This document shows, one piece after another, positions 1-64,000 of a stretch of 64,000 bases of DNA (the stretch's first letter is position 1; every line of letters starts with the position of its first letter). Both the position numbers and the translations under genes were made by a program. Source of the DNA: Marsupella aquatica. Taxonomy: Eukaryota > Plantae > Marchantiophyta. The DNA is taken from NCBI GenBank assembly GCA_973895155.1, contig OZ316896.1, positions 2,046,001-2,110,000 of the forward strand, in the 5' to 3' direction. The notes beneath the pieces were generated by a model. It had not been told where the DNA came from, did no database searches, and worked only from the letters and a program-made list of their open reading frames with translations.

Positions 1-322
1 TTACTTTGGAGCTTTTTAACAAAAAATGAACACTTCGATTTTGTCACAAAGCTGGCAGTCAGAATTGTGTTCTCATAACAGAGAAAGGTTTGTTCGCATC
101 TGCTTAAAAAATGTTAACATTACAGCCTGTTCTAATTAAAACACACTTGAAGGTTCGTTTGTTTAGTTTGCTTAAACCTGTGAATTAGTTTTATATTCAT
201 TATTATGGCACAATGTTCCCCTCCACAAAATCCAGTCCCAAAACCCAACAGGGTGCCGCTACTAGTGTTTCGTTAGCTTTTTTGAGTCTGCAATAACTTG
301 AGCATGTTTCACGTCTTTGCAG

Positions 323-3300
323 AGATTGGATGAAAAAGCACAGAGATTACCCTTTTGCAAGTCGGGAGGATTTTAAAGAGCTTATGGAGCTGACAGGGCT
401 AAGTCGAAAAATTGTGAGTCCTTGCTGTAATTAGCCTAAATGTTCTTCCTTCGTGAAAAGCAATTTAGAACCAGCAGGCTCTTTGGGTCATCAGTTTTTT
501 ACATTTTGAGAGTTGCTAATAGGCAGGACACAATCTCAAAGAGAAGTCTTTCGAAGTTGGAAGTATTTGTTTCAGTCGGAAAACCAGGCTGCTCAGATAG
601 GTAGAAGTTTATCGAATCAATCAATACATCGAAAGGCTGAAAAATAATTGACGTGAAAGTTGAAACTCACCTTTCGCAAGGTTTTCACATAGCTAAGGTG
701 TAACCAATTGCAGGTTGCTGGTAGGATGGAGAAAGAAAGGAAGAACCATCCTCAAAATTACCCAGAAGGGGCACTGGTATACGATCCATCAAGACGCAAG
801 AAACAGAAGTTGGGCCAAATCGTACATCACGTTCCTGGCCAACAGGAACAGGGGGAGATTAATAAATCAGACCATAAGGTGAAGAGCGCAGAGGCTTCAT
901 CTTCACAGAGGAAACACGGGTATGATTCACGTCAGCCCTTGGGGTGTCTTCTTCACCCATTTATAATTTGACAGACCCAATTTGGATAAAGTGGCCATTT
1001 GCCTTAGTCCTTCAAATATGGGAGAATCTTTTGAGGTTATATTCGATTATTACTAATGGAGGTCTACAGTTTCATTCAATCACAAAAGACATGCTCATTC
1101 GTTCCTTGTCTTGAACCTCACTAATAACTCGAATATCTCCCTTGCCACTGGATCATCCGATGAACTCATTGACCCTCACAATGGCGCCGTCTATATACTC
1201 CACATCTGAGGCAACTATACCACCTTAATCAGTAACGAAGAGCAAGTTCAAGATAAGATATCTACAGAAAAGGCTCGGTCGAGAAAGTCTGATAAACCAG
1301 CTCAACAAGAACTAGGCTCGATACCTCGTGAAGTTGATGACACAGCAGATACACGCATGAAATGGCAGACGAGACGACCCAGGTCTAAGAAGGATAATAG
1401 CAAAGGACTTGCTAAAGTTGCAAAAACCGTAGGGACAGGGGAATCTGAGAGACGTCTACAAAATGTAGGTTCAGACCCGGGTTCAGAAACCAAGTAAGTG
1501 CTAACCTTTTAATCTTGACATGTCTTGTGCTTATTAAAGTAGGACGTCTCGTGACACGTTGCTCCCGAATCATAAGTCAGGCGCCAGGTTTGCCGTGAGG
1601 TTTATTGGGTGTGCAAGAGATGCAGGTCCCGGGGCAGTTCCCATCAAGAGTCAGCAGCACTGCCGGCTGCACTACTTTTATTCGCAAGAATGTACTAATT
1701 CAATATTTTGAATCCATAATTCTGTCACGATAGTTCTTAATTCTAGTAGACTAAAAACTGCCATTAAGCTATTAGTAGAACTGCCATTAAGCTATTAGTA
1801 GACTCTTGCCGTAGTCTAGCGTGCCTGTAAAGTGAAGGAATATGCACCAAATCGAAGTATTGATTTCGCGAGAGTTTGAATTGAGCAGTTCTTTCAGATT
1901 CATGGACCCGGTACGCAAAGTTTGACCAAAATAAATCATCAAACACGAGGAATTTTCGTTTGAATTCTAAAATCTAACATCGGGTCTAACATAGATTGGA
2001 AAGGGAGTCTATTGAGGTATCGGGTTTGTTTCTCGGATAATTTGTTCCACATAAAGGAATGTAAAGTTCTCCTCTTTTGATTTCTTAAGCCAACCGGTAA
2101 GTGACTTCCTTCCAGAATTGCTTCCGGATCTGACGAGGGGCCAAGAGATCGAGAAGATCTAAGCAACTTCGATACCAGCACTTCATTGGACGACGAGGAA
2201 CTATATGTAGTGTCGCCTCGTGCCTTAAAGAATCTTTGGCTGGAACCACCAACTGGTTTATACCCTGACGACGCCGCGCTTAATTACTACCTTTTCGGCG
2301 ATGGGCGGGACATGATTGCTTATGAGAGTGATTTGGATGAGAGTCTGGTTCGTCCGGAAAACCCTCCACCTTCAGAACAAGAGGTAGTTGGCGAGGACCC
2401 TTGGGATGATCCTCCCTCCATGTCAGATCTTTTTATCGATGGTCAGGACATAGCTGTAGATCTTAGCAAATTCCACACTTTTGATGATGACGATGAAGAC
2501 GATGATGACCAAGAAGGCCCAAAAGCCACCTCGGGCTCGCCAGTTGATCGACGAAGAAAGAGATCCACGGGGAAAGACGAAGGGGTTGCAACACCTTCGG
2601 CCAAGAGGAGGGAGCAGATTAGTGGTAAGAATCTGGTCACCGAAAGACCCGCTTCGCAGGACTTTGGCACAAAGGCAATGAAGCCAACGACGGACAGCCC
2701 CTTTGACAAATTGGCTGACCAAATTGTTGAGCGAATGCTGGGCGAAGGGGTTGAGCCTGATAACGAGTTGAGCACTAATATACAGCAACTCATCAGAATG
2801 TACAAGGTACTATTTAAAGGGGTGTCTATTAGTTAGTCTTAGAGCACTGTTCTCGTTTGGTCAAGATGAAAAGATCGATCAGCAAAATAACAAATTCGCT
2901 GGAAGTCTTTTCTCATTTGTCTAGATGGATATCCTCTATATATATGTCGCACTCTACAGAGAGGAATTTTCTCCTCCCCTCCGCGTTTGTTGCTAAATGC
3001 ATTTGCTCTACTATGTTTGTTTCTTCGCTGACCAGGCATACTTGGAACAGAAATGTGCGAGCACGCACGCATGTGAGGTCAGTGACGCAGCCGCCGGGTC
3101 CCACCTGAATTTTAATTTGTTGGCCACATTGAGGATTAGCTGGTCCCGAAATCTGAGGAAAGTAATTGACTGTAGGACTGGATAATTGGCGACCCTCATC
3201 GCCATCCCGATTTCTGTGAGTGCTACGATGACGAAGGCCTGGTTTGCCGCTGGGACCAAAAATTTCGAGCCATGTCTTCCACAACCGAATGTTACGAGGA

Positions 3301-6300
3301 TTTTCAAATGGTAAGTGTGCTTTAATTTCATCATCACTTCGGCTAGAGTCCAATATATAATAGTGACTGTTGAAATTAATCTTGAAGGTCACTTAATTAA
3401 CTTCGTCGTCGTCAGCTGGCCTTCTTAACTTTTGTCAATAATTATCGTTTTAAAGCTTGGGCCATTCTATGGATGCCCGTACCAGAAGACAGACTACCTT
3501 CGATCTACTGTAACGTACATAGACTATACTAATAAGCAGTTCTCAGACGAATAGCTTCAAAAAATGTGCCATCCTCTAGTGCATCTGTCAAGCGAGTGCG
3601 TTCCCAATAATTCCAACTTTTTACTTCAATCATTTATGAATGGAAACTGCACTGATTCTGCCAACTAATAGGAAATTCAATTTCCTCGGTCAGTGTGTCA
3701 TTGGATCGAATAAAAATCGAGACCTAGGAATAGTTGACTCCTCGCCAGACTCTCTAAGAGACTTAGACAATTGTACAAAGGAACATAGGATAATCACAAA
3801 TCCCCTCAGTCTGTGAAAGTTATTTCTGTCCTGGCTGACTCTTCCAGGAAGTTACCAACATAGTAAATGACGTCGTTGAACGAAATGGAGGAAAATTAGC
3901 AGGATTCCCAATCTTCGCTGAAGAGATAATGAAGTAAGCTCATCCAGTGCCCTTGTAATTTAAAAATTTTAAGGTCTTAAGTAATATCACCTACCCTTTA
4001 TTCCAAATGATTTGGTTGTCAAATGAAAACAACATTTCACCATGATGTCCTTGCGCATTGTTTCCAGCCTGGTAATCGGAATGTTTTGTCAATTCGCCAT
4101 AGCTTAAATGAATGCCAGCTTGCACGTCGCCTAGCCTCAGTATAGATTTAATTCCTTTCTTGAAATTTCCGATAACATAAATAAAGATCTCGGACATTGT
4201 TCAACAGGAATTTTCGTAGGAAGCACCGCACCTCACCAACGATGGAGGACTTACAAAATTTATCTGCCCAGACGGGTCTTCAGGAACGGCAGGTTTGTTC
4301 AAAGTGATTGAGTCATTGCATGTCCAACACCTTGCTTGTCGTAATATACAGTATTGATCTGTCAACTTGTCTTCTCCTTTTCTTCCTTTGGGACATAGCT
4401 AGACACGATTCCATTGACCACGTCAATGGGTGATTATGAGCAACGGCAAATTTTGAATATTGAGTACACACGGTCCAGGTGTTGGAAGGGAAAAGGGCCT
4501 TGGATTCTACCAACATCAAAGTTCAAGGTTGCCACAAGGTATTCATTACAGGATTAATTACCGATAGAAGGAGAGTGCAGCAAAATATTCTGGGTGCCTG
4601 ATCTTGTGAAGCTCGATCTGATTTACCCAATTCTGGATTTATTTCTCTACTTAACCGTCTGGTCGCACTAGTGGGAGTGATTCAGTCTAGGAATCAGTGG
4701 GGACATGATACGTACGATCAATTCAATCCTTTGGCTGGGTATTTTTCAGATGAATTCAGACGTGCGTACTGATTGATTTAGCTAGACGAAACTGTTAGAG
4801 AATCCCGTAGAGAATGCGAACCCTAGCTTCATGAAAATCGGATTGAATTCATCTAATGGAGCCATGCATTAGTCAGTTTCATTTCGAACCCGCAACAAAA
4901 CTGACAAGCTAGAAAGAAAAATACGATGCAGTCGATCAGCATCTAGGGCCTTCTCTTAATAAACTAACTTGTTTGTTCCGACACTCCAAAGGCTTTCCCG
5001 AAATTCTGACAATACTCACAAATGCATAACGTACTGTTGCCGAGTGATATAGATAGAGAACTATATGACGAATGTTCTCCCGAAGCCCGAAGACAAATTT
5101 GACGCTGAAGAACACCAACAGGAAGGTGAGACAAGCAACAGAAAGGTTGTGAAGAGAAATACCAAGGCACTTGGGGTTTTGAAGTAAGTATGTCTCTATC
5201 GATACCCGATCCTCCCTTCGCCCATTCTCTAGCTAAATCAGGGCACCTATATGGGGTAATGCTCTCGCCAGATGCGTCAATGCCCAGGGCAGATTTCAAA
5301 CTACCAAAGTACCCAAAAATTAAAACAGTCCGAGTTAGACGCAAAGCATTCTGAAGTCCTTCCACATTCAAGGGCAATGTCCCAGTAAAAGCACCTCGGC
5401 TTTGTGCAGGAGAATGCCCTCATGAGAGGGCTTTACTATAATTAAACACTGCACCAAGATGCCAAGCTAACAGGATGTTCAATCGGTGCATAGCATTTCC
5501 AAGTAATGTGGCTAGTATTTCAATTGATTTGGTAAGGAGCTCCTAAAAATCATAAGATGGGATTGTCATGAAGTAAAATGAGAGGAGAGTGACAGAGTCG
5601 CCGTCTTTTATCCACCCCGTAGCATCATGTGCTTGTGTAATCTGAACTTCAATTAGCTCAATAATTGTGGAGAAGTACTGTCCAATTCTGTACTGGTCCA
5701 GTTAGAAAGGCTCAATCGGAGAAAGAAAAAGAAAAAAATCATAGAAAAACTAACACCATGTATGGCACTTGGGCGAACCCACACATTCCGCAACCCACCC
5801 ACGCTCAATTGGTGCTCGGTTCTTTATAAGGTGGAACTATGGTGATGGAAAATTTGTACTATGACCCTCCGTGCACATTGTAATTCAAAGCCCATCTAGG
5901 GTTGAGCCTCTAAACCATGATTCTCGGGGAAGGATTGACAGTGTGAGCAGACATAACACGAGGTCAGGAGAGATATTAATACTAGATGGACCCTCCAAAA
6001 TGCCAACTAAGCCTTGGTTAATGAACCCCATGAATGATATATCGGGGTCATTGATAGACCTTAAATCAGTATACCCAAAATCTCATGGCGTCCATCATGC
6101 AAGACTTTTTAATTTTAGGGTCCATGGAATATTTCTCTCGAGGAGGTCAGTGGTAACTTAGGGGACAAAACTCGTCTATTGAAGCCACTGCTTCTGATTC
6201 TCTTCAAATCAATATCTGGGCTTGACAAGTACAATCAATTATGCAAACTGCACATATCTAAGTAACGTCACACCCATGTGTGTCATAATCTTCATTAAAT

Positions 6301-7256
6301 TATATGATTTTTGGCAGAGGGTCTCACTATAGTTGTGCATGTTCCAGAGCCTTTGCGAGGAAGAACCGGGGGAAGAACTCTAGCCTCGGAGAAAAGGATA
6401 TAGAGATGCTGCAAATAAAGACCAACATGGCTCCAGCTGAGGTATGATTTGCTTACGTTTTTTTCTCTCAATTGGCCCACAAGTAGACAGTTCCCAAAGC
6501 TACTGTAGGTAAGGTATTTAATTTAATGGATGTATCAACCAATCTGGTAACTCACACACAATCTAATCATTGTGGCCTTGGGGTTTTCCTCGCACACCCT
6601 ATTATGATACAAATTTGTTTTATTTTTTGGTTTTGGGGTACAAATGGCAAAGTAGGCCTGCCAGAATGCATTACACATTCAGAGGAGAAAACACCTGTCC
6701 ATATGCATAACATTCATGAGTCTGTTACGAGCTACCAGACCAGTTTGTCAATATATGCAATATTTTGTATTGACAAAGAACTCAAGGCTTTTGTATCATT
6801 TTAGTCTCAACCATTATTTAGCAGTAATATATTGTTTTCTCCAACAACTATCTCTATTATTTCTAGTCCAAAATGGTTAGATGAGAACATTCACTTGGCT
6901 TCAATAGTACTGTTTGTAATTTTTCCAAAGTAAGTTTTGGACATTTTCTACACTGTTGTCTGCATGCTTCCTGGGGTTATATTATGTTGGACAACTAAGA
7001 TGCTGTGGGAAATTTAATTTTCTAAAAGAAAATAATGAAAAAATGCATACCCAAAACAACCTTTCTTTGTACTATGCGATAAGCTGTTAGGTTAGATAGT
7101 CTGATGGTGGACAAAAATTCAACAAAGAGGCAATCTGTAAGAACAAGAGCCCCAATCTTTGCTACCAATGACATAAAACTATTATTTTATGAACTATGTG
7201 CAGATTATAAAGTGGATTAATTATTATGGCAACAGGAACTCTGAGAAGAGGAATAG
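323..7256 (+). CDS. Partial spliced gene: multi-homeodomain protein with three diverged TALE-like (BELL/KNOX/MEIS-type) homeodomains; 5' and 3' ends not located
   Basis: Exons 323-413, 714-919, 1233-1493, 2116-2806, 3036-3077, 3176-3310, 3456-3509, 3848-3933, 4208-4292, 5053-5183, 6348-6441, 7204-7256. All introns are GT..AG and phase-compatible, giving 1929 nt with no stop. HD1 DWMKKHRDYPFASREDFKELMELTGLSRKI|VAGRMEKERK; HD2 AGFPIFAEEIMK|NFRRKHRTSPTMEDLQNLSAQTGLQERQ|IENYMTNV; HD3 KALGVLK|AFARKNRGKNSSLGEKDIEMLQIKTNMAPAE|IIKWINYY. ORF-track entries 708..971 and 2186..2836 are exon read-throughs. Confidence 0.72.
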
Positions 7257-10200
7257 GTAAGTGATTCTTTATAATTTAGTGAAGATTATTTTAGATTTGC
7301 AATCACTGAGATTTGATGACTCCATTCTCTTGAATATGAAGGTGTAACACAATGTCAGTAGTGAATCCATTGTGATACTCTGGAAGACTGTTACAATTCA
7401 CATTGAAAGCCAAGGCCAAGGCTCATCATGAGATTGTGCCCCCTGCCCAACTCACTCCTCCCCCTGCTCGAGTGTTGGTTGAGTTTTCTAAGTTCGGTGG
7501 AGACCAAAGTGCTTCTAGTGTACCCCACTTTGGGAGAGCTTTTTGTCAAGAGGAAAGTGAGTTGCTTCATCAGAGAGGACCTCCCACTGAGCTCTGCACT
7601 TTTGAGTGACCAGCACTATCCGCTACTAGTACTTAGAGTAATATTCCATTCAATGTTGCTGCACTGCAGCCCCGGTTAGGCATGTGTGAACAGCATTAAC
7701 TTGCTCAAAGCTGCCTCTTGTCCTTAATCTGTCATAAGGTTACCCACAAACTTAGATACAGTTGTCTATCTCTCTAAGTGCACACTCCTGGGAAGAGGCA
7801 AGGAAAGAAGCATCCTGTTACTTTGCACTAAATAGGATTTGCACTACATAATAAGTGCAAACCTGTATAATTGTGCGCTTATGGATAAGATCAAGTGTAT
7901 GGCAGCTTACAACTTCTTGTTATTTAATGTGCAATCGACATCCTGAGTGTGTCACTGAACAGTTTTGTGACTCTGACTCTAACTTGTGCATCATTGTTCT
8001 TAATTGTGGTATCCCTACCCCATAGTGTATTTTCTACTCTACTAAAAATGCCATGAACTTATTGAGTGAAGTGAACAATGGGATTGGGCGCTTACCGTTA
8101 AGTGGTCATACGCAGTTATCAAGGGTTTTCACTTCCAAACTTTTGTTTAGCAAAGAAAATTCAGGCCTTTTGCACTTCCCAGCTTTAGGTGCAGCACAAA
8201 CTCCTTGAAAGGGAAGAACGGGATGCTGAAGCTAACACCTAGACAAAGAATACTCTACATAATGATACTCTTGTGTTGGCAAAATAATCTAATTGTCAGC
8301 AGACAGAGCTCGCCCTTGTTTTCCACTCAACATGCATTATGTAAATAATTACCTTCAGGAAGAATTGTTTTTATTCATGTAAATAATGAAGATAGAATTA
8401 TTTCCCTTTTGATTTGACTGTTACAGGACAAAACACTGATGCCAGACAGGTCCAAGACAAAGATGCTATGTATATGGTTTTAAGGATGGGAGATGTCCCT
8501 TACATAATGGGGTATAAAGGCAACCATATAATTATGGTCGGCCTGCGTATGTGGGAAGACTGGAAAGACTTTTATCCCATTTAAGGGATGGGCTCCTGTA
8601 CTTAGTAAAATGTTAAGTGTCAAGTCATACCCCCAATTTTAAGTGTCGCATATATGTGGACTGTGCAGAAGTAGCTGATGACCTCAACAACTGACCTGGT
8701 GCCCCTGAGTGTGCGTAATGGTTGCCTCGATCACATGGTTGCCTCAATCCCTAGCACTGTGATGATTCTTCTGTGCAGAGCTCGGTGACTCGATGCAACA
8801 GAATTTTCCTGGTTGTAATTTTCTCTTCATATTCATCTGAAACAGGACCTCATCTTGAATTTTGAGTGGTGCGTCAACTTCGGCTCTTATGTTCTTGCTT
8901 TCATGTCTCTTCAACTTCAGAACTCTCTTTGATACGTCCTGCATTCGCTAATGTGTTTCTTTGCTCTAGGGACTGTGACATGATTAGAGTATTGCTCAGT
9001 GTCTCGACCCGGCAGATTTCCATCCTCTCTGAGTGGGCAGCTCACGAATGCAATTGCAGAGCTCCATATCCCACACATTACGTAGCTATGGTGTCTGTCT
9101 CTTTCTGTGTACAAATTGAATGGAATCTAGGTGGGTGAAACCTCTAGAGAATTGTCGTCTTTAGAAAATTATAAAAATTGTCCTTGTATTCCTCTTCTCT
9201 TCTTTGGGCACATGATGTAGAACCATGATCTGGCTTTGTACAGGCAAAGGCCAGCTGCAGTTGGATTAGGAGATTGCAATCCAGATTGGACTGGCAATTC
9301 AATGATTGAATTAGCTATAGTCTTTGTTTGACTCAGTTTGTACAGATCGATGGCTTGATGTCCTTCATAGTAAGGTACTGAGTGTACTAGAGGGAGTGTA
9401 AAATATATGTCATGATGCTTGATGGATCGATTGTCTGCCTAGCCTTTGGGCCTAATGTTTGGCCTCCAATTGCATTTCTTGCCAGCTAAATGTTCATTGT
9501 TTCTTTAGCCAATTTGCAATTGTCGTCCCGATTGTCGTTGTAAGAGGAATTTGTTAGATCTTGTGTGTCAGGAAGATTCAATTTTGTAATGAAATGATTC
9601 TTTTGCTTCCTCTTGCACAATTGTTGCCTTTTATTCAGTAGGACTCTCAAATTGACCAGGGGTGTTAGCAATGTCCAAATTGCGGGGAGCCTATTGTAAG
9701 TTTCATGTAGAAATTGACAGTTTGTCTTGGATTTTTTTCAGACTTTTGTTTCCTCTAGTGCAATGGTGTTTAGTGGTGGTGTTTGATGAAGGACTCTCGG
9801 GGGGGTTCACTTCCACTAAAGTGGCACATCACATGCAACGAATTATAGGCTCATTTAAATGGGTGTGGCGGAAGACTTCCAGTTTTGTGGAAGATCACAT
9901 AGGGCATATTTTATTGACTGGTCGGCTCTAAAGAACATATAGGCTTATTTAATTGTAAAAAATATTTTCTTTAAAGTTACTAGGGGTTTTTTAGTAAAAA
10001 AATGACACAAATTTAATAAAAAAAAGGTTTTGCAAAAAACTATTGTCACTTATAAGTTAGGGGTTCAAACCCTAAAACGGTGCACTCAATGTATGGTCCT
10101 CCATATACTGACCACCCCCCCCCCCCCTGGAGGAAGGAGCAGGATGTCCAAGGCATTTTGTCACATTTCAAATTGTCCCCAGCTCACACTCCCAAACATC

Positions 10201-10358
10201 CCAACTACTAGCTCAGACACCATAGAGCGTCAGGCGACTTCATAAAATAGGCACTGTATAGGAACAGTATGAAATAGGGAAATTGTTTTTTTGAGAAATA
10301 ATTGTTGGTGGGAATAATTGGGCCCTAAACCCTAAACTTTTGAATACAATTGAATCTA

Positions 10359-10560
10359 ACTTTTGAATGGCGGATGGTAGAAATGATTTTAATTCATTTC
10401 CGCCCTTACATGGCTACTTTTGAATGGCGGATGGCAGAAATGATTTTAATTCATTTCCGCCCTTACATGGCTACTTTTGAATGGTGGATGGCAGAAATGA
10501 TTTTAATTCATTTCCGCCCTTACATGGCTACTTTTGAATGGCAGAAATGAATTAAAATCA
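10359..10560. repeat. 57-bp minisatellite, about 3.2 copies, self-complementary unit, ending in an inverted core copy
   Basis: Units start at 10359, 10416, 10473, 10530 (ACTTTTGAATGGCGGATGGCAGAAATGATTTTAATTCATTTCCGCCCTTACATGGCT). 10544-10560 GAAATGAATTAAAATCA is the reverse complement of the unit core. Confidence 0.95.
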
Positions 10561-13229
10561 ACCAGTCAACCTTAACACCCACCTTAACGTACCAGTGAAA
10601 ATTTGTGATCATGGCATAAGAATGATGACATTAGAGAAGATTCCTACACTTGTGAAGCAGTCAAATAGCCAAAGGTGGTGTCACAATCCAGACGTAAGAG
10701 GTTTGTCTTTTTGTTAGAAGGTCAATGTACGTACATGCCTGAGCTCTCTCAAATTCTATCTGACCATTTTGCATTATATATACACTAGCTTAACTACCCA
10801 TCCTTTGAATGTGAATAGAGGTGAGGATAAAAAGTGTTGACCCTCAATGACAGCAGTTGACCAAAGCTTTTTCAATTAATTGAAGAAGAGCTGGCCGTTT
10901 CATAATTGTAGCTCTCGACTCCCCGCTCAACTCTCAATGATAGCAGGCGGCCTCCCTAATTATCTATTTACTCCTCGAGGTTACGTCCACGGGAATACAC
11001 AAGAGATATTTATGAACTCTAAACCCGTCGGCCATACCAAGTCTCCATGTAATACAGTTTTCCCTATCTTTCAAGTGGCTCCGTAACAATTGTGAGCCTT
11101 AGTTTCCCTTATCCAAGCACACATTACTTATGATATAGTGTGCAATTTAGTTAACCTAACCACATTGGTGTACCTAAGGTCCGTGATGTTTTTGTACCTA
11201 ATCACGTTGTTGTACCTAGCTAACCATATTGTTGTACCAACCACGTCGTACCTAACCTAAACGTAAGAGTAAATACCTATATAACAATCCGGGCTATATT
11301 TTAAAAAAAAAAGACTTCAGGTAATGTCATCCTCTCCCTTTTTTCACAATCTTGTTTCTTAGCTTTATGGTTTTGAGTGACTTAAGTGTGAAGGTACCCG
11401 AAGTCATTTTGCGAGAAATATATGAATGGTCCACCACTTAATTTTTATGTGTTCTACAATCTTCTAGAAGCTAGAAAGTTATTTAATATTAGAAAAATGA
11501 CATGTGGGAAAGTCTTTCAAAATCTCTGCATGCCAACACTTATAAAGCCACGAGCTCTATCTGATGAGAAGTTTTTTGTATTCTTAATTCATTAACGAGC
11601 TAAACGGATTATTAGCCGACTCAGAAATCACAAGTACAGTAGTCATCCCACTTTTGGCTCATTAACTAAAGGAAGGGGCCTGACCAGTCCCAATGTTAAT
11701 CTAGTCTGATCAACCAGGACGTTCACACTTTCATGGGACTGATAGAGTCTGACAATCTGTTTGTTTACAATGTCACAGATTATTTGGCTTATCAGACAAG
11801 CTATCATTTGTTTCAAACACAATTATTACAAAGGTTCATCAAGTTGTTATTTGATTATCCCTCAAACAGGATAAAAACTATTATTTTGAACATCTTGACT
11901 GATACCTAAGTTAGGATCATTGTTCCAATTCTTACAACTAAACTTTAAGTTCCATCATGTATCCTGCAATTGTCTGTACATAGTTGATTGGCAGGTGTTT
12001 GGCACATATGTCAATGAAGCTGGGGTAAACGTCAACTGTCAAGCTGTATCCCTGATCCAGTAACTATGAAACGTTTGACTATGTATGCCTCACTGACATG
12101 AGGTAACATCGACGAGATTGATTGAATCGCTCGTGATCCCTTCTAGCCTACATCGGAATTCCAAATATATGCACCTATTGCTATCCAGAGGCCTACCACG
12201 CTGCACTGCTGATCCTGATGGTCGTCTGGATGAAAAGACAAGACCTGAAGAGACATGACCTGTGGCTTTCAATCGTTTGATTGGTTGGTTTGATCGACTC
12301 CAGATATGAGTGGCTTCGTGGACTGCGTCCGCTCAAGACAACATACGAGTAGACGGCACTGGTTCACCTGAGCCCCAAACGTATCTGAGTGTCGATTCAT
12401 GAGAAGGTATGTCAACGGGCCAGCTCTCCTTTGCAGAGTGTGAAATTGTCCTTTTGAGACATTCCTAAAAATTCAAAACTAAGACTCCAAAACCACACAC
12501 AGCTAGCTTTTTAGTTGCCAAGTCAATCACTAAAACACTTTGAATGAGTAGATGTTACGAACTCTTACTAGGCTCATATACGCAGCAGCAATACTGTACA
12601 GAAATCCACTGAATGATAGCAGCAGTGTATGTCTTCTAAACGTGATCTTTCACTAGTCTGCAAGCTCTGCAGCATGCACACTGTTTGATGTAACCTTACT
12701 TTTTTATAAAAATTCTTGCAGAACTCTGTCGCTAAGACGTCCGCTTTATGGTCTTGAACTGCTTCAGAGCACTTGCCGAAGATGAAGATGAACCCCTGAA
12801 TGCCCCTTGAGCCTTTAGGTCTCACAAAAACCATAATAAGGGGTCCACTGGACATTGTAAATAGACACGCCATCTTGAGACGACGAGGCAAGCGTAACAC
12901 GAGACAGCAGAAGGAAAAGATATCTCAATGAGCTGAGTTGGGAACCAGCACGCCAAAAATCAAAATATCACTTCATAATAATGAACTTGACCATTTTCTC
13001 ATAAGATATTGACATATGTAGTTCCAACCACAGTTGTTCCAGTGAGTCGCATATGACGACCTGGCTAGCGTAACTTACTCAGAGCCTCGAAGAACGGATG
13101 ATAAAAATTTATATTTTAGAAATCTGGTACAGAGACCGTTGAACTTCGTTGGTGAGTACATGGCAGAGCAACCACCTAGCAAACTAGCCGTGTAACATGG
13201 TAGATCGGAACGCTGTGGTGGGGCTCGCA

Positions 13230-15506
13230 TTAAGCCAACAAATGGTTTCCAGCAGAAACAATTTTAATCAATCTACTTAGATTCGAGAGTATGTGTCGTG
13301 GTCCAACAGACTCCACACCCAGCCGGTTCAACATTTGTTCTAAATCCTGCAACACAACCGCACCACTTATTAGTGGATAAAAACCAGAGACAGCAACTAC
13401 GATTGACATAAATTGGGAAACCTCCTGTCACACAATTCGCTGTCTTTGGTGTCGCAATTACCTTGTTCAGCAGAAATATTGCATAAGCTGCTCTTGTTGG
13501 GTCTTGACCTTCTGAGAACAGTGGGAACTCTACAATAGGTTTACTTGGCGGCAATGTAATTGGCCCAACAGCAACTGTCGTAGGCTCTGTTGCAGGGCAA
13601 TGGTCCTGGATATAAGACCGAGAAGCTCCCAAACGCACAGGATACCGCAGTTGAACATCCAAGTATGAAGCCACTAGAGACACAACCTGTGTGAAACCAG
13701 TAAACCACCTTGGAAATCTGAACTTTCTAGCGCGAGGTTGCTTTTAAAAATGAAAAGGTATAGGCAACAAAATTGCTAGTGGACTAAAATCAAATACTAA
13801 AACGAGAGTGCTTAAAGAAATCAAATTCTTACATTTCCAACATAACCAAGAGCTGTTGCAGAGGTTTCATAATCGATTTTTTCATTAAGAAGTCCAGGTT
13901 GCTTCTTTGCTGGGACAGATAATTGTAAGCCAGCGATAGCGATTGACAACTCATCCACTGAGCTAGGGAGTGAATCACCAACTGCAGGCCATGATTGATG
14001 TCAGTAATTTTTATATAAAGTCCGGCCTAGAAAAATCACCACCCATCCTCAGGGCTCCAACCGAAACCAAATAAATTTCCATAACAGAAGTGCAAAAAAG
14101 TACAAAGTGGAAGAGCCGCTTAGGTTATGCTTAAAACGCTAGTGTCGGACTGCTTCCTTAATGTTCAGATACCATTTATCCAGTATCTCGTTTGTTGCTT
14201 TATGACTTATAAGGGTCCACAGTATGCAATTGGATGGAAAGCCCAACAAGAACCCGAAGCTTGAAATATGGACAGTATCATGTACGGATTCAACAGTTTT
14301 GCCTTAATTGAGAATCTTTGTAGACTTGTAGGTGAGCGGGAGTAGGAATGCGGGTAGAGATCGGATGTGCCGCTGATCAGGAGTGCTTCAAAAAAGAGTG
14401 AGAAGCACATCGAGATAGCACATAGGAAATATATCCTATGAGCAACTGAGAAACCGACAAAGGAAAAAACTAACCTGATTCTTGAAGGTGTGAAATGATG
14501 GGATCATTTGATTTTTGATTTGATGAAGTCCCCTTAGAGGCATTTGTACTAATTGGATATACAGCCGTCACATGCCCAACTAGTTCACGTCGTCTTCCAT
14601 CAAGCAGTTTTTTAAGTTGAAGTAGGCGTCCATGGCCTCCCTCGCCTGCCAGTAACCTATCAGCCTCCTGCATGTATGGGTCAACCGGGCCAAAATCCAC
14701 GACTTCATCTGAGTTGAAATTTCATTCCCATTATCACCACGGTCCTAGGAAGCTCAGATATCAGACAAACAACAAGATTCATCAACCAGGGAAGTGATTA
14801 TTTTGAACCCTACCTTTATACGACCTTGGGCGGCAGCCAGAGCCTTTGCAGAAAGGAATAACCTTTGAGCTGAAGGTAAGAGGCTTTCTCTTGCCGTAGT
14901 CAGCTCCTCAGTCACATTATGTAACGAGGCAATTGCATCCTTTAAGTTGCCTTGCTTCTCGAGGAGACGCCTCTTCATTGCTTCTAAGGTATCAACGCGC
15001 ATCGCAGATTGCGTGCCAATCTGCCGGTGACCATGCACATTTCATGCCAAGTTTAATCTCATGAATCTCAATTGGCCTCATATGCTGCTGTCAGCTGGGC
15101 GCTAACAGTTCTTTCGCTGTGCCCGGTTGCCGGCTCTATGTACTTTTTCAATTATTGAAAAACCGCTCCGAAAACAAACCAGCTGACTAGCGAAAGAACA
15201 AAACATTGGGGGAAAGATGCTGACGTAGAGAGAACTCTGCCGTAGACTAACAGCTAGAGAGATCACGCGAGACATCACCTCAATAGCAGCTTCAAGTTTC
15301 TCCGAGAGAGCCAATTTCTTAGCCCGGAGTTTGGAAAGGTTCACGGCAACGCCTCCGAGACGGACAAAAGCATCGTGAAAATCCTCCCAATCCACAACCT
15401 TCACTTCCTTGTCCTCCACCACATCTGCCGCCTCCTCCTCGCCCCAAGTGCTGCTGGTGCTGCTTGTGTTCGATTTTCCCCCCTCTCCAGGGTCCAGTGT
15501 GCCCAT
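13230..15506 (-). CDS. VPS38: UV radiation resistance-associated protein / VPS38 (PI3K complex II subunit), about 372 aa, 6 exons
   Basis: Exons 15506-15279, 15020-14814, 14667-14475, 13981-13833, 13686-13462, 13346-13230 (1119 nt, in frame). Motifs VVDWEDF, coiled coil, SATALGYV, YLDVQLRYPVRLGASRSYI, EFPLFSEGQDPTRAAYAIFLLNK|DLEQML..GPRHILSNL match plant VPS38/UVRAG. Confidence 0.92.
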
Positions 15507-16234
15507 ACCGAGCTATTTCCAAAGCTCCAGACCTCATATCTTTCAGCTCCAATCTAGACCTTCTCATCTACATTCATCCTATTCAATCACATACACTAGA
15601 TCGGACCAATCCAATTAACCTCCGAGCAAAATCCATCACCCGCACAATTCCTCAACACGAAGAATTCGCTGCTTCCAGAGACGGATATTTGAATGCCCCT
15701 GCTACGAACTCGATTCAACTCGCTGCAGTACTCATCACAAACCTCCAGCCAAGCTTTCTAATCATTCCCGAGCAAAGCGAGGGCTCTCCAGAACAAAGTC
15801 GTCCGGCCGAAGGAAAGAGGCAAGGATCACAGGGGGACATCTCGGGCACAGGTTAGACCCGCATGTCGCAACAAAAGCTCTGCAGCAGAAGCGGCGTGGT
15901 TCGTCAAAGGAGCAAACTAATTGATCGAAAGCAGAATAATGCGGACAGAAGAGTGCAATGTTATTTTGTCATTACCTAAGTGATCACTCGCAGGTATTCC
16001 TCCATGAGATAACAAACAAGAATTGAGAACCGAGAGCTGACGTGAGAACGGAAACTCTGGTAAAGATACAATCATACGAAGCAAAAGCAACATCCCAAAC
16101 ACCTCAACCTCACTGACTAAGAAAAATGTAATCCTAACCCAGGCATCACCCTAAAGCATTCCACGTAAATTTACGAGCACTTGAGTTGAGTTTAGCTCGA
16201 AATTTGTTATGGTATTTGCATGGAACGAACATGA

Positions 16235-17454
16235 ATGGATAATGGCGATCGTGTAGCCAACAGACTAACAAGGTTTGCCAAGTCAACAAGAACAGGGTTA
16301 AGTGCCAGAAGAAACCCAATAGTTAGTGGAAGTGGTCATCCTTACCCCGATGCGTATGGTGCTTACGGCACACAAGTTCCTGCGTGGATATCATCCGTAT
16401 GTGGTCCAGGACGAAGATCCTGGAGCTTTGACATCGGCCGTTTGGGATGGTGCAGCCGAAACAAAAGGGCGCTGATCAACTGCCAACGGGAGGGATCAAT
16501 GTCCCCGCTTGTTGCCGTCCCTACTACACACATGAGCTCCCTCCCATCCACCTTTCGAATTCTGTCAACTTCCGTGACTCGCTCTTGGTTAGATGCTCTC
16601 TCTCACCCAACAGCACCGTAAACCATAGCTGTTGTCTTTTTCTTCCTCTTCAAGCACTCCCTCCTTCGACTCCTAACTGTCCTCATCAGTCCACCTCGGA
16701 CATTTTGCCGCTGCTTACACTAGCAATGCCTTCCGCAAGACGTTCAACGAGTACTTAGAACGAACAGAACGCTCCTCACCCACGCCTTAGGGTTACAGTA
16801 ACGGTAGAGACGAAGATTGGTACAACTCGTATCAACGCTGATACTCGTAGAGAGAAACCACGAACACGAAATGTTATTATAAATCAATTTCGACAGCTGT
16901 ATGAAGGCCACGGTTGTCGACTCAAGGAACAGAAAAGGTCCTTGCTGTTTTGCTTTCCAAGCAATACTTTCTTTGTCGGTCCCAATGTTCTGCATGTGCT
17001 TTAGCAAGAGCCAGTCCTGCACGATGCGAAATCTGGAGGAACCATTCGATCACCCACAGAGAGAATGCTTCTCACCACTGGTACCGTTCTCTTCAAGCTC
17101 AAGACCAAATCGACCACCCAGCGAGCGAGACAGAGGTTGTTGTTCACCTTTGATAGAGTTTCTCTTCAAGATTCAGAACAAATCGATCATAGCCTAAGTC
17201 ATTACGCTTCTCCTGCTCGTGCATCCTTCATCTTCCGTGTGCACTTTCCATCAGGGCTCGATGAGTTGTGCTGCTGCGGGGATTTCAGAAGGAACCCATA
17301 CCTTCGTGATGTAACACAAAGACGAGAAGGCGATTCTTTACAGTTCAAAGTTGTGGAGCAGGGAGCTAATGTAATTATCCATCCTGGATGTGACTCTACT
17401 GTGCATAATCTGGATGTGAATCTACTATTCAAGGCCCATGGAATCTCCATGTGA
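16235..17454 (-). mobile_element. Degenerate coding-like remnant, possibly retroelement (L1-like) derived
   Basis: Cluster of short broken ORFs with coding-like composition and a weak L1-like IAWK..KQQG motif; abuts a repeat block at 17460. No diagnostic RT motif seen. Confidence 0.25.
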
Positions 17455-17459
17455 ATCTA

Positions 17460-18180
17460 GCGTTCATGGTCTATTGTCTAGAGTGAAGCATTGAAGGCTC
17501 TAGACTTGTGACTCCAAGGTGTGGTTGGAAAATGGGATTGGCTGTATTGTCTAGAATGGAGCACTCGAGACTCTAGACTTGTGACTCGAGGGGGTGGGTG
17601 TATGTGGAAAATAAGGATTGGGGAAGAGTGAGTTTGTAAAAGTGTGAAAATGGGGTTTGGCTGTATTGTCTAGAATGGAGCACTGGAGACTCTAGACTCA
17701 AGCGGGTGGGTGTCTATGGAAAATTATGATCGGGGAAGAGTGAGTTTGTAAAAGTGAGTCATATAATGGGTCATATAACTATTTATAGTCTCAATGTGAC
17801 CTTACTCTTCAGGGCATGTAGTCTAGAGATTGAACTCTTAGTATTAACTCTTAGGTCTAGAGTTACGACTATACTGCAGTTAGGGTTAACCTTAGTCATA
17901 GATTAGTCATGTTGACCACACACTATACCCAAGCAATGTTTGTTTGGATAGAGGGAATTCAGACTCATTGTTACGAAACCAGTTGAGAGAAAGGGTGAGC
18001 TTGTGTTGTGGATGTTTGGTATAGTTGGTCAACTTAGAGTGCAGTAAAGCTTTTGTGGTTTCCCATGGACATAGCCTCATGTGGAGGTGAATCATCATGT
18101 ATCTATCTGTGTCAACTATTTGATCGTTGGATGGTTCTGGGAGCCGTTGTGAATGTCGTCAATGCTCAACATGAAGCCTC
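17460..18180. repeat. LTR-like dispersed repeat with internal direct repeats; homologous to 62320-62700
   Basis: Three copies of a TATTGTCTAGA..CTCTAGACT unit (about 17470, 17545, 17662). 17845-18170 aligns by eye with 62320-62700 (CTCTTAGGTCTAGAG..AACCTTAGTC..CCCAAGCAATGTTTG..CCAGTTGAGAG..GTAAAGCT..GAGGTGAATCA..CGTTGGATG). Confidence 0.7.
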
Positions 18181-20461
18181 TAACATGACTGTGGAGGCAT
18201 AACTGAAGTTGGTGATGAATAATACGGGTGGAAAATTGAAGTTGGGGATATGGTGAGTCTTGTGAGGAGTCAGCGAGTCTTTGAGAGGAGTCATTGGAAA
18301 CCAACACTACATGGGAATGAGGACTTGGTTTTGGAGCTCAAAACAAGAATGATCATTTTCATTTGACCTTGTTCCTCAACATGTAATTCTAAAGTGTTTT
18401 TGGTTTATATCACAATAAAATATGTCCAAGCCAGGAGAACCAAGTCCGTCACCAAAGAGCCTGGTTTTTCACCTAATGATGGTGGCTTTAAACCACCACT
18501 GGCCATATAAAAGGAGAAGTGTCCAAGACTTCTCCCTTGTTCACATTCCTCTCCTCTAGGGTGAAACTTTGTTTCACAATGTCAAGAAAAAAGTACTAAC
18601 CTGGGGGCAGATTATTATTTTTCTGGTCTCCAAGATGTGATGGTAATTTGGGAAGTTAGTGCTACATTTCACTTTACAAATTTTGGGGGTTGTTCACATG
18701 GAATTAAGGGGGGGGGGGGGCTAGTTATATGGAGCACATTTTTGTCCAAGTTTTTGGATCACCTATGTTGGAGGTCTGTTCATCTGGCCGCTTGGTCCAT
18801 TCTTACTAAAAGGAATCTTTTGCATTAAAAGTGGACTCACAAGTCCCTTATCAGATCATCTTCTGCTGGAGGAAGGAGGGTGCTATGAAAGTAGTGAAAC
18901 AGCCCCTGATGTCTTGTAAAGCCACCCTGAGTATTGGCTTATATATCACAATAAAAATTGAATGCCTCCACGTCTGTTATTTGGATTGTTCCATGTTTTG
19001 TTTCATGCAAAAGTACCCTACCACTATTGTCTTGCCCTCAATACACATTGTTTGCATATGATTGAGATCCCACTATTAGACTTCACTTAGTTTAATCAAG
19101 AAATTATCCAATGATCTTGGTGGCCCGGGGAGGGGGGTGAATTTGGGGCTTGGCGGCCGGCACATACAGAGAACTCCATGTCTTCTTGCAAACACTCAAA
19201 GTGTGCATCGAGTGCTTTGTGACAACCACACTCTGTACTTGAATCAACTGACCAGGCAAACAATTTTAAAGCTTGACATATGCCTCAGTATTGCTATCTA
19301 ATCCACATAGGTAGAGAAATCCACATAGAACGTTCTTGGAGAATTTACCACTCTTGACAATGCTTCAATCTTCACAATCTGTCTCCCAAAACTCTGACGT
19401 GCTAAACTTTTGCTTTGTGCTCAAGTTACTTGCCATGCACTCAATTGTTGAAAACATAGATCCTAGCTAGAGAAGATCTCCTTGATCTAACTTGAGCAAT
19501 ACAACATGGGCACAAAGCATAAGTTACTTGCCATACACTCTCTTGTTGAAAACATAGATCCTACTATGTGTTGAGCAGCTACAGAATCATCATATTCATA
19601 GTGCATAATATTGGTGGAGATATGGCTTCAAAAGACATTTTGCAACATTCATCCGAGTCTGATCATCCCCTTGAACTCGTAACTTCTATCATTAGTTTCC
19701 AGGACTATGGTATTCGATTGTCCATTCTCTATGGATTGCTTTCAATGGAGGAAGAGAATCCCAGAAGAGATTCGACATCTGAAAGTTTGGGAAATGTCGT
19801 GTCAAATTTAAAATAGTATTAAGCGCATCAAACGGAAACTTGTGTTACAATGAGGACTGAATTGATTGAAATTTGCTGAATAGGTTGAATGGAACTGCCT
19901 ACTGTGTAAGGCTTAGGGAATATGGGCTCTTTCAAAGCTTGATCAGTCAGCGATGCAGGCTAAGACTGGGATCTGATCAGCTGAGAGCAATGAATTTTTC
20001 TATCAATGGATGTGTTGGCGCCTCTCGGAAAATTCGGCAGTAATCTCCGACGACTTAAGTCACGTCATGTGGGCCTCATGGCGTGCGGATCCTATCTCTG
20101 TCTCTCTCTGTATCTAATCTAAATATCTGCTGTAGTTCTCTACATCATCTAGTTAATGATGAACTTCTTTCTAAAACTACACACTGTGTTCTGGTGTGAG
20201 GTTTCAAGACCAGACAGGGCCCATCCCGTTACCCCACACAGATCCTTGCTAGATATCTTACGATAGATTTATCTGTCGATGAATGGATTACAACGTGCTA
20301 CACTTTACAGTCCTGGCTTGCTATAGTGGATGAATGAATTGAACCTCGTCAAAATTCTGTCGTTGGATCTGTACAGCATGATGACTGACTCAGAAGGAGG
20401 ATCGTATCAGAACGATTTGTAAAGGGTATTCATCAAAGACAGTCCGCAAAGCAGCCACAGG

Positions 20462-23400
20462 CTAGCCAAAATTGTTTAGGCATGCTGCAAGCGCCTGCTT
20501 CACTTCAGCACAGACTGCTGATTGACCAGCTGCGTTTTTCCGTTTAACCTGCACATTGTAGGATGAATGTGTTAGATTTGATTCACGATACCTGGAACAC
20601 CCGAATGTTCGCAATTCAAACTTCATGATGATGATATACATTACAAAATATGACAGCCCAGATTTGTTTTAACGAAACCCGTGGATGTCAATGTCCCTAA
20701 ATGAGCTGAGGGACCATTCCCATTGAGCTCAAGTACATTCAAATCAATTGGGGTTGGTGCATTTGGAATAGCAAATTGAGTTTCTGCAATTCATGTACAA
20801 AATAAGTAGCAAATTCATTGCGTAAAAATGGGAACGACTCAGTGAAGCTTGTCAAAAGACCTGGACGTTACCTTGACTATTATGCTGGCGTGGATCCGGT
20901 TGTCATTTACAGCCACATTGAAATTAATAACGGTCAATTGCATCTCTTTAAGACATGCAAAGATATGCATGGCAGTGTCCGGCGGGGTACAGGGGCTCCT
21001 TATTTCAATTGTGAGATTGCCAACTCCGTCGGGCGAAACCTGAATCTTGTCCTCCTCTGTTGGAGAAAGTTTACTCGGGCTACCCTTCGCCTTGGTGCTC
21101 ATACGAGGATCGACAGTGGACGATTGATATTGTTCTGCCCCTAATAGCTGGTTCGTCAAGCTGTGATTACTCTGTTCTAGATCCTTCACCCGCATCTTCA
21201 ATTCGTGGATGTAAGTTATGGTGGCTTCCAGAAGCGAAGCCTTGTCCATCTGCATGTATCGACCACGAGAAGGTTAGTTTGTAGCGATACTCCGACCTCT
21301 ACAGCCAACTAGTGCTTGTCTTGGACTCTAGACTGTAGGTGGGATCTAGATTCAGCTCTAATAGACTGCACGTAATATCGTAGTTCAAATTTCATCACAT
21401 GTATAGAAGAGGTAGGACAACAAAAGTTTAATCGTCGATGAATGAGCATCGTCAATCAGTGTTAAGACTCAATTCTGGTTCTTTGTTATTTCCTTATCCA
21501 AATCAGGCTATAAAATAGAAAATCTTCTTGGAATTGAATGGAACAGTTTTCCTGGACGAAACATTATATCTCAAGTTCACAATAGCTGAGTCTAATTCTG
21601 AACCTCGAAAGTTTCAGAAAGCTCTATTGACCGTTACTTTGAGAACTTCACTTTCTGAGGCAACCACCACGGAGTTTTCCATTGACATAGACAACAATAT
21701 CCGGTTTCAAAATTGACCTTTCTCGGGTTATTCAAATGCAGAATCAAACTAAACAAGAACAGTTTCTTAGCCGAGAGCAGACTTTGAGTCTTGCGCTGAG
21801 GACTCGGACGTAACCGGGATTGAATAAATGTTAGTCTTCAGCTTCTCGATTCATGTTGAACAAGCAACTCAAACGGAGGATAACGATTGGAGGGAATGAA
21901 ATTAAGAATTCAGTGCTGTTCCATACCTTGCCTGCACTTGGAATGAGGAATTTGAGCTGACTAAAGTTTTCGTTCTGCTTGTTTCTTCGTCTTCGCTCCG
22001 CAAGCATATGCGACACTGCAGCCTCGTCATGCTCCTGCGGAAGAGGTTCAGCTACCTGACCCGCAGCGTTGCCCAACTGCAGGACATTCCCGAACTGTAC
22101 CAGCCTGGGAGTTGCATCCGCATCCGTCGATGGCCCTAGCTTCAGGTCCTGCTGTGGATTCTGCTCCGGAAGGCTTGACTGCTGCCTCTCCAATCGCATA
22201 GTTCTCTGTGCCTGGGAGTGCCCTCCAGGTGTGCCCCCGCCATGTTGCAGTAAGTCGACGACCGGCTGCTGCTGCTCTTTTTGAGAACTGCTGATGGTGG
22301 AGGAGATCCTTGCGTGGATGCCAAAACTATGTCGGGAATAAGGAACATTGCTGTCAGGGGAAGTTTCTTTCGATGAGGGACCGGAGCCCCGCAGACCTCT
22401 ACCTCTCCAGGTGCTCTCGGATTCTCCAGCCATTGTCGTGCTGCTGCTGCCGCCACCGGTACCACCACCACCTCCACCACGGGGAACATTGTCCATTTCC
22501 GAAATATGACAGTCGGCGTAGCTCTCGAGAATTGCCGAGGAAATTTCGGTCTCTTCCACGTTCTGGGACCTGAGGCTCATCGAGCTCATAGAAGAAGATC
22601 CTCTTAGAGATGCTCCAGTTACTGCACCTAGGAAACCCTGTTGCTGCTCCTGATCAGCGGATTCAGCAGCCATAAGTTGCTCGAGCGTGCTAGAGAAAGG
22701 AAGTAGTTGCCCGATGTCATCATTCGGGGCCATAATTTCTTCCAGACGTGAGGATGTAGCTGACGAGCTTCCAGGTAAATCGCGGAATGCGATGTCAAGG
22801 GTTGAGGTGGCTTCAGCCATTGATGTCCAGCTCTGGAATGCGTTCATTTCCATCTGTGACATTGCGGACTCCGTGGCCCACGATGATGTTAATCTGTCCC
22901 CGGGACTTGGCTCTGCTGATCCAGGCAATTCAGGAATCCCCACCGAAAGCTGCAGTGGTACCGAGTTTAATCTACCTTGAGCTACCTGTCTGGCAAAAAT
23001 GTCCTCGTGCTCTACAGACTGCAACAATTCTGAATAAATGTTCGGGCCCATCTGCCGCTGCTGCGCTTTGGGATGTACAGCTCCTTCAAAGCTCGACGGA
23101 GAGAAGTTTGTAGTGTACTTTCTCGCCGATTCCAATGGAATTTCGTCCGCCATGGCAACAGATGATAGAGGATGAGTAATTTCATATGACGCTCGCATTT
23201 GCCCGCGAAACAGGTCTGATGCTGACTGATGAGCGTCTGGTTGTGGGATACGAGCCGCCGTGTTTTCGTGGATTAAATGTGGTAATCCATCAGCCAGGAG
23301 GTGGAGCAGGTGCCTTTTGATCTCGTGTGCCAAGTCCTCACTCTCTCGCACCTGCGCATTCACGCCGACAAATTAATTAGCTACAATTCCAAAGGCAAGA

Positions 23401-24496
23401 CTCAAAAAGAGCATGATAAATCATAGTCAGAAGCACTAGACAACTCGAGAACTTCTCGGCATACTGAATTTCAAGACCCAGGCTCGAGGTGCCTAAGTTA
23501 AATACTTTGCGGACCAGACAGCGATTTTCAATTTTCGAAATGTCGTTGACAGAATCGTAATCTCCACCTTCGAATGGATCTTTGACCTCTGAGAAAATCA
23601 GTTCAACAGAATTGAAGTTCAATTTGCGGAAGGATTTCGAAATATTTTACCCTGCTGACAGTGCCTAACTCCAGCACATACGAGCTCGATGGAAGGCCGA
23701 GAGGAAGGCATACTATGGTCTGAATGCCAGCTGCCTTTAAAAAGCGGGTCTGATTCTCCACTGGGAGCTCCAAGCTATCCAGGTTATCTCCGCTCAACCA
23801 AAGGATGCTGTTGGTCATATGCGCAAGAGCATGACCTGCGAATCTGTCATTTCACAGTCCGGTCAAATAATTTTAGAATAAAATTTACTTCCCACGAATT
23901 CAAACGTTCGAATAATCACTCCGAAAAATCTCAACACAGAATTAATTGCAAAGCAAGAACGAATTGATGATGCGCGATGATCTATACCCGACTCCTGGAG
24001 TGAAGGTGCAAGAGCTGTATAAGGAGTGGAAGAGCACAGCGTTGGCATCGTCGTTGCTCCGCATGTGAAAGTACCCTTGCTTCCAAATCAAGTTCCTGCA
24101 ACCGACGCGACCCACGATCGACAACGTCACATTGTGAGATTTGAGAGAAATGCTTCTGTCAACGAATTTGAATTCAACAATGACTACGAACTAAAGGCAA
24201 GTCTAAAGTCATGGAACGAAGTCATCCAAGTTGAGTCCTTCAGTCCTTCGAATCAAATTAACCACAGTGGAATCAACGATGAACCGGCTGATATATTCAC
24301 ATTGATTCGTTTGTTTAGATCGTCGGCACTCAAAATGAAAAAAAAAAAACAAGCACTTAGATAATGAACGAACGAACCTGCCATCAGCAGTCAATGTCCA
24401 CAGCGCAGCGTAAGACCAGTCAAGGGTGCATACAATCTTCCGCAACAAGTCCCACCAAGTGGTGTTCAATTCGGCCATATTGTGCTCCACAGCCAT
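20462..24496 (-). CDS. bHLH transcription factor, subgroup III (IIIf/R-TT8-like architecture): bHLH-MYC_N + bHLH + ACT-like domain, about 769 aa
   Basis: Exons 24496-24378, 24095-23988, 23843-23651, 23351-21927, 21249-20872, 20548-20462 (2310 nt, in frame). MYC_N motifs WSYAALW, LIWKQGYF, AGIQTIVCLP, VLELGT; bHLH SHMLAERRRRNKQNENFSQLKFLIPSAGK|MDKASLLEATITYIHELKMRVKDLE; C-terminal ACT-like region. Confidence 0.9.
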
Positions 24497-27400
24497 AGAA
24501 GATGATGTCCGACTCTTATCCAGATCTTTGAACTGCTTCACCGAGCTTCGGGTAGCTGCTTGGCGTGCGAACAATGAATCGTGGACGAGAATAATTCACC
24601 TGAAAATTAAAGTCCGCCGCAATGTATATCAGTCTGGTCACCGCCTCCTGCTGCTATCTTTGAGTCGAGCCTTCGATGGTGCCCGTGCGAGTGGGAGGTA
24701 CCAACGACAGATACCCACAGACGCCGCCTGCCTGGCTTTCATTCACAGCTGAATTTATGAGCACCGGGAAGATTTTGAATTCACGACGCACTGATCTCTC
24801 GCCCCGCCCTGAGTTCTTGCTACGATTGAACAGCTTGCTTCCGAGTTATCGAGCGACTTACTGCTTGTCGGGATTGGAATCCATGACATAATCGGTTCTT
24901 CGATCTTCAGCTCGTTTGAACTCCGCAAATTCGCTGACACGACTTGTTCGACTTCCTCCGAGAGTTGGCAGAATTCCAGGAGCGCGCAAGGTTCTCACAC
25001 TCGAATCGCACTTCCTGACTTGAAGAATCTTTCAGAATTGACCCGAATTTTCAAACTTTGTTCAAATGTAGTCAGCGCAGACTGATCGATCATCCAAGGA
25101 ATCAACCTGGCTCCAAGAGAGATAGAGAGAGAGGCTTTCGTCGCCTGTGCTCTTGTCGACGTTAGAAAAGGGAATCAATCCCAAGTCAGCAGAGAAAGGT
25201 GCAAGTCTCGCGAAAGATCTTCTACAGTGAGTGCGGCTGGGCCAACACTCGCCAAAGATAGAGATAGAGGCGAAGGAAGAACACAAGAGAACTCTCCTTG
25301 ATATTCTTCGCGCCAAGGCAAATGGAGAAAGCTTTTGTTCTCCGAACTGTTCTGCTTCGTTCTTCCTCGTTCTCACAGAGCCATGGGGAAGGCTGGGCAG
25401 CGAGAATGTCATATAATGGAGATCGGATTTCTCCTTGATCGGTCGAGTGAATGTTGTCATGGCCCCGGCCTCGTTTTCGTGCAGCAACCCAAAACGCGGA
25501 GAGGGAGCGAACTCCGCTTTGTTCAATTTCGCCATGTGCGTTTCGAACTCTCTACTACTAACGAACTTCATCTTCTCTCTCTCGACGCGTCGAACGAAAC
25601 CTGTATTTCCTTCATCTCGTCACACGGCTGCCCTTTCGCTCGCTCCTTCTCTGCCCGTCCCGTGACTCCCACTCCCGTCCCCGTTCCTCTCCCTCTCGCT
25701 GACGCGTGGTTCTGCGACCCCGTCACTCCAGTCTCTCCCGTCCCTTCTCTTCTCTTCTCTTCTCGTCCCCCGTGGGAACAAGTCTCGCGGGGGTCTCCTT
25801 CTCTTCTCTTCTCCCCTCCCGTCGCAACAAGTCGACCTCCCCCGCGGGACCGAACAAACCCTGGTTCCGGAGACGGATTGCGATTTGGGTTTTACTGGAG
25901 GTTTTGGACTACTAGGGCGTCGCAAAGGTTGAAAGAAAAAGTCGGGTAAAATACGAAAATCATGTTCCCATGGAACACAAGGTTCGTCCTTAAAACCCCC
26001 ATGGATCACCACATTTCACAAAAAAATTATTATTATTGACCCCATGAGAGGTCCTTTTCAAAATTCCTGGCACCAAAGTGTGTCATATTAACAACAACAA
26101 ACTAGACTCATTAGTTTTGTCAATCAATTTACAGTTTTCATTCGTGTTTGCATCAATTTGAATGTAAATTTTGGGACACCATGCCATAAAAAAACATGTA
26201 AAAATTTAGAAATACAAAGAGCAAGACGGGTAAAACTGTCACTATGTAACCGTTTTAGTTACGTATCCAATTTTAGAAATTAAATTTAAATATTTAAAAA
26301 ATAATAAACAATGACTAATAACTAACTTGATGACTTCTTCATTGGCACATGGAGTAAGATTTTCAGCCTTTTGTAATTCAGGCAAACTGTCACCTATGGT
26401 CTGAATTTGAACTCAATGAATTGATACAATTCATTTGATCATACATTGATCTAGTTTCAAATCATGGACTTGCCACGGATTGACTATTGACTCTTGTAGC
26501 TTGAGAATTTGGTTGCATGTAGGGAAAAGGACTGATTTTGACAACTACTTGTGATAACCATGTTGTGGACTTTGGCCTGCAAAGCAAAGTATTTATGTGG
26601 CAATTGAAAAAATGTCAAACTGCTCAGGCCATGGCTGAATGGGTCCACAATTGATTTCATGAGAGAATCTAATCTAATCTAAACAATACAAGCTGTAAAA
26701 TATATCATATTTGTCCAACACAACATGACTACTAGTTTCTTTTCCTAATCAGACTTCTCTCTTTTGAAAGCTTAAGTGTTGCCCTTCTCCATTTGGTGAA
26801 TAGTTGTGTCAAGGTCATGAGACTATTAACCTCTAATTCAAAACTTGTCATATTCAGACTTCAGTGAAATCTCCAGAATTTTCAATAATTTGAAAATACA
26901 TAGACAAATTAGTTGACAAATATTTTACAAAGAGGACTCAACTACTAGAAAGCTTAGGGTTCCTTGCTTAGAAAAGCAGATTTCTCAATTGATCTAGAGA
27001 AGGTAGTCTTCTCAACTCAAATTGAGTGCACAGGGCAATTTAGTTGTCAAATATAATGTCATCCAATGCCCAAATCAACTAAGGTAAACAAAATTGTGTC
27101 TTGGGTTTATTAATTAATGTTCTAAAATTAGTGAAAATATCTCATAGATCTTAAGTGTTTTAATGTGTGCTAGCAGAGCATTATGGACCCTTGTATGGAC
27201 CATATTAGCCTCTCAAAATGCAAGTTCAAACAAGGCCTAAAAAATATAGCTAGGGGTCCACAAACTAATTTGTATTGGCCCTTTTCAGTAAAAAGTTTGT
27301 TGTGGCCTTCATACAAACATGTTTTTCATGACAAGTACCAACACATATGAAAGTCATGAGATTACAGGACAAAGTTTTTGTGGGCCTGACAAGGACAAGT

Positions 27401-29822
27401 ACTAGTGCGAGTAGAGGAAGGAGCGCACAAAGTGGGGGCTCTCTTTGCAAGAAAATAAATAAATTCCTCTCCAAGAATGCCTTTTACTTTCGCCTCGAAG
27501 CAACCCCTCCTGATCTTGAGGAACAACAATATTTTGTTAGTTTTATAGTGGTCTAAAAGTATATATTCGTTATTCTCCGTTTCTTGCGCGGGTGTTTCCT
27601 CCATTTAGAATAAAAATTGGCGGCTGCTTTTATCTTCAATTGATGATTAAGTTTTTAAAAATTAACTATCTTTTGTTCACAGGAAGATGAGATATCCTTT
27701 TCCTTATGTCGGTCCCACCGAGCTCATGGAAGACCCAATGATTATAGGATATCAATGATTCAATGGTAACTGTCAGGGTCCCAAATGATTCCAGCCCCTG
27801 GTCAGGTGCTGATACGTAGTGGCATCCAAAAATATTAATTATTTTTTTTTCCCGGAAATCCTGGCCGGGATGGACCACCACCTTAAACACAATGCTCCCG
27901 TGTATCACATTTTGGTGGTTCATGAGTGTTTTGGGTTTATAATTTGATGATTATGAGTCTTAAAATAATTTTTAGTTTTTCACTGACAAGCCATCTAGAG
28001 AAGGAGGAGACACAAAAAATAAATACAAACCCTAGTATTTCATATTAATGCAATGAAAATTAATCTAATAAATTTGACCCCTCCTCCTTTTATGATGAAT
28101 AATTTAACCAAAATGGCCAAAATATCAGGGTCATTTTGATGGAATTGTAGCCTACCTACTCCACTAGCATATTCTCAAAACTAATAAATATTTGAATTTA
28201 TGAATATCAAATTATGACAATTAAAAGAATAAACAAAAGAGGTCCAAAGTGGACAAAAACCAAATTCAAAAGAAAAAAACACTTGGTTGCCAAAAAGGTT
28301 TGATGCAAATCTTTCCATTAGTGTTTCCTGTCATGTCATCCCACTTGTTGTCAAGAACTAATCACCAATCATGCATAGGTAAGCAAGTTTACAGATAGAT
28401 TGTTTGTTTTAATTGTTTTTTAATTGCATTATAACAGCCACTGCCTTTGCAGATAGGTCTATTAAGAAAATCAAAACTTCCAATACAAAGAGACTACTGT
28501 AGATTCTCACACACGGCACTTTTAATCAGGGGAGTATTTGAGAATCCCAAGTTACAAGTTTGGTTGTCGTCTTTTCCCCCTTATTTTATTTTTCATCAGA
28601 GTTGCACTTGCTTCTTTTGTGTTTGTCCTCTCTTCTTCTGTTTGCTCCTCATTGTGCTTTGTTTGGCCCTTTCTGTGTAATTTTCTTTTCTCTATTCGTG
28701 AGATAAGATTTTTAAGCTCACATGGGATGGAGCAAAGTACGCATTCTAGCTAGGATGACATGCACTTAATACGAAGTTTTTAAGGTTTCATAGGAAGAGC
28801 TTTTTGGTATCCTATCCAAGTTCCAAAGTTTTGGATGCGCAGATCAGACCAAGAAGATGACCCAAAATGGGGACAAAGGAGATTGCAAATTGATTTATTT
28901 CCAGTTATGTTAACTACAAACAAAACTACACTAGTATGTGGGTCCAGCTCATTTGTGTCCTATTTTCAACATACCATTTACCAGAACTATGTTGGTTTGG
29001 CCCATTCACTCACTTCACAATCTTGGTGTGTTGAGGGAATGTTGCCGTATCCCAGTTCTAAGGAATCACTTTCAGATTTTGTATCACTCTAACCCTCATA
29101 TAGCAAACGTATGTTTGTAACAAATTTCTAAGGAATTATTGGTATTTTGCTATTTCTAATCATAAATAATTGTCAATAAAGTTTCACGGGCTCCGTCTCG
29201 TTCCTTTGAAAATAAAATAATAATAATAGTAATTGTCAAGAGCAGCAGAATCTTGTTTCGGGTGTGTGAGAAGAAATGTTCACAAAAGACAGTGTGCCAA
29301 TAATTTTGTTTCTTTTCTCTAATTTGGTTTCTTTTACTGCTGTTATGATGAAAATAATAATAAGAAAGTTCTGAGACTAAACTAACAACACCTTAATGCA
29401 GTTGCCAGGCAGACTCACTGACTCGCTGACTCCCAACAGTGTCTTGCAGCCTGGCCACCCGCACTATGTTCAACAATACTTCAGAAAATCATATGGATAC
29501 TACTTAGCAACGCAGGCATAGGGCTAGTGCACTTGTAATCATGCACGTATGAGAGCTTATGTCATACAGTTATATTTCTCCCCTTGATTTAGCTCCCCAA
29601 ACTAGTGTCCCTTCCTCATCTCCTTGAAAGTGTTATCCAAGTCTAAAATCTGTACCATTTGAGCATGATGAGTGGATAGTTCACTTGGACTCTCACACAA
29701 ATCAGTCAAACAAAACCAAAAATCGTACACTCTATTCACCGTTGATTACTCATACAGAACTGTTGTGAATACACCAAATAATGAGTATGATATTATCTTA
29801 GTCTCTATTTAAGAATTCACTA

Positions 29823-30879
29823 CCGTTTTCCTTGAACACAAGGCCCGGGCGCTATATTCAAATAGTGAGCCAAGGGGCGCTCTATTTGAATATCTCGCCC
29901 AGGGTGCTGTGTTCGAGTTTGAAGTCAATGTTTTCATTTTTTGTACTTGTGGCGCTGTGTTCGAAATATGACATTGTGTTCAAATTTAAGGTAATGTGCT
30001 TGAATTTTGGCATTGTGAGATACACGTAGGGTGTAAGTAGGAATGATAGGCATAGAAGTTATGTGTATTAGAGAGGAGTGTGTTCAAGTTTTGGTTTTTT
30101 GACTTCCCAACAATATTTGCTCAATCATGTGTAGCTAAATAATTGAACCACTGAAATTATACAAGCTAGGGGAAAAATCAAATTTGCAATAGAAAACAAA
30201 ACCTGACAAACCATACATACCAAGTGTATTATTATCACTTAGTAAAACATATTTGTCCACTGTTCACAATTGTTCGGCTTCCTGTGGCCAATTTTCTCAT
30301 TTTTATAATTATTTAATCTTTCTTCATGCAGTTTGGAATGTTCGTGAGACTGCTTTGTTTCTATTGTCCGAGTGCCTCGATCTTGAGGGCAATGAAAAAT
30401 TGGAATAGAGAAAGTGAATAGTCAGACCTAATTATGCACCTAAGTACTATGGGTTTCTTTGACGAGACGTCGTGGCATCAGTCAGAGGTTGATGTGAAAG
30501 TCCGTCGAAAGTTCACACAGCAGAACAATATATCGATACTTCCGGATTGCTGCTTAAACATTTTGGAAACATCGCACACTTCTCCTAGAATGAAGGATTT
30601 TGAAATTAGCTTACATTTCTCAAAGGATAATGGATTTTGTAAGTTGAAAGAGCGGATGTGTCGGACGACTTTAAGTAACATATAGTAGTTGCAACCCGGT
30701 TACCTTTCTCCTATAGTCACTTGTGCACATTTTCAAACACAAAGTCAATTTCGAACACAGTGCCCGGGCGCTGTGTTAATATGGCATTGTGTTTGAGTGA
30801 AAACATCTTTTTTGCCTAAAGTCCCTGTTTTGACCATATTCGAACACAGCATCTGGGCGCTGTGTTCGGGGGAAACCGG
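29823..30879. mobile_element. Non-autonomous TIR DNA transposon (Tc1/mariner-type, TA TSD), about 1.06 kb
   Basis: TA at 29821-22 and 30880-81. Left end CCGTTTTCCTTGAACACA vs reverse complement of right end CCGGTTTCCCCCGAACACA. Several subterminal GGCGCTGTGTTCGA/GAACACAG motifs at both ends. Confidence 0.75.
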
Positions 30880-31413
30880 TAGCCTCTCTAACTGGACCAG
30901 TACGTAATTTATTTTTTCATATTTCTCCCTTTCAGCCTTTCAGGCCAGTGGCATCATCCGGTTTTTCTTGGTTGGGAAAGGTACCTGTAGTTCTATTACT
31001 CTATTACTCTATTGGAGTTTCTCCCATGGTCTGCTTGTAGTAGACGGGCTATTAAACAATTCAGAAAAGCTCTAGATAAGCTATGCTCTCCTCTCCAGGA
31101 TGCATGGATTTACTCTCGGTTTGAACCAAAAGCAATAATGGGGAAAAACAAAGCTTCCACGAAAAAAACAGGTAGGCTTTCCATTCTCTTGCTCTATTGG
31201 AGTTCTTCCTCCTCTCCTCTCTTCAGTAAAGTGTCCCATTACAAACACAAAGAAATCCTACGCTCTGCCCTCAGGATTAATGGATTTACTCTTGGTTCCA
31301 AAGGCAAACAAAAATTGTGTTGGAGCTAATTTGTTTCCCCTCTTAGAGGTGTCTGAAAAGGTGGCAGGCCCCTTCTTTTGCGGCCCTAAACTTAAATCCT
31401 GACATCACATTTT

Positions 31414-31935
31414 TTTTGCCTCGAAAAAACTCAATGAAATCCATTCAAAAAGCCAGAATACAGAAAGGGGGCCAAAAAGCAACCACCCGGAAGGACCAGA
31501 GGTCAAGGTGCCGGGGCCGGTGAAGCTGGAACCGAGTAAGAAGCCACGCCTCAAAAAAGGCAGCCAAACTAGAAATTTGGAAACTACTACAGGAGCAGCA
31601 CACCCCCAAAGACCGGCCAGTGAACAGGGACCGGCGAGGTACTGAACAGTGGGTCCGTGAAAGAAAAATAATCAGTCTACCAGTAGTGCAGCTTCAAAAC
31701 CCGAAGGATCCGTTGAATCATGGAGGACGTGGAGGAACAGGTTGAACCTGAAGTGTGTCTTCATGAATCTGCCATAAGCCATCCCACGCACCAAATTCCC
31801 GGGCCAGGTCCCGTCGTGCATCAGCGAAGGTGGTCTTCCCTGACCGAATCCTGGCCCTATGTCTGGCCCAGTCACGTTTGAGGTAAATGCCAAGGCGTTG
31901 CCAGGCCTTCCTGATGACTCCGTGAGGATTTTAAA
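31414..31935 (-). mobile_element. 5'-truncated non-LTR retrotransposon (LINE) insertion with 15-bp target-site duplication
   Basis: CTGACATCACATTTT at 31399-31413 and 31936-31950. Short A-run at the minus-strand 3' end. The minus strand encodes an intact C-terminus GVIRKAWQRLGIYLKRDWARHRARIRSGKTTFADARRDLAREFGAWDGLWQIHEDTLQVQPVPPRPP* followed by about 300 nt of 3' UTR. Confidence 0.72.
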
Positions 31936-33109
31936 CTGACATCACATTTTAGACTGAGAAATTCAAGCCTGAACACCCTTCTGAGGCAGGCATGATGACA
32001 GATGAAGTGGAGATCCAATAGCAAAGGCAGAAACCATTTTGGCCCTGAGGTCCTGATTTGTGAAATCTGAATAAAAAAATGAGAACAGCAAGGTCCAGTG
32101 ACACACAGCAACATCATCAATTGCTGGTGTGCATCCCTCACAGCGGAAGTTTTGGAGAACTGAGGGCCGCCACAGAAAGGGCCGTCTACATGAAAGACTG
32201 CCCATTTTGTACAGCAGGCCATTAAAAACACACAAATACCCAAAACAATTGTTCTCCTGTCCAAGATGGATGGATTTATTCTGTGTTCCAAGACCAAGAA
32301 AAGAGAGGAGTAAATAGATAAATTCTACAAGCAAAAAGTTGGACATTCTTCTGTTGCTCTATTATTTGGGGTTTGCTTCTCACTTGTAGTAAAGTGTTCA
32401 AAATCACAAAAGACTTCAAAGAAACTGTGGTCTGCTCTCCAGGATGGATGGACTTAGTTTCAGTTCCAGTCCAAAAAATTCCACTATTGAAAAGTTAGGC
32501 TTTCCTTTCTGTTGCGGACCCTATCTTGTAGTAAAGCATTCCATTCAGATATACCAAAACGGAGAAAAGATACTCTTCCAAAAAACTTTATTGGAGTTGC
32601 TTCCCCCAATTACAGGAAAGCGAGCCATTTAAAAACAAGCAAGCACCCCCAAAAATGAGCATGCTCTCATTTCCGCAATGGATGACTTTACTCTTGATTC
32701 CAAGGCAAAAAAGTTCCATTGAAGTTTGCTCCCCTAGCGGAAAACACAGAAAACCCCCTAAATTATGCTCTCCTCTCCAATGGATGAATAAACTGTAGGT
32801 TCCAAGGCCAGAAAAAGAGTGTGTTGGAGTTTCCTCCCCCTTTCATAGCAAAGCTAACCATTCAAAAACACAAGAAACCCCCTTATAACTAGTGCTTTCT
32901 CCCTGGGGAGAGATAGATTTCTTCTCCCCCGCCCCTCTCGTAATAAAGTGGGCCAGTCAAAAGCACCCAAAAACCCCAGCAAATCTATGCCCTCCTCTCC
33001 AGGTGGCTTTACTTAGGGAGAGAAAATTGTAATACGATGGGACAAAAAGAAATGAGGGGAGGGTTGAGTAAGTCCTTTTTTTAGGGGGGGGGGGATTGAG
33101 GAAGTGGTG

Positions 33110-33705
33110 GACAAGATTTAATGTTGGTGCACCCTTCTCCACAACTATTACTTTAACCTTTATTTGCCTTTTGCAAAACTAAAAATACAAGAAGATTTAA
33201 TGTTGCTACACGATGGTGCACCCTTCTCCACAAAATTACTTTATCCTGTCTTTATTTTTTGCCTTGAAAATTGAAAGCAAACCCATCCAACAGAGGATAG
33301 ACGTCCTGCTCTGGAGCATGCATTTCTAGACAGGGACCAGACCAGGAGGGAAAGAAGATTAAACCAGAACCCCAAATAACCAGCTGAGGGGATAATCAAT
33401 ACTTCCACCACTACATCCCACCCACACAAACATACCCTCCACACCCCTTGTGTGTGGAAGGAGGATGGAACCTCGGACCTCTGGGTTCTAGGTTCATCCT
33501 CTGGCCTACTTTATCCTTTATTTGCCTTTTACAAAACTGAAAATACAAGAAGATTTAATGTGACCTCTAGGTTCTTAGCTCATCCTCTGGCCAACTTTAT
33601 CCTTATTTGCCTTTTGCAAAACTGAAAATACAAGAAGATTTAATGTTGCTACATGATGGTGCACCCTTCTCCACAACTATTTTGCCTTTTGCAAAATTGA
33701 ACTTG
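33110..33705. repeat. Complex local direct repeats upstream of the GluRS gene
   Basis: Recurrent blocks TTTGCCTTTTGCAAAACTGAAAATACAAGAAGATTTAATG and GGTGCACCCTTCTCCACAA (3-4 copies each). Confidence 0.85.
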
Positions 33706-34106
33706 TTAACAAGAACCCAAAGCGGTTCATGAGGGAGGACCTTAGAAAAAGGTGATCGTCCTGATCTGTGGTTCGGCCAAAAACAAATCCGCAAAAGCGA
33801 GAGTCTAGCCAGAGAGAGATCGAGCAATCAATCCACGGCATTGTACAGACCCGAGCTGGGCCACGATTGCCTCCCTCCACTGCCCTTTTCGTCTCACTGG
33901 ACTGGAAGGTCGAGAGAGAAATCAATCGAGCCGAAAGAATTCAGTGAGAAGTCGATGGGCAGTCTATGAATTGAATTGGGACACTTCAGAAGAAGTTCTG
34001 TAGAGAGCGAGCTAGAGAATTCGGTGGGCAGAGAATGGGCAGTCAGAATTGTATTGGGGCTCTGCAGTAGAAGTAGTGTAGAGAGCGAGCTGGAGACGGG
34101 ATTTGA

Positions 34107-38437
<4,331 letters not shown>

Positions 38438-38877
38438 GAAGGATAATGTCAATCAATGATAAAATTTTGTTAAGTGATACTCACAGTAGTAGCAAAAGGA
38501 TATCTTTCTCAGCACATGTGCTCTCCAATTACCGCTAATATTGGCCGGACAACTTATATATTTGAAGAACGGTCCAACATTTTGGCGTCATCTGTCTGTC
38601 TGATCGTGGTGATGAGCTACCTATCTGCCGGGCTATGAACCTGAGTGTTAGCGAATCTCCAGTGTACTAAGACAGGAAGAAATTTCAAAATTGAGTGAGT
38701 TTTCAATTTGTGGTGGTACTCACGTGGATCCTGGGCTGTAGTATCTTGTCACACAGATTTACTGAAGCCACCATGTCTTGGCGACTCTTGGGGAGCTCCC
38801 GTAGATGTCTTTTCACAACTGGGAGTCTAACGAATGAATTCATTTCACGTATGATATGAACTTCTACAGGAGCCTTC

Positions 38878-39078
38878 GTAATGGTACCGTTGGTAAGCTG
38901 GTGGGAAAATCTTTATAAGCGGTTAATGATAGAACACACTGCCAGTAATGGTACCGTTGGTAAGCTGGTGGGAAAATCTTTATAAGCGGTTAATGATAGA
39001 ACACACTGCCAGGAAACAAGAGGAAAGCTGGTGGGAAAACCTTTATAAGCGTTTAATGATAGAACACACTGCCAGGAA
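38878..39078. repeat. 67-bp tandem repeat, two identical copies plus a variant third
   Basis: GTAATGGTACCGTTGGTAAGCTGGTGGGAAAATCTTTATAAGCGGTTAATGATAGAACACACTGCCA at 38878 and 38945; third copy from about 39012 has an altered 5' end. Confidence 0.95.
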
Positions 39079-42000
39079 CAAGAGGCACCCAAACCCGGAA
39101 ACATGATCCCACCAGAAAAGTGGAGGAGCCTAAACAGGGAGACATGATCTCACAGGCAAGAAACCCAAAACCCAAAACCTACAGCCCTTCTGAGGAAAGC
39201 AAAAAGCAAAAACCTATTACTGAGCTGCACACTCAAAAGTCTGGTAAAGGCTTCAGACATAAGCTTTGCAAAGTCTGGTAAAGCTCAGGTGTAAGCTTTA
39301 CGGGGAGTTCCCTTACTTGTGACAGGCTTTATCAGGTATTCCCCCACTTGTGACAAGAAGTCTGCGGACTTTGCTTTTGGCAAGATCGCTTCATTACTCG
39401 ATCATTGGTGATGCTCTTGATTCTTCCCTGTGCTGTTGTATTTTTATTGTACCGATTTCACCAAAAAAAATTAAAAATCACGTCATCACTTTAAAGGGCT
39501 TTGAGTCAATCAGACATTTGCTGGAAATGACATGACTTTGGTCCTGGAGAAACTACTCAGGCGTCCTTCTCTAAAGTGAAGCACCATTCTTAAGATAGCC
39601 CAGAAATGTGGATTTTGAGTATAAAGTGAAATAGTGTGTGTCACAGTCCATAGGAAAACAAGCCCCTCGGTCCATCCATCCGGGCTAACTTTAGTGCATT
39701 GCTCTTGTCTCAAATATATTTCTTTAAGTGAAAATAGAAAATGAATTGGAATCTCAGGACAATAAGCTCTCTGTCAAGTTGCATCAAGAAGGTGTGGAAA
39801 GGGGCACTGCCAGAAGAAATAGCTATTAGGTTGACCTTTTTCCTAGCACTTCATGAGTTTTATTCTCTTTGTAGCTTGTAATAAAATGTGATTTTATTGT
39901 TGCACTGGGTTTGGTTTCTGGGTTTGGTTCCCTTCTATTAATTTCAAAAAAAGAAGACTTCATTTCAAAGTAAAATTACAGGCAGCACATCAAACTTCTC
40001 TTTTAATCCTGGGAATATTTCATAATTTTATATAAGGCGCAAAACCTTGGCTGAGGGGGAAGCAACACAGAACCATGTGTTCATGGAACCAACAAAGGAC
40101 AATTTCCACACGGAGGACTAAACTCCTATTTCACTGGTCTTTTCTTTTTTCTGATTCATAATCAAGGGGCGAACCATGCAACTGGCCTAAAATCTTGGGT
40201 GGGAAGGCTCATACTTTATAATAAAATGAAAAAGCTTGACTCTACATATATGGGCCAAGTGCACACACCCGGCAAAAAGCCTGAAGCGCTCAAACAAAGA
40301 AGCAAAGCCAGGTAGCACCAAGGCACAAAACAGAATGGGCCAGGCGTGATCACTGTGGAACTAAATCAATGGCCAGCGCTCTATTGTGGAACATTGCAAG
40401 GGAGTGCATAAAAAATTGTCCCATATCGGAGACCACTTGATATGGTGCAACCCAGATGAGGGCACTATCCATACATTGTGCACTTCCCTGACTGTGTGCG
40501 TTATTTTCCTGGCAACTGGCTTGGAGGGAGGAAAGACTCCATTGATATTGTTATAATTTTTTAATACATGTGACCATAGTTTAATAGATAGAAACATATA
40601 CAGCAGGGGCCAAAAAATGTTAATTATACAGTCCTAGTATATAGCAGTAGCATATAATAGAGTTATGTTGGATAAAATGAAATAAAAATAGAAATAGAAT
40701 TATGTTGGACAGAAATCGATAAACCTTTCAAATGATTTCAAAGGGAGATTGGCAATCATCGAGATATGTCTGTCTCTCAAGCTTTATGGCCCGGACAAAT
40801 CTGTAGTCAATCTATTATAGATTTCAATCTCATCATGCACAACAACCTTTAGCTTTCTGCTCATTTTTCCAGGCGTTTCAAAATGTTTGGCTAGAATGTT
40901 GTAGACTCTCTAACGCTCGGAGGCCAGTAAAGTATGGGCTGAAAAGAAATAACTTTTGGTTTGATTACTTGCACTGTTCACCACTCTAATTAGTGTTATG
41001 CAAGAATTAATGTCAGTTTGATGAACTTCATCTTGACTCTTGAGTCCAAACTAACACTATTTCTTGTCTGTTCACCCTCCCCCCCCCCCCCCCAAAAAAA
41101 AAAGAGTAAAGTAAAAAATCCTTATTTAAATTGCCAGTTTAATACTACTGTAGTGATCTTGAGTTCAAGTTAACATTACTTCGTGTCTATCTTCAAAATA
41201 CATATTTTCCCACTGTTTTTCCACTTTTGAGTCCAAAGAAACTAACCTAAAGTTGGATCACTTTGATAAAATCCTGCTGGTAGAAGCTGATCCTGCATTT
41301 AATCAAATGAATTCAAATGGATCATCGAATATCTGAGCATCACACACAATGCAAAGTGAACTGAATAGCAAACGCATTCAGAATTCCAATGATCAATCTA
41401 TCACAGGTCAATACCCTCCCTTGCCGTCTTTGGCAGCGAGGCCATTCTTGGGTAATGTCTGGCATGTTGAGGTTACAGTGCAGGAGTGGCTCAACATAGT
41501 CCCTGGGCAAACGGCATCACTACAACTTGTACACAACTGAAGGTTAGCCTAAGCAAATGAAAGATAAATATGAAACTGCTAAAACGCAAAAGGCACCCAA
41601 CCGGGAGACATGACCCCACAAGCCAAAAACTCAATCAAGGAAGAACTAGTGAAAGGCCAAAAAGCCAGAAAGACCAATGCAAAAGCCCATCACAAGAAAA
41701 ACCAGAGACGCCAATTTAAACCTATACCCTATCTATCAGCAAACTGACGAGCTTGCTAAAGCTCAGGCATATACTGCATAGGAAGGTCAAGAAAATAGAG
41801 GGCTATTTATCGATAATCCATCCAAAGTTGAGCAGGTCGCTGGTTTTGCTTGGGTGTAAGACTCTGCTGCCACTTTACTCTGTCGATGGGAGTTCACTGT
41901 CATTTTACTCTGTCTCCAACCTCCAAGTCCTATCAGGGTTAAAGTTCATCTAAACATAGTGAATATTTTATAAGAAACCCATATGAAGTCCTATGATGGG

Positions 42001-45000
42001 AAGTGAGTGGAAAAGCCTGCCTGGCAGGTCTACCACACCTAGGCTAGGTCCTCTGATGGGAGCTGAGTCGGAAAAGCCTACATAAATGACCGGTGACAGA
42101 GCCCTTTATAGTGTGTAGTGGCAGCTGTGGTTAAGAATGTGCTCACAAGTATCGAGAAGACAACAACAACAACGAATTTGCAGCTTTTGTTTTGCTCTAA
42201 AGCTGTTTGCTCTAAAGCTGTTTCTAGATTAAAAAAATGCAAAAAAACTGAGAAGACGCCTGTGTGTTTCATTACAATAAAGTGTCCCTCCAAGGAAAAT
42301 AAAATACAATATGGTCACATAACTATCGTCACCCGTACACTACATAGCACAACTGCACAACTCCAAATTCTTCAAAATCAGTGCACGGGACCACAATGCA
42401 GCATTGGGGTACACGCCATAAATGCTAACATGGAACAAACAGGAGCAGGTATAATTAAGTGTGTCTGTACAGTCCCGTGTGGGGGACTTGCAATATGTGA
42501 TAAGTGCAACCTATATAATTGTGCACTTATCAATAAGAGTGTACCCCTTGTGATGTGAGCACTCTTGTGACTCGCAATCCAAATAGTACATTCGTGCCCT
42601 AGATTTGGTGTCCTTCTCCATAATTACATGTTTATTCACCAAAAAAGGACATGCACTTATCAATAACAATTTGATGGGATTATGTGCTTAATAAGTATGC
42701 GTACAGGATGTGCACTTATAAAGTCATTCTTTAGGCAAAAACTCTCACGCATGTAGCACTTACCAAAGGTGCCAAAAAAGTGCAAACTCCAGGTAAAATA
42801 AAAGGGAAGAACAGGATACCTTCAGTTAGCTAGTTTTTACAGTTATGGATTGTGCACTAACAAAGAGCCAACCTTATAAGAAATATACACATACTTTTTA
42901 CAGAAAAAGGTCAAATAGAGTACAAAAGAATAAACAAGAGAGGTCCCAAGTGGACAAAACCAAATGCAAAAGAAGTGAGCAAAAGGAAACCCTAAAAACC
43001 AAGAAAGAGGAACTAAAAGAAGTGAGCAAAAAGAAACCCCTAAAAACCAAGAAAGAGGAACTAAAATTACCGCAAATGGACCGAGGTTCTCATCATACCT
43101 AGCAAATGTGGCAACAAGCTAGTGGTCTACATCAAATGTCGAAACTAGATCGGCAAGTGGGACAGGAATGTCCTCTAGGGAATTATAAGCATTGGGAACT
43201 TCCACTGAGCTAGCACCTCACTGTTCTGGATTAGCTCCCTTACAAGCATTAAGGCATCCATAAGGATGGTTCCATAAACTAATCCTGTACTAGTGCAATG
43301 CCTATACTAAATGTGATAGATGATTGGGAAGAGTAATTTCTCTCACTCATCCAGTTGAATTCAGTAAGAGCTCGAGATATGGGCAGTCAAATGGGTGTGA
43401 CCTCAAAATGTGTGTGACCTCAAAACTTTCCACATGATTATCAGATAGCGCATAAATGATTTTCCATGCAATTATATTGGTGGTGCTTACTATGGATAAA
43501 CGAGGCCTTTTTCCTGGGAGCCTGCGCTTATTCAGCAGAGATGGTAGCCTACAGGTGAGGTAGAAGCTCACATAGCCGAAATAGAATCTGAGCTGAAAAG
43601 CACTTTACACACATAATTGCTTACAGAAGATACTTTCCAAGTTCACTCTGTTCACTGAACCCCCATCTTTATCACACAGTTTTCAGTGCATGCACTTTTT
43701 TCTAGCTTGTTCAAAATGTGCTTCAGTCTATAACGTAGTGCATATGATTGGAGATGGCAAATATCCAAAAATGGGAGAAACTCGTTGGGGACAAGTGCGC
43801 ATGATTTTCCTCCAATTTTAACACGGTTAACTTTTCTGGTTTTCAGCACGGGAAAAACTCGGTATTGAGTTGACACGCGTTACTTTCACTTCTAGATTCC
43901 CAGCGCACCCCTTCAACCGGCGTGCGGGGCCACCGGCCACCGGCCCCATGGCCGAGGGAGAGCCGGGGCTCGAAGACGGAGGCCAAGCCAGTGGGGCCGA
44001 CGCAGCTGGGGAACTGCGCCGCCATGGCAGGGCTGGGAGCCTGGGAAAGCCGCGGCCCACAGATTTGGCCCTGCCTGCGCCGTTGCCGGACCGACCAGAC
44101 GCACAATCATTCATTCCTTCTTTGTTCTTTGTTGTGTTTCTCCCCTTCGTTTGATGACTCGTGATGAGAGTTTTTTATTGACGAAAATTCGCTAGTTTAC
44201 ACGCCTTTGAACAGTCGCTTCCACCTTTGGTAGCCACACTAGTTTTTTTCCTTTCCATGGGCTTATCTGTTACAAACCTTTCGTAAGCCAGAATCTAACA
44301 ATTAGCTAGTATAGATTTGGCAATCAGAAATTAAATATAAGAAAATTAGCTAAGAAATATTCCTGTCCTCTTCCCCTTTACACAAGGTGACATTTGATCG
44401 GAAATTAATCTAGGAAAATTAGTTAAAAATTAATCCTAACATGTCTTCCTTCACACAAGTGACATTCGATCAGAAAGTAATATAGGAAAATGAGTTATGA
44501 AAGAAGGCAAAAGAGAAGGAAAACTTAAAAATGACGCTGCTTGTGATTAGTGGAGAAAGATTCATATCAGTGTTTTCTCGAGTGGCAAAAAATTGCTAGA
44601 TTCCACCTGTGCAAAAATGTCTTGGTCACCTTTGGCACAAATTTGTTAGCTTTTGTTTCTTCTGTTAGTCAACCCCATATAGCCAGAATCTGAATTGTCA
44701 TCCTTATATCTAGTGAGTTTGTACATTTACAAAAATAGTTTTAAAAATTACATTAAGAATATTCTTAGCATCTTCTTTTTCATACAAAATGACATTGACC
44801 GCTATGGCGAAAAAGAGAAAACCTTACAAATCAGGTTACTCACTCATGATTGGTTGGGAGTGTCAATGATGCATGCATGCAAAGACTTCCCTACAGGAGG
44901 CCCCAAAGTGTTTGAAGCACTCTCAGGGGTCATCTCCATTAGGTAATCAATTTTGACCCAACCCTTAATTGTACTCTTATGGGCTATTCCCAGGTCTTCT

Positions 45001-46236
45001 TTACAACCCTTGTGGGGTAGGGCTAGGGTAACCCGCAAGGTTTCCCGCCTGAACTTAGAATGGACATCCTAGTGGGGGGAGGGGGGGGGGGGGGGGGTTG
45101 TACTTTGGTGTTGTAAGTGTCAACCGGGGTGTAAACTTTGTTAGGTGTGAACATTCTCTTGTTTTGTTCAATTTGCGTAAGAATCTTCTCTTGCTTTGTT
45201 CAATTTTCAAGGTTAACCGCTCCAAGGGCCCGAAAACTTACTGCCCTTGGTTATCCATCACATTTGCCATGAGGTTGAGGCAATAGAATGTCAATCAATG
45301 GTTAAATGAAACTGGGGAGAGGAACTCAAAGGACATAAATTCAGTACCGAACAAAGGTTATGCCACTGGGGAGAGGGAACTCAAAGGACATATATTTGTT
45401 AATATGGAACAAAGGTTACTGTTGTGTAATGATTTCTGGAGGCCCTTGCTATATCCATAATCTCATGCCTGGAAAGTCTCGTTCATTAACTCTTTCCCAA
45501 ATTGTATTGACTTACCATAAGAACGGCCTGGGCTAGGGTTCTAGTCCACAGAACTATTCTTCACTGTCTTTCTGGTCACTGGTATACAGTCTAGTAACCC
45601 TTTGTCCTGATCCTATATTTTGCACATGCACTGAGTTAGGGCAGGAAACTTGAAGTACTGTCCTCAATTAGAAGGACTTTGCACATGCACTCAGTTGAAG
45701 ACAGGAAACTTATAGTACTCTGCCAATGCATGCACAGGCTGTTTGGGTCCTCATCTGCCCCTTTTGGCAGCAGGTGTTAGTTCCATTACAAATTGCTCAG
45801 GCATTCACTATTCTTTGTGACCTTCCTAAGTATGCAATTTACTCCAAAGCTTGCAGTTTGTTGCTCAGAATGGTTTTAGTTCTTTTGCCACTATTGTGCT
45901 TTTCAGGTGATAAGCTTTTTGGCCCTTTGGTCTTCTTGGGGTTTATTTTCCTTGCCACTTTTGCCTTTGGGATACTGTATATATATTTTGCATACCAGTG
46001 TTAATCACCAAATAAAAATGTTAGTCACACTAATTAAGGTGAATAGTGTGAAGCTCAAGCCAGGATAGACCACCATGTTGGACATTGTGCTCCCATAGAC
46101 CACATTTGGGTGGTCCATTGGAGCTTGGGGCCGATAACTCGATGGTTATGAGTCCCAAAATAATTTTCCAGTTTTGCACCTGCAAGGAAACTAGAGTAAA
46201 CTAGAGTAAGAGGAGACTTTTAAAAAATCAAGCCTA

Positions 46237-46623
46237 CACTGTTCACCGTAATTAATGTTATACAAAAATTAGTGTTGCTACAAAATTAGTGTTACTAACA
46301 CTAATTTTGGTAAAAATGATTTTGAGTCCAAGTAACACTAAATTTTGTCGGTTTTCAAAACATATTTTTTTCACTTTAGTTTAAATTGATTGTAAAAAAT
46401 GAATGATCTTGAATCCAAAGTAACACTAATTGTTGTGGATTTTTCAAAATACAATAATTTTTTTCTCTCTAATTTACCACTCTTAAGACCATAGTAACAC
46501 TAATTCATGTGCGGGAAAATAATGTTAGCACAAAATTAGTGTGACTAACACTAATTTGTTAGTAGACCCTGAAAATGGGGGCTCTTGAATTAGTGTTAAT
46601 CATATTAATTATGGTGAACAGTG
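46237..46623. mobile_element. MITE (Tc1/mariner-type, TA TSD), 387 bp
   Basis: TA-CACTGTTCACCGTAATTAAT ... ATTAATTATGGTGAACAGTG-TA (20-bp TIR, 1 mismatch); AT-rich with internal AACACTAAT/ATTAGTGTT motifs. Related partial copies near 40970-41240 and 46000-46050. Confidence 0.88.
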
Positions 46624-46840
46624 TAAATATTTCGCATTAACACAATGAAAATTAATACAATAGAATACAAAACCCTTGTAATTTTTGAAGAAAAACTCAA
46701 CTCAATCAAAATGCTCAAAACTTCAGTTTGATGGATGTGTAGCTTCCCTACTCCTCCCTCATGGAGTCATGGGGATCCATAACCAAAATATATTTAAATT
46801 TATGAATATCAAGCTATGACAATTAAAATCAAATTTTGGG

Positions 46841-46978
46841 AAATTGGGCCCACGGGGGTCTGTGTAGATTTAATGGAGTATTTAAAAACTGGGCACACTG
46901 GGGGTTGTGTAGATTTAATGGAGTGTTTAAAAATTGGGCACACGGGGGTTTGTGTAGATTTAATGGAGTGTTTAAAAA
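46841..46978. repeat. 45-bp tandem repeat x3
   Basis: Units at 46841, 46886, 46931 (AAATTGGGCACACGGGGGTTTGTGTAGATTTAATGGAGTGTTTAA-like). Confidence 0.95.
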
Positions 46979-48400
46979 ATGGTAGCATGATCTCGATGGG
47001 GCGGATACCTATCCCCGCACGCGTGGCGCTTTAAAAAAATAGTCCTTACGGCTTCTGTTAGGGAAGATTCCCGTCGTCCCGAACATGCAGGCGCCAGAAG
47101 GGGACGACCGAAACAGCGAAGAAGGAGGAGGCATTCAGCAAAAAGCAAACAGCGGAATTAAATTTTCGAATGAATGATCGTTTCATCAGGCTTCAGCGTC
47201 CTCCTCCACTCTGTGTACTGTTCTACAGTCCTGCGCTGTGCCTGCTGCTGATTCCTGCAGTCATCCGCTGGTGTGACAGTACTGTAGTAGTAGTGTGTCA
47301 CTCTGGTGCCTCTACAGATGGACAGCACCCACCTCACCAGAACGATGATGACAGACTCGTGAGACAATCTCGCTGTGTGCGTGGGCAAGCACTGGACTAG
47401 TAGTACTCATCGCGAGACTGGCCTTGCTGAGGTCTTTCTCCCCGTCGATGGATTGGATTGGGCTGGATTGGAATATTAATTGGATTCGGAAAGAGCCTCA
47501 CCAGGCACCAGCTGTTGTTGTTGGGTTGTGGATGATAACAAATCAGCACTGGTCTACACAAGGTCGGTAAAATTTGGAAGAAGAAGAAGCGCAGTGGGAG
47601 TGGGACCGCTTTCTCGACCAACATTCGCTTGTGCGTAGAAGAGCATGCGCCCGAGGGAGAATCGAATCGAAGAGCGCTCCGGTCGGTGATGCCTGGAAAC
47701 GTGTGGAAAGGCTCGTCGCGGTCGGGGTGCTTTAGTTTGTTGAGCGGAAAAGCTTGATCCTCGTCAGTCTACTGAACCACTGGAGTGCGGTATTTTAGTA
47801 CTTCATGTGATCATGTCGCTTCCTGTGCCGAAGGTTTTCTCGGTCTGGGCTTCTGAAGATGATGCCGAGCTCGTGATATAACTGTGAGCATTGTCGTTAG
47901 GCGGCCGTGTCGGATCTGCCCTACTGTCCCAGGAACGCAGGTCTTCACCGTGAGTGTTCAGGACGACTCCAGGTCTCCGTGGACTCGACCGCTTGAAGAG
48001 AGAGGATGATCTTTGACATTGTGAGGGAGTGATCATTTTTGTCCTATTTCCGAATTTTTGTGCTAGCTTATCGCCGTAGTAATCCGAAAGTCCGAGCGCC
48101 TGCCCAGAAAGATCGCGCATTTTGTTCCCAACGAAGAAACACAGTGAGGACTGCAGAGAGCGAGATCATTTGTTCATGTCTGTCTCCATTATTGTTGGCG
48201 GAGAAAGAAGGCCTGGAGCAGCGACCACGCGCCAGAGTTTGTTGCTGTCTTGTGGATGGTGCCGTTCTGCAATGGAGAGCAAGCAGAGGGCGTATCCTGA
48301 GTCGTGGATGCAGTGACTCTTGAAAATTGCAGATCATCATCTGGAATGAGCACTTCTTTGTAGAAACAGTGTCTAGCTTGTCATCCGGCGGGGGAGGTGC

Positions 48401-51400
48401 ATGGCTCAACAAGCAGCGGGAGCCAACAAGTTCGAAATGTCTTTATTGATCTCGTGGAAGTTGATATTCCTGCTGCTGCTCTCTCTTCTCCAACTCTCTC
48501 CCGGACTTGGACTGTCCCAAGATGGGCTGGTCCTCCTGGAGTTCAAGCGCAGTGTGGACGATAGCCAGGGAAACCTGCAGACGTGGAATAGCTCAGACCT
48601 ATTCCCCTGTGGATGGGCCGGAGTCACCTGCGATCCAACGAGTCAGCAGGTCACGACGATCTATTTGTACAACCAATTTCTCTCTGGTCCAGTTCCTGGG
48701 ATGCTATGTCAGCTGCCAATGCTCGTCTCACTTGTCCTGGGACTTAATTATCTCAATGGGTCCATCCCAACTACGCTCATGGAGTGTAAGCGCTTGGAGG
48801 TTCTCGACTTGAGCTACAACTACATTGTCAGTCCTTTGCCAGATAACATCTACCAGCTTCTGTCCCTCAGAGTGCTGGATCTCGCGTACAACAATTTCAG
48901 CGGTGTGATCCCTGCCAACATCGGTTACCTGCCTGCTCTCCAAAGTCTCAACCTTTCGGCGAACCTCCTCGAGGGGCCCCTCCCTATCGAATTGGGAAAT
49001 CTTAGCAGCCTCGTAGAGCTCGTGCTGGACTACAACAACTTTAGTTGTAACCTTCCTCCAGAGTTGGGAAATCTCATTCATCTTGATCTCCTAAGTGTTA
49101 CGTGGTCAGAATTAACTGGTCAGATCCCAGCTTCTTTGGGGAATACGAATCTCACAGACCTCTTCTTCACTGGAAACGACCTCGTGGGACCAATTCCCCC
49201 CGACCTGGGTAAGCTGAAACGTTTGCAAACCCTAGACTTGAGTCAGAACGCTCTCACAGGTCCTATACCAGACGAACTCATGTACTTCCCAGAGCTTCAA
49301 AACTTCTTACTCTGGCAAAACAACCTGACTGGGGAAATACCCTCTTCTCCCGGGAACCTCAATTCCCTGGAATTATTCGATGTGTCCCTAAATCAATTAG
49401 ATGGACCAATTCCCGAGTGGCTTTCCGTGATTCCTAGTTTGGCTCTTTTTCAGGCCTTCATGAACGGCCTCACTGGTGGCATTCCTCTGGGTTTCGGTTC
49501 TCTTCCAAACCTTTATTGCTTCAAACTGTTCAGCAATCATCTCACGGGCAGCATTCCCCAGAATCTGGGAGAGTCTTCGGTTTTAGAAAATCTCGATCTG
49601 TCATCAAATCAACTCGATGGACATATTCCTCCAGGTCTCTGCGCTGGAGGAAACCTTACGCGTTTGAATCTGTTCGAGGTGAACATTTCAACTCTTCTTA
49701 TTTGGATGTTGCCAGCATATTCTGCGTCGCCCTGGTCCTGCTTTTTCTCTCCCTCGTTCTCTCAGTGCTAGATTGCTATTTTCTGCATTCCGTCCGTGTA
49801 TCAGTATACGCTCTAGTTTACTAATTGCTCACGAGCGGAGTGGCAGACTAGTCTTTCGCGGTCCTTTCGCACTCACCGTTTGGCCCATCTGATTACCACA
49901 GGTTCTCTCACTATCGTCAGTCTTAGCTGTTCATTTAGTCTGTCAACTTAAGTGTTTTTAAGGTCCTCCCACATTTGATTGTTTTCCACAACTGTTGTCT
50001 CACTCAAGTAGCTCATTCTGCAGGGATGTGAGGCATTTGCCTTTCTTCTTGTGTTTGTGCCTCGCTATCCGTGTGATGCTTACTTGTGTGGATGTTCGTT
50101 TTGCAGAACCAATTGTCTGGCCCTATTCCCATGGGTCTCGGAAGTTGCCACTCCCTTCAGAAGTTCCGTGTTGAGAACAACCAGCTCGCTGGCCCCATTC
50201 CTGACGGCGTATGGAGTTCTCCGAACATGGTGTACTTGTCTCTTTCCGACAATCTCCTGAGTGGGAGTATCGCGTCGAGTATTGGCAACGCCTTCGCATT
50301 GGAAGCGCTGCATATCGCAGGCAATCAGTTCACTGGTTTGCTACCCCTTACGATTGGGAACCTTCCTAATCTGACAGAGTTTCGGGCATCATCGAACGCT
50401 CTGCAAGGAAACATTCCCACGGAGCTCGGGCAGTTGCAATGGCTGTCTACGCTGGAACTAGGACTGAACTCGTTTAATGGGTCGATTCCCCACGAAATTA
50501 GCCAGTGCCTTAGGCTGGATAAGCTGAACCTATCGAACAACCACCTGAGTGGTGGGATCCCCTGGGAGCTCGGTGACTTGCCGTCGCTCAATACTCTAGA
50601 TCTCTCTTATAATGACCTCTCCGGACCCCTTCCCCCTCAGCTCGGGAAACTTCAGCTCACCGAATACAATTTTTCGTTCAACAACTTAACAGGCCCTCTG
50701 CCTGCCCCATTCAACCTCACTTTGCTCCCGTCCAGCTTTGTAGGGAACCCCGGTTTGAATCTGTGTAACAACGACGGAAGTCTTTGTAGTGTTCCCGAGA
50801 CGAGCGTCCCCAATTCTAAATCGAACCACGCCGCCATAGCATGGGCCATTGGAGCTTCGTTCGCTGCTGTTGCAGCGATCCTCTTCGTGGGAGCTTGCTG
50901 TCTCTGGAGACGGTACTATGTTAGCGTGTACTACTGGACGGACCGGCGAAGTGATAAGGATTTAACTTGGAGCCTGAGATCTTTCCAGAAGGTGAACTTC
51001 ATTCAGGAGGAAGTGATGGAAAAGTTGAGCGAGAGTTGTTTGATAGGCAGTGGTGGGTCCGGAAAGGTTTACAAGGTGGATCTGAGCAACGGGCAGTCTG
51101 TAGCTGTGAAAAAACTCGAAGCCCGATATGACAACGGTTTCGTTGCGGAGGTCGAAACTCTTGGGAAAATCAGGCATCGGAACATTGTGAAGCTCCTCTG
51201 CTGCAGTTGGAATTACGAGTCCAACGTCCTCGTCTACGAATTTATGCCGAATGGGTCACTCGGGGACTACATCCATAACTCCAAATGCGCTTCAGTCCTG
51301 GGCTGGGACACTCGTTACAAAATTGCAATTGGAGCTGCTGAGGGGCTAGCGTATTTGCACCATGATTGCGTACCTCCTATTGTTCATCGTGATGTAAAAT

Positions 51401-51924
51401 CGAACAATATTCTATTAGATTTTGACTTCGAGGCCCATCTTGGCGATTTCGGCCTTGCGAAGCCCTTCGTGGAGAAATCCATGTCCACTGTTGCTGGATC
51501 CTATGGCTACATTGCCCCAGAATATGGCTACACTTTGAAAGTGTCGGAGAAGGCTGACATCTACAGCTTTGGGGTCGTTCTACTGGAGCTGGTGACTGGG
51601 AAGAAGCCGATCGAGCCTGAGTTTGGAGATCAGGATATCGTCAAGTGGGTTTCTAAGAAGATCGAGACCAAAGCTGGAGCTGTGGGCATTCTGGATCAGC
51701 AAATCAGGGCCTCTTCGCAGGAGAGCATGATGCTTGTGCTTAAAGTTGGTCTGTTGTGCACCAGCTTTTTACCTTCCAACCGCCCGTCCATGCGAGATGT
51801 GGTGCCGATGCTTCTGGAAGCTTCTCCAAGAAGATATCGGTCTTCTCGGAGCTTGAATTCGCAGGTTAGCGAGTGTAAGATTAGTGTGGACCCTCCCATT
51901 TTCTCTGTAGTTGAGAAATCCTAG
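48401..51924 (+). CDS. LRR receptor-like kinase, subfamily XI, HAESA/HSL-like, about 1031 aa, 2 exons
   Basis: Exons 48401-49678 and 50107-51924 (phase-0 GT-AG intron). Signal peptide, LRRNT CGWAGVTC, about 20 plant LRRs (LxxLxLxxNxLxGxIP), FVGNPGLNLC cap, TM AIAWAIGASFAAVAAILFVGACCLW, juxtamembrane WSLRSFQKVNF, IGSGGSGKVYK, AEVETLGKIRHRNIVKL, RD kinase HRDVKSNN/DFG/GYIAPEY. Confidence 0.93.
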
Positions 51925-52401
51925 AGCACTAAGTAGCACCGAAGAGCACCCAGTCTGAGCTCTGAAAGGCCGCCCTCAACCCGTCAAAAAACGCAGAGAG
52001 GTAGCAAGGATCGAAGAGCATAAGGAGATTACTGTCTCGAGGAAATCTAGGGGAACACATCTGATCAAGGCTACGATGGCAGTCTATTAATCAATTGCAG
52101 TACAATTTGACCCGTGGTGAGTGGTCTGAGCTTTCCGTTCACGTATAAATTCGTCATGCTGCTCTGCTGGCTTTTGGGAAGCTTGCGACTCCCCGTTCAC
52201 TCACTAACCAAAATGTTCGTTCGTCTGGGTTTGCGTAGATCCGTCCTGCGGATCGTCCACTCGAAATAAGTGTCGACGTTAACTTAGATTGTTATCATGA
52301 AGCTGATCAATATTTCAATACTTAGGCCCTAACCGGTCTACCGCACAGTAATAGCGGTCTACGCCATTGCAGAGAGCATGGATAAGAGTGTTTTTGTTTC
52401 T

Positions 52402-54760
52402 TTATTTTACCTTAAATTGTTTCTGAAGAATTCCATTCATAAAATAGTACCCACTACCCAGCCCGCCAAGAAGGGGCAATGCCCGAGGAAAAGCTGAGGC
52501 ATCGGATAGAAGTTGTTTCTGACACTGGCACTGATGGCACTGATGGCACTGGCATAGTGGCATTCCTAGTAGAACTGTAGGAAAGCGCCGCATAGTGGTG
52601 GAGCCACTCTGTACATTACGGATGGAAAGTCCAACTTCAATTATTGTATTGAACGAGGAATTGTTACTGTTCCCATTTTGTCGTCCTCTCTGGAAGTTTG
52701 AGCATGTGCATGTTATTTTAATGCCCATTCCCTCGTCTGCCTCACCCTCAACGGATTTGACTGTCGATGGTACCACCCGTACACATATGAGTGTACTTGC
52801 ATTTGAAGGTGAAAAGTTGTCACCAATTAAAACATGGGAGATGGCTGAGAGAGCGTTACATGCACCCTCATCAATCTGTCGGGACGAATATGCCGGCAAA
52901 TGATCTGCCGAAGCAAGGATAAATGAGGCGCCGAGTAAACGAACCTGTGCCAAGTTGGTCTGTGCAGGAGAAGAATGTATGAAAAGAATTGAGTAATGTG
53001 AGTAGGACCAAATACTAGACAGTTTACTACGAAGAAGGGGATGCAGAAGTGGGTGCGTTTCTAATCACCAGAGTAATTTTATTATGTTAGCTCTCCCAAT
53101 GAGACTTTATCCATCTCGAAATTGTGAATCCTAGGAAGCTTTATATTTCAATCATATCAATCATACAAGAGTGAGAGATACACATTGTTCGCCCTGAAAA
53201 GAGAGTGCTCTACTGGACATGTGGAAGCAGAAAAGTTTTCTGAACTAGACCTGGTAGATCTTTGTGTTGATAGCTGATTCCAAGGTCAGCTTATAGGACG
53301 ACAAATAGACATTGCCGAACGTTTACCTTGTGAACTGAAGAAGCACGAACTCTTTTATTGGGAGTGGGATAGTACAGTAGCGATTGGTTGGTGACACTGC
53401 ACAACAAGGCAAAGAGCACCCCAAGGCAAAGAGCAGGGATTTTTTATGTGTCTATCGGCAAGATGTGTAAACATGTCGCGCTTCACTGGGTAACATGTGT
53501 CAAAAGAAATAACAATACATAGGGACATGAAGTTTATTGCAAGTGCCGGTTTGGATTAGTTTCGGGGTAGTAGAGTTATTGTGTCAACCAGCACTAGGAT
53601 AATGTAGGTTGGGGCCTTTATCCTATGTCCTCTCATAGTTTTAGAGCAACACGAGATCCTTGTCGGTAAGGAGGAAAGTACGGTTTGAAGGACGGAAATC
53701 TCTGGTGGAGTTGATCACTTAATTCACAAAATGCTCAACCTGCGCACTTATCTCACAATGAAAATTGCTGATACATTATGAATCTGTCACCTCAGCGTGG
53801 AATAGGACTTCATTTATTGCTTGGAAAGGAATCAGCCTACCGATTGACCTCAATTACTTCTCGTCATCACTCTGTCGAACCCTCTTGAAGACGAGCAGCA
53901 GCTTTAGGTACGACGATCGTCAGTTCCACTTCCCGTAACCAGTCTGACTATGCCGGGAAAAGCACTTGCTGGGGCTCTGCCGGCAGTCAACACATTCCGT
54001 CAGCTGCAAGTCTGTTTTGTCAGGACCAATTGGTGACATTTCTCGTTAAACACTGCCTATGCTCTCTTTTCCTCTTGTCTCCATGTTCACATATCGTTCA
54101 GTTCACTAGTACTACAGTTTGTCCTCATTAATTCCATTCTTAAGCTCAGTTAATTTCTACTTGCCCGCATTCCAAGTCCGGTTGTGGTGCATGGCCAATT
54201 CCTCAACGATCCTCCCGAAGGTACCTAGTCTTGACTTTGGAACTTCCATTTCCAGCTTTAGTGCTTCACAAGATTGTAAGCTTGTGTCTGGTCTTCTGGG
54301 TTCTTCAATTTGCTTGTTTATTTGTTTCTAGCACTAACAGGAGGATTTTTCTTTGGATAGAATACGAGTCAGATCTCTAGCTTTGTTAGTAAAGGTGCCG
54401 TTACCGTAATTAGGAATCAATGCCTTTTGCTGGCGTAGTTGGATGTAATTTCAAGGCTTCGGTTGCAAATTTGTTTGGGAGGTTCCGCCAGAGCTGGGCT
54501 TACCTTTCAAAAAAAGACCTCCAGACAATTGATCACAAATTTAAGGACTGGAGGTACCAGCTTAGTATGGAAATCGTGATCTTTTGTTTCTTTCCAGAAC
54601 CGTCAAATAATTGCAATGAACTCTCAAGAGATCTCTTCGATAAGTGTGGGAAGAATTTCTTCAAGGGATTTGGACGAGATTTGCTACTGGGCTGCCATGG
54701 AGTGGTCCCCGTAGAGTTGAGTTGGCAACCATCAATACAAGGTCGAGTGATCAATTACGC
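52402..54760 (-). pseudogene. Probable degraded spliced gene, possibly U-box/ARM (PUB)-like
   Basis: Strong acceptor (TTCTTCTCCTGCACAG) before a 183-codon open stretch; upstream protein-like frames interrupted by TAG/TGA, containing ALIPNY and GIVRLVTGSGTD..KAAARL. Family assignment is weak. Confidence 0.3.
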
Positions 54761-55585
54761 CAGTCTGCTGAACTCAATAGAGACTCCTAAAGTCCTTCAG
54801 ACTTCGCCCGATCTGGATTGGCCTATTTTTTCCTTGAAAAATACATACAGTAGCTGTAAAACACCAATAAATCACCCACACTAATTTGTTGTAAGGGGTT
54901 CTCTCACATTCCAAGTTTTCGTGTGGGGCACAAATTTATAGCATTGGAAAGCAAATTATAAATCTTGCTGGTTGAGGACAGATTTCCCCAAGTAATTTGT
55001 CTTGCATATGTCTGGACAAATGCAGTGTGAAAGTAGTGTGCAAGGATGTTAGAACCAAGACTATAATTTGGGTGTGATTTCATGATGGACGATGAGTTAA
55101 CATCTATTTGGTGGTACTTCTTTAGCCCATGGTAGTGGGATCAAAGATATAACTTCATTTATATCTTTCAAATGTACGACAGGCTACTGCATATGTATGC
55201 AACTTGTCTTGCCAATCTTTTTGTGTGGCCTGCTCGTGATATCTAGGTGGTCTTCCTCATGACCCTCTTCGAAACTAACATTTCCAAACCAAGAGAATCG
55301 TTGCTAGGTAGATGAAATTGTGGAGCAAACATATTAGAGTAAACGAACGCCGTAGTGGATTGATCGGTTCAACTTGTAGCTATGGACGGAAAATTGGATG
55401 ACCTTCAAAATGTATATCTGTACATTTGTTCACGCGAGGCCAGTCGGCCTGGTAAAATAGGACCCGATCGATTTGGTGTCACAGAATTCTCTTACTCTAC
55501 TCTGGGCATGCTGCAAAGGAAAATGTCTAAGTCACGAAGACTCCACCTTGAATTAGAGACCCAGCTGATTGACTAGTTCACCAGT

Positions 55586-58500
55586 TTAACGTCTTGGTCC
55601 CACAGATGGGTTGTTGAAAATTCCGGTGGCGTAGTTGTCCCAGAGGTCCACCACGCTCCATCGGCTTTCTGCTTGCAGGAGCTCGTGGACAGCTTTCTCG
55701 AGATGGACAGTTTCTCTCAAGAGCGAATGCAAACTAAACGTAAGAGAACCGACAGACAACATCACTGTGTTCCCGAGCATGTGTTTGCCTCCCTTCGCTT
55801 TCGTCGAGGCAATCAAATCTTCGAACACCTCCTCAAAACTATGCTCAAAGGTGTCCATGATAGCCTTCAGGCTTGTGGGAATCCCATCTACCGATCGGTC
55901 CCGACGGCCCAGAACGAGAAGGGGGTGATGTCTCCGGTGAGGACTACTACCACGAGGCTGCTGCTCTACATCTCCTGCTGAGTTTCTCGATCTAGTTCCC
56001 AATCCAGGGCAACAAGAAACCAGCCAGCGCTTCAAACGATGGAGCTTACCCTCTTGGACAGGTTGGGCCTGAAGGACCTCTTGGAAAAAATCGAGGCTGG
56101 ACACAACTTCTTCTTGCAATGCAGTCAGTGAGGTCCGTAAAGGCTTGAGGAGAGTTTCCATTTGCTCACTCACATAGTCCTCCGTGGTAGCATGCAGAGA
56201 GCACACCATGAAATAAAGAAGATCGAGCATGCGTCCTTGGATGACGATTATCTTTGAATACACGTCTGCTGGGAAAGGCACGAACCAGAGATCCGGCTCT
56301 AAGGCAGCCTCTTTAGACAGGACGGATTGCTTGGCGAAACTTGCCCTCAGCCGTTGCTCCAGCTGCTTGATCTGAGTCACTGCGAGGCTTCTGCACTCAG
56401 GGCACTCTTGTAACTCTTCCTCTGTGTACACGGAGACAATGGCTCCCACACAGTCCCGCAAACTGACCAGACTGGACACGAGCTCCCCTCTCACTAGAAC
56501 CACAGCTCGCTCCGGGAAAATTACAGTTTCTACGAACACAAAGCAAAATATACCCACGAAAGTCTCGGTTATGCGGTCCATTGCGAAACTTTTGATGTCG
56601 TTTTGATACCCTCCCAACATCAGAATGGCTGCCGTGAAGGCTGATACGAGTCCAGAATATCCGTAAGCTGGGCTATAGCGAATGTAGGAGCTAAAAATCA
56701 CCCATGGAGTCAGAAGCAAAAGTATTGCCCAGCTGTGATTATTGGAAGCATTCAAAGCTAGAAATCCATAGATCGATCCCAACACAGTGCCTTGAAGACG
56801 AAGACTGGATATCCGCCATGACCCACCTTGGAAGTTCCCAATTATGAAACCTACTGTAACTGGCGCCCAGAACGCCTGAGGCTTCCCTCGGAGGACAAGT
56901 AAACCAAAAGTGGTTGCCAGCACCATTTCCAATGCTGTCTTCAGCGACCTTTTGGTCTGAGTCTTGCTCGGTTTAAGGCCCATCTTCCGCAAGAGTTTCC
57001 AGCTGCCAGCCCCAACCCCTCCTGCAGCGTCGATGATTGTACTTGCATGGCGATGACTACACTGTCGCTCGCACTGTCGGTGCCCAGAAGGTGACTTCAC
57101 ATTCCCTGAGGGCAATTCTGTCCTGTTAGATTCTCTGGTTTCTACATGATCAGCAACCTCTGCCACTTCGGTTTGAGAAAGAAACACCGCATTGTGAAGG
57201 GTTGCTCGATGGGCGCTGGACTGTCGAGGGGTTATACGACCACTACTCAAACGCCCTGAAGAGATCCGTTCTGAAGAAAACCTTCTTGAAGCAGTAATTG
57301 AAGAGTCACCAAGGTGCGAAAAGACTGGACCAGACTTTGTGCCAATCTGGGTTGAAATCGGCGAGTCGGCTTTAGAATCTAGATTGGTTAAATTGTTGGC
57401 GTGGTCCTGCACTGTCTGCTCCAAGTTGGTAATGGAAGGGCCAATTCTCGCCAGCTCGTCGAGTTTGTTGGCACTACTAGGGCCTGCAGACGCGAGATTG
57501 ATTGCTTCAATCAAATAAAGCCTCAAGTTGAATACAAAGAACAACATCGAAACTCTGCCCCGGAAATTCTGTTTGACAAGGCTGAGATCAGGCGTGCTGG
57601 TACTCGTTCTGTAATCCTGCCAGGCCCCCAGATCGGACTCGTTCTCAGTTGGATTCCTACTTGAGCGACTGTAGTAGGCTTGTTCCCTTGCAGCACGGTA
57701 ACTCGCATCAAGAAGGTTTAACGTTTCCTTCCCCTCCTCAATTACCTTCTGTCTCTTCCCGTTCAGCGAAGTTGAGGACGTCCTTGGAAGCCCTTGGACT
57801 ACAAAATCCAAAATTGACTTGCATTGGTCGACCACTTTCACGAACGTCCCCTGTAGCATGTCTCGCAGCACTACTGGCGTATGTAAAATGTAGCCAGATT
57901 CCAGTGCGATCTCCATTCCAATGAGATGGAGGTTTAGACAGTTCAAGCCCTTCGTGAATCGCTTGTTTGAATTCCTTGCCCCGCATACCCCCAGCTCCCA
58001 CCATATATCTACCTGCACAGAACATCATCGGACACAAAATCCATCACTATACCTCTCACCTGCATATTTCATTTACTACTAAGTTGAAACCAGGTGCAGA
58101 TTTCCGATGCGCCACTTTTGCCGATAGTTAGACTTCAAGCCAATAAAATAAGTGATGGGTCACCGTAGTCAGCTGGATTTTAGTTTCGGAGCTTGACTTG
58201 GCCCCATGCATGTTCAATGACCTTTCATTATCAGAGTATTGAAAGCTCTGTTGCATTATCAGAGTACCAGGTTGCAATGAAGAAAAAAAGATCATATCAG
58301 CGCAGGCACATATAGGTGGTCATATCCAACCAAATTGGGTTCATAAATCTTTACTACAACTTCACAAACACGTTCTCCATGTTCGATAATCATGGTGTCA
58401 TGACAATAGTTAGGGTTGAGCATTGCTTACTTAGAGAACCCTGAGCTTTCAATGCTCTGTTTGCACACCATTAATTTAGGGTTCTCAAAGCAAATTACAA

Positions 58501-59547
58501 GGGTTTGCCAAAGTTCTGGAGTAGCAAGTTCTGTAGTAGTGACAAACCCTAAGCTTCTAGCCTCGGTAGAATTGTTGAACGTCAAACTTCCAGTACTTTC
58601 GATCTTAGCATGTAAACATGATATTGATAGCTCTCAGGTGGAGTTGATAAGTCAAATTACTTATCTACCCTTACCTGTTTACTCTTGAGGTCTTCGACAG
58701 TCTCCATAGAAGCCTTGGCGAGAACTTTCGAGTGCAAGTGCATGGAACCGAACGTGCTCGAATCCGGTGCCGAAATGGTTTTCACCAACGAATTGAACGA
58801 TTCTGATGATCCACGGGCAGCACGTTTCGCACTTTCCCGAACCTAGAAAATTCCAGTTAAAATTGTCATTCGGCCCAGACTCGTGTCAGTCACGACTCTT
58901 TGCCAAAGCGACTGGAGTATAATTTCATTGAGTCTTTCCCAGTGGTCTCAAGTGTCCATCAACACCACAAACAAAGAGAAAGTGAAGTAGTTGGTGGACA
59001 GCCAATTTCAGTGAATCAAAGACAACCATACCTCAATGACGGCAAGTCGAGGGATAGGAAGAAGCGTTGCTACAATCGCCATCCCCATTCCGAGGGCGTC
59101 CGGAGAAAGCATCTTCAGAGGGAAGCTCACAACGTTCATGTCTGGCGTGTAGTGAGCTGTTATGTACACAATGCTGATTTGTGCAAGAGCTAGTTTCCGG
59201 CCCAGGATGTGAGTCTCAGAAAGGTACGCGATCAAAATGCTGCTGATCCCAGTGCACGCAATCGCTGCGAATTGTGAAATGGGGGGCCTAATCACTTTCA
59301 AAACTGCGATCGTAGACGTCATTGCGGGGATTGTGACCGTCAGTATCCCCCAACTGTTGTGCAGCACGGTTCCCAGTGGCGGCCCCGCGAGGAGCACAGC
59401 CAACACTGGTGAAAGAACTGGAACTGAAGCTAGGGATTGGAAGCCCGGCATATACAGAAGCATCGCTGCCACCAGCAGGCACGCCCATCCCGTCCTCGTC
59501 GCCTCGGCACACCTTAGAAAAAAACGATACTTGTACTCCGACTTCAT
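55586..59547 (-). CDS. FUSC_2/ALMT (aromatic acid exporter) superfamily membrane protein, p-hydroxybenzoate efflux-like, about 1036 aa, 3 exons
   Basis: Exons 59547-59032, 58842-58675, 58012-55586, all phase 0. N-terminal TM bundle (RTGWAC, KLALAQISIVY, ALG..ATLLPIPRLA); second TM bundle (FWAPVTVG, RLQGTVLGSIYG, LLLLTPWVIFSSY, YGYSGLVSAFTAAILMLG, FAMDRITETFVG); EAALEPDLWFVPF. Confidence 0.9.
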
Positions 59548-60846
59548 GTTTCATCGATAAATTCCGATCGAGCTGCTGACGTTGAGCTCCCTTTAATTTT
59601 CCCTCAGCCCTTGAATCCACTCCAACTCCAGGGCTTTTATCTCCCCTTAACTTTGCTCCCTTGTGTCCACTCCTCCGGAGTGTAAACGGCACACCTCAAT
59701 TTAGAACTACCTGAAATTTTGGACTTGCTTGCTTGAATGGGTGGTCACTGGTGGATGAGCTTCAACTTCAACGCAGTACTTTAATGCAATTCACTACAGG
59801 CTCAGCACAATAACCAATTTATCAAATTCAGCAAAATGCTCATGATCCACCTTATTGAGTCACTGATGTGATGTAAGAATTGGGGCTAGATCGTGCCTCA
59901 CATGCCCGATACTGTGACTGTGACCGTGATTACACTGGGACTAGTGCTTGATTGAGAAGTTTTGAACGTAAAGCCGTCACAGTCTAATCCAGTCCATGAG
60001 TAGTGTCACCTACTTGTCATTGTCTACCTATGGCCCCCAAGGCACAGTGGATCAGAAACTCGATGCCAGATGCTCAAATCTCCCGGGATTCATCGGAAAT
60101 CTGTGGCCACCAATCCTTACTATTCCACAATCTACGCAACAAAGTAGAATTCATTCTCCAGTCGGTTCCCATGCAATCGTGTCTCAAGTTTGTTCACTTC
60201 TCAGGACCACCGAGCTAGGACCACCGAGCTAGTCCAGTGCACTCGACAACAATTCTACTGCGTAAAATGTACGAATATGAAGCCGTGGAGCTCTTTGCCT
60301 GGCCCCTGAGAGAATGGAAGAGACACCGCTAAGAAGGAGGTCAATGGATGCCAGCTCAGGCGAACTCGTCCGAGTGAACAAGAGAATACCTCACTCTTAT
60401 ACAAAGACTCATATCAGCGGTGCTCGGACGGGAAAGCCAACCAAACGTCAGCAGGGTTCTCATGTGAGCTGGTGCATAACCCATCAGTTGACAGGTTCAG
60501 AAACCTCCACCCACTTATTAACGTCAACATTGTTCTCATGTGCGTTGGTGCATAACCCCTTGACAGGTTCCCAACTGAAGAGCAACATCCCCAGCTCGAT
60601 CTATCCATCATGGAATTGCGTATCGAACATTCGGACTCGTTACACAAATTACTGTACGTCTCCAAACCTTCGATCCTTCGTGGTGACTCGCGTCGAAGAA
60701 GCATATACTATTGCGCCGCAGAGAACCATGATTGTAAAGGGACTCAAAGCTGGGCCAGAGTCATTTTCTAAGGAATCCGAAGACCATCTGAGCAATTTTG
60801 ACCGATCACTCGAAAGAGCCAAACCACTGTAGTTCCGACCCCCGAG

Positions 60847-60929
60847 ACATTTTAAGCTCTAAGCTATCACGTAGGAAACTACACATCACATTTTAAGCTC
60901 TAAGCTATCACGTAGGAAACTACACATCA
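60847..60929. repeat. 41-bp tandem duplication
   Basis: ACATTTTAAGCTCTAAGCTATCACGTAGGAAACTACACATC at 60847 and 60888. Confidence 0.95.
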
Positions 60930-62319
60930 CCATAGCCGCCCTCTGTTGAAGCTCTAGAGTACATCATTCTCTTCTGTGGTGCACCATCGCCATAATTTGA
61001 CAACGCAGCCAGTCCATAGTCAGCCCTATTTTGAACCTTGGAAAGTGGTGGGAAGAGTGTACACCTCTGTAGGACACCCATTTGACCACATCAGCAAAGA
61101 GATGACAAAATCATCAATCATGGGTTCCAATCCTGAAAAGCAAACCCACTTCCTCAATTGGCGGCGCTATGTCGGGACTAAAGAAAGCTGTGACATAATT
61201 GGCCTATCCTATCTAAACAAAGGGAATGAGAACACTTCCCATTTGGGATACATTGATAAAAGCTGACAGGCATATCCTTGCTCAATAACGAATACACGAA
61301 AAGGGGAAAAACCTTTCCTGATTGCAACCATTGATAAGCCGTCAGGGATTTGACGTGCTGTCATATAAAATTTAATTTTTCTCTAGGAAAAACGTGCCAT
61401 AATCTATACCAAAAAGAACACACAAAGTACAAAGAAGGGAATCAAAAGAGGTCCAAAGAGTACAATAACCAAACACTAGAAAACAATTACCAAAGAGGCA
61501 AATGCAACCCCTAAAACCCAGGAGGATATGGGGTGACGTATGGAGCCTATCCTATCTCAAAAAAGGGAAAATAAAAATTGCTCAATTGCACAGATGGATG
61601 ACTACTGTAGCTGACTTTATTTGATGCAATTGACATTTTTGGGTGGTTCTTTTTCCCATCATGATTTTTGTACTAGTGATACTCAATCTAGACTACTAAA
61701 TTTCACGAAAGACCACGCAGAAATTTAGTTAAGAGGGAGAAAAAGGGTGCTCCACCTTTCAACAACCTTCCCCAGAATGATGGAAATAACAAGCTTGTAG
61801 GGCTATGATAGAGACGAATCAGCAAAACAATTTCTTTTAAGATAACCAGGTGTGAGGATACTTAGAAAAGAAGTAGAACAAAAGTAAATTGTCTTGTAAT
61901 GTTTACTATTCAGATAGATTTTGGTGTTGAGAAGGAAAATTAATATCACTTTTAAAAGTTGGGATGATTATTTCCTGAACCACCTTAACAAAATAAATTA
62001 CTTTTTGGGTGACTTTGGACCTATGCCCTGTCCTCATGGCTCATGACCCCCTCATGACCTTACAAAGTGTTGGCCCCACTTTTAAAACCCTGCCCACTTG
62101 TCCATTTTCTAACAAACAACTTTATGGCTTCTAAAGGATTGTTGATTTCTTTTCAGAAAAGTGATGGGTCTCTCATGTACATAACAACTTTAGGTATTGA
62201 CACCTGACTCATTCCAGCCCATAAACTTTGGGATTGAATGCAATGTCCTGAGTGGCTTTATTTCCACTGGTGTGGTCATTGGACAAGTGAACAAGAGGTG
62301 TAGCTAGGCACACAATGTC

Positions 62320-62700
62320 AAGGGCTCTTAGGTCTAGAGCGGGGTCTAGAGGTACAACTATAACCAGGATTGTAACTGTAGTTAGAGATAACCTTAGTCC
62401 CGACCTTAGTTGCAAACTTTGTTAGGTTATTAGTCATATTGCACACTATATTCCCAAGCAATGTTTGCTGGATAGAGCGAACTCATGCTCATTGATATGA
62501 AGCCAGTTGAGAGTTAAGGAGAATTTGTATTGTGGAGATTTGGTATTTCTGACGGGCCAAGAGTGTAGTAAAGCTCTTGTGTCTACCCGTGGACGTAGCA
62601 TCATGCATTTGAGGTGAATCACATAATTCTATGTCAATTGCTTGTGCGTTGGATGATCATTGGCTTGTCATTGTGAATGTAAGCTTTGCTCAACACCCAC
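62320..62700. repeat. Second, diverged copy of the LTR-like repeat at 17845-18170
   Basis: Collinear similarity by eye; contains CCCGTGGACGTAGC..GGTGAATCAC, resembling a motif common in plant copia LTR U5 regions. Confidence 0.65.
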
Positions 62701-63746
62701 AATCTATTTAGCAACATCACTAAAGTAAGGATCACCATAAAAACTTGGGGTGGTGGGGTGGCCCTGCCTGTCATAAGCCAATACACAAATAGGTCACCTG
62801 TTTTTGTTGCAATGGCCAACCCTGTCTTTACTTGAGAGTTTGGTGCAATCAATCAACACCCACATTCGAATCCTTCATACTTTTTTTGAGAAAAATGACC
62901 AACAAGTTAATCAAGTTCTTAAATCTTATTTCCAAACTAAAAGCTATGTACCTCAATGGTACGCAACAAGATCTACAAATCACCTGAAAAATCATTTTCA
63001 ACCATATAACGTACCACATAAAAATTTATTCAAATGCTATGATATGTCCAGATGGATAGTCAAGCCCGCTTTACCACTAAGAGTGATATAAGTTGTCTTC
63101 CCTCTACAACCAGTCCATATGGAAACATATTCTTGTACGAATGAGCTCGGGGGCCTCAATCCAAGGGGTGTCCCATATCACGCTCAAAGTTTTGGGGGAA
63201 TAAACACCCTAAAAGTTAAGTCAATAAAGTTTTTTTTAGAAATTGTTTTACCCCTAACTTAATGAAATATTCCAAGAATATTCCCATATTTGATTTAAAA
63301 AACCCTATGATTCTTATAATTATCAAAATTGGATTAAAATAACCCTAATGTTCTTCAACAAAAATTTAAAATTATTTCACTAAACCCAATAAAAAACCCT
63401 ATGCTTATTCACGTGTGATGGGTCGGAAGAAAAGAAGTGAGGACCCCGGGCACATGAGAACATTAGGCCTCTTTGCCACAACCTATTCTTATACCCATGA
63501 GAACATTAATATTTAGGCCCTTTTGCTGCAACCTATCATTCACACTAATTCATATTTTTTAGAAAAGCACTTATGGCTCAACCAATAAATGCATTGCATT
63601 ATAGATGTGCTCTCGAGGGGTACCAGGTGCGATCATAGCCCAATATAAATAGACCTATTTATAAAAAAAATATTCCAAGAATATTATATATTTTTAATAT
63701 TAGTGACCTATCCATTCATTAAAAAGGTATATGAAAGAATATTCTA

Positions 63747-63849
63747 CAAATTTAAATTTACAATATCCTGTTTTAAAACATTTAGCTAATCCACGAGCAA
63801 ATTTAAATTTACAATATCCTGTTTTAAAACATTTAGCTAATCCCCGAGC
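63747..63849. repeat. 51-bp tandem duplication
   Basis: CAAATTTAAATTTACAATATCCTGTTTTAAAACATTTAGCTAATCCACGAG at 63747 and 63798. Confidence 0.95.
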
Positions 63850-64000
63850 TAATCTTTATCAAAATACCTATTTTAGATCACACGTAGTTCCTAAGATTTT
63901 CAATATATGGTCAATCCCCAAGGATGTCCTTATGACTATTTACTCAATCAATGAATGATGCACCTCTAAGTAAGCACCTTTGCCTTGTTTAATGTGGTGA

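Follow-up and report, generated by a model that had tools for sequence, protein, structure and literature searches.

Predicted exon structure of the gene and its neighbourhood

The window, by which we mean the whole analysed stretch of 64,000 nucleotides, carries a chain of predicted exons near its start. Reading positions 1-9000 with the candidate splice sites listed, we found 11 GT-AG exons on the plus strand, spanning 323..7256, that join without a stop into a frame of 634 codons (with acceptor 6318 for exon 10) or 624 codons (with acceptor 6348). The preliminary description had given 12 GT-AG exons and about 640 codons for this interval; the stop-free chain holds, but the twelfth exon was not found. 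All exon junctions are predictions from the DNA; the sequencing runs listed as containing the locus are all of DNA, and none of RNA was among them. The 11 chosen donors match at least 6 of the 9 consensus bases, as do 92 of the 494 GT sites in 1-9000, but the splice sites were chosen by eye, so that this comparison is not unbiased and overstates the case. The acceptors read YAG in all 11 predicted exons. In-frame alternatives remain for the boundaries between exons 2 and 3 and for exon 5.

The first exon seen (exon 1, 323..413, +, phase 2 to 0) is predicted to encode the core of a homeodomain, HD1, from the end of helix 1 through the TALE loop and helix 2 to the turn. Exon 2 (714..919, +) would supply helix 3 of HD1 and a basic linker. 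Its donor matches only 6/9 consensus bases and has alternatives, and its frame stays open to 968, with a stop near 969. Exon 3 (1233..1493, +) encodes a charged linker; its 5′ boundary is uncertain, its donor scores 8/9, and it is contained in an open frame (1210-1494) of 95 codons in phase with exon 2. The weak exon 2 donor and the open frame behind it could also mean that two tandem genes or transcripts are present, the first ending with HD1 at the stop near 969 and the second starting from exon 3 or 4 and carrying the later repeats, HD2 and HD3. HD1 would then be a last homeodomain, matching the rule in Marchantia that the last is the best conserved, and internal promoters are known in MpBELL3/4. 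However, the first methionine of exon 3 follows that stop by only about 390 bases, the exon 3 frame runs open in phase with exon 2, and helix 3 of HD1 is itself degenerate. We regard such a division as very unlikely and describe the chain below as one gene.

Exon 4 (2116..2806, +; 230 codons) is acidic (23 % D+E) and includes a basic cluster resembling a nuclear localisation signal. The 14 codons of exon 5 (3036..3077, +) are optional, as the frame is open without them too, and exon 6 (3176..3310, +) encodes a Cys-containing and acidic segment with no family match. Exon 7 (3848..3933, +) would encode helix 1 of HD2, with its end at codon 17 (phase 2); exon 8 (4208..4292, +) holds the HD2 core, and exon 9 (5053..5183, +) combines helix 3 of HD2, a linker and the putative helix 1 of HD3. 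The putative HD3 core lies in exon 10 (6348..6441, +), for which acceptor 6348 is preferred although 6318 is also in frame, and the putative helix 3 of HD3 in exon 11 (7204..7256, +). An additional homeodomain in exons 5-7 was considered and rejected.

Both ends of the gene are open within the window: the exon for helix 1 of HD1 is missing at the 5′ end, and exon 11 ends in a donor. As this donor is in phase 2, the gene continues past exon 11. Neither the helix-1 exon of HD1 nor the gene start was evident in 1-322, and both probably lie upstream of the window start, past which the best-matching contig extends by about 7.6 kb. A cryptic exon near 526-600, seen by eye, was rejected on account of a 1-base deletion at this place in a second organism, organism B.

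A candidate for a further exon was found at 8970..9090 (+), with a pyrimidine-rich acceptor whose phase fits the donor of exon 11. It resembles a TALE domain in its helix 1 and PYP loop and is the top core under the external TALE profile introduced below; the match is not significant (E 2.2), and additional searches of this segment gave no match. It is possible, judging from this resemblance, that it represents half of a fourth homeodomain, and such a half-domain could soften the mismatch with the best-conserved-last trait of Marchantia. No exon for helices 2 and 3 of the half-domain was found. A similar W..PYP motif recurs once, at 29024. No conserved fourth core was detected elsewhere in the window (3257 stretches), a six-frame scan downstream yielded no core stronger than those of the gene itself, and none of the 71 downstream plus-strand stretches scanned matched a homeodomain family.

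Downstream lies a VPS38/UVRAG-like gene (12.7-15.5 kb, minus strand), convergent with the homeodomain gene. One VPS38 exon shares 91 % identity with Calypogeia fissa, a leafy liverwort of the Jungermanniales, and 69 % with Marchantia paleacea; this single neighbouring gene suggests a leafy liverwort as host. Farther along we noted a bHLH factor with a weak ACT-like match (20839-24595, −), a class I tRNA synthetase for Glu/Gln (34107-34520, +), an LRR receptor kinase (48377-51924, +) and a FUSC/ALMT-like transporter (55586-59550, −). Short dispersed repeats at about 6050-6125, 7440-8130 and 8570-8640 are matched by many other contigs; those in intron 9 and downstream are probably relics of mobile elements. 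Tandem repeats occur at 1756-1802 (23 bases), 10359-10542 (57 bases) and 17528-17756 (112 bases).

Homeodomain signal, probable internal duplication and recognition helices

Against Pfam Homeobox_KN, the HD1 core exon scored 24.6 bits (cut-off 24; E 2.3e-5). The HD2 core exon gave weak matches to Pfam Homeodomain (E 0.024) and Homeobox_KN (E 0.098), and the HD3 core (exon 10) had no Pfam match. The Homeobox_KN scan proposed in the preliminary description as a check thus bore out HD1, found HD2 weak and gave nothing for HD3. The ungapped alignment claimed for HD1 was confirmed with TGIF2LX and MEIS, at a weak E of about 0.4. The three-residue loop of TALE domains is exact in HD1 only, being two residues shorter in HD2 and one longer in HD3; the core exons measure 91, 85 and 94 nt, respectively.

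For an external TALE profile, we used the three TALE domains of P0035, a protein unrelated to the window gene. The joined HD1 scored 28.1 bits and HD2 24.3 bits, and neither score was reached by any of 500 shuffles. With the Homeobox_KN match of HD1, these scores put HD1 and HD2 among TALE homeodomains by profile. HD3 scored 1.0 bits, which was equalled or exceeded in 45/500 shuffles and is not significant, so that the scores fall in the order HD1, HD2 and, far behind, HD3. Compared with HD2 itself, HD3 built with acceptor 6348 did better (47/5000 shuffles as good, p ~0.01), as it did against a profile including HD1 and HD2 (9/1000, p ~0.01); with acceptor 6318 the corresponding numbers were 330/5000 and 309/1000. 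To allow for the free choice of splice sites, we enumerated the possible joins in the HD3 region and in 16 control regions. The proposed HD3 join ranked first of 63 in its region under the profile with HD1 and HD2, at 5.4 bits, against at most 4.3 for the best join of every one of the 16 control regions, and 28th of 63 under the external TALE profile. Two homeodomains, HD1 and HD2, are therefore firm, and a third, HD3, is likely by these comparisons, with a marginal signal; of the three TALE-like homeodomains originally claimed, the first two stand. Structure-based approaches added little: a PDB sequence search with the HD2 and HD3 cores gave no match, fold predictions for single exons gave no information (pTM 0.21 and a single short helix for exon 10, pTM 0.16 for exon 9), and an ESM Atlas search returned no usable match for exon 1 or exon 9.

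In each of the three repeats, the core exon begins at codon 17 (phase 2) and closes between codons 44 and 45. HD2 and HD3 are interrupted at two identical positions, and the HD1 core exon has matching boundaries. These shared intron positions point to internal duplication of an exon cassette, and together with the profile scores they back the earlier view of a repeat-expanded TALE derivative. Judging by the phases, the unit duplicated in tandem long ago would have been a cassette of two exons, the first running from phase 2 to 0 and the second from 0 to 2; no DNA similarity is left among the repeats, which argues for the age of the event. A codon-24 intron is absent from every repeat. In the part of the intron table of Joo et al. 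available to us, moss BELL genes have introns at 24[2/3] and 44/45, GLX genes at 44/45 and Klebsormidium KNOX genes, both KNOX1 and KNOX2, at 27/28; the 44/45 intron is recorded there for Physcomitrella BELL and algal GLX genes (PMC6219170). That BEL and KNOX genes differ in intron position is also noted by Mukherjee et al. (PMC2775110, in part). Since 44/45 is common to moss BELL and GLX genes and 27/28 is the position in Klebsormidium KNOX, the predicted intron positions favour the BELL/GLX side over KNOX.

The helix-3 residues are R48, M49, K51 and R53 in HD1 (exon 2), Y48, M49, N51 and L53 in HD2 (exon 9), and W48, I49, Y51 and G53 in HD3 (exon 11), with numbers that we take to follow the standard homeodomain convention, anchored on the 44/45 intron. 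Trp48, Asn51 and Arg53 are together in none of the three repeats, and HD1 lacks both Trp48 and Asn51, a point missed in the preliminary description. According to the portion of PMC5575656 consulted, Trp48, Phe49, Asn51 and Arg53 are highly conserved for DNA binding and stability; the window gene does not carry this canonical set. Judged by these residues, the visible part of the protein probably binds DNA poorly alone.

Protein searches gave no homologue of the gene. In comparisons with longer proteins, exon 4 matched 0 of 2310 candidates and the three-core alignment 0 of 75. A three-core profile run against 1.84 billion representatives had seven matches, six of them unrelated repeat proteins and the seventh P0035, a multi-TALE protein of 1093 residues that carries three Homeobox_KN domains, two of the CXC (TCR) type and no sign of special kinship to the window gene. 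No MpBELL or Calypogeia orthologue was recovered in protein searches, which, with short or low-complexity queries, is weak evidence. Metagenome scans matched 0/590 and 1/529 stretches, and the single match was rejected as a chance similarity within a bacterial contig.

Changes between copies of the locus

For positions 1-9000 of the window, organism B has two copies of the locus, one near-identical and one diverged, covered to a similar depth; a hybrid, a polyploid or a pair of paralogues would look like this. Between 323 and 7256, all 12 indels listed for the diverged copy fall in introns (p ~0.02); one of the listings stopped 59 indel rows short of its total. Among the exon changes listed there are no stop codons, and the exon 6 acceptor is still YAG in organism B despite a change at 3173. 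The codon counts that follow rest on the listed substitutions, 40 of 339 and 40 of 45. In exon 2, 7/12 of the changed codons listed are silent (p = 0.005), including all of the first five, against 2/20 in the other exons; 18 of the 20 changes listed in exons 1, 3, 4 and 6 alter the amino acid. Pooled over exons, 9/32 of the changed codons listed are silent (p = 0.21), which is not different from neutral, and purifying selection across the whole frame therefore lacks support.

The reading frame thus seems to be kept while the protein changes fast, a combination that fits a reproductive protein and also relaxed selection. The latter raises the question of whether the gene is a paralogue recently relaxed or dying, in effect a pseudogene in progress. 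Its degenerate recognition helices and the 18/20 amino-acid changes among those listed would suit such a fate, and in Riccia fluitans the BELL2/3/4 genes have been lost, according to the section of PMC11923412 seen. Against this stand the 624 stop-free codons with intact splice sites, the confinement of the listed indels to introns, the silent excess in exon 2 and the lack of stops among the listed exon changes, and we consider decay highly improbable.

Relation to BELL-gamete genes and other TALE classes

The preliminary description set the gene against KNOX and BELL proteins with a single homeodomain, and so implied a novelty that does not survive: liverwort genes with several are in print. 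As given in the consulted parts of Dierschke et al. 2021, the BELL-gamete genes MpBELL2/3/4 carry two or three homeodomains that arose by intragenic duplication; they are large, evolve rapidly, have relatives throughout liverworts, and encode proteins in which the C-terminal homeodomain is the best conserved (PMC8476127). In Marchantia polymorpha these are Mp4g09650 (MpBELL2), Mp8g02970 (MpBELL3) and Mp8g07680 (MpBELL4) (PMC8476127; PMC8478417). The portions of the preprint by Dierschke et al. that we drew on describe each homeodomain of MpBELL3, 4 and 5 as spread over three exons, and MpBELL2/3/4 as expressed in antheridia, with MpBELL3/4 also present as short egg transcripts (bioRxiv 10.1101/2020.04.06.027821). 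MpBELL4 binds MpKNOX1 and brings it into the nucleus, and Marchantia mutants arrest as zygotes, as far as described in the sections used (PMC8476127; Hisanaga et al., PMC8478417). For MpBELL2-5, no match to POX, KNOX or ELK is reported. In the literature that we searched, with most subscription papers outside its reach, Marchantia is the only genus with characterised multi-homeodomain BELL-gamete proteins, orthologues having been surveyed in Riccia and Ricciocarpos, and no title listed deals with a multi-homeodomain BELL gene in a leafy liverwort.

The reading that we favour, with moderate confidence, is one spliced gene, from a leafy liverwort, whose product is a TALE protein of the BELL-gamete type. 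Its homeodomain was probably copied internally, and the protein would be delivered by a gamete as a partner of egg KNOX1 and help to start the diploid programme. In favour of this reading are the open exon chain, the TALE scores, the VPS38 neighbour, the published BELL-gamete precedents, the homeodomains divided over three exons, the 44/45 intron, the lack of a POX, KNOX or ELK match in the scanned exons, the confinement of the listed indels to introns and the silent excess in exon 2. Against it are a conservation gradient opposite to that of Marchantia, with the C-terminal repeat the weakest, the HD3 score with the external profile, the codon-17 intron in place of the 24[2/3] intron of canonical BELL genes, the 2/20 silent changes among those listed outside exon 2, a host assignment from one neighbouring gene and, as weak evidence, the protein searches without an MpBELL or Calypogeia orthologue. 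By analogy with Marchantia, the gene would be expressed in antheridia or sperm, perhaps also in the egg, and the predicted protein would bind egg KNOX1. Its basic clusters may carry KNOX1 into the pronuclei, the acidic middle region (exon 4) may supply an activation region, and the KNOX1 complex would help to start the diploid programme after fertilisation. As the recognition helices of the window repeats are degenerate, the choice of targets would fall chiefly to the KNOX1 homeodomain, or else to a repeat, still intact, that might lie upstream of the window.

The same helices could instead belong to a TALE derivative that expanded independently, for example out of GLX-basal/BELL5 or out of a BELL-gamete branch of its own, and no longer reads DNA. 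No repeat combines W48, N51 and R53, the conservation gradient is reversed, and the codon-17 intron is not seen in the BELL and GLX rows examined of the published table (PMC6219170); moreover, Riccia and Ricciocarpos have BELL3/4-like sequences without homeodomains, according to the part of PMC11923412 at hand. Yet the phylum is already known to have a clade of BELL genes with several homeodomains, which makes a single origin simpler, and the unseen 5′ part, into which the best-matching contig reaches, could hold an intact repeat. We think this alternative unlikely; in it, the derivative would titrate KNOX as a decoy or scaffold, a counterpart to the KNOX1A/B proteins, which lack a homeodomain. 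That the leafy-liverwort lineage multiplied the homeodomain three or four times independently, lost DNA reading in every copy and made of it a fast-evolving gamete scaffold or decoy for KNOX1 appears rather improbable. If a DNA-blind scaffold were true, the homeodomains would be protein-contact modules only and a possible species-compatibility filter at fertilisation. As the architecture is already in print, the surprise is limited; under the BELL-gamete-type reading, a leafy-liverwort case whose helices are degenerate and whose conservation gradient is reversed would illustrate the freedom with which a zygote-activation factor may change. The gene also gives a test of whether a BELL partner must touch DNA or merely escorts KNOX1.

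By architecture and host rather than by a tree, the window gene probably belongs to the BELL-gamete group. Its visible repeats agree with the layout of two or three homeodomains over three exons each, with the first exon of HD1 beyond the window, and the host, judged by the one VPS38 gene, is a liverwort, within the liverworts and basal mosses that the group comprises. The best-conserved last homeodomain of Marchantia is absent, but this is a described trait and not part of the clade definition. The canonical BELL features, POX (SKY plus BELL domain) and the 24[2/3] intron, are missing from the visible exons. Pfam scans of 9 of the 11 exons matched neither POX, KNOX nor ELK, the 5′ end of the gene being outside the window, and the same scope applies to the MEINOX and ELK domains and the 27/28 intron of KNOX genes, none of which were found.

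Like MpBELL2/3/4, the window gene probably sits in a liverwort and combines several TALE homeodomains, probably derived by intragenic duplication, in one large, strongly divergent protein with no recognisable POX/BELL domain; like those of MpBELL3/4, its homeodomains are cut over three exons. It differs from MpBELL2/3/4 in that likeness to TALE domains is highest in the first visible repeat and lowest in the last. A second, possible difference is that W48, N51 and R53 occur together in none of its repeats. With canonical BELL genes (MpBELL1, PpBELL1-4, BEL1) it shares the TALE loop in HD1 and the 44/45 intron, but these have one homeodomain, POX and a 24[2/3] intron where the window gene has three repeats, lacks a POX match and places an intron at codon 17. 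GLX-basal MpBELL5 is similar in its homeodomain over three exons and, from one GLX-basal row with intron data, in the 44/45 intron; unlike the window gene, it is outside the multi-homeodomain list, and it is expressed in archegoniophores. KNOX1 and KNOX2 share the TALE superclass with the window gene but have MEINOX/ELK domains and, in Klebsormidium, the 27/28 intron, neither of which is visible here.
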